Of a stretch of DNA of 58,061 bases, positions 1 through 58,061 are shown in pieces (the first letter of the stretch is position 1; each line of letters begins with the position of its first letter). The position numbers were made by a program, and so were the translations under genes. This DNA is from a virus (lineage: Duplodnaviria; Caudoviricetes): positions 1-58,061 of IMG/VR virus record IMGVR_UViG_3300032232_000240. One strand, written 5' to 3'. Below the pieces are notes generated by a model. That model saw only the letters and a list, made by a program, of their open reading frames with translations, was not told the DNA's origin and made no database searches.

Positions 1-1392
1 CGCGGTATTTCTTGAATTCGTTGAAGCCTTAAGTGCTTGATAACCAACCGCAGTGAGATAACTATCTGTATTGGTAGTAAGAGCGCGAGCCGCTTGGTAT
101 CCAACCGCAGTGAGCCCGGAAGATGTGGTAAGACTGTATAATGTTTCGTACCCAAAGGCTGTGTTTTGTGTCCCGGTGGTGTTTTTGTTGGCCGCGTAAG
201 ATCCTACAAATGTATTGTAAGAACCACCTAAATTTTCTTCCCCAGCACCTACTCCAATTCCAGTGTTGTAATCACCGGTGGTCTTGTTTAACGCCGCTGA
301 CCCCATAGCGGTGTTATACCCTCCAGTAGAAACCAAATTAAGAGCATTTGCCCCTACTGCCGTGTTTTGAACACCACTTGTAGAAGTGTAAAGTGCTCGA
401 TACCCAATAGCGGTGATGTTTGTCCCAGTCGTATTAGCATATGCCGCCTGATACCCAACAGCAGTGATGTTAGAGGCGGTGGTGTTGGAACTTAATGTCT
501 GATATCCAACAGCGGTGTTATTGGAGCCGGTGGTGTTGGCGTCCATTGGGTTATGCCCAACCGCTACGTTATTACTGCCTGTTGTGTTGTTATATAGAGC
601 ATCTTTACCAATTGCAGTTAAAAAAGTTCCTGTTGTATTTGTTCGCAACGCCCGTTGTCCAACCGCAGTGTTGGCTGAGGCTGTGGTGTTGTTGAAAAGC
701 GCTTCAGTACCAACAGCGGTGTTATTGGAGCCGGTGGTGTTGGAATACAACGCGCTATATGCCCCCACCGCAACATTTAAAGAGCCGGTAGTGTTAAGTT
801 GCAGACAGTTTTTACCGAACGCGGCGTTAGTTCCGGTTGTGTTTGTATATAACGCTTGAACACCAACCGCAGTGCTTTCCGATCCGGTATTGGAGTAGAG
901 TGATTGGTAACCAACAGCGGTTATGTTAGTGCCCGTGCTATTGGTATACCCAGCCTGATAACCTACAGCAGTGTTGTTAGAGGCGGTGGTGTTAAGTGCA
1001 AGCGCACCATCCCCAATTGCTGTGTTAAATGCACCAGTTGTGTTTGTAGTTAGACAAGTTCTACCCACTGCTGTATTGCTTGAAGCAGTGGTGTTTCCAG
1101 CCAGCGCACTTACCCCAACTGCGGTTGAGTTGGAACCCGTGGTATTTCCTACCAACGCAGAGTGACCCACAGCAGTGTTGGAAGCACCCGAAGTGTTGCC
1201 GTTAAGCGTCCCATAACCCAATGCAGTCAGTGAAGCCCCCGTGTTGGAGCCAGCCAAAGCAAGTAGTCCAACAACAGTGTTTTGAGCAACCTCACCCGCA
1301 CCCCGCCCAACCGTCAAGCCATCGATGCTGGCAGACGTTCCACTTGCCGTTACCGGGCTGATCCCGGTATCGCCGCTAATCGTTACAGCCAT
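1..1392 (-). CDS. Tail fibre/adhesin paralog 3 with Hep_Hag/YadA-head-like repeats; 3'-truncated at the window start (absent from the ORF track)
   Basis: ATG at 1392 overlaps the upstream TAA. Hand translation of both ends gives MAVTISGDTGISPVTASG... and ...YLTAVGYQALKASTNSRNTA in the same frame, with ~14-aa NTAVGxxAL repeats. Confidence 0.85.
   Translation of the reverse strand, partial: MAVTISGDTGISPVTASGTSASIDGLTVGRGAGEVAQNTVVGLLALAGSNTGASLTALGYGTLNGNTSGASNTAVGHSALVGNTTGSNSTAVGVSALAGNTTASSNTAVGRTCLTTNTTGAFNTAIGDGALALNTTASNNTAVGYQAGYTNSTGTNITAVGYQSLYSNTGSESTAVGVQALYTNTTGTNAAFGKNCLQLNTTGSLNVAVGAYSALYSNTTGSNNTAVGTEALFNNTTASANTAVGQRALRTNTTGTFLTAIGKDALYNNTTGSNNVAVGHNPMDANTTGSNNTAVGYQTLSSNTTASNITAVGYQAAYANTTGTNITAIGYRALYTSTSGVQNTAVGANALNLVSTGGYNTAMGSAALNKTTGDYNTGIGVGAGEENLGGSYNTFVGSYAANKNTTGTQNTAFGYETLYSLTTSSGLTAVGYQAARALTTNTDSYLTAVGYQALKASTNSRNTA
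830..932. repeat. 103-bp exact repeat, identical to the window end (57959-58061)
   Basis: Direct base comparison; diverged similarity continues upstream of both copies. Confidence 0.95.
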
Positions 1393-2966
1393 TATTTAGC
1401 CTCCAGTTGGGCAACCCGTGCCGCCAATGCAGTGTTTGCTGCTGTAAGTTCTTGTACCGCTTTGATTAGCATTGGTACAAACACGCTGTATTTGACGTTC
1501 TTAATTCCTTCGTTGTCAATTTCAACCAAACCCGGAAAAACTGTTTCCAGTTCCTGCGCAATCACGCCAATGTGCTTCTCATCTGGCTTGGCTTTCAGAT
1601 TGTAACTGCGGATTTTGACTTGATTCAATGCCGCAAGTTTGGGCGTTGCATCTAAAATGTTTTCTTTAAGAATAACATCGGAAATTGAGCCATATGAATT
1701 GTTGGTGTTTACGCAATTACCAGAATCCCTGACCGCAAACGCTCCTGATCCGTTTCCATTTAGACAATATTGAAGATTGAAACTGCTGTTGGTGGTGTTA
1801 CGATTCCCGCGAACGCCAAGGACATTCCCCGCAAATGAGGCGCTGTCTGCTCGAAGGTATAAAACTTGATCACCAGAGCCGCCAGCGCTTACAGGGCTGC
1901 TAAAGTAATGGTATGAAAGATTTGTACCGTCCGGGAAACCACCGCTTGGTGATGCAGCAAAATATCCGTTGCCGTTGAACATTCCGCGTGGGTTGCCGTC
2001 ACCGTCTGAAAATACTATATAGTTAGACGCTGTGCGAATATCAAGGCTACCTTGATTTCCATTGTACGCTCCAATGACAGTATTTTTAGAACCAGACGTT
2101 ACATTATATCCAGAATTTGCCCCGATAAAAGTATTCCCCGCACCGGAAGTGGCGCTGTATCCTGCATAAGCTCCAATAAATGTGCTACTGTTATTTCCCT
2201 GTCCGGTTAAATTCGAGCCAGCATTGGAACCAACGGCTGTATTGGATTGAGCAATACCACCCGCACCGCCCTTTAAACTCAAAAAGGCTTGATAACCAAT
2301 TGCTGTGTTGCTTTCGCCGCCGAAACTGTCTTGGGCAAAAAGCGCCCTGTACCCAATGGCGACGTTGTAAAGTCCCGTGGCGGAATTAAACATTGCTTGA
2401 GGACCAATAGCCACAGTGTTAGACATGGTTGTGGCGCTATATAAAGCCGAACCGCCGACTGCTACGTTGCCTGTTCCAGTTGTAGTTGAAAACAGCGTAG
2501 AATCGCCTACAGCCGTATTCCCGGTCGATGAAGTTGTTGAATATAAAGCGTTGGTCCCAAGCGCCACATTTCCACTGGCAGTGGTAGCAGTAACCATCGC
2601 CATCCTGCCAAACGCAGTGTTTTGCGCTCCGGTGCAGTTCAGAAGGGCTTGATAACCAACAGCAGTGCTATACGCGGCAGAAGTATTGGCTTGAAGTGCT
2701 TGATACCCAATTGCCGTGTTTTGTGCGCCGGTCGTGCTAGTAGCAGCCCCAGATCCAAGAGCAGTCAAATAAGGGCTTGCTGAGTTTGTTACACCAGTCA
2801 AGCCAAATGCAGCCCCGCTTACCGTTGGCGCATTGGTAAAGTTCACAACCTGCGCTGCACTAATTGACACTGCCGTAGTACCAGCAGTTTGAAGTTGCAA
2901 CACCCCACTGGTGTCTGCTGTTGTAATCAGCCCACCACTAGTTGCTGCATTAATTATACTAGCCAT
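1392..2966 (-). CDS. Tail fibre paralog 2 with repeat region and C-terminal peptidase S74-type intramolecular chaperone
   Basis: NTA[VI]GxxAL repeats; ISDVILKENI motif, HIGVIAQE, terminal coiled coil. Confidence 0.88.
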   Translation of the reverse strand: MASIINAATSGGLITTADTSGVLQLQTAGTTAVSISAAQVVNFTNAPTVSGAAFGLTGVTNSASPYLTALGSGAATSTTGAQNTAIGYQALQANTSAAYSTAVGYQALLNCTGAQNTAFGRMAMVTATTASGNVALGTNALYSTTSSTGNTAVGDSTLFSTTTGTGNVAVGGSALYSATTMSNTVAIGPQAMFNSATGLYNVAIGYRALFAQDSFGGESNTAIGYQAFLSLKGGAGGIAQSNTAVGSNAGSNLTGQGNNSSTFIGAYAGYSATSGAGNTFIGANSGYNVTSGSKNTVIGAYNGNQGSLDIRTASNYIVFSDGDGNPRGMFNGNGYFAASPSGGFPDGTNLSYHYFSSPVSAGGSGDQVLYLRADSASFAGNVLGVRGNRNTTNSSFNLQYCLNGNGSGAFAVRDSGNCVNTNNSYGSISDVILKENILDATPKLAALNQVKIRSYNLKAKPDEKHIGVIAQELETVFPGLVEIDNEGIKNVKYSVFVPMLIKAVQELTAANTALAARVAQLEAK

Positions 2967-4723
2967 TATTTAGCCTCCAATACTTCGATGCGGGCTGTTA
3001 GTTCTTTGACGGCATTAATCAAGTACCAAGTCAAATTGTCCGGATCCACCGACAGAACGCCAGTTGATTCCTGCTTCACGCAGTCAGGCAACACTTCCTG
3101 CAACTCCTGCGCGATTACACCAAGTTGAACACCCGACTTTTTGATTGCGTCAGTAGGTTTGAGTTCAGCATCAACTTCTTCCGGCAAACGATATTCAAAG
3201 TTTCTGACGCGGATAGAATTGATTTGATCCAACCCGTTTGCGTTGTCAACAATGTTCTTTTTGAGACGCCGGTCAGAAGTGGTAGACCAAGCACTGGAAT
3301 TGTTGCCTTGATATACACCACCACTCCCAGCGTTAATAAATCCGGTGCTCCCACCTTTTCCAGTTGAACCACCAGATGCGGACACGACTAATTCATAGTT
3401 CACGCCACCGCTTGATGCAGAATTTGAATTTCCAATGTAAGTATTTCCAGTGCCGGTGGTCACATTACTACCGGCATTTTCCCCAATCCCGCAATTGTTG
3501 CTCCCGGTAGTAACTCCGCTGAGTGCGTATGTTCCTACGGCTTGGTTAAAACTTCCCGTAGTACAGGACTGCAAAGCACTCTGACCGCCGCCACGAGAAC
3601 TGAACCCAATGGCTATATTACTAAAACCGGTGGTGTTATTGTACAAGGCGTTGTCGCCAATCGCAATAATGCCAATGTTTGTACCACCACTTGAATTGGT
3701 GTTATAAGCAGCCGACTGTCCAATAGCAATAAAGTTTGTACAGCCAGTTGATGTTCTCGCTGCCTGATACCCAATCGCTATAACTGCGCCGGTAGTGTTG
3801 TTGTACGCGGCTTGATATCCAATTGCTACGCTGTTGTTGCCGGTTGTGTTGTTGTAAAGAGCCTGAGTGCCGTATGCAGTATTGTAACTACCTGAACTAC
3901 TGGCGTTGTTGTACGTTTGAAAACCAAAAGCAGTATTGTAACTCCCTGTAAGAGTCAATCCGGCTTCATTCCCAACAGCGGTGTTGTAACTGCCGGTTGA
4001 ATTTGTCATACAATACCGACCAACCGCCGTATTGCTTCTGCCGGTAGTATTGTTTTGACCAGCGATTGAACCAATGTAGCAATTGTCAAAACCTGTGGTA
4101 GTGGCTTGTCCTGCGTAATAACCAAACGCAGTATTATTACTAGCGGTGGTATTAGCATTTAGGGAGTTTTGACCAAAAGCGGTGTTTCCTGCCCCTGTGG
4201 TGTTAGAAAATAATGCTCCGTAACCCACTGCCGTTGCATCGACACCAGTGGTGTTTGAATATAATGCTCTGTAACCGATAGCGACAAAAGCACTGCCAGT
4301 TGTATTTGCATAGGCTGATTGAAAACCAACTGCTACGTTATTATTGGCAGTTGTGTTAGCAGCAAGTGCCCCAGCACCAACCGCTGTGTTCTGAGAGCCA
4401 CTTGTATTTGCATAAAGAGCGGCTGTAGAACCCGATCCAATCGCAGACGCGCCAATTGCTACGTTACGCTCGCCCGTAGTGTTGGTATTGAGCGCTTGAT
4501 ATCCCACCGCTGCATTTTGAACACCTGTAGTGCTGGTCGCCGCGCCGGACCCAAGAGCGGTCAAGTACGGGCTTGCGGAGTTCGTTACACCGGTCAATCC
4601 ACTGGCGGTGGTAGCAATCGTTCCACTAGAACTAGGAAGAGTGAGAGTAACAGAACCTGCTACAGCAGGGGCTTGTAACGTAACGCTTCCACTAGTATCA
4701 CCAGCAATTACAATTGCGCTCAT
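2966..4723 (-). CDS. Tail fibre paralog 1 with repeat region and S74-type chaperone
   Basis: Same repeats; TSDRRLKKNI, LGVIAQEL. Start placed at ATG 4723 (ATGA overlap with upstream stop). Confidence 0.88.
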   Translation of the reverse strand: MSAIVIAGDTSGSVTLQAPAVAGSVTLTLPSSSGTIATTASGLTGVTNSASPYLTALGSGAATSTTGVQNAAVGYQALNTNTTGERNVAIGASAIGSGSTAALYANTSGSQNTAVGAGALAANTTANNNVAVGFQSAYANTTGSAFVAIGYRALYSNTTGVDATAVGYGALFSNTTGAGNTAFGQNSLNANTTASNNTAFGYYAGQATTTGFDNCYIGSIAGQNNTTGRSNTAVGRYCMTNSTGSYNTAVGNEAGLTLTGSYNTAFGFQTYNNASSSGSYNTAYGTQALYNNTTGNNSVAIGYQAAYNNTTGAVIAIGYQAARTSTGCTNFIAIGQSAAYNTNSSGGTNIGIIAIGDNALYNNTTGFSNIAIGFSSRGGGQSALQSCTTGSFNQAVGTYALSGVTTGSNNCGIGENAGSNVTTGTGNTYIGNSNSASSGGVNYELVVSASGGSTGKGGSTGFINAGSGGVYQGNNSSAWSTTSDRRLKKNIVDNANGLDQINSIRVRNFEYRLPEEVDAELKPTDAIKKSGVQLGVIAQELQEVLPDCVKQESTGVLSVDPDNLTWYLINAVKELTARIEVLEAK

Positions 4724-6963
4724 AGTACCACCCACCTTGATCCAGAACTAACTGTTACCGATTGCCCCGAAGCTATTGTTATTGGTCCAGCAGAATGTCC
4801 ACTGTAACCAGCAGCAATTGTATAGCTTGCAGCCACTGTCAAATTATTAATAAATATTCCATTACTTGCTGTAATCACTGTAGATTGTAAATCACCAGCA
4901 GATGGTTTATACAACAATTTAGCATTACTTGTATATATTGTTGTAGCACTGCCACTTGTAGCATTAGCAAAGATTGGATATACGTTAGTAGAAGTAGAAG
5001 TGTCATTACTAACTGTTGCACCACCAACAGAATTCCATGCCGGTGAACTACCGCTATATCCTTCAAACTGATTTGTTGTTGTATTATATCTCAACATACC
5101 AACAACAGGAGATCCCGGTTGCTGCCCAGTAGTACCACTACTAATCTTCAAAGCACCAGTTGAAGAGAATGTACTATCGCTTGTTACAGTGATTGCACCA
5201 CCAATAGTGGCATTGTTAGACAAGAAAATGTTTCTAGGTCTTGTAGCACCAGAAGCACCAATGTCATATGTATTATCAGTGAATAGCAAATTACCAGTGA
5301 GTGTGCCGCCAGTAAGATTAAGTTTTAATGCATCAGCATTATCAACATAATCTTTAGTTGTTGCATCAGTACCTGCTGTTGGTGTTCCTAATCCGGTAAT
5401 CTTGCTTGTTCCCATTGCAATAGCACCAGACATGGTTCCACCAGACAATGCCAAATAACCAGTTGCAGGGAGATAGGCAGCTAACCATGCTGATCCCGAA
5501 TAAACACGCATTTCACTAGATGTTGTATTAAAATACAAAGCACCTGTAAGAAGTGCATTACCGTCATTATCCAATGTAGGATCAGACGCTTTAGGCCCCA
5601 AATAGCGATCATCAAAGCTATCATAAGAAGCAGCAGCAGCAGTAGCACTTGCTGATGCATTGGTAGCCGATGTAGACGCATTGGAAGCCGATGTAGCCGC
5701 GTTGCTGGCAGAAGTAGCCGCAGCCGCCGCCGAAGTAGCCGCAGCAGTAGCACTTCCCAAAATACCATCGACATACGTTTTAGTAGTTGCATCTTGAGCG
5801 TTTGTTGGGTCACCCATTCCGGTAATTTTGCTAGTGCCCATTGCAATAGCACCGGACATTGTACCGCCGGTAAGACTTAGTTTAAGAGCATCAGCAGTAT
5901 CTACATATCCTTTAGTAGCAGCGTCTGTACTTGCTGTTGGTGTTCCCAAACCAGTAATTTTGCTAGTATTCATTGCAATTGCACCAGACATAGTGCCACC
6001 AGCAAGTGCTAGTTTAGTTGCAATGGAATTGGTAACTGTTGTGGAAAAACTTGCATCATTGCCCAAAGCAGCAGCAAGTTCATTAAGAGTATCTAATGCA
6101 CCGGGAGCAGAAGCAACAAGATTGCTAATAGAAGTATCAACGTATGTCTTTGTAGCAGCGTCTGAGCCATTAGAAGGAGCAGAAAGCCCAGTGATTGTAC
6201 CGACAGAGCCACTAGTCATATCTAATGTGCCATTAATGACTACATCATTAAAGGAAGAAGAGCCAACAGTGGCTGTTACGTTTCCAGTTAGATTGCCAGT
6301 GACGTTACCACTAACAGCACCAGTATGTGTGCCGCTGGTGTTTCCAGTGACGTTTCCAGTTAAATCACCAGAAAAGCCAGTAGTGGCTGTAATTGTAGTG
6401 CCTCTAACAGTTGTTGCTGTAGTAGCACCAATAGTAGTGTTATTAATTGTACCGGCACTAATTGCTGCTGAAGCAATAGTAGCAGCAGTGTTTACTGTTA
6501 AATTAACAAATGTACCATCAGCAGCAGTTGTTGCTCCAATAGTGGTATTGTTAATTGTGCCACTACTAATTGTTGCTGCTGCCGCAACAACGCTTGCTAT
6601 TGTTGCTGTGCCAGCAAGAAAAAAGTCTTTAAATTTAAGAGCACCAGTTCCTAAACTAAAAACATTATCAGTAAGTGGGTTTAAGACATTTTGTGCAAGC
6701 CTAACTTGTTCAGCAGCAGCACTAGAAACACTAACAAAGAAACCAAGTCTATTATTTGTACCGTCTACTACAACTTTATTTCTAGCATTAGTATCAGAAA
6801 TTAGAGAAACATAAGCACCTTCAGCAGCAGTACCGTCATGCCTGTGTCCACTTGCTTGCGCAAAAGCATCTCTAAGAGCATTATACTCATTATTAATAGG
6901 GGCAGCACGAACGATAGCCGTAGGTACTATATCTGCTGATGATTGTCTAACATATCCAGCCAA
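4720..6963 (-). CDS. Proximal tail fibre / fibre adaptor protein
   Basis: Follows tail nozzle gene; Ala/Thr/Gly-rich; GNVTGN repeats, four DA[AT]TKxYVD units, APGALDTLNELAAALGND fibre motif. Confidence 0.8.
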   Translation of the reverse strand: MAGYVRQSSADIVPTAIVRAAPINNEYNALRDAFAQASGHRHDGTAAEGAYVSLISDTNARNKVVVDGTNNRLGFFVSVSSAAAEQVRLAQNVLNPLTDNVFSLGTGALKFKDFFLAGTATIASVVAAAATISSGTINNTTIGATTAADGTFVNLTVNTAATIASAAISAGTINNTTIGATTATTVRGTTITATTGFSGDLTGNVTGNTSGTHTGAVSGNVTGNLTGNVTATVGSSSFNDVVINGTLDMTSGSVGTITGLSAPSNGSDAATKTYVDTSISNLVASAPGALDTLNELAAALGNDASFSTTVTNSIATKLALAGGTMSGAIAMNTSKITGLGTPTASTDAATKGYVDTADALKLSLTGGTMSGAIAMGTSKITGMGDPTNAQDATTKTYVDGILGSATAAATSAAAAATSASNAATSASNASTSATNASASATAAAASYDSFDDRYLGPKASDPTLDNDGNALLTGALYFNTTSSEMRVYSGSAWLAAYLPATGYLALSGGTMSGAIAMGTSKITGLGTPTAGTDATTKDYVDNADALKLNLTGGTLTGNLLFTDNTYDIGASGATRPRNIFLSNNATIGGAITVTSDSTFSSTGALKISSGTTGQQPGSPVVGMLRYNTTTNQFEGYSGSSPAWNSVGGATVSNDTSTSTNVYPIFANATSGSATTIYTSNAKLLYKPSAGDLQSTVITASNGIFINNLTVAASYTIAAGYSGHSAGPITIASGQSVTVSSGSRWVVL

Positions 6964-6973
6964 AATACTCTCC

Positions 6974-8542
6974 TTATCGCCTATCGTTCACTGAATAATT
7001 CAAGACAAATCCTTGAATAGTGTGGCTTGCATTTGTGTCATTTGTAACATATTTCATTGATATTGAAAAACCACTGCCATTCATATTTGTTTTCCTAACT
7101 GGTGATGGGTTTCCGTCATAAATTGCTGCTGCATCATAAACTGCTTCGTTGTAGTATGCTGCTGCTCCGCTGGTAGTAATTGTAAAGTTAGAGGGATTAA
7201 AAACTTCTAGCTGCTCTGTTGTATCAAAATCGTAAGATACAGAAAATACAATATTTGTAGAACCTTCACTTCTTAAGAAAGTGGAAATATTATAAAAATT
7301 CTTTCTTATAGTTGGGTCTTCAAAATAATAATATGGGGTTTGATAAACACTTAAAATAGAATCACTATTAAAACTAGTTCCGCTTTCTTGTAAATGTACT
7401 TTACCAGTGGTGTCCCCATGTATTACAACTTCATTTACACCAACATATCCACTGTCTGCACAAGTTGCTGGTATACCAAAAAGTAAGCTATATTCAAAGC
7501 CAATTCCTTGATCTGTTTGTCTTAAACCACCCAATACTCCAAATGTTCCTTCATCTGGAATAAAAAATCTAAATTGTGATTTTTTACGGACAACAACAGA
7601 AGAAAGAGTTTCTACATCAATTGACCCTGCTACAAGTTCTTGTAATATTGCAGCTATAGTAAACTGAATCTTCTTTGAAATTGTTTCAATTTCAGTATCC
7701 CCAACTGTAGTATTTGCCGTAGCAGCTACAGGTCTAAATCCATCTGGTCCTAAAAATAAAAGATTACCGGAAAGCTCAATAACGCTATCTGGTACTACAC
7801 AACCCAAATTAGAAGTGACTTCAACAAGAGCAAAATCAGTAATACTAGTTCCAGTTACTCTTTTAATTGCATTCTTACCAAAGACAAACAAATCATCTCT
7901 GAATTGTTTAAGTTGTACAATATCAAAACCCACATTAATTACACCAGCACCATTTGCAGGGCTGAAATCTGTTTCAGCTAGAGGAGCAGAGAAATAAAGA
8001 TTTTGAGGATCTGAAGGATCACCACCTAAGAACATGTGATTTTTAAATGCTGCTGCATACTTAGGAGAGTTTGGAGCATTAGCGTCTGTAATTTGTGTGT
8101 ACGTTGTCCCGTCATAAATAGCAGCAGGATTAATACCGTCTACCAGTAATACTTTTGCAGCTACAAAATTATACTTAATAAATCTCACTTTCTTTACGCC
8201 CGTCATTGTCACTGTGCCGGGAGTAGTAATTGCAGACCATGTGCTACTAGAAGCTACCCATTTATAAAAATAATTTGTACCTGCTGAAGGAGCGCGACAA
8301 GCAAATACAGCATCATTTAATCCTTCAACAACTGCAACACCCAATACTTTACCAGTGCCTGTTACAGTGCCGTAGCTATTAGAAAACCCACTAATACGTC
8401 TATATCCACCAGTTGTAGATGGTTCGTAATTGATTAGTTGTGTAGCACTTCCGGGAGAAGTTTCTGGCTGAGCAAGCAAATCTCTGTTAGTGTCTAGACC
8501 ACCAACACAGTTAACTTTAAACCCACTAATTCTATCAGGCAC
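6974..8542 (-). CDS. Tail tubular protein B / nozzle (beta-propeller, P22 gp10/T7 gp12-like role)
   Basis: 522 aa, beta-rich, GGL N-terminal motif, GCVVPDSV motif, position after adaptor. Confidence 0.7.
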   Translation of the reverse strand: MPDRISGFKVNCVGGLDTNRDLLAQPETSPGSATQLINYEPSTTGGYRRISGFSNSYGTVTGTGKVLGVAVVEGLNDAVFACRAPSAGTNYFYKWVASSSTWSAITTPGTVTMTGVKKVRFIKYNFVAAKVLLVDGINPAAIYDGTTYTQITDANAPNSPKYAAAFKNHMFLGGDPSDPQNLYFSAPLAETDFSPANGAGVINVGFDIVQLKQFRDDLFVFGKNAIKRVTGTSITDFALVEVTSNLGCVVPDSVIELSGNLLFLGPDGFRPVAATANTTVGDTEIETISKKIQFTIAAILQELVAGSIDVETLSSVVVRKKSQFRFFIPDEGTFGVLGGLRQTDQGIGFEYSLLFGIPATCADSGYVGVNEVVIHGDTTGKVHLQESGTSFNSDSILSVYQTPYYYFEDPTIRKNFYNISTFLRSEGSTNIVFSVSYDFDTTEQLEVFNPSNFTITTSGAAAYYNEAVYDAAAIYDGNPSPVRKTNMNGSGFSISMKYVTNDTNASHTIQGFVLNYSVNDRR

Positions 8543-9252
8543 TACATCACCCTAAGAGAGACATACGATCTTGTAATAGCGGTAGATTGCACACTAATTG
8601 GTTCGTCAAGAAGAAGTCTTCTCATAGATCTAATACCTTGATCAAACTTCTCAGCATGAATGTTAGCACTTTGTTCATTAGATCTAAACAACATCATATA
8701 TGCCATTGCACCATCAATGATAACATTTTTAAATCTATCTGGAATTATACATACATCTGTATAAACCACTAAATCGTCAGGAAAAGACCAATATTTATAT
8801 TCCACTTCATATGGATTTAAAGGAAGAGGACTTACACCAAATTTGCTTTCTTGTGTTTGATATACATAAACTGGAGGAGCATACCCACCAGTACCAGCAT
8901 TGTCATCTATAGATCTACGTTGTTCTGTGTAGTAATCAAATGTAATAAGTTTAAGTTTGCCGGGACTGCTGTTATATGTTGTAGATTTTTTTAAATAAAA
9001 GCTATCCCAATCAACGCTAGAAGTTGCTGTTGGAAAAGCATAAGTGCCTGTCCCAACAGTTAATGTTTGTGTGTATGTTACAAGTGTAAACGGCCATTCT
9101 TGTGCAGAATGAAGAATTTCTCTAATAGCTGAATTAATAGCATCTTTAGCTAATGCTTGAATATTTTTAGCAGTAGCAAAGTCTGTGCTATCCATTGTTA
9201 CTTCGTTCATTCTACGAAGCAATTCATTAGTTAGAGAAAGATAGGTAGCCAT
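8542..9252 (-). CDS. Tail tubular protein A / head-tail adaptor
   Basis: MATYLSLTNELLRRMNE start, WPF motif, synteny. Confidence 0.7.
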   Translation of the reverse strand: MATYLSLTNELLRRMNEVTMDSTDFATAKNIQALAKDAINSAIREILHSAQEWPFTLVTYTQTLTVGTGTYAFPTATSSVDWDSFYLKKSTTYNSSPGKLKLITFDYYTEQRRSIDDNAGTGGYAPPVYVYQTQESKFGVSPLPLNPYEVEYKYWSFPDDLVVYTDVCIIPDRFKNVIIDGAMAYMMLFRSNEQSANIHAEKFDQGIRSMRRLLLDEPISVQSTAITRSYVSLRVM

Positions 9253-9262
9253 AACACCCTAC

Positions 9263-9300
9263 AAAAATAAAGGGGCAACACCATTGCTGATGCTGCCCCT
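9263..9300 (-). terminator. Rho-independent terminator after the capsid genes
   Basis: Minus strand AGGGGCAGCATCA-GCAA-TGGTGTTGCCCCT followed by TTATTTTT. Confidence 0.8.
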
Positions 9301-9314
9301 ATTACTAGCTTACA

Positions 9315-9815
9315 TTAAGCAAGTTGATCGCGGTCAACTGACAGACCCAAGATTTCTCTACGGTCTGTAATGTCACAGATAACAGCAAAGACGCGGATCT
9401 TACCTGCACTTAGCGTAGTGGTTTCAGTAACCAACAGCAAGTCCAAGGTGTCAGCAGCTTTAGTCACGATAGGATAACCGGCAGTAGCTGGAGTGGCATA
9501 GTCACCCACAGCAAGAGAGCCAGTCACACCAAAAGCAGACACATAAGCAGCAGCCGTTACACCAGTAACGCCCAAGCTCACCGTGCAGCTACCCGTTACA
9601 GCAGCAAGAATTTCAAAGCCAGCAGACAGCACAACGGATTGTGCAGGAATCTGAAGAGCTTCGATCACATCAGCAGCAGCCAAAGCACTGCCTTTTGCCG
9701 TAACAGCAGCAGCCAAATCAATGACGTTTTCTACAACATAAGGCATTTGACGAATACCGCGTGAAGGATGCGTACCTGCTCCAACGGCATTTGAGAGAGT
9801 GGAAATCGTTGCCAT
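9315..9815 (-). CDS. Capsid-associated (decoration/cement-like) protein
   Basis: Immediately after MCP with AAGGAG RBS; beta-rich 166 aa. Confidence 0.55.
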   Translation of the reverse strand: MATISTLSNAVGAGTHPSRGIRQMPYVVENVIDLAAAVTAKGSALAAADVIEALQIPAQSVVLSAGFEILAAVTGSCTVSLGVTGVTAAAYVSAFGVTGSLAVGDYATPATAGYPIVTKAADTLDLLLVTETTTLSAGKIRVFAVICDITDRREILGLSVDRDQLA

Positions 9816-9826
9816 TTATGTTCTCC

Positions 9827-10897
9827 TTAAGCAGCGTTATACTTAGCAGTGACAATGCCTTCAGGACGCAAAATCTTGCGACCATAAAGATGCATACCAC
9901 GCACAATGTCAGCAAAGCTGTCAGGATCACGATAGGTTTCAGTCTTGGTGATTTGCTGAGCAGTTGCAATAGCCGAATCATGACCAGCAACCATTACACC
10001 AAAGTTGGAGTTTTGGTTAGCAGTACCCGTAGTGGCTGGACCCGTTCCCAATTTAGGAAGATTATTAGAAACATATACACGGAAACCGTGCAGGTTATTA
10101 ATAATCAAACCATTTTGTAGACCTTCGCCACCAAACAAGCCATTCAAAAGACGGCTGTCTTCGTCTTTAAGAAGCTCAACAAACACTGGATCAACAACAA
10201 GCCAGCGCCCTTGCGTGTCAACAAACTGTTGATCAAGCAAACGGCTCATCCGTGCAATAACTTGCAGTGGAGTTGCGGTTGAAGTGGAAGCAGCAGTAGC
10301 TCCGGGCAAACGTGGTGACAATGGGATTGAATGGTCGCCAGCAGAACCAGTGGTAATGTTACCAAAGTCGCCTTTCTTCAATTTCATTGTTGCAAGCAAT
10401 TCGTCTGAGCCAGCAGTGGTAATTGCTTTAGTACCGGGATAAGTGGTGCGAGCAGTATCAGAATTGACATGCTTAGCAGACTGGTAGTAACCCGACAGAT
10501 AGCCAAGAACGTCTTGGTCATACTGGTCACGCAGACGATAGGCTGCACGATCAGAAGCCATCTGCATGAAATTAACATGCGAATGTGCTGCTTCAATATC
10601 GTCAATCTTGAATGCGTAGTAGTTAGCTTGGTCAACAACCAGCGTAAAGTCTTCGTCAGTCAAGTCTTGTGCAGTAATTTGCGTACCGCGAGCATACGTC
10701 GTGACAGAAACTTCTGGTTCTTTAATGATTTTAACGCTATCGCCCATGTTAGCGATTTCGCCAAAATAATCACTATTGGTGATGTCTTCAACAGTCGAAG
10801 CTTTGCGGAACGCAAGCTGGACTTTTTTACTGTAGATTACAGGACTAAAATTACCATTAGGTAGGTTATTATATCCTGTGGCCTTTGGAAATGCCAT
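9827..10897 (-). CDS. Major capsid protein (HK97 fold)
   Basis: NLPNGNFSPVIYSKK start, GEIANMGDSVKI, C-terminal SFADIVRGMHLYGRKILRPE; AGGAG RBS; follows scaffold. Confidence 0.92.
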   Translation of the reverse strand: MAFPKATGYNNLPNGNFSPVIYSKKVQLAFRKASTVEDITNSDYFGEIANMGDSVKIIKEPEVSVTTYARGTQITAQDLTDEDFTLVVDQANYYAFKIDDIEAAHSHVNFMQMASDRAAYRLRDQYDQDVLGYLSGYYQSAKHVNSDTARTTYPGTKAITTAGSDELLATMKLKKGDFGNITTGSAGDHSIPLSPRLPGATAASTSTATPLQVIARMSRLLDQQFVDTQGRWLVVDPVFVELLKDEDSRLLNGLFGGEGLQNGLIINNLHGFRVYVSNNLPKLGTGPATTGTANQNSNFGVMVAGHDSAIATAQQITKTETYRDPDSFADIVRGMHLYGRKILRPEGIVTAKYNAA

Positions 10898-10945
10898 GAT
10901 AGTTCTCCTATAGTGTAGGCATAAATTAATACGCTCAACTTCCTA

Positions 10946-11073
10946 CAGGGGCTGTATTATCTAGGTGTAATGCTAAAGCATTAGGCTAGAAAGGAACAGG
11001 TGTCTCTGAATTTTGTTTTGTGCGTTGTACAAATAACGTAACTGAAGGTAGGTAAACCGGCTCCAGTTACGTT
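10946..11073 (-). promoter_or_regulatory. Structured capsid mRNA leader with three AGCC/YACCU internal-loop motifs
   Basis: Hairpins at 11035-11073 and 10960-10990 plus an enclosing helix (10946-10955 with 10996-11008). Confidence 0.55.
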
Positions 11074-11115
11074 GATGAAAAGAGATATAACAATATTTTG
11101 TTGTTATGTCAATAC

Positions 11116-11964
11116 TTAACGAGCCGCTCCGCTCAAATCATATACAAATTTACCAGAAGCTTGTGCTTTTTGAATATCTTCCATAGCAGCTTCAAATTGC
11201 TTAGAAGACATTTTAGCCACTTGAGATTCGTAAATAACTCCTTCAAGACTGCTCTCATCTGGAGTTGATCTATTTCCTCTAGTAACTATACTTTTAGCCG
11301 CTTCTTTGTAGTCAGATGTTTTTTTCTTGCCTATGCCCTTGTCTGCTTTGTACAAGTCAATAGCTCTGGCAGCAGAGCGAGCGTCGTTATCATTATCATA
11401 AAGAGCATTTTGAATCCATTGTGGTTGTTCCTCTACCCATGTATGAAAATCATCTGAATTACGAATGTTGTCAAAGTCTGGATGGAGTTTCATAAGCTCC
11501 ATTTCTGCTTTGCTTCTAACTGTTTCTTTTTCTCTTTCATCCAAAGCGCGGAGACGTTCCTCAATACTTGCAGATTGTTCTTTAGCTTTTTTAATTGCAA
11601 TGGTTTCTACAATTTTAGCTACGTCTGGGTATGTTTCTGCCCAAGCAGCAAGTTCTTCTTCACTTTTAGGAAGTTGAATTTGTTGTTCAGTTGATTGTTG
11701 AAGTTGTTTATTTAGGTCATCAATTTGACGCTTAAGTTTGTTTTCTTGTTCTTGAGCATGCCTACGAAGATCGCCATAACGCTTCTTAAATGTTTTTTCT
11801 TCAGCGTCTTGTGGTTCTTGTTCTTGCTCTTCTTGTTCTGGAACATTTCCTTTTTCCAAAACAGCAATTTCTGCTTCTTCTTGTTCAATGCGTTCTTTAT
11901 TGGCATTTCTTTTACCAAATGCGGAAGCAACTGTTTTCTGTTCTTGTTCGATTACCATTTCCAT
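11116..11964 (-). CDS. Capsid scaffolding protein
   Basis: Acidic coiled coil, FKKRYGDLRRH, HPDF motif; directly upstream of MCP. Confidence 0.8.
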   Translation of the reverse strand: MEMVIEQEQKTVASAFGKRNANKERIEQEEAEIAVLEKGNVPEQEEQEQEPQDAEEKTFKKRYGDLRRHAQEQENKLKRQIDDLNKQLQQSTEQQIQLPKSEEELAAWAETYPDVAKIVETIAIKKAKEQSASIEERLRALDEREKETVRSKAEMELMKLHPDFDNIRNSDDFHTWVEEQPQWIQNALYDNDNDARSAARAIDLYKADKGIGKKKTSDYKEAAKSIVTRGNRSTPDESSLEGVIYESQVAKMSSKQFEAAMEDIQKAQASGKFVYDLSGAAR

Positions 11965-11978
11965 AAAAGTCCTTAAAG

Positions 11979-12043
11979 TTGGGCTGCACTTGCAGGTCGC
12001 AAATGACGAAGATTATTATTAAACATTTAACTGGCTTCGTCAA
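11979..12043 (-). promoter_or_regulatory. Scaffold leader: TTGACG-initiated hairpin plus a fourth internal-loop motif just upstream of the RBS
   Basis: TGACGAAG...CTTCGTCA stem; TTG-CGAC-CTGC-AAGT-GCAG-CC-CAA hairpin, then AAGGA RBS. Confidence 0.5.
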
Positions 12044-12046
12044 CAG

Positions 12047-13909
12047 TTAAATTGATTTGTATCCAGTAGGTACAGGTAGTAAAGATGTTTGGTTAATGTA
12101 GGGAATGTATGTAGTGAGTCCTCCTTCATTTTGCATTTTTTGCATTCTAAACCCTTTAATTGGGGCGTTTGCATAAGTTGCTTTTGCTGAAGATGTTGGA
12201 GTAGTTATTGTTTTGTTTGTAGAATCTAAAGCTGAACCAGCCGCAGCTACACCCGCAACTGCTGTTCCAATCTTTACAATGTTTTCTCCAGAAATCGTAG
12301 GTTTTGAAGAAGCATTGCCAAGTATATTAGATGTAGTTTCATTTAATTGAGAAGTGCCTAAAGTTCCTCCCAATCCTTTATTTACACCAGTAACATCCAA
12401 AGTTGCTACATTACCAATAGACGTATTTCCCATAATATTAGAAGCGCCACTACCAATTTCTCCCAACATTCCACCGTATGTGTTGGTAGCACCTAAATCA
12501 GTAACATTACCAAGAGTTGTATTTCCCATAATATTACTTACACCACTTCCGACATCTCCCAACATTCCTTCTTGTGTAGTTGGTGTAAACGTAGAGGCAG
12601 TAGTAGTTGTTTTTCCCGGCATAAAAGCTTCTTTACTAAAGGGTTCAAACAATTCATTTGTTTGATCATTTATGGAAGAAACAGTAGTAGTTCCTGCACC
12701 AGCAAGTGCCTCTTCTGTTTGTTTATTTATATTAGTAATTCCACTAAGAGGATTATCAACTGAGAATGTTTCTATACCTAATGCTTTAGACAAAGCGTCT
12801 GTATTTTCAGGAGCAGATGTTAAAGTTGTTGGTGTTATTTCAAATGAACTTTTAAAAGGGTTTGCTTCTGTAACAGGGGCTGGTTCTCTAAGATCTACCT
12901 TTGCTGTTTTAAGTCCCTCTAAAGCACCAAAGACAGTACCCGTAGTTACATCTTGATCTGAAAGAGAAGCACTCACTCCACCTTTAACAGCATTACCAAG
13001 AACATCAGCAACTTTGCCACTAATTCCAGTTAGTTGTTCTACAACAACTCCAGCGTCAGTTAATGCTTTAATACCACTAGCAACTGTACCTAAATCTTCT
13101 AGTTTGTCTGCACTAACAAGAGCATCATAAGCTAAAGCTTGTTTTGCTGTATCAACAGCTTTATAAACACCAGCAATTTCACTAAGGCCAAAAGTTACAG
13201 CAGCAGGTGCTACAGCTTGGAAAACATCACTTGCGTTTTTAATATTACCAGCAAGTGCTTGCGCTCCTAAATTAAGAGCAGCGCCACCAACGGCTGTAGC
13301 AGCACCAGCACTTGCACCTGCTCCTAATATAGAACTACCAATAGCAGTACCAACCCCAGTTGCTGCTAACGCAAGAGCAACAATTGGTAAGTAAGGAGCA
13401 AGGCTTTCCTGTACTTCACCAAAACCAGACTTGCTATATTCTTGCATTGGCAATGCAATGCTTGTACCATCTGCTAATTTTATTGACTGGAGAGTGTAAT
13501 CAGAATAACCATCACCTTCTCCTGTAGAAGCAAACTTGTATGCAGGGATTTCTTTGTTGTTTTTGGAATTAAAATATTTATTATTAACATGGAACGGTAT
13601 TAAAGGAGTTCCTGCACCATAATAATTTCCAAGAGGAGTTCCTTCTTTATAAACAAGTTGGCCGTTTTTTAATTCAGCTTGACCAGCAAATTTTGGGGTA
13701 ATTCCCGGAACAACTGTAATATCTCTAAGATCGGTTACTCCATAATCTCTTGCTAAAGATGTAGCAATATTATTAATATGCGTATCAGCATCTACTGGTG
13801 ATCTGTTTTGATAAATGTTTACATTATTTTGTAACCCAACAGATTGCATTGCGCCCATTTGAGCGCGAAGAGCATCAATGTTCTTTTGAACATCTGCATT
13901 ATTCGCCAT
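12047..13909 (-). CDS. Putative internal virion/ejection protein with Gly/Ala-rich hydrophobic helices
   Basis: 620 aa; LPIVALALAATGVG segment; duplicated GMLG[DE][VI]GSGxSNIMGNT. Confidence 0.6.
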   Translation of the reverse strand: MANNADVQKNIDALRAQMGAMQSVGLQNNVNIYQNRSPVDADTHINNIATSLARDYGVTDLRDITVVPGITPKFAGQAELKNGQLVYKEGTPLGNYYGAGTPLIPFHVNNKYFNSKNNKEIPAYKFASTGEGDGYSDYTLQSIKLADGTSIALPMQEYSKSGFGEVQESLAPYLPIVALALAATGVGTAIGSSILGAGASAGAATAVGGAALNLGAQALAGNIKNASDVFQAVAPAAVTFGLSEIAGVYKAVDTAKQALAYDALVSADKLEDLGTVASGIKALTDAGVVVEQLTGISGKVADVLGNAVKGGVSASLSDQDVTTGTVFGALEGLKTAKVDLREPAPVTEANPFKSSFEITPTTLTSAPENTDALSKALGIETFSVDNPLSGITNINKQTEEALAGAGTTTVSSINDQTNELFEPFSKEAFMPGKTTTTASTFTPTTQEGMLGDVGSGVSNIMGNTTLGNVTDLGATNTYGGMLGEIGSGASNIMGNTSIGNVATLDVTGVNKGLGGTLGTSQLNETTSNILGNASSKPTISGENIVKIGTAVAGVAAAGSALDSTNKTITTPTSSAKATYANAPIKGFRMQKMQNEGGLTTYIPYINQTSLLPVPTGYKSI

Positions 13910-14270
13910 TATTCAACACCTTGTCCACTTCAGAAGAAAACATTTCATCATCCATTTCTTCTTCACCATGTAAAGCTTCTGGATTTTCTACTTCATCAGA
14001 ATTACCCATTTGACCGATGTCATTCATGCGCTGCAAGCCTCTCTTTGCCATGTCACGAATTTCCATTAGTTTTTCTAAACCAATGTAACGAACAACGTCA
14101 GCAGGGAATACAAACTCCCCTTCGCTAAGTTTTGCATCAACATCATCTCTCACTTCTTTTTGAAGAGCGCCGGGAGGAACGTCATTACCACTTTCTTTAT
14201 CTATACTGCCACCATCTTGTTTAAGACCACCAGCTTTAAAAAGATTTTTGCTTTGTTTAATTGCATCCAT
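13899..14270 (-). CDS. Portal-linked protein with DDVDAKLSEGEFV domain
   Basis: Motif resembles the FAxGG...SDSIPAxLSxGExV module recalled from tape-measure proteins. Confidence 0.65.
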   Translation of the reverse strand: MDAIKQSKNLFKAGGLKQDGGSIDKESGNDVPPGALQKEVRDDVDAKLSEGEFVFPADVVRYIGLEKLMEIRDMAKRGLQRMNDIGQMGNSDEVENPEALHGEEEMDDEMFSSEVDKVLNNGE

Positions 14271-14472
14271 TTACAACATCCTTAAGATTTTGAAACTGTC
14301 TAAGCGTTGCTAATGCGCCTTGAGCTTTATGCAGTTCTGCTACATTACCTGTTTGTTCCATAATCTTATGTTGTCTTTCAATATAGAAGTCAACAAGTTC
14401 AGAAAACACTTGCCATTGAGGAACGGAATTTACAAACGGCTTAAGTTTTTGGTACTGCTCTGCATTAAACAT
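14257..14472 (-). CDS. Small hypothetical protein downstream of portal
   Basis: 71 aa helical ORF tightly packed between neighbours, LHKAQG motif. Confidence 0.7.
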   Translation of the reverse strand: MFNAEQYQKLKPFVNSVPQWQVFSELVDFYIERQHKIMEQTGNVAELHKAQGALATLRQFQNLKDVVNGCN

Positions 14473-14477
14473 TTATA

Positions 14478-16592
14478 TTAACCTTGTGGTGGTGCTGCCG
14501 GTGGAGGAGCGCCTTGCGGAGCGGCTGAGAATCCCTGTTCTCCGGGCACAGGAGCGGCTCCAACACCAATGTTGCCACCACCCCCTCCAGTCATGTCAGC
14601 GACTGATGGTGGGCCTCCTACCCCTTGTGGGGGCGCAACTCCAGCAGGTGGTGCTGGCGGCTGTGTTTGCCGCAAGATTTCTGCCTGTCGCATTGCCTCA
14701 TCCATGTTGTTTGTAACTTTGTCTGGGTCCAAATCCATTGCTTTTGCAATTTCTCTAATGATATACGGAAACTTAGCAAACGGCATAAGAGAAGGACTAC
14801 TAGCAATCTGTAAGAATTGCATAAGCCGTTGACTTCTCACTTCGTTTGCCATCAGGCTTTCTGTACCTCTAGCATTAACTTCTAAATCGCCTTTGATGGT
14901 TTGGTCAAAGTCAAACTGCATATTAAAACTAAAAAATGCTTTTCCAATTGGTGAAAGCAAGTAGTCATCAAAGTTTTTAATAACTGTCTTTATGCTGCCG
15001 CCAGCGGCATTCATCAACATACTAATACCAGATGCTGTTCTACCTACACCACTTACACCTGTCTGTCCATGTGCAAAAGAAGGCATACCTGTTGATTCAT
15101 CTGCAAGCTGTCTTGCCTTGTCAAAAAGCTGCAAATTTTCTTGCGAAACATTAGGAAACTTTGTTCCAAAAATAGCCTGTCCCGGTGCGCCACCTTGTCT
15201 TCTAAACACTTTGCCGGGAAACACTTGCATGTCTTGACCCGGAACCAAATTGGTTTCGTCTACTTCAAAAACCAAATTACCAGAAAGAACAGCATTATCC
15301 ACAGCCATACGCATAAACCCATTCATTAGAGTTTGGGTGTCTTCCATATTCTCTGCAATGCCAACACCAGCAAGTGAATATGGATTAAGTTCATACGGAA
15401 CAGCGTAATAAGGAATCTTTGCTGGTTTAAACGGGTTAAGTACAAATCTGATGATTTTTCCATTACAAAACCAAATATTTGCTTGAAGTTCTTCTAGCTC
15501 TTGATATTCATCTGGAACATTAATGTCGTTTTCTTCCAGCAAGTCAATATCAATGTTGCCCCAGTATTCTAGCACTTCAAATCTATCAACCCCGAAGTTG
15601 GGCTGGTAGTCGCGGATATCGTCCTCCCAATACTTTTTAACATAGCCTTCGCCTTGTTCGATAATGTTGTCGATGACATTGGCTCTGAAGAAGGGGCGAC
15701 GTTTAAGAGCGCGAAGTTGGGTCCGACTAAGCTTATGTCTTTCAATGACGTATTGGCAGTTTTCAGTGTTGTTTGTGTCCGGGTCCCAATAGAAGTTCCA
15801 TATACTGACATGCGAAGCTTCTGGCACTGTCTTGATACTAGGATTGTATTTACCATCCTCACCCCATCTTGGATATTCTTTATTTGTTGCAAACGGTCCT
15901 TTCATAACGCCAGTGCCAAACAAAGCACATTCAAAAGCCGCTGCTCTCAAATGTTTAGTTGCCCCGCTTTCATCTAGCTGGTCATGAATTTTCTTTTCCA
16001 TTTTCTTTGCAGCAACCATTGCAGGATAGAAAGTTGCTGCTGTTGGTGTAACGCCGGGACCTTCTTTGAGATTTGAAATTCCCGACAAATCTTCTTTAAG
16101 CGACCCCAAAAGAGTTTCCAATTGATCAAGACCAAATCCTGCGCCAATACCGGCACTTCCTTCTTCTCCAAAAGGGATTTCAGTTGGAGATGTAGGAGCC
16201 GGTGGTTTATTGGCAGGGGCTTCTTTTGGATCAAAATGAACAGCCTCAATAACACCTTCTGGAAGAACAGTTGGATCAACACTAAGAGGAAATCTATTGT
16301 TTGCAAAAAGAACGTCTACAATTTGACCGTAAGCAGCCAAAACTTTTGTCTTGGTCACTTTAATAAACACACGCGATTTTTCAGTTTCAGTGAATTGAAC
16401 ATCAGAACTATAAATACCACGATAATTGCGATAGGCTCGCAACCATCTGTCTTCGTCTTTACGTCTGCTTTCTTCAGCTTTACTATATCTTTGTTCAACA
16501 AAACTAATAACGCTTTGAGCTTCTGGTGTAGCAAAAGACCCATCAGAAATATCATCTAGGGCTAATTGTTTATCAGTCATCATATCTGCCAT
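14478..16592 (-). CDS. Portal (head-tail connector) protein
   Basis: 704 aa after TerL; FGTGVMKGP, GVGIAE, RTASGISML; Pro-rich tail. Confidence 0.88.
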   Translation of the reverse strand: MADMMTDKQLALDDISDGSFATPEAQSVISFVEQRYSKAEESRRKDEDRWLRAYRNYRGIYSSDVQFTETEKSRVFIKVTKTKVLAAYGQIVDVLFANNRFPLSVDPTVLPEGVIEAVHFDPKEAPANKPPAPTSPTEIPFGEEGSAGIGAGFGLDQLETLLGSLKEDLSGISNLKEGPGVTPTAATFYPAMVAAKKMEKKIHDQLDESGATKHLRAAAFECALFGTGVMKGPFATNKEYPRWGEDGKYNPSIKTVPEASHVSIWNFYWDPDTNNTENCQYVIERHKLSRTQLRALKRRPFFRANVIDNIIEQGEGYVKKYWEDDIRDYQPNFGVDRFEVLEYWGNIDIDLLEENDINVPDEYQELEELQANIWFCNGKIIRFVLNPFKPAKIPYYAVPYELNPYSLAGVGIAENMEDTQTLMNGFMRMAVDNAVLSGNLVFEVDETNLVPGQDMQVFPGKVFRRQGGAPGQAIFGTKFPNVSQENLQLFDKARQLADESTGMPSFAHGQTGVSGVGRTASGISMLMNAAGGSIKTVIKNFDDYLLSPIGKAFFSFNMQFDFDQTIKGDLEVNARGTESLMANEVRSQRLMQFLQIASSPSLMPFAKFPYIIREIAKAMDLDPDKVTNNMDEAMRQAEILRQTQPPAPPAGVAPPQGVGGPPSVADMTGGGGGNIGVGAAPVPGEQGFSAAPQGAPPPAAPPQG

Positions 16593-16601
16593 TATCTATT
16601 C

Positions 16602-18188
16602 CTAATATCCAAATGTGGCATCTGCAATTTTCATTCCAGAATGACTAGAAGCTAAAGGATCATAGTCCCACAAACTACTTCTAGGTCTACTCATAATTCC
16701 ATAACGTAATGCATCATACAAATGATCTTCAGCATGCGTATCAATATCTTCTGGATTCTTTTTATCTAACGGAAGTATTGGTAATTGTGCAATAATATTT
16801 GTGCAATTACTTGTTATAACCATTCGCGGTTCTTCTGTAAACGGATCAAGCTGCAAACGTCTGTGTATCTCATTCTTTCCACTAACTCTACTACCAGCAC
16901 TTCTATCAGACGGCCGCCATCTACAACCCTCTAATATCATTTGTTCTGCTAAAGAAGGTCCAGTGTCCCCTCTTTTATGCCAACAACTGCTATCTAATAC
17001 ACCATATCTAATAGTACCGTCGTTTTCTTCTGCTCTCAATACCATATGGGCAAGGTCTTTTGCCAATACTTTTCTGACATATAACTCTCTATATACCACA
17101 AGTTGTTCAGAAGGGGACACGGCAAACCACACAACAGCACTGAAACTCCCGTAACCATAATCGCACGAACGAAACTTTGTCCAATTTTTAGGTATGTCGA
17201 AAGGGGATACAACATGTATTTGCCTATTAAATTCAGGAAATGCCGCTCCTTCAGCAACATCCCAATTACCTTCTAGTAATTGTTTTCTTTGATATTCTGG
17301 AAGAGACAACAACATTGTTTCATAATCACCGCTCTCAGCCAAGTAAGGATTATCAATCAACATTGCAGGTATAAACCGACGCTTAAACAGCGGCAATCCT
17401 TCTTTTGAATGTCCAACAGGGTATTGTAGTGTTGACCCACTTTCAATATCTGTTGCCCAAAAGGATTTACCAGCCGGTGCTGGATCAATAAACATCTTTT
17501 TAACCCATGAATGGCCGGGACCACCGGGGTTAGTTGTTGCTCGCATGAAAATGGGCAAATCACTAGCGGGAGTACGCAAGCGAGAACGCATGTAATTCCA
17601 TGCAAACGGAGTAGACCACTGCGTTAATTCATCAAAACCAATCCAGCTAAACGCCAATCCCTGATATCGAAGTACATCCTCGTCTCTATCTAGATATGAC
17701 ATCCACAATCTTGCTCCAGAAGGAGCTTGCCACTGCATCTTTCTTTCACTCCACTTAATACCGGGGTATATTTGTGGATACATTTCTTGGCTTTTCCAGA
17801 TTAGTTCTCTAAGTTCCTCTGTTGTGTGGCGTAAGAGAAGACCAGAAAACTGAGGGTGGCCCAAATAACGTAAGGGATCAGCCAACATTGCATACGATTT
17901 ACCGCCTCCTGCCGCACCGCCATATAACACTTCTCTTTCATTAGCTGCCAAGAATGATGTTTGTGGTCCTGCATTGGGCTTGAATATAACATTTTGTGTT
18001 TGCTCTTGCTCTTTAATGCTCTCTGGTTGGATCGAAACTATTGATGGCTTTCCAGATGTCTGATTCAAAGAACTCTGGGGGCTTTGTGCCGATTCTTTCT
18101 TCGTATTGTTCCGCTTTCTGGAGGGCTTTTTGATATTTCCGGGCAATGTTGCGGTACGTTGTAGACTTTCTTTTGTGGGATTGCTCAC
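16602..18188 (-). CDS. terL: Terminase large subunit (start uncertain)
   Basis: Walker A YGGAAGGGKS, Walker B IGFDE, ATTNPGG coupling motif, nuclease DYGY and EDHLYDALRY. Confidence 0.95.
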   Translation of the reverse strand: MSNPTKESLQRTATLPGNIKKPSRKRNNTKKESAQSPQSSLNQTSGKPSIVSIQPESIKEQEQTQNVIFKPNAGPQTSFLAANEREVLYGGAAGGGKSYAMLADPLRYLGHPQFSGLLLRHTTEELRELIWKSQEMYPQIYPGIKWSERKMQWQAPSGARLWMSYLDRDEDVLRYQGLAFSWIGFDELTQWSTPFAWNYMRSRLRTPASDLPIFMRATTNPGGPGHSWVKKMFIDPAPAGKSFWATDIESGSTLQYPVGHSKEGLPLFKRRFIPAMLIDNPYLAESGDYETMLLSLPEYQRKQLLEGNWDVAEGAAFPEFNRQIHVVSPFDIPKNWTKFRSCDYGYGSFSAVVWFAVSPSEQLVVYRELYVRKVLAKDLAHMVLRAEENDGTIRYGVLDSSCWHKRGDTGPSLAEQMILEGCRWRPSDRSAGSRVSGKNEIHRRLQLDPFTEEPRMVITSNCTNIIAQLPILPLDKKNPEDIDTHAEDHLYDALRYGIMSRPRSSLWDYDPLASSHSGMKIADATFGY

Positions 18189-18459
18189 TTTTTATTCTTT
18201 TTGATAAACCAACATGAGAAATGGGGCGTCCAGTTAGTGTTGTTAACCAATTAGCCACTTCCCGTAATGAATATTGCTTTAAATGCTTCTTTGCTTGTTC
18301 CAAAGCTTCAAGTTCTGAAGGAATTGGAATGAGCCATTCATCATCTTTATGTTCAACTTTATATCCAAACGGAATTGTTCTACTTATCCTTGGTATTTTA
18401 ACGTATTCTTTGTTTTTAGGTTGAGGCAATATCCACTTCCCCAGTCCTCGCTCAGCCAT
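18013..18459 (-). CDS. HTH-type DNA-binding protein, possible packaging accessory
   Basis: IPFGY motif and YSLREVANWL...ISHVGL helix-turn-helix-like segment; AAGGAG RBS. Confidence 0.6.
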   Translation of the reverse strand: MAERGLGKWILPQPKNKEYVKIPRISRTIPFGYKVEHKDDEWLIPIPSELEALEQAKKHLKQYSLREVANWLTTLTGRPISHVGLSKRIKSEQSHKRKSTTYRNIARKYQKALQKAEQYEERIGTKPPEFFESDIWKAINSFDPTREH

Positions 18460-18467
18460 AACACTCC

Positions 18468-18836
18468 TTAGTCTTCTGAAACATCCTTAGTTGGCAATAT
18501 CATAACACCATTAGTGCTTTCAACTTGCACTTTTTCTGTCTTAGTAAAGCCAGCCCTATCTAGCATGTCTTTAGCAGCGTTAAGTTTTTCTTTAATACCC
18601 AATTCTGTAGGAGAAACAATGCCGCTAACAATTGCTGCTGCTGCTCTAGGCGCATTCATAGCAATGTATAGCTGTGTAGCTTCAGCAATTTCATCTTTCA
18701 AACCGCTAACAACTTCTCTGGTGCTGTAGTCTTGAGTATATCCAGCAAGTTGTTTAGCAATTAGAGGATTGCCGCCAGCTTCATCAAACAATACGGAGAG
18801 AAACTTTTTTTGTTTCTCATTAAGTTCTCTAGCCAT
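18468..18836 (-). CDS. Putative terminase small subunit
   Basis: LNEKQKKFL...AKQLAGY N-terminal HTH and AAKDMLDRAG motif typical of TerS; upstream of TerL. Confidence 0.65.
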   Translation of the reverse strand: MARELNEKQKKFLSVLFDEAGGNPLIAKQLAGYTQDYSTREVVSGLKDEIAEATQLYIAMNAPRAAAAIVSGIVSPTELGIKEKLNAAKDMLDRAGFTKTEKVQVESTNGVMILPTKDVSED

Positions 18837-19014
18837 TTTTCATTCCTTTAAGCGTGATAGCAAGCCTTGCGCGTTTAGCAGTTTTTCCACCACCTTTTGC
18901 AGCTTTTTCGAGAAGTTTTGTAGGAATTGTTTCATCTTTTTTCATTTTTAAAGTTTTACGCAAAGCACCGGGTTTTTCGATAGCGTCTTCAATCCAATTT
19001 TTTTTAGTAGCCAT
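18829..19014 (-). CDS. Small basic protein
   Basis: WIEDAIEKPGALRK...KRARLAITL; AAGGA RBS; overlaps next gene. Confidence 0.65.
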   Translation of the reverse strand: MATKKNWIEDAIEKPGALRKTLKMKKDETIPTKLLEKAAKGGGKTAKRARLAITLKGMKNG

Positions 19015-19023
19015 TTTCTTTCC

Positions 19024-19359
19024 TTAATTAACCACAGAATATTCTTCTTCAACGCGAAGAGTAATATTAACAGAACTGTTTGCACTAGCCAACCCTCTTA
19101 TCTTATCTGCTGCTTGAAGAATAAGAGGATCTGTAATTTGGACGGTAGTATTAGCTGGTAACACACTATTGTAAAACATACTATATGTTACAGCGTCTGT
19201 TGCTGAATACCATTGTAAAGTGAATGTAACAGTACCACTAGTAATATTACTAATAATAATTGAATCTATAATGGAAGTAAAACTATTAGGAACAGTATAA
19301 ATATCTTGACTAGATGTAGTCAATACTTTTCCTAGTGTTTTGGAGCGTACTGATGGCAT
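19024..19359 (-). CDS. Small beta-rich virion-associated protein
   Basis: IYTVP...IIISN pattern; late-arm location. Confidence 0.55.
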   Translation of the reverse strand: MPSVRSKTLGKVLTTSSQDIYTVPNSFTSIIDSIIISNITSGTVTFTLQWYSATDAVTYSMFYNSVLPANTTVQITDPLILQAADKIRGLASANSSVNITLRVEEEYSVVN

Positions 19360-19361
19360 AA

Positions 19362-20615
19362 TTACCTACTAATTTCTTCCCAATCCATCGACCCATAAAT
19401 AGGTTGACCAGAAGATCCTCCAGCCACTACCAAAGCAAGTTCATATGGAGTAGAAGTAAAATAATTTCTTTCTAGTTGAAATGAAAACAAAGCTTCTTTT
19501 AAAATATCTACAGATGATGTTGATTGATTACTACTGGAAAAATACCCACTAGCCAATACTCTACCAGAAGTAGTAAGTCCAGTACCAGTTATATTATATT
19601 CTACACTGCTATTAGCTCCAGCACTAACCCATGTACCACCAGTTGTGGCTGGGCTGCTTTGTACTTGCCAATTGTAATTATTATTACTGCCTCCACCCAT
19701 AATACTAATTGCTGTAAGAATAATAATAGCATCAAGCCTAGTTGATTTAAGACGTAAGCTTACAACAGGAAGAAAAGCATTACTAGCTAACGTACTTCTA
19801 GAAGTTGTTATAGGAGTACCAATAGCTTGTTGAAGTCCTCTAAGTTCGTAGCCACCTTCAGAAATAACAGTGGAACAAACTTGCTTTAATGTGCTGCTAC
19901 TTGCTGTAGTACCAATGTTGGTCATTTCATAACGAAGAGGCAACGAAGCAGTGGTAATGTATGTTGTAGTTGTAAGATTGGCATGGTGAAAACTATGCGC
20001 TGGAACAAATACTCCATCAATAACAAATCCCATTCTAACAGTGCCTAAACCCAGCCATTCAATATCAGCATATAAAATTTGAGCTTTAGACAGGTCTAAT
20101 GTAATTTTAGAAGGACCAGTACCATCAAGTTTGTCTTGATTCCAATCTGCTTGCGCTACTCTGGTATTTACAACAGAGCTAGTAACAATGCTTCTTTCTA
20201 CAAGATAGATGTTGCTACTTTCTCTTTCTAAATAAAAACCATTATCATTACCAAAATATCCCGCTCTTTGTCTTAGGTTTGTTTTAGCAGCCCCCATAAC
20301 AAATGTGTTCATATTGAGTAAACTTTTTCCGGGCTGATAAGCAAATACCCGAACAGTTTCTCTTATGATTTGATCACCACTAGCTGTACCAACAGAAAGA
20401 TTTACAAGCCCTTCATTTACTGAAAAAGAAGAACTAGCCGTTCCTGTAATACTTTCAACCCATAGTCCGTTATCTGCGTATCTATGGGATGAATCAAATA
20501 GAGTAAAAGCTTCTGAAATTCTAAGCCTTCCAAAAGCATCGCTGCTAGTGGAAGGGAGCTTTACATTTACAGCATTGGTGGCGCTACTGCCTAACTCAGG
20601 ATATACAGTAATCAT
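19362..20615 (-). CDS. Beta-sandwich virion-associated protein
   Basis: 417 aa; DAFGRLRIS, YQPGKS, WLGLGTVRMGF motifs recalled from phage structural proteins. Confidence 0.6.
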   Translation of the reverse strand: MITVYPELGSSATNAVNVKLPSTSSDAFGRLRISEAFTLFDSSHRYADNGLWVESITGTASSSFSVNEGLVNLSVGTASGDQIIRETVRVFAYQPGKSLLNMNTFVMGAAKTNLRQRAGYFGNDNGFYLERESSNIYLVERSIVTSSVVNTRVAQADWNQDKLDGTGPSKITLDLSKAQILYADIEWLGLGTVRMGFVIDGVFVPAHSFHHANLTTTTYITTASLPLRYEMTNIGTTASSSTLKQVCSTVISEGGYELRGLQQAIGTPITTSRSTLASNAFLPVVSLRLKSTRLDAIIILTAISIMGGGSNNNYNWQVQSSPATTGGTWVSAGANSSVEYNITGTGLTTSGRVLASGYFSSSNQSTSSVDILKEALFSFQLERNYFTSTPYELALVVAGGSSGQPIYGSMDWEEISR

Positions 20616-21263
20616 TTAGACAAACTTGTTAATAACACCTTTCATTGGCTTCTTCTTTACAGAACCGCCTTTAGCCATTCCAAGCCCCATTCTTTTTGCT
20701 TGCTGAGCATTAGCCATTGCAGCTTGTTGTGCAGCATTACCTGCTGTTTGTCTAATTTGAGCATTATTAGCCATTGCAGCTTGTTGTCGATTAGCCCGAT
20801 CTAAATTAGCTTGCATAGTTGCTTGTTTAGTTTGTTGTTGTCTAGCATTCATTGGCTGACCACCACCACCTTCATCAGCATAACCACCAAAAGCCATTTT
20901 CTTTTCTTTCTTTTCCATTTTTGGCGACTCTTTCTTCTCGTGCTTCATCATAGCAGCTTTTGAAGCATATTTCTCTTTGCCGCCATATTCGCTAATGGCT
21001 GCACCGCCTTTAGCCATTTTCTTAGCTGGAGAAAGACCAATCATAACAGCCATTGCTGGCTTTGCTGTCTTTTTCTTTACAGCGCCACCTTTAGCCATAT
21101 TCATACCTTCTTTCATTTTCATCTTCTCATAGCCAGAGCGTTCAATCTCATTCGCTCTGTCCAGATAAGTGTTTCTAACAGCTTGAGGAAGCGTTTTATC
21201 TTCAGCAGCTTTTCTAAGCTCAGCAACTTTCTGAGCATCAGTTTTCTTTTCGCCAACAGCCAT
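20616..21263 (-). CDS. Basic low-complexity protein with four MAxGG motifs
   Basis: MAKGG x3, MAFGG x1; AAGGAG RBS. Confidence 0.7.
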   Translation of the reverse strand: MAVGEKKTDAQKVAELRKAAEDKTLPQAVRNTYLDRANEIERSGYEKMKMKEGMNMAKGGAVKKKTAKPAMAVMIGLSPAKKMAKGGAAISEYGGKEKYASKAAMMKHEKKESPKMEKKEKKMAFGGYADEGGGGQPMNARQQQTKQATMQANLDRANRQQAAMANNAQIRQTAGNAAQQAAMANAQQAKRMGLGMAKGGSVKKKPMKGVINKFV

Positions 21264-21295
21264 CTCTATCTCCTTAAAGAATGCCTATAATAGGC

Positions 21296-21679
21296 TTATT
21301 TTTTAGCTTTTTGCGCTGGCTTTACTGAAGCACCGCAATTAGCATACACAACACCACCTTTTCTAAATCTCATTCGTCTAACTTCATCATCTTTAGCTAG
21401 TTTTTTATCTTCATCGCTAGGATTACTTTTCGTAGTGCCATAAACTTCTTTTCTTAATTCTTTAATTTTTACAGCATTGTTTTCAATTTCCTGTTCTCGC
21501 ATATTTTGAAGTTTGTCATATGCGCTTTCCATATCTTTTTTTTCTTTTCTAGAAGCAAATGGACCACTTCCCATTGCAGTAGAAGCCCCACCAATAGGAA
21601 GACTGCTTGCTTTTCTATATTCTTTTTTGAGCTTTTCTTGTTCTTGCTCTAGCTCATTAAGCCTTTCCCACTTTTCCAT
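21296..21679 (-). CDS. Charged hypothetical protein ending FRKGGVVYANCGAS
   Basis: AGGAG RBS; 127 aa. Confidence 0.7.
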   Translation of the reverse strand: MEKWERLNELEQEQEKLKKEYRKASSLPIGGASTAMGSGPFASRKEKKDMESAYDKLQNMREQEIENNAVKIKELRKEVYGTTKSNPSDEDKKLAKDDEVRRMRFRKGGVVYANCGASVKPAQKAKK

Positions 21680-21694
21680 AAAAACTCCTATAAA

Positions 21695-22000
21695 TTATTT
21701 ACCAAATGTTTTCTTCTGCGAAGCAGGAGGTTGTTTAACATCTCCACCCTTTTTCCAAAGCTGTTTGTCAGCCCAATATGCTGCTGACATCTTGCCTTTG
21801 TCTATATTTTTTTGATGCCTACTTTTAAAAGCTTCTCTAGCTTCTGGGCTGTAATTATGCCCCATTGAGGAATCGCCAAAGTGGATGAGTTTAACTTTTT
21901 CCCCTTCTTTGGCTAACACCATACCAACCTTTCCTTCGCGGTCAGATTTAATTGGCTTGTTATAACCCGGAAACGTCTTACCGTGGTAGTCGATTGGCAC
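21695..22000 (-). CDS. Small basic phage protein
   Basis: GYNKP, KLIHFGD, FKSRH, SAAYWA motifs; GTG start after a GGGGGG RBS. Confidence 0.7.
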   Translation of the reverse strand: MPIDYHGKTFPGYNKPIKSDREGKVGMVLAKEGEKVKLIHFGDSSMGHNYSPEAREAFKSRHQKNIDKGKMSAAYWADKQLWKKGGDVKQPPASQKKTFGK

Positions 22001-22031
22001 TTTTCCCCCCTTTTTCTATAACAAAAAAAAA

Positions 22032-22304
22032 CTATACATTCTTTCCTAAATAGACATGTCTTTGTTCTTTCCAGCCTTCCATTCGCATGGCTTCTTCTAT
22101 AACATCTAAAGGAAAGAAATAGCCACTCTTACTTTCCAGTGCAGCTCTAACAAAATAAACATCACTATGCGGTAGATGTATTTTTGTTTCTTTTCCTTCA
22201 TGCAATAGTTTATATGCTTCTGAAACAACAGAATATGGAAAAACAAAAGCTTCTCCTGTTTGTTCTACTTCTTTTCTTGTTCTGAATATTTTTTGTTGTT
22301 CCAT
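22032..22304 (-). CDS. Hypothetical protein, first gene of the late arm
   Basis: 90 aa ORF collinear with the late arm. Confidence 0.6.
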   Translation of the reverse strand: MEQQKIFRTRKEVEQTGEAFVFPYSVVSEAYKLLHEGKETKIHLPHSDVYFVRAALESKSGYFFPLDVIEEAMRMEGWKEQRHVYLGKNV

Positions 22305-22497
22305 TATAATGATCTATGTAAGTTGCTGTCAGCGTAACATCAGCATATAAAAATGTATAAAATAATTATTCAATTTTACAGAATGATATTGTCTACATCA
22401 ACTATGTAGATGTTATAGTAAAAAGAAAGGGCTGTGTATTAAAGACTTTCCAGAATGTCTCATTTATACAACAAAGATAATAGATATGTGTTTTTCA

Positions 22498-22516
22498 AAT
22501 AAGAATCGTTCTCATC
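22498..22516. promoter_or_regulatory. Fur-box-like operator
   Basis: AATAAGAATCGTTCTCATC, 16/19 to the 9-1-9 form AATGAGAATCATTCTCATT. Confidence 0.55.
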
Positions 22517-22521
22517 TTCAT

Positions 22522-22537
22522 TGTTTCATGTGAAACA
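22522..22537. promoter_or_regulatory. parS-like centromere site
   Basis: TGTTTCATGTGAAACA, 15/16 to the chromosomal parS consensus TGTTTCACGTGAAACA; intergenic. Confidence 0.7.
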
Positions 22538-22661
22538 TTTTGTTGTGTTGCCGACCATATACACACTAGCCAAAATGCAAAGTGGTTAACAGGTCAATTT
22601 TACCCTTCTGTGTGCTGTGCCATACACACTAACGCACCATCCCCCGGTGGCCCACGCAGGG

Positions 22662-22864
22662 TCGTACCAGACGCTATAACGACTCGTACCAGAATTAATA
22701 ACGACTGCTTATGCGCCCAATAACTATCATCGAGAAAAGTATTATTATTGGCGGCATAACGATTTTAGCGGTAATAACTATAATGCCGAAAATAACTATA
22801 ATGAAACTGATAACGACGCAATAGATTATTGTAATAAAATTGTCATAATAGGGAATATAACGAT
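22662..22864 (+). repeat. Phased array of ATAAC(G/T)A short repeats
   Basis: Copies at 22676, 22698, 22720, 22756, 22774, 22792, 22810, 22857; TCGTACCAGA at 22662 and 22684. Confidence 0.75.
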
Positions 22865-23112
22865 GTGATTACAAAGCCTAAAGGTGGTATATAAAATAGT
22901 CATTATAAAAAGCATAAGTAACTATCACGCAATTGCCTAGAAAACAATCTATAAAAAGCATATCCCCCATTGCATAGTGGTCAATAAAGATTCAATGAAG
23001 CCAAACCACCCAATAACATAAACCTTATGCCGATATCGCATAAAACTATCACGACAAAGCCATAAAGATTATTTAAAGCTTTTATGTAATAAAGATTTAA
23101 TGCATTAAAGAA

Positions 23113-23132
23113 TACTGTAAAGATATACAGTA
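23113..23132. promoter_or_regulatory. LexA SOS box (beta/gammaproteobacterial type)
   Basis: TACTGT-AAAGATAT-ACAGTA matches CTGT-N8-ACAG with TA flanks and an AT-rich spacer. Confidence 0.72.
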
Positions 23133-23140
23133 AAAACGAC

Positions 23141-23229
23141 AATCTACCGGCAACCGGCAAAATCTACCGGCAAAGTCAGCGACCGGCAAGCTTTGCCGCT
23201 ATCGTCACGGCATCGATTGCCGCTATCGT
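23141..23229. repeat. ACCGGCAA x4 followed by TTGCCGCTATCGT x2 (CGGCAA core inverted)
   Basis: Copies at 23146, 23153, 23166, 23182; inverted cores at 23193 and 23217. Confidence 0.75.
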
Positions 23230-23284
23230 TCTATAAAGTAACATCATTCCACAGTCGAATGCGGGATACAGCGCATTGTAGGGG

Positions 23285-23301
23285 TTGGCACGTTACCTGC
23301 T
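23285..23301 (+). promoter_or_regulatory. sigma54 (RpoN) -24/-12 promoter facing the early arm
   Basis: TTGGCACGTTACCTGCT vs consensus YTGGCACGNNNNTTGCW, exact GG-N10-GC spacing. Confidence 0.65.
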
Positions 23302-23312
23302 ATAGAGTACCT

Positions 23313-23571
23313 GCCCCTAGGGGCTTACCGCTTTGACCTAGTGACTAGTGATTACTAGATAGTGCGAGACTCGATAGAATTAGATTGCCGCATTAATAAT
23401 GCTAGCGTTTAATTCCGGTAGATTAATACCGTTAGGATTAATCGGAAAGTAAAAACATTTACTTTTCATTGTTGCGATGACATAGAGCGAGCTAATAGAC
23501 TGTTACGCTATGTCATTTTATCCAATGCATGTTATCAATTAGCATGCATTGGCGGTGTTTATAGGCTACCG
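23313..23571 (+). ncRNA. Candidate structured leader/ncRNA made of ~8 consecutive hairpins
   Basis: Inverted repeats at 23313-24, 23345-58, 23390-402, 23416-31, 23445-66, 23477-516, 23522-52, 23553-71. Confidence 0.4.
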
Positions 23572-23577
23572 TAAAAT
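23549..23577 (+). promoter_or_regulatory. Possible sigma70 promoter for the first early gene
   Basis: TTGGCG-N17-TAAAAT. Confidence 0.4.
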
Positions 23578-23602
23578 GCTTATAATAAAGTCGGGGAATT
23601 AC

Positions 23603-23764
23603 ATGTTCAATGAAATTGTTCTTCTTAAAGCTTTGGCTAAAACAATTGACAATCCTTCAATTGTTCGCAAAATTGATTTTCTTTACAATGAATATTGCGA
23701 TGTCGGCGATTTAAAACCGACAAGCAAATTAATTCTCGCAAACATCATCAAGCTTTTTCACTAA
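23603..23764 (+). CDS. Small early hypothetical protein
   Basis: ATG after GGGGA RBS; 53 aa. Confidence 0.55.
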   Translation: MFNEIVLLKALAKTIDNPSIVRKIDFLYNEYCDVGDLKPTSKLILANIIKLFH

Positions 23765-23778
23765 TCGGAAATTTTATT

Positions 23779-24537
23779 ATGCAAACTCAATTTAAAACCC
23801 TGCTCTCAATTGACTCAAACGCAAAAACAGTTAAAGGACAAGAGATTGGCTTTTTAACTGGCATTTTGTATATGGCTCCTGCTGATTTGAGTGGAAAGAA
23901 TGTATGTGCAATGGCGGCAATTGCTAAATGCAAAGCCCCTTGTTTGTTTAGTGCTGGTCGCGGTGCTATGTCAAATGTGCAAATTGCTCGCATGAAAAAG
24001 ACTGAATTGTTTTTTAGCGACCGCAATTATTTTATGCAATGCCTTGTCGTGGATATTTGCAAGCTTGTCAAAAAGGCTCGCAAAAAGGGTTTGATTCCGT
24101 TGGTGCGATTGAATGGTACTAGCGATATCAAATACGAAAACATCTCATTCACTGACGAATGTGGCACATATTACAATAACATCTTTGAAGCGTTTCCCGG
24201 TGTTCAATTCTACGATTACACCAAGCTTTGCAATCGTCGCAATATCCCTGCTAATTACGATTTGACTTTTAGCTATAGCGGAGTCGAAGAGTTTAGCCCA
24301 TATGTTGCAAAGGCCATTCAATCCGGAATGCGGATTGCCGTTGTATTCAAAACGCAAGCAAGCATACCCACTATGTTTATGGGTATGCAATGCGTTGATG
24401 GTGACAATACTGATGTTCGTCACTTGGACGATAAAGGCGTTGTAATTGCCCTTTATGCAAAGGGTAAAGCAAAGGCTGATACCAGTGGTTTTGTTGTAGA
24501 TATGGCAAAGGTTTTCCCGATTGCCATTGCCGCTTAA
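23779..24537 (+). CDS. Gp88-like protein (cysteine cluster, radical-SAM-like)
   Basis: Cx7Cx3C-LFSAGRG, VRLNGTSD, QFYDYTK, DGDNTDVR. Confidence 0.75.
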   Translation: MQTQFKTLLSIDSNAKTVKGQEIGFLTGILYMAPADLSGKNVCAMAAIAKCKAPCLFSAGRGAMSNVQIARMKKTELFFSDRNYFMQCLVVDICKLVKKARKKGLIPLVRLNGTSDIKYENISFTDECGTYYNNIFEAFPGVQFYDYTKLCNRRNIPANYDLTFSYSGVEEFSPYVAKAIQSGMRIAVVFKTQASIPTMFMGMQCVDGDNTDVRHLDDKGVVIALYAKGKAKADTSGFVVDMAKVFPIAIAA

Positions 24538-24588
24538 AGCTTCAATGAATGGGCCGTTAGCAATAACGGCTCATTAGTGGGCGCTTTA
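24535..24588 (+). promoter_or_regulatory. 54-nt stem-loop, RNase III-site-like, copy 1
   Basis: TAAAGC...GCTTTA long irregular helix; homologous to 25925-25978. Confidence 0.6.
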
Positions 24589-24614
24589 CTTTTTGTTTCT
24601 TTTCGGAGTTTATT

Positions 24615-25214
24615 ATGCAACAAGTCGAAATGTTGAAAAATGTTTTCCAAAAACTATCACAATCGGATCAAAACTTCGCGCAATCCCTGATTGACGGGTT
24701 TACTAAATACAATAGATTGTCTGACAAACAACTCTATTGGGTTGATGTACTAACCAAGCGAGCCAATGGTGCAAAGCCAATGGCATCTACCGAATTGGTT
24801 TCTGTTGTTGAAATTAAAAACTTGTTTGCTAAAGCCAGCAAGTCTTTAAAGCGTATGAAAATCAGACTTAAGACAACATTTAATCAAAATGTTGTTTTCA
24901 CAATTGCTGGCGAGCGTAGTAAGTATGCTGGTCAAGTAATGATTACTGACGGTGGGCCATTCGGAGATAATATCTATTTTGGCAAAATTGACATGGAAGG
25001 TAATTTGCTAAAGACTGGACGCTGTGATGACAATGTATTGGAATTGATCAAAGAGTTTGCCAATGATCCAGCCGAAACAGCCGGTAAATATGGGCGTTTA
25101 ACTGGCAATTGCTGTTTTTGCATGCGCGGATTGGATGATGAAAGAAGTGTTTCAGTAGGTTATGGGCCGGTATGCGCTAATCATTATGGTTTACCTTGGG
25201 GAGAAAAGCAATGA
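24615..25214 (+). CDS. DUF6011-like zinc-finger protein
   Basis: CCFCMRGLDDERSVSVGYGPVCA motif; GGAG RBS. Confidence 0.75.
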   Translation: MQQVEMLKNVFQKLSQSDQNFAQSLIDGFTKYNRLSDKQLYWVDVLTKRANGAKPMASTELVSVVEIKNLFAKASKSLKRMKIRLKTTFNQNVVFTIAGERSKYAGQVMITDGGPFGDNIYFGKIDMEGNLLKTGRCDDNVLELIKEFANDPAETAGKYGRLTGNCCFCMRGLDDERSVSVGYGPVCANHYGLPWGEKQ

Positions 25215-25411
25215 GTTTACGTTTAAAGTTTACATTTAAAAGCGACGATGAATCCCTTGTAGCTAAAATCTATAGGGACAACGAATGGGATGAATGGCGA
25301 GTTAAATTCTATCTCGATGGAATTCATCAAACCCTTTGCGATCATCATACAGATTGCGTTGATGATGCAAAAAACACCGCATTAATTATTCTTGAAAGGG
25401 GCATGGTATGA
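25211..25411 (+). CDS. Early hypothetical protein
   Basis: ATGA-coupled; KIYRDNEWDEWRVKF. Confidence 0.6.
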   Translation: MSLRLKFTFKSDDESLVAKIYRDNEWDEWRVKFYLDGIHQTLCDHHTDCVDDAKNTALIILERGMV

Positions 25412-25701
25412 AGCTTTATATCTACACACAATACGCTGAGAATTACGGATATCGTTGGAAATTCAAAGGTGGTAATGATTATTTCATTCCATGCGGGGAA
25501 AGCATTACACCCGCTAGGGCCTATGCAATGGTTCAATTGGCGAAAGCCAAAATTGAATATAAAAACGATGAAGCTGAAGAGACAATTATTGGATTTGAAA
25601 TTGTCGAGGATGACTTTGTAACGGATTTTGTCCAGAGTCAATTAGATCATGACGGCAAAATTGATTTCCCGACAAAAACTATCACAATTAGCTTGTTTTA
25701 A
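25408..25701 (+). CDS. Early hypothetical protein
   Basis: ATGA-coupled; TQYAENYG...WKFKGG motif. Confidence 0.65.
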   Translation: MKLYIYTQYAENYGYRWKFKGGNDYFIPCGESITPARAYAMVQLAKAKIEYKNDEAEETIIGFEIVEDDFVTDFVQSQLDHDGKIDFPTKTITISLF

Positions 25702-25717
25702 TTTAAGGAGTCTTTAA

Positions 25718-25927
25718 ATGAATGAATTTGAATTGTTGGTTAAGGCCATTGTCAAACGTCAAATGGCAAGAGATGGCGCTACTCATTTAGACGCGCAAGC
25801 TTTTGCTGTTGGTTATCTATCGGCTTTTGTTAGTGATAACCTAATTGAACGGGCAAAACCCGCTGAACGAAAGCGTATGCAAAAGGAAATACTCGACCGA
25901 TTGGATACTGTTATATCTAGTCGATAA
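25718..25927 (+). CDS. Early hypothetical protein
   Basis: AAGGAG RBS; 69 aa. Confidence 0.65.
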   Translation: MNEFELLVKAIVKRQMARDGATHLDAQAFAVGYLSAFVSDNLIERAKPAERKRMQKEILDRLDTVISSR

Positions 25928-25978
25928 AGCCTCAATGAATGGGAAAGTGTAAAAGCTTTCCCATTGGTGGATGCTTTG
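25925..25978 (+). promoter_or_regulatory. 54-nt stem-loop, RNase III-site-like, copy 2
   Basis: Same length and lower stem as copy 1, with a different but still paired upper stem. Confidence 0.6.
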
Positions 25979-26002
25979 TTTAACCTTGCCGGAGATTTTA
26001 TT

Positions 26003-26512
26003 ATGGCACAATCAGATCGCACCATTTACGCTCGCATTAAAGCTTCGCCACAAGTATTGTATGCGTACAATACAAATTACAAAGAGCGTGTCCTTTATCG
26101 CGGCATTCTTTTCAATGCAATGCTTCGCGAATTCCATACACTATTGAACTTCGACAAAGACGTTACAATCAGGCTTTGTAAAATTAAAAGTCGAAGCGTT
26201 AGCGGTCGCTATTTTTCCAAAACTAAAGTGGTGGAATTGGAATATACAAATTGCATGGCAGAAATGACTGAATGGCTTGCCCATGAACTTGTGCATGCAG
26301 AGCAATACCACACTAAAAAGCTTGAAGCTGTTTGGGTTGCTGGTAAAGGCTGGAAACAGACTTGGAATGGCAAAGTTTGCAATAACAAAGGCACAACATA
26401 TACTGCCTATCGCAATCAGCCGTGGGAGCAAGAAGCATTTTCCCGTCAAAAGAAATTAGCAGACACTGTGTTTAATCGTTTGGTTAAACAGGGATATAAA
26501 CTGGAGGCATAA
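26003..26512 (+). CDS. Zincin-like metallopeptidase
   Basis: AHELVHAEQY (HExxH) and YRNQPWEQEA; GGAG RBS. Confidence 0.75.
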   Translation: MAQSDRTIYARIKASPQVLYAYNTNYKERVLYRGILFNAMLREFHTLLNFDKDVTIRLCKIKSRSVSGRYFSKTKVVELEYTNCMAEMTEWLAHELVHAEQYHTKKLEAVWVAGKGWKQTWNGKVCNNKGTTYTAYRNQPWEQEAFSRQKKLADTVFNRLVKQGYKLEA

Positions 26513-26533
26513 AATTAAGAGAAAACATAAATT

Positions 26534-26569
26534 GACAAAGCCCGATGCCAGAGCGCATTGGGTTTTGTT
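26534..26569 (+). terminator. Hairpin, possible terminator
   Basis: ACAAAGCCCGATGC...GCATTGGGTTTTGT followed by TTC. Confidence 0.4.
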
Positions 26570-26637
26570 TCATAAGGCTTCGCCGTTCAAGCCTAAAAAG
26601 ACTGGCAAAAAGGATGTCTTTAAATTTAAGGGGAAAG

Positions 26638-26823
26638 ATGATGATGCAGATAGAAGTTAAAATCAAAAACGTGTATGGCAATGAACGCATTTATCCAGTG
26701 TGTACAAACGCTAAACTGTTTTGCAATTTGACCAAAACAGAGACAATAACTTTCCAGTCATTGGATGTTATCAAAGCATTGGGTTATAAGATTGTTGTAG
26801 TTCAGGAGCAATGGCAGCTATGA
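26638..26823 (+). CDS. Small early phage protein
   Basis: KNVYGNERIYPVC...IKALGY; AGGGG RBS. Confidence 0.65.
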   Translation: MMMQIEVKIKNVYGNERIYPVCTNAKLFCNLTKTETITFQSLDVIKALGYKIVVVQEQWQL

Positions 26824-26929
26824 AAAAAATTGTATTAGAAGAAGTATTGACGGGCATTATGTTTTTTCTCACGTTGATAATGGCAATTGTCAACATGTTT
26901 TTAATCATGAACATATTGGATAAATAAAA

Positions 26930-27118
26930 ATGTACGCATCATTTCAAATGAAGTTTTTGGCTGCGGCGCAAGCTTACATTGAAGAGCATGGCGATATCAA
27001 TTGGTTCAATGAACAATACACATTGAGTCGGGAATACAACGGCATTAATGATAGCATTGAGGAAGCAATGCGGCGACAAAACCTTTGGTATGCATTTAAT
27101 AATGAGGTGGAAGTATGA
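26930..27118 (+). CDS. Hypothetical protein
   Basis: 62 aa ORF coupled to the next gene. Confidence 0.5.
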   Translation: MYASFQMKFLAAAQAYIEEHGDINWFNEQYTLSREYNGINDSIEEAMRRQNLWYAFNNEVEV

Positions 27119-27312
27119 AATACATTTCAGCATTGGAATACGCCAACAAAGAATTGGAAGAAAAACAAAAAAACTATCATCAAAGACTAGAGGAATTAAA
27201 AACTCATCTTTATTCCGACAAGTTTAAAAACGATGACAACAGCGACCGCAAAGACTGGATTGCTGTTGCTGATGTATTGCGGTGGATTGATTACATCAAA
27301 TGGGGGAATTAA
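27115..27312 (+). CDS. Hypothetical protein
   Basis: GAGGTGG RBS, ATGA overlap. Confidence 0.6.
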   Translation: MKYISALEYANKELEEKQKNYHQRLEELKTHLYSDKFKNDDNSDRKDWIAVADVLRWIDYIKWGN

Positions 27313-27313
27313 A

Positions 27314-27514
27314 ATGAACACACAATTCAGAACATTAGCGCGTAAAGCAATGGTTGAACGTGCATCTGGATTTAGAGAATTCGATGCTAATCTATTTGCT
27401 GAATTGATTGTGAAAGAATGTTGCCAAATGATGGTAGATTTGGAAAAGCAATACCCTGCCAATCTTACGGTATTGGAGATTAAAAAGCATTTTGGAGTTA
27501 ACGATGACCAATAA
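27314..27514 (+). CDS. Small FAELIVKEC-family protein
   Basis: GGGGG RBS; motif shared with 40882-41082. Confidence 0.6.
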   Translation: MNTQFRTLARKAMVERASGFREFDANLFAELIVKECCQMMVDLEKQYPANLTVLEIKKHFGVNDDQ

Positions 27515-27698
27515 AATTAAACATTACGCATGGATATGCGGATTGGTAGAAAGTAAAAACCCAACGGAAGAGGATATGTTTAATGCCAATCTATTCGCTA
27601 GGTTGTTATTGCATGAAGCTTTCTATCGGAATTATATGAAAGCCGCAGAATACGAAAAGCATTTCGAGATTAAACTGTTTGTATCAACGGAGGAATGA
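27504..27698 (+). CDS. Hypothetical protein
   Basis: GGAG RBS before ATG; NLFARLLLHE resembles the upstream gene. Confidence 0.5.
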   Translation: MTNKIKHYAWICGLVESKNPTEEDMFNANLFARLLLHEAFYRNYMKAAEYEKHFEIKLFVSTEE

Positions 27699-27699
27699 A

Positions 27700-27888
27700 A
27701 TGGAAAAGTATCAACTTGATATATTGAAACAGCTTCATAAAGCTGGCTATGCCATTTGTGTTTTCAACCCTGATGAATTAAACGGGGCTGATCAAATCAA
27801 AGTAGAAGATGCAATGATTGCGGCAGGATTTGATCTGATTAATTGTTATAATCGAGGAGTAATTAGTGAAGTATCAGAAAGCATTTGA
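27700..27888 (+). CDS. Hypothetical protein
   Basis: GGAGG RBS; GYAICVFNPDEL. Confidence 0.6.
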   Translation: MEKYQLDILKQLHKAGYAICVFNPDELNGADQIKVEDAMIAAGFDLINCYNRGVISEVSESI

Positions 27889-28114
27889 TATTTGGGCAAT
27901 GCCAAGTTCTTTTTATAAATTTATCCAGCCCGGACAATGGGTCTATGCTGGCGATAAGAGCAATATCGGTAGGTTTTATGGTGTAAAGAATACCGGCGTT
28001 GTAGTGGTTGCTTGGTTAAACAATGCTCGCAAGCATAAAAAACCAAGCGAATATTTTAAAACTATCCATACTTTTGCAGGAGCAAAGCATGTCCCTCGCT
28101 ACCATATTCTTTGA
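27866..28114 (+). CDS. Hypothetical protein
   Basis: GAGGAG RBS, GTG start; QPGQWVYAG motif. Confidence 0.6.
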   Translation: MKYQKAFDIWAMPSSFYKFIQPGQWVYAGDKSNIGRFYGVKNTGVVVVAWLNNARKHKKPSEYFKTIHTFAGAKHVPRYHIL

Positions 28115-28271
28115 GGAAAACTTCGACAAAGACATTCACATTGAATTGGAATGTATTGTCGCTGGTCTTAAAGTTGTTGAAGGCTTTGGAAAGGTTTCAT
28201 ACATCTTTCCTGATGGCTCTGCCATTACTATGTCAAACGTAACATTTGTGGAAGATTTAAATGCTGAATGA
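28089..28271 (+). CDS. Hypothetical protein
   Basis: AGGAG RBS; YIFPDGS. Confidence 0.5.
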   Translation: MSLATIFFEENFDKDIHIELECIVAGLKVVEGFGKVSYIFPDGSAITMSNVTFVEDLNAE

Positions 28272-28419
28272 TGACTTCATCAAGGCTTTGGAAGAAGCCA
28301 AAAAGAAATATGAAAGTTGCGACCATGTTTGGAAATTTGACGTTAACTTAGGTCGATGTTATAATCAATATAAATGCACCAAGTGTGGTGCGATAGATCG
28401 CGTTGATAGTGGTGATTGA
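28261..28419 (+). CDS. Small zinc-ribbon protein (below ORF-track cutoff)
   Basis: Hand translation: ...CDHVW...YKCTKCG..., 52 aa. Confidence 0.5.
   Translation: MLNDDFIKALEEAKKKYESCDHVWKFDVNLGRCYNQYKCTKCGAIDRVDSGD
28337..28365 (+). promoter_or_regulatory. Near-consensus sigma70 promoter
   Basis: TTGACG-N17-TATAAT with extended -10 TG. Confidence 0.7.
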
Positions 28420-28469
28420 AAAGACTTTGTTTGTTTTCCTTTAATATTTTTATCTTTGGAGTTTTTGTT

Positions 28470-29312
28470 ATGTTTACTACCCCTACCCTACCCGCTTCTC
28501 TTGACTTTACCCCTGTTCGCGAGCCTGTTACTCGCAATGGTAATGTTGTGCCTAATATGTTCTGGGTTATTAATCCACTCAATGATGCAATCATTGGTGA
28601 TGGTAAGTCCCGGCATGCTGTTACCAATTACACCACAATGTGGGAAAGTCTTTGGGATGGTTTGAAACAATCAACCCTCGATCTTTCTAATGCAGTTGTC
28701 AAAGCTGATGCAATTGGCAATGGTGCGGCAATGCGAGCAGAGATTGTATTGCCCAATCACAACTTTGAAAAGCGTTTGGGTGAAGCCGCTCAAATGAAAA
28801 TTGTCATCTCTGATTCGCATGATCAAACTGTTCGACGCCAAGTAAAAGCAATGATTATGCGTTTGGCTTGTCTCAATGGCATGATTAGTGCTAAGGAAAA
28901 CATTGGCTTTGCTCAAAAGCATACGACAATGAATGATCCTGAATTGATTGGCACAATTGCCAGTGGTTGGTTGCCTAAATTGGAATCTGACGCAGACCTA
29001 ATGCGTGAGATGGTTTCGATTCCAATTGGAAAGGATTTGGCTGTAGAGTTCTATCGTGAACATGTTGCCAAATACAAAACCAATACTGGTCTTGTAAAGA
29101 TCAATGAGAAAATGCTTGAACGCATTGTGGCTATTCACAATAGCTACGAAATGGGCAACAATGCATATCGTGTTTATAACACGCTAACGCATATGTCAAC
29201 TCACGTTGATAAAGCTCGCGGTGAAAGCGATGATGGTCGCAAACGTCTTCGCATTGAGCAAGACATTGAAGCTGTTATTCGCGGCCCATTTGCCGAATTG
29301 CTTGCACATTAA
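28470..29312 (+). CDS. DUF932/DUF945-like protein
   Basis: SHD...RLACLNGM...KHT and NAYRVYNTLTH motifs; GGAG RBS. Confidence 0.75.
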   Translation: MFTTPTLPASLDFTPVREPVTRNGNVVPNMFWVINPLNDAIIGDGKSRHAVTNYTTMWESLWDGLKQSTLDLSNAVVKADAIGNGAAMRAEIVLPNHNFEKRLGEAAQMKIVISDSHDQTVRRQVKAMIMRLACLNGMISAKENIGFAQKHTTMNDPELIGTIASGWLPKLESDADLMREMVSIPIGKDLAVEFYREHVAKYKTNTGLVKINEKMLERIVAIHNSYEMGNNAYRVYNTLTHMSTHVDKARGESDDGRKRLRIEQDIEAVIRGPFAELLAH

Positions 29313-29319
29313 TTAAACC

Positions 29320-29348
29320 GGAAAGCCGTGACATTGTTGCGGCTTTCC
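29320..29348 (+). terminator. GC-rich hairpin after the DUF932 gene (weak U-tract)
   Basis: GGAAAGCCGTGAC-ATT-GTTGCGGCTTTCC. Confidence 0.4.
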
Positions 29349-29368
29349 CCACTTTAAAGGAAAGGACA

Positions 29369-29524
29369 ATGGCTCCATACATTTTACATTGGAAGTTTGA
29401 AAGCGGAAATGCTTATTGGAAAACATTTGAATCCATGTGGGAAATGCACCACTTTATTGATAGCTGTGGCCTTTATAGCCATCCTTATATCGTTAGCGTG
29501 GAGATGAAAGAAAATGAAGGGTGA
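29369..29524 (+). CDS. Small hypothetical protein (below ORF-track cutoff)
   Basis: AAGGAAAGGA RBS; MAPYILHWKF..., 51 aa. Confidence 0.45.
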   Translation: MAPYILHWKFESGNAYWKTFESMWEMHHFIDSCGLYSHPYIVSVEMKENEG

Positions 29525-29637
29525 TAATCCACAAGACTTGGCACAAAGACGCAAGCAATTAAAGCGCATAGAAATATGGCTTGCCGCTTTCATAAAGAAA
29601 GCATATCCACATCCTTTTAATATTGCAGGAATAACTA

Positions 29638-30471
29638 ATGACGTTAGATGAATCTATGGGTTGTTTTATTGGTGGTGCTATTGGTGATGCGTTGGGAGGG
29701 CCTGTAGAGTTTAAAACTGGAGGCTCTTTCCCACTTGTTACTGAAATGATTGGTGGTGGTGCTTTTAATTTAGCAGAAGGGGAATGGACAGACGATACAG
29801 CAATGGCGATATGCATTGCTGACGCTTATATCAAATCACGGCGATTTAATTCTTCCGCTATTGTACACAATTTCCAATTGTGGTTGGAGAATGGAAGCTT
29901 TGGAACTAGAGATCATTGTTTTGATATAGGCATTACTACCCACAATAGTTTGTTTAATGCAACCGAAAGGCGTCCTTATGCCGGGGAGAATGTCAAAGAT
30001 GCTTCTGGTAATGGTTCTATTATGCGTTCCGCACCTATTGCCATATTCAATTGGAGAAATCCTTATGACGCAGTTGCTGATGGTATTGCATGCTCTTTAA
30101 TCACTCATGGCAATACTGACACAATTCGCTACATGACAGCATGGATGGCAGAATTGTTAGAAGGAAAGCAAATAGAACAATTCTATCGGCTTCGCCCATA
30201 TAACTTTAGGCAAGAGAACGGAAAGGGTTCTATTATGTATGCATACAATAGAGCATGGGATTGTGTTTTGTCTACAAGTTCTTTTGAAGAAGCTGTTGTC
30301 AAAGCCGTTAATTTTGGTGATGACGCTGATACCGTTGGTGCTGTTACAGGCATTCTTGCTGGTAGAATATATGGATACAAAAACATTCCACAACGCTGGC
30401 TTGATAAACTATTTCAGCTAAAATATCTAGAGAGGATTACTCGCATTTTACATTCTATAGGACATCTATGA
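29638..30471 (+). CDS. ADP-ribosylglycohydrolase (DraG/ARH family)
   Basis: GGAIGDALG, WTDDT, FDIG, GNGSIMR, GDDADT metal-binding motifs all intact. Confidence 0.92.
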   Translation: MTLDESMGCFIGGAIGDALGGPVEFKTGGSFPLVTEMIGGGAFNLAEGEWTDDTAMAICIADAYIKSRRFNSSAIVHNFQLWLENGSFGTRDHCFDIGITTHNSLFNATERRPYAGENVKDASGNGSIMRSAPIAIFNWRNPYDAVADGIACSLITHGNTDTIRYMTAWMAELLEGKQIEQFYRLRPYNFRQENGKGSIMYAYNRAWDCVLSTSSFEEAVVKAVNFGDDADTVGAVTGILAGRIYGYKNIPQRWLDKLFQLKYLERITRILHSIGHL

Positions 30472-30671
30472 ATCAACTTAAAGACAATAAAGGAAACACT
30501 TGGAATCCTTATGTATTAGGCTATGAATCAGAAGGAATGCATTTTGGTATTGTTTTTTATGCAATATCAAAAGAGCATGCCTCATTGGTTTTGGAAGACA
30601 TCAAAGACACAGGACAATTAGTGGGTGAAATTAAAAAGCGCCCAATCGAAGATGATAGTTCTGCGTTATGA
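30468..30671 (+). CDS. Hypothetical protein
   Basis: Coupled to both neighbours; YAISKEHA. Confidence 0.6.
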   Translation: MNQLKDNKGNTWNPYVLGYESEGMHFGIVFYAISKEHASLVLEDIKDTGQLVGEIKKRPIEDDSSAL

Positions 30672-31540
30672 AAGTGTCTAGACTTATTACTAATTACCTG
30701 CTTTCTGATACATATAAAAATCTTTCTCCTAAGACTCAAAATGATTATGTATTTTATTTATCTAAATGGTATTCACCAGAACTTTTAGATAGAGCAATAT
30801 CCACAATCAAAACATCTGAGTGGCAAAGTCTTTATGATGATTTGTGTATAAACACACCATCATTGGCAATACACACTTTGGCTACATGGAGAACGGTTTT
30901 TAAATATGCTGTTGGTAAAGGCTATTTAAAAACTAACACTTTGAGAGAAGTCGTTAGGAAGCCCTACAAGCGTCGATCAGTATGTTGGACTAGGGAAGAT
31001 ATTAGCAAGTTCTTAAACGTCGCCTATAGCCGGTTTGAGGGCCGTTCTATAGGGCTTATGGTACAGATGGCTCATGAGTGGGGACAAAGAGTTGGGGATT
31101 TGAGAGTTTTGCAATGGGATAATTATTGTCTACAAACAGGAGTGGTTACAATACCCAAAACAAAAAGAAAAGAAGCAACAACCATACCATCAAGTAAGCA
31201 ATTGATGGAAATGCTTAGTAAACAATATGAAGACTACGGATGGCAAAAATATGTAGTACCATCTGCTAAATCTGACAAAGAAGGAGGTCTATTACCTTAC
31301 ACAGCCGTTCGCATCTCTCAAATAGCAAATAAAATAAAAGAAGCTGCTGGTGTTGCGCCAGAACTACAGATTTCAGATTTAAAGCGCACTGCCTTGACAG
31401 AGATGCTAGAGTACGGAATCCCGCTACACAATATCATGTCAATAACAGGACATTCTAGTCCTTACGCATTAAATCCTTATATTAAACATTCATTAGCATT
31501 GTCATCAGAAGCAATGCGAATGAGAAAATTAATTGAATAA
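30668..31540 (+). CDS. Tyrosine recombinase/integrase
   Basis: GQRVGD (R), KTK (K), DLKRT (HxxR variant), TGH, PY (catalytic Tyr). Confidence 0.85.
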   Translation: MKVSRLITNYLLSDTYKNLSPKTQNDYVFYLSKWYSPELLDRAISTIKTSEWQSLYDDLCINTPSLAIHTLATWRTVFKYAVGKGYLKTNTLREVVRKPYKRRSVCWTREDISKFLNVAYSRFEGRSIGLMVQMAHEWGQRVGDLRVLQWDNYCLQTGVVTIPKTKRKEATTIPSSKQLMEMLSKQYEDYGWQKYVVPSAKSDKEGGLLPYTAVRISQIANKIKEAAGVAPELQISDLKRTALTEMLEYGIPLHNIMSITGHSSPYALNPYIKHSLALSSEAMRMRKLIE

Positions 31541-31545
31541 ATTAT

Positions 31546-33132
31546 ATGTTTATACAAACGCATCAACCTTGTAGTCATTGTGGTAGCAGTGATGGTAGAG
31601 CAATCAATGCTGATGGAAGTAGTAAATGCTTTGTATGCAATGTATTTACTATTGGAAATTCAGAAGCTGTTCAACAACCTAATAGGAAAAAACCTATGTC
31701 AGCATTACGTTATGAAAAAGGTATTTCAGTTTCAATTGCTGATCGCAGAATAACAAAAGCATCAGCAGAACGCTATGGTGTTGTAAGAGAAAACAACGCA
31801 TACATTTTTCCTTATTACAATAACAGCAATGCCATTGTCGCTGTAAAGTATCGGGAAATTGCAGAAAAGAAATTCACTATTGATGGTGAATGGGCAGATG
31901 GTTTATTGTTTGGTCAACAATTGTTTCCCGCTGGTGGAAAATACATCACCATTGTAGAAGGTGAGATGGATGCATTGGCATGCTTTCAAATGACAGGAAG
32001 CAAATATCCTTGTGTTTCTATTCGCAATGGTGTTGCATCAGCAATTAAAGACTGCAAGAAACAATACGAATATCTTAACAGCTTTGAAACCATTGTTGTT
32101 TGTTTCGATGGTGATGAGGTAGGTATTAAAGCTTCAAGAGAAGTTGCCGAATTGTTTGGAAGCAAAGCAAAAGTATTTAAGCATTTACCGGAGTACAAAG
32201 ATGCATGCGATTGGCTCAAGGATAGCAAAGAAGCTTCGTTCGTTCAGCGTTGGTGGAGTAGTGAGCAATATGTTCCTGATGGTATCGTGTGTGGCAGTAG
32301 CTTATGGGATGCTATTGCTAAGCCGGTGGCTCCAGCAGATTGCCTATACCCTTGGACTGGCTTAAATGCATTGACATATGGCATTCGCAAGGGTGAATTG
32401 GTTTGTGTTACTGCTGGTTCTGGATTGGGCAAGAGTCAAACATTGAAAGAAATTGTTTGGCATTTGCTTCAGCACACTGAAGATAAGATTGGCTTGATGT
32501 TTCTTGAAGAGAGTGTAAAGAAAACATCTTTGTCTTTAATGTCACTGGCGGCTAACATGCCATTGCATCTACCAGATGTTGTTGTCAATGATGAAGAAAA
32601 GCGTAATGCTTTTGATGTTACATTAGGAACGGATAGGATTTATTTGTTTGATCACTTTGGAAGTACATCAATTGATAACATCATTAGCCGTGTTCGTTAC
32701 ATGGCAAAAGCCCTTGATTGTAAATATGTATTTGTCGATCATATTTCAATCATCATCTCTGCTCAAGAGAATGGAGATGAGCGTAAAGCAATTGATGAAA
32801 TCATGACAAAGCTTCGCATGTTGGTACAGGAAACTAACATTGCTTTGATTATTGTTTCCCATTTAAAGCGTCCAGCAGACAAGGGGCATGAAGAAGGTGC
32901 AGTTACGTCATTGGCTCAATTGCGTGGTAGTGGTTCCATTGCTCAGCTATCTGATATGGTTATTGGTTTGGAACGGAATGGTCAAGCACCTGATGAACAA
33001 ACACGAAATCTCACGCATGTCAGAGTATTGAAGAACAGATATAGCGGAACTACTGGACCCGCATGCCAATTGCTTTACAATAAACATACAGGGAGAATGC
33101 TGGAATATATTGAGGAAGAACCCGCTCTTTGA
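31546..33132 (+). CDS. T7 gp4-like primase-helicase
   Basis: Zn finger CSHC..CFVC, TOPRIM EGEMD/FDGD, Walker A GSGLGKS, DHISII, LRGSGSIAQLSD. Confidence 0.95.
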   Translation: MFIQTHQPCSHCGSSDGRAINADGSSKCFVCNVFTIGNSEAVQQPNRKKPMSALRYEKGISVSIADRRITKASAERYGVVRENNAYIFPYYNNSNAIVAVKYREIAEKKFTIDGEWADGLLFGQQLFPAGGKYITIVEGEMDALACFQMTGSKYPCVSIRNGVASAIKDCKKQYEYLNSFETIVVCFDGDEVGIKASREVAELFGSKAKVFKHLPEYKDACDWLKDSKEASFVQRWWSSEQYVPDGIVCGSSLWDAIAKPVAPADCLYPWTGLNALTYGIRKGELVCVTAGSGLGKSQTLKEIVWHLLQHTEDKIGLMFLEESVKKTSLSLMSLAANMPLHLPDVVVNDEEKRNAFDVTLGTDRIYLFDHFGSTSIDNIISRVRYMAKALDCKYVFVDHISIIISAQENGDERKAIDEIMTKLRMLVQETNIALIIVSHLKRPADKGHEEGAVTSLAQLRGSGSIAQLSDMVIGLERNGQAPDEQTRNLTHVRVLKNRYSGTTGPACQLLYNKHTGRMLEYIEEEPAL

Positions 33133-33165
33133 TTTGCCTTTAAACTTTTCTATAGAGATCAGTAG

Positions 33166-34872
33166 ATGATATTCTTAGATATTGAAACAAACCTTGCCCA
33201 CGATAAGATTTGGCTTTGCGTTACTTATGACTCCCGCAAAGACAAGACTATGCGTTGGCTTTCCCCTACTGGATTACAGGAATACTTAAATGATGTTACG
33301 GTATGTGGGCATAACATTATTGGCTTTGATGCCCCTGTTCTTAACAGAGTTTGGAATGTGGTTATTCCGGATGAACTATTGGTGGACACCCTTGTTATGG
33401 CTAGGCTTTATAAGCCTGATATTGATCCTATCATGGTGGATGGTAAGCAGGAAAAACATTCGTTAGCAGGATGGGGTGCTAGACTTGGGCATGCTAAAGG
33501 AAACTTCACTGATTTCGATAGCGGCTTTAGCGAAGAGATGTACACTTATTGTGTACAAGACGTAAACGTCACTTACGAACTATTCAATCATCTCCAAGTT
33601 GAGATGAAGAAGTTTGCCCAACAAAGTATTAATTGGGAACATGACGTTGCCGTCATCTGCAATAGGATGCAGAACAATGGGTTTGCTTTTGATGAGCAGA
33701 AAGCCATGACATTGCAAGCACAATTGTCTGGACGTATGGCTGACATTGAAAACAAAATGCAAGAGGTGTTTCCTCCCATTGTTGAGCAACGTATTTCAGA
33801 GAAGACTGGCAAGCCCTTGAAGGACAAAACAACCGTCTTTAATCCCGGTAGTCGCCAACAGATTGCGGATCGTTTACAGGGGCTAGGAGTAGTGTTTTCA
33901 AAGCATACTGAGAAGGGTTCCATCATTGTCGATGAAGCAGTGTTAGAGACAATTGATTTGCCAGAAGCAAAGCTAGTGTCTGAATATCTTATGCTTCAGA
34001 AACGTGTTGCTCAAATCAATAGCTGGCTTGAATTGGTTGGTAAAGACGGTCGCATTCATGGACGCATTATTACTAATGGTGCTGTTACAGGACGTTGTAG
34101 TCACCATAGTCCCAATCTAGCCCAAGTACCTGCTGTTGGTAGTCCTTATGGAGCAGAATGCCGTGAGATGTTTATTGTCCCCAAAAGAAAAAGTCTTGTT
34201 GGTGTTGACTTGTCTGGTATTGAGCTTCGATGTCTTTCTCATTATATGCAGGATCGTGATTGGCAGTTAGAGCTTTTAACTGGTGACATTCACTGGCGTA
34301 ATGCTCAAAGCTTTGGGCTTATTCCTAAAGGCACTGTCAAGGATGAGCATAACAGCGAGCATAAGAAAGCTAGGAACATCACCAAGACTTTGACATATGC
34401 CATGCTATATGGCGCTGGCCCTGCAAAGATTGCATCTACTATTGGTGTAACCACTGGGAAAGCAAGGACACTAATCGACAACTTCCTTACCAATACACCA
34501 GCATTGGTCAAGCTTAAGTCTAAGATTGCAACCACTATAGAAAAGCATGGCACATTGCCGGGGCTTGACGGTAGGCAATTGTGGATAAGAAGTCAGCATG
34601 CGGCGTTGAATACTTTGCTTCAATCAGCAGGAGCTATTATTGCCAAGCAATGGCTCATAAAAGCAACACTGTTGTTGAAAGTTAAAGGTATTGATGCTAA
34701 GCTTGTGGCTTTCGTACATGATGAAACGCAATGGGAAGTTGCTGAAGCTGATGCTGACGAGGCTATGCAAGCAATCATCCATGCGGCAAGTCTAGCGGGG
34801 AATGCTTTACAATTTCGTTGTCCAGTTGCAGCGGAAGGGAAGATTGGGACCAACTGGCGTGAATGTCACTGA
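33166..34872 (+). CDS. Family A DNA polymerase with 3'-5' exonuclease
   Basis: DIET, HNIIGFD, YCVQDV exo motifs; DLSGIELR, KTLTYAMLYG, VHDE polymerase motifs. Confidence 0.95.
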   Translation: MIFLDIETNLAHDKIWLCVTYDSRKDKTMRWLSPTGLQEYLNDVTVCGHNIIGFDAPVLNRVWNVVIPDELLVDTLVMARLYKPDIDPIMVDGKQEKHSLAGWGARLGHAKGNFTDFDSGFSEEMYTYCVQDVNVTYELFNHLQVEMKKFAQQSINWEHDVAVICNRMQNNGFAFDEQKAMTLQAQLSGRMADIENKMQEVFPPIVEQRISEKTGKPLKDKTTVFNPGSRQQIADRLQGLGVVFSKHTEKGSIIVDEAVLETIDLPEAKLVSEYLMLQKRVAQINSWLELVGKDGRIHGRIITNGAVTGRCSHHSPNLAQVPAVGSPYGAECREMFIVPKRKSLVGVDLSGIELRCLSHYMQDRDWQLELLTGDIHWRNAQSFGLIPKGTVKDEHNSEHKKARNITKTLTYAMLYGAGPAKIASTIGVTTGKARTLIDNFLTNTPALVKLKSKIATTIEKHGTLPGLDGRQLWIRSQHAALNTLLQSAGAIIAKQWLIKATLLLKVKGIDAKLVAFVHDETQWEVAEADADEAMQAIIHAASLAGNALQFRCPVAAEGKIGTNWRECH

Positions 34873-34914
34873 CGTAACTAGTGAATTTTCTTTTAAAAAC
34901 TTTTGGAGTTTATT

Positions 34915-35325
34915 ATGTCTAACGACAAACAGCGTGTGAAGATTGCTTGTGATATTTTTTGGGCACAATTGAGCAAGCCTAACGAAATGTCAGGTAAGTA
35001 TCAAGTTAACCTTTGCAATCTTTCTGATGCCGCTATTGCCGCATTGGAAGGGATGGGTGTTAGTGTTTCTAATCGCGAAGATAAGCCAGAGATGGGTAAC
35101 TACATCACTTGCAAGTCAGCGAATGCTATCCGCGCTTATGATGCTGATGGTATTGAAATCACTGGTAACATTGGTAACAATAGCAAAGGTCGTGCAGTTG
35201 TTTCTAGTTACGAGTGGAAATACAAAAACAAGAAAGGAGTTAGTCCCTCTCTTGTTAAGCTTGTCGTAACTGAATTGATTGAGTACGGTGTTGAATCCGT
35301 TGAAGATGAAGAGGTGGTTCTGTGA
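34915..35325 (+). CDS. Single-stranded DNA-binding protein (T7 gp2.5-like role)
   Basis: After polymerase; SGKYQV, IGNNS, acidic C-terminal tail. Confidence 0.7.
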   Translation: MSNDKQRVKIACDIFWAQLSKPNEMSGKYQVNLCNLSDAAIAALEGMGVSVSNREDKPEMGNYITCKSANAIRAYDADGIEITGNIGNNSKGRAVVSSYEWKYKNKKGVSPSLVKLVVTELIEYGVESVEDEEVVL

Positions 35326-35531
35326 ATAAAGATCTGTTTCAATTTGAGTTGAACGTAGACCAAGTTAATTTGGTTTTGGCTGGTTTGGGTAAGCTTCCAC
35401 TTGAACTTTCTTTTGATTTGTTTGCCGCTATTCGTGGCGCAGTGATTCAGAAGCAACAAAGTCAGGCACAACCCAAATCAATGGGTGAGTTGTTTGATGA
35501 AGAGGAAGCTAAAATAGGAATGACTGAATAA
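35322..35531 (+). CDS. Hypothetical protein
   Basis: GAGGTGG RBS, GTGA overlap. Confidence 0.6.
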   Translation: MNKDLFQFELNVDQVNLVLAGLGKLPLELSFDLFAAIRGAVIQKQQSQAQPKSMGELFDEEEAKIGMTE

Positions 35532-36214
35532 TGATCGCTCTTCTGGACTCCGATATAATTGCATATCGAATTTCCTTTGCATGCAAAGATGATGATTTGG
35601 TAACAGCCCTTTCAACTTTGGATGTATACATTGCAGATATTCTTTTATTAGGAGTTCCAGAAGTAACAGATTTTAAGTTGTTCTTAACAGGTAAAGGCAA
35701 TTTCCGAAAAGAGATTGCCGTTACCGCTGAATACAAAGGCAATAGAAAAGATATTGAAAAACCCCACCATCTTGAAGCAATTAGATCTTTCTTAATTGAA
35801 CATTGGGGAGCAATAGTTTCTATTGGACAAGAAGCAGATGATGACATAGCTATAGCTGCTACCACTATTGGTGAAGAAGGTTGTGTCATTGTTTCTTTAG
35901 ATAAAGATTTAGATCAAATATCTGGTCATCATTACAACTTTGTAAAGAAGACTAAATATTATATAGATAAACCAACCGCTGTATTAAATTTCTATAAACA
36001 AATATTAACTGGTGATACAGCAGATAATATTATAGGTATTAAAGGTATTGGTCCAGCTAAAGCCGCAAAGCTATTAGCAGATTGTACTAATGAAAAAGAA
36101 TTGTATCAAGCGTGTATTGATGCATATGAAGGTGACATAAATCGTGTGCATGAAAATGCACAACTACTTTATCTACTAAGAAAGGAAAATGAAAAATGGA
36201 CCAACCCACTTTGA
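35531..36214 (+). CDS. 5'-3' exonuclease / RNase H (T7 gp6/FEN-like)
   Basis: DSDIIAY, YKGNR, EADD, DKDL, GDTADNIIGIKGIGPAKA. Confidence 0.92.
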   Translation: MIALLDSDIIAYRISFACKDDDLVTALSTLDVYIADILLLGVPEVTDFKLFLTGKGNFRKEIAVTAEYKGNRKDIEKPHHLEAIRSFLIEHWGAIVSIGQEADDDIAIAATTIGEEGCVIVSLDKDLDQISGHHYNFVKKTKYYIDKPTAVLNFYKQILTGDTADNIIGIKGIGPAKAAKLLADCTNEKELYQACIDAYEGDINRVHENAQLLYLLRKENEKWTNPL

Positions 36215-36522
36215 AGACAGAACCCAATGACGTATGTATTGTGTTACGTCCTACTAATTATACTGATAATTGGGACGGCGAATTTGAGGTGATTATTGGA
36301 ACAGTAGAAAATAAAATGTCTGAAGAAGACGCAGATAGTCTTCTAAATACAGCCATGCTTATGGCATCTGTTATTCCTTTAATGGATTCAGATGAGCGAG
36401 CCGCTAAGATTATTGAACGCTTCTTTCATAAGTTTTATGAAGAAAGCGAGAATGTCGAATTTGGTTATGATGAACCAACTAAACTAACCCAACGCACCAA
36501 AACTGTAGGGGGTAAACATTGA
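36196..36522 (+). CDS. Hypothetical protein
   Basis: 108 aa, overlaps both neighbours. Confidence 0.6.
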   Translation: MDQPTLKTEPNDVCIVLRPTNYTDNWDGEFEVIIGTVENKMSEEDADSLLNTAMLMASVIPLMDSDERAAKIIERFFHKFYEESENVEFGYDEPTKLTQRTKTVGGKH

Positions 36523-36776
36523 ATATTGAAGAGACACTAAAAGATAGGGGATCTCTTTATGGTAATTACGAAACCCTTGCTACTACAGCACAACAATTAA
36601 AAGACGTTGTGCGAATGGGTGCGAATTATGATAGTTTGTCGATGCCAATGAAAGAAAGTGTTGATATGATTTGTCACAAGATTGCTCGCATTGTTAATGG
36701 AGGCCAGCCGCAAGAGATTGATCATTGGCATGACATAGCTGGTTATGCGAAGCTTGTTGAAGATATTCTTTATTAA
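36519..36776 (+). CDS. DUF6378-like protein
   Basis: RGSLYG, HKIARI, DHWHDIAGYA. Confidence 0.7.
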   Translation: MNIEETLKDRGSLYGNYETLATTAQQLKDVVRMGANYDSLSMPMKESVDMICHKIARIVNGGQPQEIDHWHDIAGYAKLVEDILY

Positions 36777-36786
36777 AGGAAACTAA

Positions 36787-36984
36787 ATGATTACTATTAC
36801 TACTGAATTGGAAATTGCTATTCCTAAGTCTGAAATTCCTGCTGGCTTGCTTGCAGATGAAGAAGTGTTACATGAAGCTATAGTGGAGGCTTTGTCACAA
36901 GCTTTTGCTGGTTTGGGAGCAACCGACGATGATGTAGTAATTACATATCTTGACATCGAAGGTTTGCATGACGAAGAAGACTAG
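36787..36984 (+). CDS. Acidic hypothetical protein
   Basis: AAGGA RBS; 65 aa, very D/E-rich. Confidence 0.6.
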   Translation: MITITTELEIAIPKSEIPAGLLADEEVLHEAIVEALSQAFAGLGATDDDVVITYLDIEGLHDEED

Positions 36985-37348
36985 AAATAGTGGTCAATGG
37001 ACTGAAGCAAGGTGGAGAAGCTTTATTGTCTCTGCCTTGCGAATGGCATCAAGACGCTGGCCTGTAAAGTTTGATGTATTGAAGAAGGCTAGTGTTGGAA
37101 GGAAAATTAATCCAAAAACAGGAAAGCTTGCACTACATTATCAATGCGCTAAATGTACAAAAACATTTGTTGGATTGGACGTACAAGTAGACCATATCAT
37201 CCCTGTTGTAGGTAAAGAAGGATTCGTTAGTTGGGACGAATATGTAGAGCGTATGTTCTGTGAAGCTAATAACTTCCAGATTTTATGTAAGCCGTGTCAT
37301 AAATTAAAAACTGATACGGAAAAACTTAGGAGAAAGAAAAATGGTTGA
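36968..37348 (+). CDS. HNH-type endonuclease
   Basis: CAKC, VDHIIP, NFQILCKPCHKLKT. Confidence 0.85.
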   Translation: MTKKTRNSGQWTEARWRSFIVSALRMASRRWPVKFDVLKKASVGRKINPKTGKLALHYQCAKCTKTFVGLDVQVDHIIPVVGKEGFVSWDEYVERMFCEANNFQILCKPCHKLKTDTEKLRRKKNG

Positions 37349-37748
37349 TGGAAAAATTGAACTTGTAACTTTGATTGAACATGAAGACGGTAGCGCCACT
37401 TGTTCATTCACCTGTAATGATGAAGCTCGCGCTGGCCTTACCAAAGTTGGTCTTATTTCTTTACTTAAAAGTGCTTGTCCTAACAAAGGACTAACTGACG
37501 AAGAAATTGATGAAATTGTTGTCAATGTTCTTCAGCAGACGTATGAGCGTTGTATTGAACTTCCTGTTGTAGATGGTTATAAACATCCAGAAGATGTAGA
37601 AATTGATGACGCAGTAGCAACAGCATGCTACACTCTTCTTTATTACTTCATGCCTCACTCAGAAGCTGACCAATACTTTACTCAGTTGTTTGCAGAAGAT
37701 GAAGAAGAGCTTCCAGAAGAGAATCAACTACAGGAAAACAATGTCTAA
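37341..37748 (+). CDS. Acidic hypothetical protein
   Basis: AGGAG RBS; EHEDGSAT motif. Confidence 0.6.
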   Translation: MVDGKIELVTLIEHEDGSATCSFTCNDEARAGLTKVGLISLLKSACPNKGLTDEEIDEIVVNVLQQTYERCIELPVVDGYKHPEDVEIDDAVATACYTLLYYFMPHSEADQYFTQLFAEDEEELPEENQLQENNV

Positions 37749-38361
37749 AGTTAAATTGATTTGGGCAACCCCGGATGCTGAAAATCTTATTGCTTATATG
37801 GCAAGGGTTTCTAATCCGGGGAACCAAGACAATAAAGACACTGCTCCTAAACTCCTAAAGTATTTGATTGACAACAAACATTGGTCACCTTTCGAGATGG
37901 TCAATGTTTGTATGGAGATTGAAACTACCCGTGACATTGCTAGACAAATGTTGCGGCATAGGAGTTTTAGCTTTCAAGAGTTTAGTCAGCGTTACGCAAT
38001 TGCAAGCGAGTCAGAGTTTTCTCAACCTCGCTTGCAAGACTGGAAGAATAGGCAAAACTCTATTGAAGTGGAAGACAAGGAACTCCATCGTTATTGGTGG
38101 AGCCTACAACAAGTAGTGTTGTCCACTAGTTTAGACGCCTATCATCAAGCTCTTGATAATGGCATTGCAAAAGAAGTTGCTAGGAAAGTGTTGCCAGAGG
38201 GTATAATGTTGTCTAGGCTTTATATGAATGGTACACTTCGTAGTTGGCTTCATTACCTCGATGTTAGATGCGACAAGGCAACGCAGAAAGAACATAGGGA
38301 TGTAGCTGATAAATGCAAGGTTGTTATTGAAAGTCTCTTCCCTTCTTTGTTTAAGGAATAA
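37741..38361 (+). CDS. thyX: Flavin-dependent thymidylate synthase
   Basis: ARVSNP, HWSPFE, RHRSFSFQEFSQRY signature, TQKEH. Confidence 0.95.
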   Translation: MSKVKLIWATPDAENLIAYMARVSNPGNQDNKDTAPKLLKYLIDNKHWSPFEMVNVCMEIETTRDIARQMLRHRSFSFQEFSQRYAIASESEFSQPRLQDWKNRQNSIEVEDKELHRYWWSLQQVVLSTSLDAYHQALDNGIAKEVARKVLPEGIMLSRLYMNGTLRSWLHYLDVRCDKATQKEHRDVADKCKVVIESLFPSLFKE

Positions 38362-38363
38362 AA

Positions 38364-38576
38364 ATGTTTGATAAAGAATCTGTAGACACTACTCATTGGA
38401 AGTTTTTCTGTGAAGATAGTGAAGGAAATCATTGTTCAGCATCTCTTCATCTTCCATTTGATTCTAGTTGGTCTGATGTTCTTGAACGATTTGTTTTGTT
38501 TTTGTCAACGGTTTATGGCTACGATATTTCTGGAAAGATGCAACAGGAACCGATCACTCCCTTTACACAAAAATAA
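38364..38576 (+). CDS. Hypothetical protein
   Basis: AAGGA RBS; FLSTVYGY. Confidence 0.6.
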   Translation: MFDKESVDTTHWKFFCEDSEGNHCSASLHLPFDSSWSDVLERFVLFLSTVYGYDISGKMQQEPITPFTQK

Positions 38577-38600
38577 TAAACGCATATACCAACCAACCTC

Positions 38601-38632
38601 AAAGGGGAAAGACTTTTCTTTCCTCTTTTTTT
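38601..38632 (+). terminator. Terminator-like hairpin directly upstream of nrdA
   Basis: AAAGGGGAAAGA-CTTT-TCTTTCCTCTTT followed by a T-run. Confidence 0.5.
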
Positions 38633-38647
38633 ATCTCTGGAGAATAC

Positions 38648-40414
38648 ATGAATATTGATTACACACGCGATGCTTTGTTTGATAAGTTGGGTATGCAGAG
38701 GCTTAAAGAAAGCTACATGCGAGATGACGAGACAAGTCCCCAAGAAAGGTTTGCGTTTGTTTCTAAAATGTTTTCTTCATCCAGCGAACATGCACAGAGG
38801 CTTTATGACTATAGCAGCAAACATTGGCTCTCTTATTCTACTCCTATCCTTAGTTTTGGTAGGTCTAAGCGCGGTCTTCCCATTTCATGTTTTCTCAATT
38901 ATATCGACGATAGTGCCGAAGGATTGGTGGACAACCTATCTGAAACCAATTGGCTTAGTATGTTTGGCGGTGGCGTTGGTGTCCATGTTGGTATTCGTAA
39001 TAGTGATGATAAATCCACTGGAGTGATGCCACATTTAAAAATCTATGACGCTTCTTCATTGGCATATCGTCAAGGACGTACAAGGCGTGGTAGCTATGCT
39101 GCTTATTTAGATATTAGCCACCCTGACATCATTTCTTTTTTGGAAATGAGAAAGCCCACCGGTGATCAAAACATTCGTACACCAAATCTTCATCATGGAA
39201 TTAATCTTTCTGATGACTTCATGAAGCTTATTGAAGCATGCATGAAAGATGAAAACACTAATGATGATTGGGAACTAAGGAATCCTGCCACTGGAAAGGT
39301 AGTGGAAGTTGTCTCTGCTAAATATCTATGGCAGAAAATCCTTGAACTCCGTATGCAAACCGGGGAACCCTATCTCATCTTCATTGATACGGCAAATAAG
39401 AAATTGCCTTATTGGTTGCAAATGGAAAGCCTTGCCATCAATGGTAGCAATCTCTGCACTGAAATCTTTTTACCTACAAATGAAGAGCGTACAGCAGTGT
39501 GCTGTCTTTCTTCGCTCAATCTGGAATACTACGAAGATTGGAAGGACAATGATCTGTTCATTCTAGATGTAATGGAAATGCTGGATAATGTGTTGCAATA
39601 TTTTATTGACAACGCACCTGACACTATTAGTAGGGCTAGGTATTCGGCAATGCGTGAGCGAGACATTGGCATTGGTTCTTTAGGTTTTCATGCTTATTTG
39701 CAAAAGAAAGGCGTAGCATTTGACAGTGTGCTGGCTAAGATTATAAACAAAGAAATCTTTAAGCACATTCAAGAGAAATGTCTTAAAGGGGATAGGGTGT
39801 TGGCATGGGCTAGGGGAAGCTGCCCAGACGCTAAATACCATGACGTAACCCGTCGCTTTAGTCATCATATGGCTATTGCTCCAAACGCTTCTAGCAGCCT
39901 TATCATGGGCAATACAAGCCCATCTGTAGAACCCTATCGCGCTAACATGTACAAACAAGACACACTTAGTGGCTCTTTTGTAACTAAGAATAAGTTTCTT
40001 GAAGCTGCGTTAGAAAAGATTGGTATGAATGATGATGAGACATGGGCATCCATTGCCGCTAATGATGGTTCTGTACAGCATTTAGGAGTGTCAGAGCGTA
40101 TTAAAGAAGTGTTTAAGACGGCTATGGAAATTGATCAACGCTGGATTGTTGAGCTTGCTTGTGATCGTCAGTTCTATATTGATCAAGGACAAAGCATTAA
40201 CCTGTTCTTCCCTGCTAATGTATCTACAAAGTATTTACATGCTGTTCATTTCATGGCATGGAAGGGAGGCTTGAAGAGTTTATATTATCTGCGGAGTGAG
40301 AAGGTGCGTAAAGCAGACAAAGTAGGGGCGCAAATCAAACGGCAAAAGCTTGAGGATGATGTATCATTGAAGGCTATTGTTGATGGAGAAACCTGTTTGG
40401 CTTGTGAAGGATAA
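38648..40414 (+). CDS. nrdA: Ribonucleotide reductase class Ia alpha subunit (no ATP cone)
   Basis: PISCF, GGGVG, SNLCTEI, APNASS, KSLYYLR, C-terminal CLACEG. Confidence 0.95.
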   Translation: MNIDYTRDALFDKLGMQRLKESYMRDDETSPQERFAFVSKMFSSSSEHAQRLYDYSSKHWLSYSTPILSFGRSKRGLPISCFLNYIDDSAEGLVDNLSETNWLSMFGGGVGVHVGIRNSDDKSTGVMPHLKIYDASSLAYRQGRTRRGSYAAYLDISHPDIISFLEMRKPTGDQNIRTPNLHHGINLSDDFMKLIEACMKDENTNDDWELRNPATGKVVEVVSAKYLWQKILELRMQTGEPYLIFIDTANKKLPYWLQMESLAINGSNLCTEIFLPTNEERTAVCCLSSLNLEYYEDWKDNDLFILDVMEMLDNVLQYFIDNAPDTISRARYSAMRERDIGIGSLGFHAYLQKKGVAFDSVLAKIINKEIFKHIQEKCLKGDRVLAWARGSCPDAKYHDVTRRFSHHMAIAPNASSSLIMGNTSPSVEPYRANMYKQDTLSGSFVTKNKFLEAALEKIGMNDDETWASIAANDGSVQHLGVSERIKEVFKTAMEIDQRWIVELACDRQFYIDQGQSINLFFPANVSTKYLHAVHFMAWKGGLKSLYYLRSEKVRKADKVGAQIKRQKLEDDVSLKAIVDGETCLACEG

Positions 40415-40418
40415 AGAC

Positions 40419-40685
40419 ATGGATAGAAAAGACATCATTCGTATGGCGCAAGAGGCTGAGTTTGAAGTGGGTCAGATCGCTTTTATGGGTGACAACTTCA
40501 TTCGCTTTGCCGCCCTTGTTGCCGCGCATGAAGAGAAGGAGTGCGTCAAGATGTGTGCTGTGTTACGCAAGATGGCGATTGAAGAGGAACGGGAGGAGTG
40601 CGCCAAGATATGTGATGATTGGCCTAATGGACGAGATGATGTGTATTCAATCGGCGTTGCTATCAGAGCAAGGGGAGAGAAATGA
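40419..40685 (+). CDS. Small EREECAK-family protein
   Basis: DIIRMAQEA, FAALVAAHE, EREECAKICD, IRARG. Confidence 0.65.
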   Translation: MDRKDIIRMAQEAEFEVGQIAFMGDNFIRFAALVAAHEEKECVKMCAVLRKMAIEEEREECAKICDDWPNGRDDVYSIGVAIRARGEK

Positions 40686-40885
40686 AGCATTGCTGGCCTA
40701 AAAAACTTTACTATGTACGTTGCCGGTGGATTGATTACCCGAAAGGCGGCGGCAGAAACTTTATTGCAACTAAACATTTAGGTCGTGCGCGATATTACGC
40801 TAAGCGTTTAAAGCTTAAGGAACGGCAGATTGATGTATGGGAAAAAGGTAAGAAAAAATATGTTCTTAATAAGAGTTGGCTATGA
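40682..40885 (+). CDS. Basic hypothetical protein
   Basis: GGGGAG RBS, ATGA coupling. Confidence 0.55.
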   Translation: MKHCWPKKLYYVRCRWIDYPKGGGRNFIATKHLGRARYYAKRLKLKERQIDVWEKGKKKYVLNKSWL

Positions 40886-41082
40886 ATTCAATCATTAGAG
40901 AATTGGCTCTTGAAGCTGGATTTCCAACAGCGGGGTTTGATAAAGAAGGAGTTGTTATTCAAAACTCCAAAGAGATTGAAAAGTTTGCCCGTCTTGTTGC
41001 TTATGAATGTGCGACGTTAGCTGAAACTGCTGAGCCGTATAAAGCCGGTGATTTAATTAAACGATATTTTGGGGTGAAATAA
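40882..41082 (+). CDS. Small FARLVAYEC-family protein
   Basis: Similar to 27314-27514, ends IKRYFGV. Confidence 0.6.
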   Translation: MNSIIRELALEAGFPTAGFDKEGVVIQNSKEIEKFARLVAYECATLAETAEPYKAGDLIKRYFGVK

Positions 41083-41510
41083 TGGCTGACCGAATTGTTA
41101 TTGGGGCCAACGGGCGTAAATACATTACGAAAGAGCCTGCCCCGCATAAAGGAGAAGAACACATGAGCATACACGCTATTAAAGTATGGTTTGACGGGGA
41201 TAAATTGGTTGCTCAGGAAATACCAGAGGAAAAAATTTATAATCAGGAACCGATGGCGTGGCGAACATTCGATGGTGAGGGCGGGTATGACTATCGAAAT
41301 TATGAGGACAATGAGAAATACGCAAAAGAATGGGAGCAACGCAATCCAAAATACAAAGGATGGGTTGAGCCTCTATACACCGCCCCGCGCCCGTGGGTCG
41401 GGCTGACAATGGCAGACATGGCAGAACTTCGTCGATCCGGTTTACATAGCATCAGCGACAAAGCGTTTGAGACTATTGCAAATTTCCTCAAGGAGAAAAA
41501 CAATAGATAA
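41082..41510 (+). CDS. Mosaic hypothetical protein
   Basis: EPMAW...PLYTAP...WVGLT...LKEKN; second possible start at 41163. Confidence 0.6.
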   Translation: MADRIVIGANGRKYITKEPAPHKGEEHMSIHAIKVWFDGDKLVAQEIPEEKIYNQEPMAWRTFDGEGGYDYRNYEDNEKYAKEWEQRNPKYKGWVEPLYTAPRPWVGLTMADMAELRRSGLHSISDKAFETIANFLKEKNNR

Positions 41511-41628
41511 TTTTTATGGAAAAGATTTGTATAAGAATTATTCTGTCCAAGAAATGCCAGATGATTATGCGGGTAGTCGAGATGATTACCTGCATCCACA
41601 TTATTGCAAACACATGGAGGCATTGGTA

Positions 41629-42573
41629 ATGCTTACTGACTATAGACTCACATTCAAACCTTTTTCATACCCGTGGGCGTATGACGCTTGGCTTCAGCAT
41701 GAACAAAGCCATTGGCTCCATACGGAAGTACCAATGTCTGAGGATGTTAAAGACTACAAAGAAAAGCTAACAGAAAAAGAAAAGCAGCTTCTCACAAAGA
41801 TTTTGCGCTTCTTTGTTCAAGGCGATCTAGACATTGGATCTGGATATCATGAACACTACATTCCAATGTTCAATCATCCAGAAATCAAGATGATGCTTAG
41901 TGGCTTTGCTGCTAGAGAAGCGTTGCATGTAGCAGCCTATGCTCATCTCATTGAGACATTGGGACTACCAGAATCTACATACAATGAGTTTCTGGAATAT
42001 AAAGAGATGGTGGATAAGCATGACTACTTTCAAAGGCTTTCTTCTTCACCAATGGCTGAGAAGATTGCCATCATCTCCGCATTCGGAGAAGGTATGCAAT
42101 TGTTCTCCAGCTTTGTCATGCTCCTAAACTTTGCTAGGAATGGAAAGCTTAAGGGATTGGGACAGATTATTTCTTGGTCTATTGTCGATGAGACTCAACA
42201 TGCTGAAGGCATGATTAAGCTCTATCGTGAATACGTTAAGGAACACCTAGATGAAACTACACCAGAAGATATCAAGAAAATTGCACTTGAAATGGTTGCG
42301 CTTGAAGATGGCTTTGTTGATTTGGCTTTTGGTATCAGCGGAGATATCGAGGGACTCAGTAAGGAAGAAGTTAAATCGTATATTAGATACATCGCAGACA
42401 GGCGACTAATCTCTATGGGCATGAAAGGCATCTTCAAGATTAAGAAGAATCCTTTGCCGTGGGTTGATGGTATGTTAGGAACTTCCCATACAAACTTCTT
42501 TGAACAGCGTGTTACAGACTATGCTAAAGGGGCTGTAACAGGCAGTTGGGATGATGTATGGGGACAAGCATGA
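41629..42573 (+). CDS. nrdB: Ribonucleotide reductase class Ia beta subunit
   Basis: GGAGG RBS before MLTDYR; QGD, EALHVAAY, EGMQLFSSF, DETQH, NFFEQRVTDY. Confidence 0.93.
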   Translation: MLTDYRLTFKPFSYPWAYDAWLQHEQSHWLHTEVPMSEDVKDYKEKLTEKEKQLLTKILRFFVQGDLDIGSGYHEHYIPMFNHPEIKMMLSGFAAREALHVAAYAHLIETLGLPESTYNEFLEYKEMVDKHDYFQRLSSSPMAEKIAIISAFGEGMQLFSSFVMLLNFARNGKLKGLGQIISWSIVDETQHAEGMIKLYREYVKEHLDETTPEDIKKIALEMVALEDGFVDLAFGISGDIEGLSKEEVKSYIRYIADRRLISMGMKGIFKIKKNPLPWVDGMLGTSHTNFFEQRVTDYAKGAVTGSWDDVWGQA

Positions 42574-43046
42574 TAGAGCATATTATCAGCGATAGTATGC
42601 TCTTGGAAGCACGGGAAAAGAGTGTGGCAATGGGTAAGCTGCACAACTCAATTACTGGTGGAGGAGGAAATCTTGTAGGCTTTATTGGAGAGGCAATAGC
42701 TCAAGAAGTATTAGGAGGTGTTTTAGAAAACACTTATGACTATGACTTGGTGTTACCTAACGGTGTTTTAGTAGATGTAAAAACAAAGTCTACTAGCGTA
42801 GCGCCATTGCCTACATACGATTGTTCTATTGCTGCTTTTAACCCAAATCAAAAATGCCACTACTATGCATTTGTTCGCGTTAAAAAAGACTTGTCTGTTG
42901 GTTGGTACTTAGGTGTATACAACAAGCAACAATACTTTGATGATGCTGTCTTTATGCAGAAGGGAACTATTGACCCGTCTAATGGGTATGTCGTAAAATC
43001 TAGTTGTTACAACCTTAAAATTTCTCAACTAAAGGAAACGGTATGA
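42570..43046 (+). CDS. PD-(D/E)xK-like nuclease-fold protein
   Basis: GFIGE, YDYDL, VDVKTK. Confidence 0.55.
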   Translation: MIEHIISDSMLLEAREKSVAMGKLHNSITGGGGNLVGFIGEAIAQEVLGGVLENTYDYDLVLPNGVLVDVKTKSTSVAPLPTYDCSIAAFNPNQKCHYYAFVRVKKDLSVGWYLGVYNKQQYFDDAVFMQKGTIDPSNGYVVKSSCYNLKISQLKETV

Positions 43047-43246
43047 AAGCAGAACGCTTACCCCCATTGAGTATTCAGTTTGATCAAGGCTATCGCGCAT
43101 TCTTTAACAATTGGATGGTAAACAACTATGATCCTGAAACAATTCAAGGAAAGGAATGGCAAAGGGGATACGACAGAGCCTACTATGTCAACCTATACCA
43201 GCTTAAACAGAAAGAGGCAAATAATGAGCAAAGCACAGTCGAGTGA
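43043..43246 (+). CDS. Small protein with an RMF-like GY...Y...WxxG pattern
   Basis: FDQGYRAF...NNY...EWQRGY. Confidence 0.5.
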   Translation: MKAERLPPLSIQFDQGYRAFFNNWMVNNYDPETIQGKEWQRGYDRAYYVNLYQLKQKEANNEQSTVE

Positions 43247-43457
43247 AGAAGAGGGTTTGTGGATTGATCCACCATCAGGGTGGAACTATGGCTTTCCAAA
43301 ACTTATGAGCAAGGAAGATGCGTTAGATAAAAATCTAAACTTCCATACATGGCTTATTAAGAATGGATATCCCGAAAGTCTAATTAAAGAATTTGGGGAA
43401 CACTTCTATGTTAGACAATGGTCTGATTCTTGGAGGGGTGAATTTACCGAACGGTAA
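43224..43457 (+). CDS. Hypothetical protein
   Basis: GAGG RBS; IDPPSGWNYGFPK, WLIKNGYP. Confidence 0.65.
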   Translation: MSKAQSSEEEGLWIDPPSGWNYGFPKLMSKEDALDKNLNFHTWLIKNGYPESLIKEFGEHFYVRQWSDSWRGEFTER

Positions 43458-43511
43458 TTATCTTAGTGATTTATACAAGATATAGCCAAAATATTCCCGA
43501 TCGGTATTTTT

Positions 43512-43587
43512 CTGCCCGTAGCTCAGTGGATAGAGCAACAGCCTTCTAAGCTGTGGGTCATAGGTTCGATTCCTATCGGGCGGGCCA
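43512..43587 (+). tRNA. tRNA-Arg (anticodon TCT), CCA encoded
   Basis: 76-nt cloverleaf: acceptor CTGCCCG/CGGGCGG, D-loop AGTGGATA, anticodon arm ACAGC-CTTCTAA-GCTGT, GGTTCGATTCC. Confidence 0.97.
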
Positions 43588-43854
43588 TTATTTAGGTTTG
43601 TGATTGGAAAGCCGTGGATAAGAACGGTTTGTATGCACAGATTTAACAGCCAAATTACTCTTAGCAGTAGAGCCGCCTTTACTCAAAGGAACTTTATGAT
43701 CAACGTCTTTTCCATCCCCTTTAGAAACCCTTCCCTCTTTAGCCATTTCCGCTCTGGCTTTATTGCGGGCTGCGCGTTTCTTCACCTGATCTGGCTTGCT
43801 GTGGTATTGTTCGTACTCTTTTGAATACGGTCTTGGTTTGTTAACGTAAGGCAT
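43588..43854 (-). CDS. Small HNH-like protein
   Basis: DVDHKVPLSKGG...SNL...NRS. Confidence 0.75.
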   Translation of the reverse strand: MPYVNKPRPYSKEYEQYHSKPDQVKKRAARNKARAEMAKEGRVSKGDGKDVDHKVPLSKGGSTAKSNLAVKSVHTNRSYPRLSNHKPK

Positions 43855-43858
43855 ATGT

Positions 43859-46800
43859 TTATGGTTTAGAAACCAGTCCTCCTTTATTAAACTTCTTTGT
43901 TAGACTCAACAACGCATCAGTTTTTCTTTTATCGTCCATAGACATATTAAGAATAGTGCCAAGTTCTCTCAAATTCTCAGCCCTTTCATGAGAACCAATA
44001 CTATCCAACATTGTTGTTGACTTATTGATCATATCATAAAATCTATTTAGATTAACAGAAACATTGTAAGCATATTGCTGACCCATGCCCCCATAAGGAG
44101 AAACTAGGTCTGAATATTTCATTGCAGTGTTTAGATATTTTCTAAGATCGGCATACGCTCTGTTTGCAGTTATTCTAACCTGCTTAGATGATTTTGGATT
44201 TAACAAAACAGTTTCATAATCCCCAAAACGTCTAGTAAGATTATTTAAATCTTCATCTCTCTTTTGAAACTTCTTTACAACATCCTTCATTTCTGTAGGA
44301 TTGTAATTCATTGCTGCACCTGCTGCCCTTTGTTCAGAAGGTGCGCCCAATCCTTTTAGTTTTTGTGCCTGTACAATAGCGTCCTCATGTTCTTTCCACG
44401 TTGTTGCTGGAAGAGACATATGGCGTACAGTAATTGGATCTCCAGTAATTGTTCTTGCAGCAGTATTTAAATCTCTATTACCATACTGCCTTGCAGACAT
44501 ATTAACTCTTAAGAATTCATAGTCAGCATATGGAATTTGTACATTCAAATAATTCTCTGGGGTTTGCCCACCAAACCTTGTTTGAGCCATGTTCAAATTC
44601 AAGTCTTTAGTAAATGACGGTGCGCCAATACCTAATTCAGAATGAGAAGACTCCACTTGTATATTGTTAGGATCATTAAATCCAAATGTTGCTCTTGATT
44701 GTCTAGGGCTATAAGAACCATGATACAGAGTCATTGGCGGTCTGTCTTTATATTTTTCTCTTAGACCGTCTAGCTTGTTTTGAAGTTTGTCTGCCATCTT
44801 GCCAACTTCAACTGCATTCTCAGAAGTAATCTCAAGTTCTTTTTTATATTTTGCTCTGTATTCGCCCTGCAAAACACCCAAGACAACATCATCCACTTTC
44901 CAAGTGTCTGTTTTCTTTTCTCTTTGATTAAAAGCTTCTCGTAATGATGGGAAGTAACCCTCTCTATATTCTTGAATAAAAGACAAACCAGCTTTTCTAT
45001 CTACAGTTCTATACGAATCACCTTTTAATGCATCATTAGCTTCTTTCTTTGCAATCTCTAAAGCTGCAATATTTGTTGGCTCAGTAGTTTCCCACCAATT
45101 AGCACTGTTACGGGGTTCTCTTGGCGTTACTGCTGGAGACTCTTTTAGCTTTTTACTTACTTCAGACATTATAGATGTGTCTGGTCTTTGTGCCAAAGCT
45201 TGTTTCTTTTTACCTTCAGCAATAGCTTTGTCTACAAAACTTTGAATTTGTTGTTCTGTTTCTGGTGACATCAAGCCTTTAGTTTCTTTCTTTTTTGGAA
45301 GAGTAGTGGTTTCATTAAAACTATTTGAAAATTGTTCATAGTCTTTTGCTGCTTGCTCTGAGGGGAAAGCTAGTTGTTCAATTGTCTTACCGTTCTTATC
45401 CTTTACTGTACCAATCCACATGCCATTTGAAGGCTTTTGTTTCAAGCTTGAAAATGCAAATGGAGCAGAAGTTTCTATTGTTGGTTTTTCTACTGCTTTG
45501 CTTTCCTCCAAAGTCTTTTGCATTTTAGATAACAAAGACTCTCCACCTTCTTCAGCAACAGCACCTGCTCCTTTCTTAATAAAAGAACTAGAAGGAGGAG
45601 ATAACATATCAGTAAGGTTTCTAACAAGACCGCCCGGAGCAAATCCCGGTATCTTCTTAATAGAATTAGAGATAGCCAATGCTGACATATAGTCTTTAGA
45701 TTCTTCTAAATCTTTTCCTGTATATTTTTTATACATGGCTGCTGTTTCGCGCTTAACTTCAACAGGCAATGCAGAGTATTTATTTTCAAATATTCTAGAC
45801 TGTCTTCCCTCTTGTTGAGCAGTTGCCATATCTCTATTAGTTGCAATTTCTTTAGCAGTCTTTGACGCAAAGCTCAGAGTGTTCTGAAGCATAATCTTCT
45901 TCATATCATCACTACCTTCTTGGTAGAATGAAGTATTGCTAATTGTATTAAACAATTTTCCAGCAAGAGGAGCCATTTCTTTCTTGGCAACAGCGTCTAC
46001 AACTTTGTCTCCTGTGGTAGAAAACACTTTAGTAGTTGGGATTTTTAATCTAGTAATTTCCTTTTCCAATTCATTTGGAAATTGCTTGATGGCAACACCA
46101 GTTGCTGTTTTCAAAAGACCAGCATCATTAGGAGACTGCTCTTCTCTTGTTGCAGTTTGGAAGACAGGAAGTTCTTGTTTAAGGATTGGTGTACGTTTCT
46201 GCAATTGTTGTTTAGCAGAAGTCAACACCCCTTCTTCTCCCGGCTTAACTTGATAAGCATCACGGGGTACATTCTCATCTCTATCAATAGCACCAATAAT
46301 ATCACTAACTTGTTGCAGAGGAACAAGACCCCTGCCTAAGTATTCTCCTAACCATTCACCAAAGAATGTAGCAACTTTATTACTAGACGCTCCTTCTCCT
46401 GTTTGAGCATTGCTAGAAGCTTCAGCAAACTTATCACCCAACAAAGCATAAGTACCAGCAGGTTGTTTAAATCCGGTAAGAGCTTCAATCAATTCTTTTG
46501 ATTTAAATTGATCAGTTTTTCCACTTTCCATTTTTGCTAAATAATCACCAATGGCAAGAAATGGGCCAGCAGGGAAAAACACTCTAGCATCTACTAAAGA
46601 ACCGTCTGGATTTTTAACGTCATACCAATTAGTGTCTTGGTTGTCTTTTCTATATTTATATGCAGCATAAATAGCAGCAATACCCACAGTGCTTTTAGAA
46701 ACATTCTCAAGTCCTTGAGCAAGGTAGGCTTCGCCTCCTCTTTCACCTTTAGCAAGTAGGGTTGTTCCTTTAGCAACATCAACAGAACCATTAACAAGAT

Positions 46801-49159
46801 TTAGTGGGCTGTGTTTGTATGTCCACTCCATAGCGTTTGCCATGAAACGTGGGAAAGGAATAACAGTGGAACCAATCGGTCCAAGCTCTTCTACAAACTT
46901 TACAGCGTGGTGCATTGGTCCTTTAGTTGGCATCTTACTAAAGGTTGCTTTAAGAGACTCATCAACAGCATTCTTAAGAACATCAACAGGTACTTGTTTA
47001 CCTTGAGCAATAACATCATAAATGTTAGTGCCTAGTCCTGCTCTTTCTAATTGTTTTTCTACAGAAGAAACAAATATGGCTTGTCTAAAGAATGCATCTT
47101 GGGCTACGTTAAGTGTATTTAAGAGTCGAACAGGCTTTGATAGTTCCCCTTCTGATGCTTCACCTGTAGTTCTTTTTATCATTGATAAAAGCTTTGGCGC
47201 GTCTTTCAACAATACGTCTGTCATTTCAGATGACAAATCTCCACGCCCCAAATAGAAAGACGTTCTAACTGCGTCATTCCAAACACCATTAAGACCACCA
47301 GTAAAACTTCCAGTAATTGGTTGTCCAGATAACACTTCACCAGCAGTGGTTCCAACTCTATAAAGAGAAGATTCCAATGCTTCTTTAGCTGCACCAAAAG
47401 TAACAGTGGTGGCTGTAGAGAATGCGTTGCGTACAGTGGTTGATAGCTGCGATACCATCAAACCTTTTAGTTCTTTGTCTAGACGTTTAGCACCGTCCCA
47501 TAAGAAACCAAATCCGCTAGTCAATACATTATTCCTACCATACATTCTATCAATTGATTTAGCAGCTTCTGGATCAATTTGCTTCATTGAGTTTTCAAGA
47601 CGCTTAACCACAGACAAAGCCTGTAGTCCTCTACCCATGTCGCTAACACTAGAGCCATACATCTTTGATATTTGTTCTGATGTAAGACCAGTTTCTTCCA
47701 TTGCTCGCAAGAAATCTTTAACTACAAAGTCAGATCCTTTGGCAGCATTTTCTAGAATGGTGGGATCAATTGTGTCAAGTTTGTCTAGAGTGTCTCTAAC
47801 AGCCCTATTGATGGCTTGATCAGTTACGTCATCAGGTTTAAATTCTGGAGCAAGTTTCCAAATGTTTTGAGCAAACTTAGGAATATTTACATTCAAATAT
47901 TCTCTAAGCTGCATTTCTTTTAGTTGGTCTGCTCTGCTACCTTTATTAAGGAGAGTGCGTCCATCAAATATATCAAACTGATTTTCTGCTTCAATCATGT
48001 TTATGATATATTTATCAAGCTCTGGATCAGATGCTTTCTGTGGTTTTACTGGAGGAGTTGGGACAGTAGCCCGTTTCTCATAATCAGCTTTTATGCTGTC
48101 GTACAAACCTTGATATTTTGTTTTATCTGCATCACTAAGAGTGGCAAAATATTTGTCAAGCTCAGCAATTTGGCCTTTTGATCTAGTAGCTAATACATCA
48201 CCCAAAGCAGACTTAGTTCCCCTAGCAGCAGCACCAGCTTTAGCTGCTCCCGGCAAACCAGCAAATAACAATTCAGTAGTGCCGCCAACAACTGCTGCTT
48301 TAGCTACTTCTTTTCCGCTAACACCAGATTGAATTTTAGCCTGTAATGCTGCTGTTTCTTTATCAAAATCTGCTTTAAATCTTGCTTGATCTTCTGCTGG
48401 TAAAGAAGCAAAAGTTTTTTGTAATTGATCTAGTTCACCTTTACTTCCTTCAATATCAATCTTTTGGCCCAACACATTTTGTGTTGCAGCACCAGCAGCG
48501 CCAACAGCAGGAACAGCAGCAATTTTACCAATGTTGCTAACAAGAGCTTTCTTTATTCCTTCTTCAGCAACACCTTTAGTAAGTGCCCTACCAGCAATAG
48601 CACCAGTACCAGCAGTTGCTACTGTAGTGGGGGAAGAAACAATACCTTTAAAATAATCAAAGTATGGGCCAATACCTTCTTGTCCACCTTTCTCAGTAAA
48701 ACCAGCAGTCTTTTCCCACAAGTCATAAGCAGCTTTTGCTTTAACTTTGTCTTCTGGTTTTGCGTTGTTTAGATAAGAAACTTCTTGTGTAGCATTAATT
48801 TCATTACTACCCATCATTCTCATGTGTGTAGCAAATCGCTTTACAAAGTCTTCTTGTGACTCTCCCTTTTGCATGACATCTTTACCAAACCTACCAACAG
48901 CATAGTTGTAGACGGTATTAAAATTGTCAGGCTTTTCGTATAGGTCTTTAAATGGAGACTTGGTTTGCTTTGATTCTGTTATTGTTGGTGCTGTGGTAAA
49001 GCCAGCATATTTTTGACGAAGCTTGTCTTGTTCCGACATTGCCATGTCAGTTTGGCTGGGTTCAATTTTACCCCCATATTGTTTAACTAAATCATCAATA
49101 CTAGAGGTAGAGCTAGAAACAGTGCCGCCATATTGTTTGGCAAGCTCTTCATAATCCAT
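43859..49159 (-). CDS. Large internal virion protein (1766 aa) with a candidate C-terminal ADP-ribosyltransferase domain
   Basis: Largest ORF, last of the ejection-protein block; PFPRFMAN core; C-terminal LYHGS...GIGAPSFT...EHE. Confidence 0.75.
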   Translation of the reverse strand: MDYEELAKQYGGTVSSSTSSIDDLVKQYGGKIEPSQTDMAMSEQDKLRQKYAGFTTAPTITESKQTKSPFKDLYEKPDNFNTVYNYAVGRFGKDVMQKGESQEDFVKRFATHMRMMGSNEINATQEVSYLNNAKPEDKVKAKAAYDLWEKTAGFTEKGGQEGIGPYFDYFKGIVSSPTTVATAGTGAIAGRALTKGVAEEGIKKALVSNIGKIAAVPAVGAAGAATQNVLGQKIDIEGSKGELDQLQKTFASLPAEDQARFKADFDKETAALQAKIQSGVSGKEVAKAAVVGGTTELLFAGLPGAAKAGAAARGTKSALGDVLATRSKGQIAELDKYFATLSDADKTKYQGLYDSIKADYEKRATVPTPPVKPQKASDPELDKYIINMIEAENQFDIFDGRTLLNKGSRADQLKEMQLREYLNVNIPKFAQNIWKLAPEFKPDDVTDQAINRAVRDTLDKLDTIDPTILENAAKGSDFVVKDFLRAMEETGLTSEQISKMYGSSVSDMGRGLQALSVVKRLENSMKQIDPEAAKSIDRMYGRNNVLTSGFGFLWDGAKRLDKELKGLMVSQLSTTVRNAFSTATTVTFGAAKEALESSLYRVGTTAGEVLSGQPITGSFTGGLNGVWNDAVRTSFYLGRGDLSSEMTDVLLKDAPKLLSMIKRTTGEASEGELSKPVRLLNTLNVAQDAFFRQAIFVSSVEKQLERAGLGTNIYDVIAQGKQVPVDVLKNAVDESLKATFSKMPTKGPMHHAVKFVEELGPIGSTVIPFPRFMANAMEWTYKHSPLNLVNGSVDVAKGTTLLAKGERGGEAYLAQGLENVSKSTVGIAAIYAAYKYRKDNQDTNWYDVKNPDGSLVDARVFFPAGPFLAIGDYLAKMESGKTDQFKSKELIEALTGFKQPAGTYALLGDKFAEASSNAQTGEGASSNKVATFFGEWLGEYLGRGLVPLQQVSDIIGAIDRDENVPRDAYQVKPGEEGVLTSAKQQLQKRTPILKQELPVFQTATREEQSPNDAGLLKTATGVAIKQFPNELEKEITRLKIPTTKVFSTTGDKVVDAVAKKEMAPLAGKLFNTISNTSFYQEGSDDMKKIMLQNTLSFASKTAKEIATNRDMATAQQEGRQSRIFENKYSALPVEVKRETAAMYKKYTGKDLEESKDYMSALAISNSIKKIPGFAPGGLVRNLTDMLSPPSSSFIKKGAGAVAEEGGESLLSKMQKTLEESKAVEKPTIETSAPFAFSSLKQKPSNGMWIGTVKDKNGKTIEQLAFPSEQAAKDYEQFSNSFNETTTLPKKKETKGLMSPETEQQIQSFVDKAIAEGKKKQALAQRPDTSIMSEVSKKLKESPAVTPREPRNSANWWETTEPTNIAALEIAKKEANDALKGDSYRTVDRKAGLSFIQEYREGYFPSLREAFNQREKKTDTWKVDDVVLGVLQGEYRAKYKKELEITSENAVEVGKMADKLQNKLDGLREKYKDRPPMTLYHGSYSPRQSRATFGFNDPNNIQVESSHSELGIGAPSFTKDLNLNMAQTRFGGQTPENYLNVQIPYADYEFLRVNMSARQYGNRDLNTAARTITGDPITVRHMSLPATTWKEHEDAIVQAQKLKGLGAPSEQRAAGAAMNYNPTEMKDVVKKFQKRDEDLNNLTRRFGDYETVLLNPKSSKQVRITANRAYADLRKYLNTAMKYSDLVSPYGGMGQQYAYNVSVNLNRFYDMINKSTTMLDSIGSHERAENLRELGTILNMSMDDKRKTDALLSLTKKFNKGGLVSKP

Positions 49160-50799
49160 TATTTAATTCCTGCTTTTGTTTTAAATTCCTCCGCTGCTTT
49201 TGCATTGGGGAATGTTGCTGTTTGACCATTAGGCAGTCTCACTGTTACCGGAGCATTAACAGGTGTTGGAGCCGCTGGAACAGCCGCTGGAGGGGCTGTA
49301 GGAGCCGCTACAGGAGGCATTGTCGGTCTTGCCTGTGGGGTAGCGGCTGCTGGAGGCTGCGAAGGCGTTGTAGGGCCTGTTGTAGGAAGTGGCGTAGTTG
49401 CTGGTGTCATCGCCCTATTTACAACAGCTTTTCCATTGGCATCAAAATCAACATTATTAGCTAGTAATAGTTGCCGTTCTGCGTTACCAACTGGCACTCC
49501 ATCTTTTGTAAGTATTTGAATAAGTTTTTGTTGAGTGGCAATAACGGCTTGTTGAAGCAATTCTGGTCTGTCCAAGTCTTTAATACCAATATTACCATCA
49601 GCAGTGGTATAAAGATTGGTAGATGGAATGTATTGTTCGTAAATAACACGCCTTACGTTAGCAACAAGTGTACCTAGACCAATTTGTCTATCTTTTTGCT
49701 CGTCTGATAGTCCACTGGCGTCTCTCATTTTTTTAGTTAAGCCGCCTCTAATTTTTATTTCGCTATCAATATCTTGCAACATCTTTCGTTTTTCTGAGCT
49801 GTCTGGCTGTTTGTCTAATTCCACAGCTTTGGTTTGTAAACGTGCCATTGCTTTTTCTGATGTCTCTGATTTTCCAAACATAGTTTCAGCAATATATTCC
49901 GTTTCCATAATATTAGTAAGCTTATCTGTAGCTTTTTTAACAGCTTCTTGACTACCTGTTTGTCTTGCATGAGCAAGACCAGCAATAGCATTGCTTTTCA
50001 TGGTTGTGAATGAATCAGCACCCGGATCTACAGAAACTATTGCTTCTTTTAATCTAGCTGCTTTTTGTTCATTTATAGCAAGACGCTGCTCTTGATCAGA
50101 AAAGTCCCCTGTTGTTATTTCATATCTTTCTTTAGCCAAAGCAGCCGCAACATCTTTTAGGTCCATTGGTCTAAACGCACCAAACTCAAATTTAGATTTA
50201 GAACCAGAGATAGTGGTTTTTGGAGTGATGCCGCCAGAAGCTCCCATAAGGGATTCCATAGGAACACCAGATGCTTTAGCAGCACCTTCAAATGTTGTTT
50301 TATATCCCTTTTCCCTAGCTCCTGCATAAAGGCCACTAACTGGTTCTTGTTGCTTTAAAGTACCTTCAGCAACAGAAGTTGCTGTTGGCATTTTAAATTC
50401 GCCTTTAATAAAATCTTCAACTTTACCAGTGAATTCACCAGCAGCAGTTTTATCAACTTTGCTAAAAAGCTTTTGCCATTCCACTTTGCTTGGATCAAAG
50501 TCTTGCTTTGTCATAGCTCTGCTAAATTCAGAAACAAAAGCAGGACTAGAAATAGCTTCTTTTAATTCGCCTTCAGTAACATTATATCCATAATTATTAG
50601 AAAACTCTCTAAGCTTAGTAGCTGTATCAATGTACAGGTTTTGTCTTTCGTCGTAGTCTTTCTTTGAAGTTTTGTAATTGTCATAGAGAGTGCTGAAAGC
50701 ATACTCTCCAAATTTGCTTCCTAGTTTTTCTTCTTCTGCACTCTTGGTTGCATAACCAGAAGCCATTCCAGCAAGAAGGGAAAAAGCTGCTGCACCCAT
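49159..50799 (-). CDS. Internal virion/ejection protein
   Basis: Hydrophobic Gly/Ala N-terminus, helical body, Pro/Thr linker; synteny. Confidence 0.6.
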   Translation of the reverse strand: MGAAAFSLLAGMASGYATKSAEEEKLGSKFGEYAFSTLYDNYKTSKKDYDERQNLYIDTATKLREFSNNYGYNVTEGELKEAISSPAFVSEFSRAMTKQDFDPSKVEWQKLFSKVDKTAAGEFTGKVEDFIKGEFKMPTATSVAEGTLKQQEPVSGLYAGAREKGYKTTFEGAAKASGVPMESLMGASGGITPKTTISGSKSKFEFGAFRPMDLKDVAAALAKERYEITTGDFSDQEQRLAINEQKAARLKEAIVSVDPGADSFTTMKSNAIAGLAHARQTGSQEAVKKATDKLTNIMETEYIAETMFGKSETSEKAMARLQTKAVELDKQPDSSEKRKMLQDIDSEIKIRGGLTKKMRDASGLSDEQKDRQIGLGTLVANVRRVIYEQYIPSTNLYTTADGNIGIKDLDRPELLQQAVIATQQKLIQILTKDGVPVGNAERQLLLANNVDFDANGKAVVNRAMTPATTPLPTTGPTTPSQPPAAATPQARPTMPPVAAPTAPPAAVPAAPTPVNAPVTVRLPNGQTATFPNAKAAEEFKTKAGIK

Positions 50800-51293
50800 T
50801 ACATCACTCCTTTCTTTTTACTCATTAACCCACTAGGTGGAGTAGGTTCTTCATTAGCAACAGCTTGCATAGAAGTAAAAGCATATTTCAAAGCATTTTC
50901 AATAATTTCTGGTTCTACTGGTTTTTCGTTTTTAACCAAATCACTTGGATAAGTAGGAACATCAACATTTTCTAACATTGCCGCTGTTTTAATAAGCTCT
51001 ATCAACACTGGCATAACAAGAATACCAGCATCAATTGTGTGTAACCCTTTGTGTACACCAACAAGCATAAGAGACTCTGCTGCTATAGACAATGGTATCT
51101 TTGTTTCTTTTAACAAAGTAACAACATTTTCAATGACTTCTGGAGAAGACATTTTCTCAATATACATTTGCAAAACATCAGTGACAGCAGCATGCTTTGG
51201 AGGACGTTGCCACGGCAAAGATTTAGGCGGCAATGTCCAAGACACTCCCGGTATGTTTTGTTTCATAGACCCTACTGGAATATTATCTTCCAT
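50799..51293 (-). CDS. Hypothetical virion-associated protein
   Basis: IPGVSWT, PWQRPP, GLHTID, GLMSK motifs. Confidence 0.65.
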   Translation of the reverse strand: MEDNIPVGSMKQNIPGVSWTLPPKSLPWQRPPKHAAVTDVLQMYIEKMSSPEVIENVVTLLKETKIPLSIAAESLMLVGVHKGLHTIDAGILVMPVLIELIKTAAMLENVDVPTYPSDLVKNEKPVEPEIIENALKYAFTSMQAVANEEPTPPSGLMSKKKGVM

Positions 51294-51480
51294 TTAACAT
51301 TTTCTCCCTAGCTTCTCTTATGCCTTTAATAACATTAACAATAAGAAGAAAATCTTTATCTTCAGTTTTCTTATCTTCCTTTTTTAAGGGAGAAAGAAGA
51401 CTTTTTGACGTATCAACTTTCTTGCTTTTAGAAGCAATAGCAGCATCAATTTTTTTAATGTATTTTTCAATAAGTTGCAT
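51283..51480 (-). CDS. Small basic hypothetical protein
   Basis: Tight packing in the late operon. Confidence 0.6.
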   Translation of the reverse strand: MQLIEKYIKKIDAAIASKSKKVDTSKSLLSPLKKEDKKTEDKDFLLIVNVIKGIREAREKMLNGR

Positions 51481-51488
51481 AATATTTA

Positions 51489-54400
51489 TTAGGTAGTAAA
51501 GATTGATACAATCTTGTCAAAAGCTTTACCAGCCGCTCCTGATGTAACAAAAGCACCTCCAATAATACTTAAAGCTGTGGCTGTTTGAGCATTTGAAGAA
51601 GCAGTTGTAGATGCATTTCCAGTAATTGTTGTTTTTAAAATATCTGTAGCTCTATCCAATTCATTCTCACCAGACTTATAAGACATCGTTAACAAATCTC
51701 TATATGTCTGACTTGTTTGAGCATACTCAGCAGAAGACAAGTCCGTAGCATTTTTAGCATTAACAGCATTAGCTGCATTAACAGCCGCTGTATTTGCTGT
51801 AGAAACTTCAGCAATTATTTTGCTATTAGCAATTTCTACTTGCGTAGACATATTAGCATTAAACTCTTCTCTTGCGTTAGCTTGTTGAGTATTAAATTTA
51901 GAAACATCAGCAGCAACAGCTTGATTAGAAATAGCCACTTTAGTCTGCTCACCAGCATTAAACTGATTAGTAGCTGCTGTAAGCTGAGCATTCACCTTAT
52001 CTGCTTCTAGTTTATTAGTAGCGTTAGTAATTGATGCTGCATTTTGAGCAGCGGTATCGCTAAGAATAGCTTGAGAAATCTCTTGCATTTTAATAGCTTC
52101 CATCTGCTGCTTGTTGTCCAAGTTTTTCATATCCATTGCAAGGAATGATTGAGCATTAACAACAGCAGCTTGCTGTCTTGCATCAAGATTTTTCATATCC
52201 ATTGCAGCATATGTAGCAGCGTTTGCAAGAACAGTGGCTTGCTTATTAGACAAATCAGCTATATTCATTTGCTGAATAAAACCTGCATTAGCAATAGCGT
52301 TTTGTTGCTCTGCTGTAAAGTTTATATTAGCAATTTCAGAAATCTTAGCAGCGTTAGTAATATTTACTTGCTGTTTATTACTAAGTTCTTGTCCTGAAAT
52401 AGCAGCATCAATTTGAGCATTAGCCAACGCTGTTGCTTGTTTATTAGACAAGTTAGTGACATTCATTGTCATGCTGTTTGTACTATTAAACAACCTAGTT
52501 TGTTGTTCATTAGTAAGCTCAATCTTTCTTTCTTCAAGTTTTGCAGAAGCATTAAACAATGCTGTTTGCTGTTGGTTATCCAACACCTTTCCTTTCATAG
52601 CCGCAGAAGCAGCAGCGTCTTGCATGAAAGCTGCTTGCTTATTGCTGGCATCAAACTTTGCAGACTCAAAAGATTGTGTACTCTTAAGCATAGCCAACTG
52701 CTGATCATTGGTAAGCTCTTGACCAGCAATAGCTGCTCTAACTTGCAAATTAGCAATAGCTGTTTGTTGACTATTAGAAAGGTTTGCCAAATCAATCTGC
52801 ATGTTCTCAGCAGACTTTGCAAGAGTAGCCTGTTGCTTATTAGTTAGGTTGATGTTATTAACTTCTGCATATTTAGCAGCGTTGGTAATTGCTGTTTGAG
52901 AAGCAACATCCAAATTCTTAAGTTGGAAGCCAGCCTTAAGCTGAGCATTAGCAAGAACAACAGCCTGAGTATTGGAAAGATTTGACATCTGCAATGCAAA
53001 AGCATTGTTGCTGTTTGTAATAGAAGCTTGTTGTTTATTGTCTAGATTTTTTAGTTCAATGTTTTGAGCAGCAGCAGCGTTAGCCAAAGCAACAGCTTGT
53101 CTATTGTTCAAATTAGCCAGACCCATTGCAGCATATGTCTCAGCATCTTTAGCTGCAATAGGAGTAGCACTTTCCATTGCTGCTTGAAGGATAGCAGCAC
53201 CAGCCATAGAACTATTACCTAACCCACGTTTAGACATAGCAGCATTAGCTGCTCTAATGGCTCCAGCAGCCCATGCAGGAGTGCCGTCATTAAACTGTGA
53301 CATCATCTTTGCAAGCTGCCCTTGAACAGTGCTGGCAGCATCTACTACCCCTGTTTGTGCTTCAGCAGCTAAAGCTTGACTAAAACTTCCTGTTTGTGCA
53401 ATAGCCAACGCAGCTTTATCAAGAGTCTCCATTGTTGCTGCTGCTTTAATAGCATCTTCATCAACAGCAATTTGAAGCTTTTGTTTTTCAATGTCTACAA
53501 GTTCTTGATCTGTAATTGCTCTTGTTTCACCAGTGACAGTAGAAACTCTTGTTGTCGCTGCTTCTTTTGCTGCTAATTTTGCTTTATCAGCCTCAAGCAT
53601 TTTAGCAGCATCTTCTGCTTTAAATGCTCCAATAGTGGCAATTTGAGCAGAGTCTAGTGTGTAACTTGTTTGTGCTGTAGCAGTAGGGGTTGGACCAGTA
53701 AATGTAGCGGCTTTAGCAATGTCTGCTGAAGTTAATGCTCCTTCTTGTGCTGTTGCATAAGCAATAGGACCAATGTCTTTTCTAGTAGCAGCAGCAGCTA
53801 TTTCACCAGATTCTAAAGCCCTTGCGTCTTGAGTTGCTACTATTGCCGCTGGTGGTGCTGAAACTAAAGCAGCAATAGCGGCTGAAGAAAGTGTTCCTTG
53901 TGCTGCTGATACTTTAGCCAGTTCAGAAATCTGACCTGTTTGTGCAGCAAACTTATTTTGTGCTGATTGCAAAGCACCTAATGATTGTGTAGCTGTCACT
54001 ACGTCTCTAGAAACAGCAGCAGGGGCAGCAGCAGTGGTAGCAGTAGCTATTGTAGGTACACTAGCAGTGGCAACAGCAGCAGGAGCTTTTTGTACAGTTG
54101 CTCCTATGTCTTTTGTATCAGTTTGAGCAGCATTAATAATAGGAGCGCCAGCAATTTTAGGAGCGCCGGTCATAACATCAAAACTACTAGCAGCACCACT
54201 AGTTAATGTCCCAGCAGCATTTGTTGTCAATGCTCTTAGTTGTTCAGTAGTTAATTTTCCAGTAGTAGCTGTTCCTCCTGTTGTTCCACCAGTAGTTGTG
54301 GTAGTAGAAGGAGGAGTAGTAGAAGGAGTATTAACACCAGCGGTTTTAGCTTCAGCAATGCTTGAATAACGTGTACCATCTGGCCCATAGACGTATGATT

Positions 54401-54608
54401 TAGTCATGTCTACATCACCACCAGCAACAAACTTCTTTACCATCCCGCCTTTACGCATCTTTGGACCAAGAACAGAAACAACTTTTCCATACTGTTGCTG
54501 AGCAGCAGGATTTGACTCAATGAATTTGTCAAACATATTCATTGGGCCTTCATATCCCAATTTACGAGCAACAATTTCTTTTTGAGTTTCGGTAAAGTTT
54601 TGTTCCAT
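51489..54608 (-). CDS. Internal virion protein with 22-residue Asn/Gln coiled-coil repeats (candidate DNA ejection tube)
   Basis: 16 tandem NLxNxQ-anchored 22-mers; PAWAAGA..RGLGNSSMA motif; hydrophobic C-terminus. Confidence 0.7.
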   Translation of the reverse strand: MEQNFTETQKEIVARKLGYEGPMNMFDKFIESNPAAQQQYGKVVSVLGPKMRKGGMVKKFVAGGDVDMTKSYVYGPDGTRYSSIAEAKTAGVNTPSTTPPSTTTTTGGTTGGTATTGKLTTEQLRALTTNAAGTLTSGAASSFDVMTGAPKIAGAPIINAAQTDTKDIGATVQKAPAAVATASVPTIATATTAAAPAAVSRDVVTATQSLGALQSAQNKFAAQTGQISELAKVSAAQGTLSSAAIAALVSAPPAAIVATQDARALESGEIAAAATRKDIGPIAYATAQEGALTSADIAKAATFTGPTPTATAQTSYTLDSAQIATIGAFKAEDAAKMLEADKAKLAAKEAATTRVSTVTGETRAITDQELVDIEKQKLQIAVDEDAIKAAATMETLDKAALAIAQTGSFSQALAAEAQTGVVDAASTVQGQLAKMMSQFNDGTPAWAAGAIRAANAAMSKRGLGNSSMAGAAILQAAMESATPIAAKDAETYAAMGLANLNNRQAVALANAAAAQNIELKNLDNKQQASITNSNNAFALQMSNLSNTQAVVLANAQLKAGFQLKNLDVASQTAITNAAKYAEVNNINLTNKQQATLAKSAENMQIDLANLSNSQQTAIANLQVRAAIAGQELTNDQQLAMLKSTQSFESAKFDASNKQAAFMQDAAASAAMKGKVLDNQQQTALFNASAKLEERKIELTNEQQTRLFNSTNSMTMNVTNLSNKQATALANAQIDAAISGQELSNKQQVNITNAAKISEIANINFTAEQQNAIANAGFIQQMNIADLSNKQATVLANAATYAAMDMKNLDARQQAAVVNAQSFLAMDMKNLDNKQQMEAIKMQEISQAILSDTAAQNAASITNATNKLEADKVNAQLTAATNQFNAGEQTKVAISNQAVAADVSKFNTQQANAREEFNANMSTQVEIANSKIIAEVSTANTAAVNAANAVNAKNATDLSSAEYAQTSQTYRDLLTMSYKSGENELDRATDILKTTITGNASTTASSNAQTATALSIIGGAFVTSGAAGKAFDKIVSIFTT

Positions 54609-54625
54609 TAGCTTAAAGCCTTGTC

Positions 54626-54844
54626 TTATTTAAATAGCTTATCAATGACAAATGTAATAACTCCCCCAAGAAAGGAAGCAATAACCATCCCCACCCAAAA
54701 GCCACCTTTGCTTTTGTTGGCAAGCTCTAATAGCTGAGAAACACCTTCCTCAAGCTTATCCACTTTCTTTTCCAAACTTTCCACTTTGGCTGTTAATTGT
54801 CCATAAGAAAAAGGGTCAATTTCGCTCATGTTAGTTTCCATCAA
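54626..54844 (-). CDS. Small coiled-coil plus TM protein (lysis-cassette associated)
   Basis: YGQLTAKVESLE..., LANKSKGG, C-terminal TM helix; start may be at 54829. Confidence 0.65.
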   Translation of the reverse strand: MMETNMSEIDPFSYGQLTAKVESLEKKVDKLEEGVSQLLELANKSKGGFWVGMVIASFLGGVITFVIDKLFK

Positions 54845-55311
54845 GAAAGCAAAGAAGCTTCAGCTTGTCTTCTCTTAGTTAGCCCTGCTAACACCCTACC
54901 AGCAGCCTTATTCCATTTCATTATTTCTTCTTGTGCGCCTTCCCAGTCGCCGCTATCAACCCGTTTCTTTAATGTAGAAACTCTATAATTACCAACTCCG
55001 CAATTATAAGCAAAGCTAATAATTGCTGCATATCTTCTTGGCTCTGTCTTTAACAAAGAAGGAGAAAGCTTAGCTACCTGACTTGCAAAATAAAGCAAGT
55101 GTTTATCCAACTCTTCTTGTGCTTTCTTTTCGGTCCAGACTGTCTCAGGCGTTATATCAGATCCGGTACAGCCCCATCCAATAGTATAAGGATGTCCTTT
55201 AGTGCCGGGATCTGGATAAGCTTTGCAATCACCGTTGGGCAGACGTTTAGCATAGCCTTCAAAAGGCTTTACTAAAACATTAGCCGCAATGGTGATCGCT
55301 TCTGTTGTCAT
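54841..55311 (-). CDS. Endolysin, GH24 phage lysozyme
   Basis: FEG...AYPD...TIGWG, SFAYNCG, GLTKRRQAE. Confidence 0.93.
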   Translation of the reverse strand: MTTEAITIAANVLVKPFEGYAKRLPNGDCKAYPDPGTKGHPYTIGWGCTGSDITPETVWTEKKAQEELDKHLLYFASQVAKLSPSLLKTEPRRYAAIISFAYNCGVGNYRVSTLKKRVDSGDWEGAQEEIMKWNKAAGRVLAGLTKRRQAEASLLS

Positions 55312-55796
55312 TTACTCTCTTTATACTTCTCAATGGATCGACCAACAAACCAGAAAGTGAGACACATATTCAACATGCCAAAATCATCAGCACCCCAAGA
55401 ATTAGTAAGCACTGCTGCCCAATCAGCACTCACTTTAAAAGCCATGTAAATAGCAGCAGCTTTTACAGCAGCATACATAAAAAACAAAGCCCATGTAATT
55501 CCGGGTCTGACTAGAGCAGAGACAGCAGAAACAAACCAGCCAGCTTCCTTAGCAGTATTTGATTGTTCTTTAAAGGCTTCTTTAATTGCGTCTAGTTGAT
55601 TAGAAGAATAGTCAACATACTTCTCTTCCATCTTAAACTCACCACGCATCTTCTCCAAATCAGTTTGAAGAGTAAACATGGAAAGCTCATGACCCCTTTC
55701 GTTCTTCTTATCAAAGTGTTTTAGCACTTCTGGAGCTAGACGAAATAGTCCACCAAAAAGACTACCTAACAAACCACCGCTAAGCATTTCTAGCAT
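55308..55796 (-). CDS. Holin (3-TM, GTA-holin-like)
   Basis: Gly-rich N-terminal TM, ALVRPGIT, FWFVGRS; adjacent to endolysin. Confidence 0.75.
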   Translation of the reverse strand: MLEMLSGGLLGSLFGGLFRLAPEVLKHFDKKNERGHELSMFTLQTDLEKMRGEFKMEEKYVDYSSNQLDAIKEAFKEQSNTAKEAGWFVSAVSALVRPGITWALFFMYAAVKAAAIYMAFKVSADWAAVLTNSWGADDFGMLNMCLTFWFVGRSIEKYKESK

Positions 55797-55810
55797 AAAA
55801 GTCTCCGTTA

Positions 55811-56050
55811 TTATCTAAATTTTTTAGTTTTCTTAGCAATAGCTTTTGGCTGAGTTACAAATTGTTTACCTTCTTTTTTGCCTTCACGCTTTGCGCGAGT
55901 TGTTGCTGCATACTCCGCATTACTAAGGCTTTTAATTGCTGCTTTTGGTAAATATCTTTCACCAGTTTCTGATGACTTTTTACCAGATTTAGTAGTCCAT
56001 TGCTGATCTCCCCAATCTTTTAAAGACTGTTGAGCTTTAGTCAATTTCAT
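55811..56050 (-). CDS. DUF5872-like basic protein, C-terminal half
   Basis: QQSLKDW..QQW, TGERYLPK, KQFVTQP. Confidence 0.65.
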   Translation of the reverse strand: MKLTKAQQSLKDWGDQQWTTKSGKKSSETGERYLPKAAIKSLSNAEYAATTRAKREGKKEGKQFVTQPKAIAKKTKKFR

Positions 56051-56211
56051 TTATATCCACCACCAGCAGCTTTATATTTCTTAGCAACAAGTTGAGCTTT
56101 TCTAGCAGACCATTCACCAGCACCAGTTCCCATTGTAGCAGAGGCTTTTACATCAGCTACAATTTTCTTACGCAGTGTAGGCTTTGTATAAACATTGGCT
56201 TTTGTAGCCAT
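56047..56211 (-). CDS. DUF5872-like basic protein, N-terminal half (below ORF-track cutoff)
   Basis: Hand translation: MATKANVYTKPTLRKKI...GEWSARKAQLVAKKYKAAGGGYK. Confidence 0.7.
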   Translation of the reverse strand: MATKANVYTKPTLRKKIVADVKASATMGTGAGEWSARKAQLVAKKYKAAGGGYK

Positions 56212-56366
56212 TACTTATCCTTCATCTTATTAATAATTTCAAAAGCAGTTTTTATTTTCTCTTCTAAAACTGCAACTCGCAGATCAAGCTTAGATAATAC
56301 AATAATAAGAGTTATAAAGCCTAGTAATATCGGCCATGCTTTAAGAAAAAGTTCTGCAATTTCCAT
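56211..56366 (-). CDS. Small membrane protein (below ORF-track cutoff)
   Basis: MEIAELFLKAWPILLGFITLIIVLSKLDLRVAVLEEK; TAATG coupling on both sides. Confidence 0.65.
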   Translation of the reverse strand: MEIAELFLKAWPILLGFITLIIVLSKLDLRVAVLEEKIKTAFEIINKMKDK

Positions 56367-56677
56367 TACTTTCTCGCCATCCTATCTTCAATAATACTGA
56401 TATGTTTCTGATTATCGTGAATCATATCTCTATTACGCTGTATCTCTTTCTCTAAGTCTTGGCGCAGCTTTTCTCTAGCAAGTTCAGCACCACTATTAGT
56501 GGCTTGTTTATTATCGCTAGTAACAACTAAACTTATTTTAGCATTAAGAACAGTGACATCATGTGTCAATTTATCTAATGCTGACATTAAATAAACAACA
56601 CAAGTAAAAAGTATAGGCAAAACAGCAAAAGCTGTTTTCTCAATAAGTTGAGATTTTGCCTCTAACTTTTCAGTCAT
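56366..56677 (-). CDS. TM plus coiled-coil protein
   Basis: AFAVLPILFTCVVYLM TM helix followed by heptads. Confidence 0.65.
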   Translation of the reverse strand: MTEKLEAKSQLIEKTAFAVLPILFTCVVYLMSALDKLTHDVTVLNAKISLVVTSDNKQATNSGAELAREKLRQDLEKEIQRNRDMIHDNQKHISIIEDRMARK

Positions 56678-56887
56678 TTAAGCTGCTGCTTGACGCAGTG
56701 GGGTGAGGTCTTCCGTAGTCCAGAAGTCTTTGGCGATCATGATGCTCAAGTGTTCCTTGTTGCGCTTGACGCAATCGGACCAGTCGGCATCAGACATAAA
56801 CTCAGGCTTACCATTATTAATAAGGTTTACTGAGTCCATAGCGGCTTTGTAGTGTTGAGCGATCTGCTCTGCGGTAATTTCAATCAT
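56678..56887 (-). CDS. Small tail-fibre-associated protein
   Basis: AAGGAG RBS; directly follows the last fibre gene. Confidence 0.65.
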   Translation of the reverse strand: MIEITAEQIAQHYKAAMDSVNLINNGKPEFMSDADWSDCVKRNKEHLSIMIAKDFWTTEDLTPLRQAAA

Positions 56888-56889
56888 AA

Positions 56890-58061
56890 TTAAACTCCTT
56901 TAAGTTGAGATTTGAGGCTCGCAACCTCGGCTGAAAGTTCTTGAATGGCTTTGATGAGGGGACTGATGAACATCTCGCGGCTAATCGCTTGGATGGTGTC
57001 TTCGTTTCCTGCATCCCAACCGTTAAATGTCAAGCACCCTTCCGCGTCCAGCGCTGCTTTGACTTCCTGCGCGATCAGACCATGGATGACCGTTGTCGTG
57101 TTGCGCTCGTTGGTTTCTTTGTAGTACGGCAAGGACGGGTCTATGTCTGGGGATGCTTTCCAGTTGAACGTGACCGGGCGTAAACGGTTGATAAACGACA
57201 AACCAAGGGAATCGTCTTTAACATTAGTTTTTAGACGAGCATCAGACGTTTGAGTCCAAGTTGCATTAACGGTAAACGCATTGTAAATTTTTCCAGAAGC
57301 AGAGCCAATTGTTACATTGGAATCTGCTTGTCCTGTAAGGTTATAACCTAAGACAACTTGATTGGTCGCACTTACAGAACTTGTTCTAGCAAAACCACCA
57401 ACAATTACGTTGTTTACTCCAGTCGACAATAGAACGGTGTCATAACCGGCTTGACAACCAACCAAAGTGTTTCCAGCACCGGTAACAGAATACCCAGCTT
57501 GATAACCCAAAGCAGTGTTGTGGCTAGCGGTGGTGTTGGAACGAAGTGCTTGATTGCCAAATGCGGTGTTAAACGAACCGGTAGTGTTGGAATACATTGC
57601 CGAAGTATTGTTCGGTGTTCCAACCCCGCCAATAGCTGTGTTTCCTTGTCCTGTTGTGTTGCTATACAAAGCACGATAGCCCATAGCAGTATTGCTTTGT
57701 GAACTACCGCCAGTTGTATTTGAATACCCAGCCTGATAACCTAACGCATCAATGTAACCAGTCGTATTACTATACGCTGCCTGATAACCAACAGCATTGT
57801 TGCTTTCACCGGTGGTGTTGCTAAAAAGCGCCTGAGTACCAACAGCAATGTTATTGGAGCCGGTGGTATTAGAATACAACGCGCTATACGCACCTATTGC
57901 CACATTTAATGAGCCGGTGGTGTTTAGCTGTAAACAATTTTTACCAACTGCAACGTTGGTTCCGGTTGTGTTTGTATATAACGCTTGAACACCAACCGCA
58001 GTGCTTTCCGATCCGGTATTGGAGTAGAGTGATTGGTAACCAACAGCGGTTATGTTAGTGC
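56890..58061 (-). CDS. Tail fibre paralog with S74-type chaperone; 5'-truncated at the window end
   Basis: Frame open from 58059 (TNITAVGYQSLYSN...); YSNTTG repeats; TSDARLKTNV, HGLIAQEV. Confidence 0.88.
   Translation of the reverse strand, partial: TNITAVGYQSLYSNTGSESTAVGVQALYTNTTGTNVAVGKNCLQLNTTGSLNVAIGAYSALYSNTTGSNNIAVGTQALFSNTTGESNNAVGYQAAYSNTTGYIDALGYQAGYSNTTGGSSQSNTAMGYRALYSNTTGQGNTAIGGVGTPNNTSAMYSNTTGSFNTAFGNQALRSNTTASHNTALGYQAGYSVTGAGNTLVGCQAGYDTVLLSTGVNNVIVGGFARTSSVSATNQVVLGYNLTGQADSNVTIGSASGKIYNAFTVNATWTQTSDARLKTNVKDDSLGLSFINRLRPVTFNWKASPDIDPSLPYYKETNERNTTTVIHGLIAQEVKAALDAEGCLTFNGWDAGNEDTIQAISREMFISPLIKAIQELSAEVASLKSQLKGV

Follow-up and report, generated by a model that had tools for sequence, protein, structure and literature searches.

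A gene-free junction in an HMO-2011-type podophage as a candidate hub for replication and early control

The window, which is the whole stretch of 58,061 nucleotides that we analysed, is a 58-kb HMO-2011-type podophage. We lean towards reading its gene-free junction at 22305-23602 as a hub for replication and early control in which host factors would have a part. Observed in the analysis were the sequences, how they are conserved, the covariation and the statistics of the motifs, all given below. The hub would sit between virion and packaging genes that run leftward and early and replication genes that run rightward. Its leftward promoter would be of sigma70 type and overlapped by palindromic operators. 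An element conserved throughout the family (element X), iterons that differ between lineages and a tract of very high AT content would together form an origin of replication, and a LexA-type box would couple the region to the SOS response of the host. Further right, two palindromes may be where an activator binds upstream of a sigma54-type promoter, from which a structured RNA of ~250 nt would be made rightward. Phages of the HMO-2011 type rank with the most abundant viruses of aquatic habitats, and we know of no published account of their control. The main text of a survey of the HMO-2011 group (PMC9038755) contains neither the word 'promoter' nor the word 'intergenic'. The features of the junction and its flanks are the following, with the strand where one was assigned.

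22032-22304, minus strand: 90-aa gene (left90), left flank of the junction
22373..22401, minus strand: candidate sigma70 promoter for the leftward genes, TTGATG-17-TAAAAT, 9/12 in the consensus scan
22392-22410: palindrome TCTACAT-N5-ATGTAGA, overlapping the -35 of the candidate leftward promoter
22444..22459: operator-like near-palindrome GACTTTCCAGAATGTC, conserved in the subclade
22499..22515: palindrome ATAAGAAT-CG-TTCTCAT with a variable centre, claimed earlier as a 'Fur-like box'
22522..22537: parS-like site TGTTTCATGTGAAACA, one mismatch to the consensus (15 specified positions)
22583..22657, plus strand: element X, a cis element of ~75 nt conserved family-wide, from the alignment of relatives
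22662..22863, plus strand: iteron-like array, two 22-nt units TCGTACCAGA-N5-ATAACGAC followed by six further ATAAC(G/T)A
22984..23129: AT-rich tract with three ATAAAGATT-headed repeats, candidate unwinding region
23113..23132: LexA-type (beta/gammaproteobacterial) SOS box TACTGTAAAGATATACAGTA, 18/20 positions matching
23146, 23166 and 23182 (within 23141..23229): direct repeats ACCGGCAA
23184-23198: palindrome CGGCAAGCTTTGCCG, centre ~96 nt upstream of the sigma54-type GG
23208-23222: palindrome CGGCATCGATTGCCG, centre ~72 nt upstream of the sigma54-type GG
23286..23301, plus strand: sigma54-type -24/-12 element TGGCACGTTACCTGCT, 11/12 specified positions matching
23308..23554, plus strand: structured RNA candidate, ~250 nt, at least five helices, RNAalifold on 8 sequences
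23522..23562, plus strand: terminator-like hairpin of 13 pairs with tail CGGTGTTTAT, last helix of the RNA
23549..23586, plus strand: sigma70 early promoter candidates TTGGCG-17-TAAAAT and TTTATA-17-TATAAT, just upstream of the ORF at 23603
Start at 23603, plus strand: 53-aa ORF, the first early ORF, right flank
Start at 23779, plus strand: GP88/PF17338 gene, right flank

Gene context and relatives

The junction is non-coding, as the original prediction had claimed: its longest ORF is at most 59 aa, with leftward late genes on one side and rightward early genes on the other. The integrase that had been reported is present at 30668-31540. The absence of regulator genes, also claimed, held in a scan of 46 distinct ORFs against Pfam and/or PHROGs, in which no ParB, LexA/CI, Fur, sigma-factor, enhancer-binding ATPase or RNA polymerase family was found, and no AAA+ activator or initiator family either. 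The lack of any recognisable gene for an initiator, an enhancer-binding protein or a repressor among these ORFs speaks against a hub. The replication genes are T7-like, with a primase-helicase and PolA, a gene set for which we know of no requirement for iterons.

Motif matches were judged against 1000 Markov-1 simulations of the 1298 nt. Comparisons were made with 43 distinct junction segments of relatives and with 368 kb of flanking DNA from the same loci. When the junction was compared by blastn with 50,697 phage records, there were zero matches. The contigs of X1, X2 and X15 end at 23045-23053 and the relatives leave 23116-23420 uncovered, which is strain variation of this stretch and nothing more. 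The labelled runs were freshwater or lake metagenomes, a hint only of a freshwater habitat.

Palindromes and host-type sites

An identical 29-nt block around the candidate leftward promoter occurs in 9 viral stretches and in 8 from metagenomes, and the site at 22373..22401 may drive the leftward genes. Of the 7 subclade sequences shown, 6 have the near-palindrome GACTTTCCAGAATGTC unchanged, and L043 has it with two changes. The ATAAGAAT palindrome, with its variable centre, was kept in 6/7 subclade sequences and was missing from L004. All proteins that would bind these and the other sites of the junction are predicted.

The palindromes and repeats may instead be operators of small regulators made by the phage itself, with the likeness to LexA, parS and sigma54 sites arising by coincidence or convergence. 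We regard this as possible but doubtful. It is favoured by the presence of several different palindromes (at 22392, 22444, 22499, 22522, 23184 and 23208) and by the many small early ORFs that have no known family. The repeat types are also lineage-specific and move in recombination blocks with adjoining junction DNA; L011, for example, was 92% identical to the window left of X, and 60% and 43% identical right of X. Such block recombination, together with the lineage differences of the repeats, is more in line with binding by proteins particular to the phage than with binding by shared proteins of the host. However, CTGT-N8-ACAG recurs where the surrounding sequence is unrelated, e.g. in L047 and L040 as compared to the window, and a lineage-specific protein explains the box poorly on this account. 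The exact spacing of GG and GC in the sigma54-type element, found in 8/8 relatives, is a second point against such operators.

The SOS box that had been claimed at 23113 was upheld as a motif. Its match to the LexA 20-mer, with 2 mismatches, was equalled in 0/1000 simulations, and it has the form of an SOS box (a CTGT-N8-ACAG palindrome, TA flanks, an AT-rich spacer); that the host has a LexA of this specificity, or an rpoN, is presumed. An identical box was present in L003 and L018, and the box was missing from L004, L020, L038, L043 and L062. Its occurrence in 3/8 members of the window's subclade with this part counts against the hub reading. In the family, 14 sites of the CTGT-N8-ACAG type were detected in 12 of the 43 distinct junction segments, with 1.01 expected, and their density was 0.215/kb in the junctions as compared to 0.022/kb in the 368 kb of flanks. 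The check proposed in the original prediction, enrichment of host operators in the equivalent regions of related phages, came out in favour for LexA-type boxes, which were about tenfold denser in the junction, and also for DnaA boxes. No sigma70-like site of at least 9/12 overlapped 23113-23132 in the window, which is a further point against the hub reading; in L010, L032 and L036 a TATAAA -10 was read by eye inside the LexA-type box. Alpha-type LexA boxes (GTTC-N7-GTTC) numbered 0 in the 43 junction segments, with 1.18 expected. On the pattern in the relatives, it is likely that the junction is wired to the host through LexA.

A precedent is given in excerpts of the reports on GIL01, a phage with host LexA as its repressor (PMC4551915, PMC6182141). 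The likeness lies in an SOS box close to the consensus within the region of early control, here of an integrase-bearing phage in which, too, no CI-like repressor was recognised. GIL01 differs, according to the same excerpts, in that it is a Gram-positive tectivirus, that its boxes lie within promoter P1 and that it has a co-factor, gp7, whereas the box in the window overlaps no clear promoter and is absent from some close relatives.

The Fur-like box claimed at 22498 had to be given up. It matches the Fur consensus at 11/19 positions, which is chance level. The best Fur 19-mer in the region lies elsewhere and has 6 mismatches, a match equalled in 548/1000 simulations, and no 19-bp GATAATGATAATCATTATC-like Fur site with 3 or fewer mismatches was found in the genome. 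The parS claimed at 22522 was not upheld. With its one mismatch, the site had a match as good in 0/1000 simulations, and it was found in 7/43 junction segments at a constant offset from X and zero times in the 368 kb of flanks. However, all carriers belong to the window's subclade, and the site was missing from L004 and L018. Chromosomal parS, which we take to be TGTTNCACGTGAAACA, has the same palindrome arms at 14/16 positions. As compared to a 16-bp parS palindrome that includes a central CACGTG, the arms match and the centre fails: all 5 distinct variants lack the central CG and have CATGTG or CACATG at the centre, that is, TG or CA in its place. A further difference from ParB/parS is that no ParB gene was found in the window phage.

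The original prediction took the junction to be mainly a set of sites for host proteins (Fur, ParB, LexA, sigma54), to which a repressor-less phage would delegate the choice between lysis and latency and the positioning of its DNA. We consider this unlikely. The LexA-type, parS-like and sigma54-type matches were each unusual in comparison to the simulations, LexA-type and DnaA boxes are enriched in the junction family-wide, no repressor-like gene was recognised among the 46 scanned ORFs, and GIL01 offers a precedent. However, the Fur site is a chance match, the parS-like site is without its central CG in all carriers, the SOS box is missing from 5/8 subclade members, and the most conserved parts (X, the iterons and the RNA) fit no host-factor motif. 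What remains of such a switchboard is the recurrence of the LexA-type box, the sigma54-type GG/GC spacing and the DnaA boxes. The comparative evidence indicates that integrase-bearing phages with no recognisable repressor carry host LexA-type and DnaA sites, and these host-type sites make the debated temperate lifestyle testable.

Element X, iterons and the origin question

Element X and the structured RNA were the two most conserved items of the junction, and both were absent from the original prediction. X is composed of a short palindrome, an A/T tract, TTCTGTGTG, TATAYAYA and then CCCCCGGTGGCCCACGC. With a 17-mer pattern of X, 46 IMG/VR stretches were matched, 43 of them homologous over ~75 nt, and the alignment comprised 36 distinct sequences. 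The position of X was constant in ~43 related viral contigs. In 42 of 49 loci X kept one orientation relative to left90, which lay on the other strand at a distance of 300-900 nt to its left, and GP88 was found right of X in 22/49, the remainder being cut by locus ends. The left half of X is retained in HMO-2011. A blastn search of phage records with the X of L010 gave no match; short, C-rich matches are below the reach of BLAST. X would function as part of the origin in our preferred reading. As a family-wide cis element, it offers a marker and a handle for locating the origin or the packaging site.

Two further ideas about X were rejected. The left90 protein was considered as its DNA binder, with an AlphaFold pLDDT of 85.7, but the best match in a PDB fold search had an E of 2.2 and no match to PDB sequences was found. 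Two genome contigs from Rhodobacterales, one of 254 kb and one of 98 kb, carry an intact X, which excludes X as an attP core if these contigs are prophages. The 8-kb loci around these copies had zero proteins in common with the window, and they therefore belong to other phage types.

The phased repeats of the original prediction (22662-22864) were recovered as eight same-strand copies of ATAAC(G/T)A. Within 22676-22863 (188 nt) lie 8 of the 14 ATAACKA sites of the genome, all on the plus strand, with spacings of 22, 22, 36, 18, 18, 18 and 47. Other lineages have different short repeats at the position of the array. The GC content goes down to 18-22% at 23040-23129, and the AT-rich tract is a candidate for the region of unwinding. 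Iteron-type origins are known from both plasmids and phages, with lambda ori, P1 oriR and RK2 oriV as examples. The junction resembles them in its clustered short repeats on one strand beside a very AT-rich tract and in the exact DnaA boxes of relatives. These boxes (TTATCCACA) occurred at 11 sites in the junctions of 7/43 relatives, with 0.66 expected, and all of them lay 345-470 nt right of X. Their enrichment at the same place in other lineages makes the use of host factors in the junction plausible. The window phage differs from the known origins in that the ~75-nt X, conserved family-wide, precedes the repeats and in that neither a cognate initiator gene nor an exact DnaA box (TTATNCACA) was found in the window, where the best match was 8/9. 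The lack of an exact box in the window also weighs against the hub. In the hub reading, X, the lineage-specific iterons and the AT-rich tract would make up a replication origin.

X and the repeats might instead be a pac or cos site or the boundary of a terminal repeat, which would count against the hub; this we consider rather improbable. Some pac and cos regions have a single-copy conserved sequence with repeats after it, an arrangement that X shares. Twelve fragment contigs terminate 200-1360 nt right of X. However, their ends are scattered with no single site, only 1 of 11 near-full-length contigs (at least 50 kb, with a homologous X) ends near X, and X lies ~4.4 kb from the start of terL in the window. 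The genome ends that had been suggested here were not recovered, and fixed terminal repeats were rejected, since the contig ends around X are scattered and the window ends do not overlap. For phiM6, the TerL of which is 56% identical to that of the window, an excerpt of the report gives a PhageTerm prediction of headful packaging with pac ~0.6 kb upstream of the gene preceding terL (PMC6256558), which also argues against packaging at X. No X-like sequence was seen in the first 620 nt of phiM6.

The sigma54-type element and the structured RNA

The CGGCAA cluster claimed at 23141-23229 was confirmed with 6 sites in 23148-23222, and the hexamer is over-represented genome-wide too, with 55 observed as compared to 21.5 expected. 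At least one palindrome of 23141..23229 was retained in 8/8 relatives with this part. The distance of the palindrome centres from the GG makes them resemble activator sites. The sigma54 promoter claimed at 23285 was upheld as a motif. Its match to TGGCACG-N4-TTGCW at 23286, with 1 mismatch, was equalled in 14/1000 simulations, and the exact TGGCAC-N6-TGC core occurs a single time in 58 kb. GG and GC were themselves invariant, and 10 nt apart, in 8/8 relatives with this part, with a variable spacer. L020, L038 and L043 have a second sigma54-type copy ~200 nt upstream. Outside the subclade only L005 reached 11/12 (minus strand), and sites at 10/12 were detected in L026 (two) and L039 (one). TGCTATAGA overlaps the element and may alternatively be an extended -10 sigma70 promoter, a point against the hub reading.

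Use of sigma54 by the phage is plausible. In an excerpt of a published report, the Pseudomonas phage YuA is described with a sigma54-like promoter (PMC10914365). The likeness to YuA, as far as the excerpt goes, is in the -24/-12 type of promoter and in a phage with no RNA polymerase gene of its own. YuA is an unrelated phage; in the window the promoter is a predicted one, it would drive a structured non-coding RNA, and no enhancer-binding protein was recognised.

The hairpin train of the original prediction was supported by covariation. RNAalifold on 8 sequences gave 48 pairs, 24 of them with compensatory changes. The share of paired cells was 95.3%, in comparison to 83.2% in shuffles and 27-40% with the partners slid, for 8 partly mosaic sequences only and with shuffle controls that overstate support for related sequences. 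The plus strand folded at -42.6 kcal/mol and the minus strand at -35.4 kcal/mol, and the stretch 23308..23554 would probably take up its structure as RNA. It is very improbable that the hairpins act in DNA, as cruciforms or in single-stranded DNA at the origin: the minus strand folds too (42 pairs, 21 compensatory) and the region adjoins origin-like features, but the plus strand folds better, has G-U at 11/48 pair positions, which are A-C mismatches on the other strand, and carries both the upstream promoter and the terminal terminator-like hairpin. The stem of this hairpin covaries in L038 and L062.

The candidate folded RNA of ~250 nt is previously undescribed. The plus strand of 23300-23560 had no match in Rfam even at E up to 10, and tRNA was the sole match of the whole window at gathering scores. 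Among 40 sources, a covariance model of the RNA core matched the window only. This candidate structured RNA, which belongs to no known family, would lie behind a promoter type that is rare for a phage. Structured leader RNAs that act in cis are known from phages and plasmids, among them the HK022 put antiterminator and the ColE1 RNA II primer. The candidate RNA of the window is like them in lying directly downstream of a promoter in an early or origin region, and it differs in having no sequence or Rfam similarity to them and in being larger than put.

A fuller scenario, which we regard as a long shot, takes the phage to be a repressor-less temperate podophage that would combine signals from the host at its origin. 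A host enhancer-binding protein at CGGCA-N5-TGCCG would fire the sigma54 promoter and produce the ~250-nt RNA of a new class. The RNA would prime or license replication from the origin of X and iterons, or gate the sigma70 early promoter, and host LexA at 23113 would block the module until DNA damage. In our preferred reading, too, transcription or folding of the RNA could gate the early genes, since the -35 of the sigma70 early promoter is overlapped by the 3' arm of the end hairpin. TTGGCGGTGTT and the -10 region of the early promoter were retained in relatives.

Gene layout and a conserved element in the junction

By sequence the window, a single contig of 58,061 bases, is classed as a podophage of the HMO-2011 type. 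TerL (16602-18188) showed 73-75% identity to TerL of HMO-2011 and Roseobacter phage CRP-1, and between a virion protein (19362-20615, minus strand) and gp65 of Puniceispirillum phage HMO-2011 the identity was 67%. The labelled public runs containing window sequence were freshwater or lake metagenomes. Genes left of 22304 are transcribed leftward and those right of 23603 rightward. The cumulative GC skew has its minimum at the junction between them, where the largest ORF is 59 aa, and the stretch is thus gene-free. We consider this junction a real, densely packed control hub. Its two most solid items, both absent from the original prediction, are a family-wide element termed X and a candidate structured RNA. 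No description of the junction was found in the literature searched, which was limited to article texts, and the main text of an HMO-2011-type survey (PMC9038755) contains neither 'promoter' nor 'intergenic'.

Features of the window used here:
22032-22304, minus strand: left90, a 90-aa gene
22305-23602: the junction
22583-22657: element X, a conserved cis element
22676-22863, plus strand: ATAACKA repeats (iterons)
23779 onward, plus strand: GP88, a PF17338 gene
Other genes: portal, major capsid, T7-like primase-helicase, PolA, ribonucleotide reductase, ThyX, a 290-aa tyrosine integrase and one tRNA-Arg

Alignment of the window with two close relatives, and then also with MW202701, revealed a block conserved far above its surroundings. 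The pattern CCCCCRGTGGCCCACGC had matches in 46 IMG/VR stretches, 43 of which have the approximately 75-nt element X in common; the matches in loci L013, L014 and L021 lay in GC-rich coding DNA, looked like chance and were dropped. The 36 distinct copies align well. X has a constant orientation and lies 300-900 nt from the start of left90 in 42 of 49 loci. Twenty-two loci extend as far as GP88, which lies 0.7-1.5 kb right of X in 21 of them and 3.3 kb right of it in L052. At the corresponding position HMO-2011 retains the left half of the element. Right of X there are short direct repeats, different in each lineage. Identity between L011 and the window was 92% left of X and 60%, then 43%, right of it, and in L020 the switch lies about 260 nt further right. 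Recombination break-points are thus marked by X and the repeats.

The virion structural protein at 19362-20615 also showed 65-67% identity to proteins of the T4-like cyanomyoviruses S-RIM8, S-RIM12 and S-RIM50, and looks like a gene common to podoviruses and myoviruses. Left90, a family-wide core gene adjoining X, contains an SDV motif that is invariant. AlphaFold modelled the protein with confidence as a fold of four helices (pLDDT 85.7), for which no fold match was found in the PDB. In MW202701 (4504-4659 of that locus) about 18 tandem copies of the 8-nt unit ACTACAGC take the place of the window's ACCGGCAA repeats, with equal unit size and position and another sequence. Three very large minus-strand proteins had no Pfam or PHROG match (43859-49159, 1766 aa; 49159-50799, 546 aa; 51489-54608, 1039 aa) and are possibly internal virion or ejection proteins. 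The replication module contains a small ORF for an HNH endonuclease (36950-37348).

Regulatory motifs and possible host factors

Motifs were scored with assumed consensus strings for LexA, parS, sigma54 and Fur, and 1000 Markov-1 simulations of the junction's 1298 nt served as control. The original prediction, that host regulators are used at the junction, was partly right for LexA and is possibly right for sigma54, but ParB is unsupported and Fur was wrong. The proposed Fur box matches at 11 of 19 positions, 548 of the 1000 simulations gave a better match, and the whole genome has no Fur site with three or fewer mismatches. The parS-like site has one mismatch, a score equalled in none of the simulations; at its centre all five variants have TG or CA where true parS has CG, and binding by ParB seems unlikely. 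This site and the 'Fur' palindrome are conserved palindromes limited to the window's subclade, and L004 has neither. In scans of 46 ORFs with Pfam and/or PHROGs, no hit fell in a ParB, LexA/CI, Fur, sigma-factor, enhancer-binding ATPase or RNA polymerase family.

The SOS box, a LexA 20-mer with two mismatches, was equalled in none of the 1000 simulations. It is identical in L003 and L018 and absent in the subclade members L004, L020, L038, L043 and L062, a distribution that alone would be weak evidence; the family-wide evidence is stronger. CTGT-N8-ACAG had 14 occurrences, spread over 12 of 43 junction segments, whereas simulations gave 1.01 ± 0.96 (maximum 4 in 100). Its density was 0.215/kb in junctions and 0.022/kb in the DNA flanking them at these loci. 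Around the sites the sequence falls into at least four unrelated contexts.

Contexts of the LexA-type sites:
Context 1: the window group
Context 2: common to seven GC-rich loci (L010, L032, L036, L019, L033, L039, L051) with diverged flanks
Context 3: L047, TACTGTACAGCTATACAGTA
Context 4: L040, left of X

The alphaproteobacterial LexA motif had no site in the 43 junction segments. This points to hosts whose LexA is of the beta/gammaproteobacterial type and to a box of this kind being favoured by selection at the junction.

The sigma54-type element has one mismatch (equalled in 14 of 1000 simulations). TGGCA and TGCT are invariant with exact spacing in all eight relatives holding this part, with variable spacer and upstream flank, and exact TGGCAC-N6-TGC occurs once in the whole window genome. 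A further copy is present some 200 nt upstream in L020, L038 and L043, and at 70-100 nt upstream of the element there are one or two CGGCA-N5-TGCCG-like palindromes. Because an extended -10 (TGCTATAGA) is an alternative reading of the -12 part, we give use of sigma54 here an even chance. Across the wider family sigma54-type sites are mostly lacking, and classical TTGACA-type early promoters take their place. The CGGCAA cluster was confirmed, with six sites in 75 nt; genome-wide, CGGCAA/TTGCCG occurs 55 times versus 21.5 expected (reached in 0 of 100 shuffles), mostly within genes.

A possible replication origin or packaging site

The phased repeats are real: eight of the 14 genomic ATAACKA sites lie within 22676-22863, all on the plus strand and mostly 18-22 nt apart. 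These same-strand iterons are followed by a tract of 18-22% GC with three ATAAAGATT-headed repeats. Exact DnaA boxes (TTATCCACA) were found in other lineages, with 11 copies in 7 of 43 junction segments versus 0.66 expected. Every copy lies 345-470 nt right of X, and the boxes are tenfold denser here than in the 368 kb of flanking DNA. Iterons, AT-rich tract and these boxes favour an origin; an exact DnaA box is missing from the window itself, and the case for this particular phage is weaker for it. We regard the odds that X, iterons and AT-rich tract form a replication origin as evenly balanced. In L019, L033, L039 and L051, convergent pairs of exact DnaA boxes directly follow the LexA-type box, about 390-470 nt right of X.

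A packaging role for the X region meets four points against it. Contig ends near X are scattered, and only one of 11 near-full-length contigs ends near X. X is intact within two large Rhodobacterales contigs and, if these are prophages, is not an attachment core. For phiM6, whose TerL is 56% identical to that of the window, PMC6256558 gives a PhageTerm prediction of headful packaging with a pac site 0.6 kb upstream of the gene preceding terL. In the related phage CRP-3 the integration site is a tRNA-Met gene (PMC6918029). The alternative of sites at genome ends found no support. The window's own ends (1-1392 and 56890-58061) lie in tail-fibre-like ORFs on the minus strand, one 3'-open and one 5'-open, and are similar without overlap. 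The assembly probably broke off within fibre domains that are repeated, which may leave the circle unclosed.

A candidate structured RNA

The eight aligned sequences, a small and partly mosaic set, share a candidate structure of 48 pairs in five helices, with compensatory changes at 24 pairs, between the sigma54-type promoter and the sigma70 promoter of the early genes. In the alignment 95.3% of cells were paired, versus 83.2% in column shuffles (0 of 500 reached the observed value) and 27-40% with slid partners. Folding favours the plus strand over the minus strand (-42.6 versus -35.4 kcal/mol; 48 versus 42 pairs), and the plus-strand fold has many G-U pairs. The last helix, a terminator-like hairpin, overlaps the early promoter's -35 (TTGGCG) with its 3' arm. 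Rfam gave no match to the structure. Across 40 sources (418,785 bases in total) a covariance model of the RNA core had its sole match in the window, so the candidate RNA is specific to this freshwater subclade.
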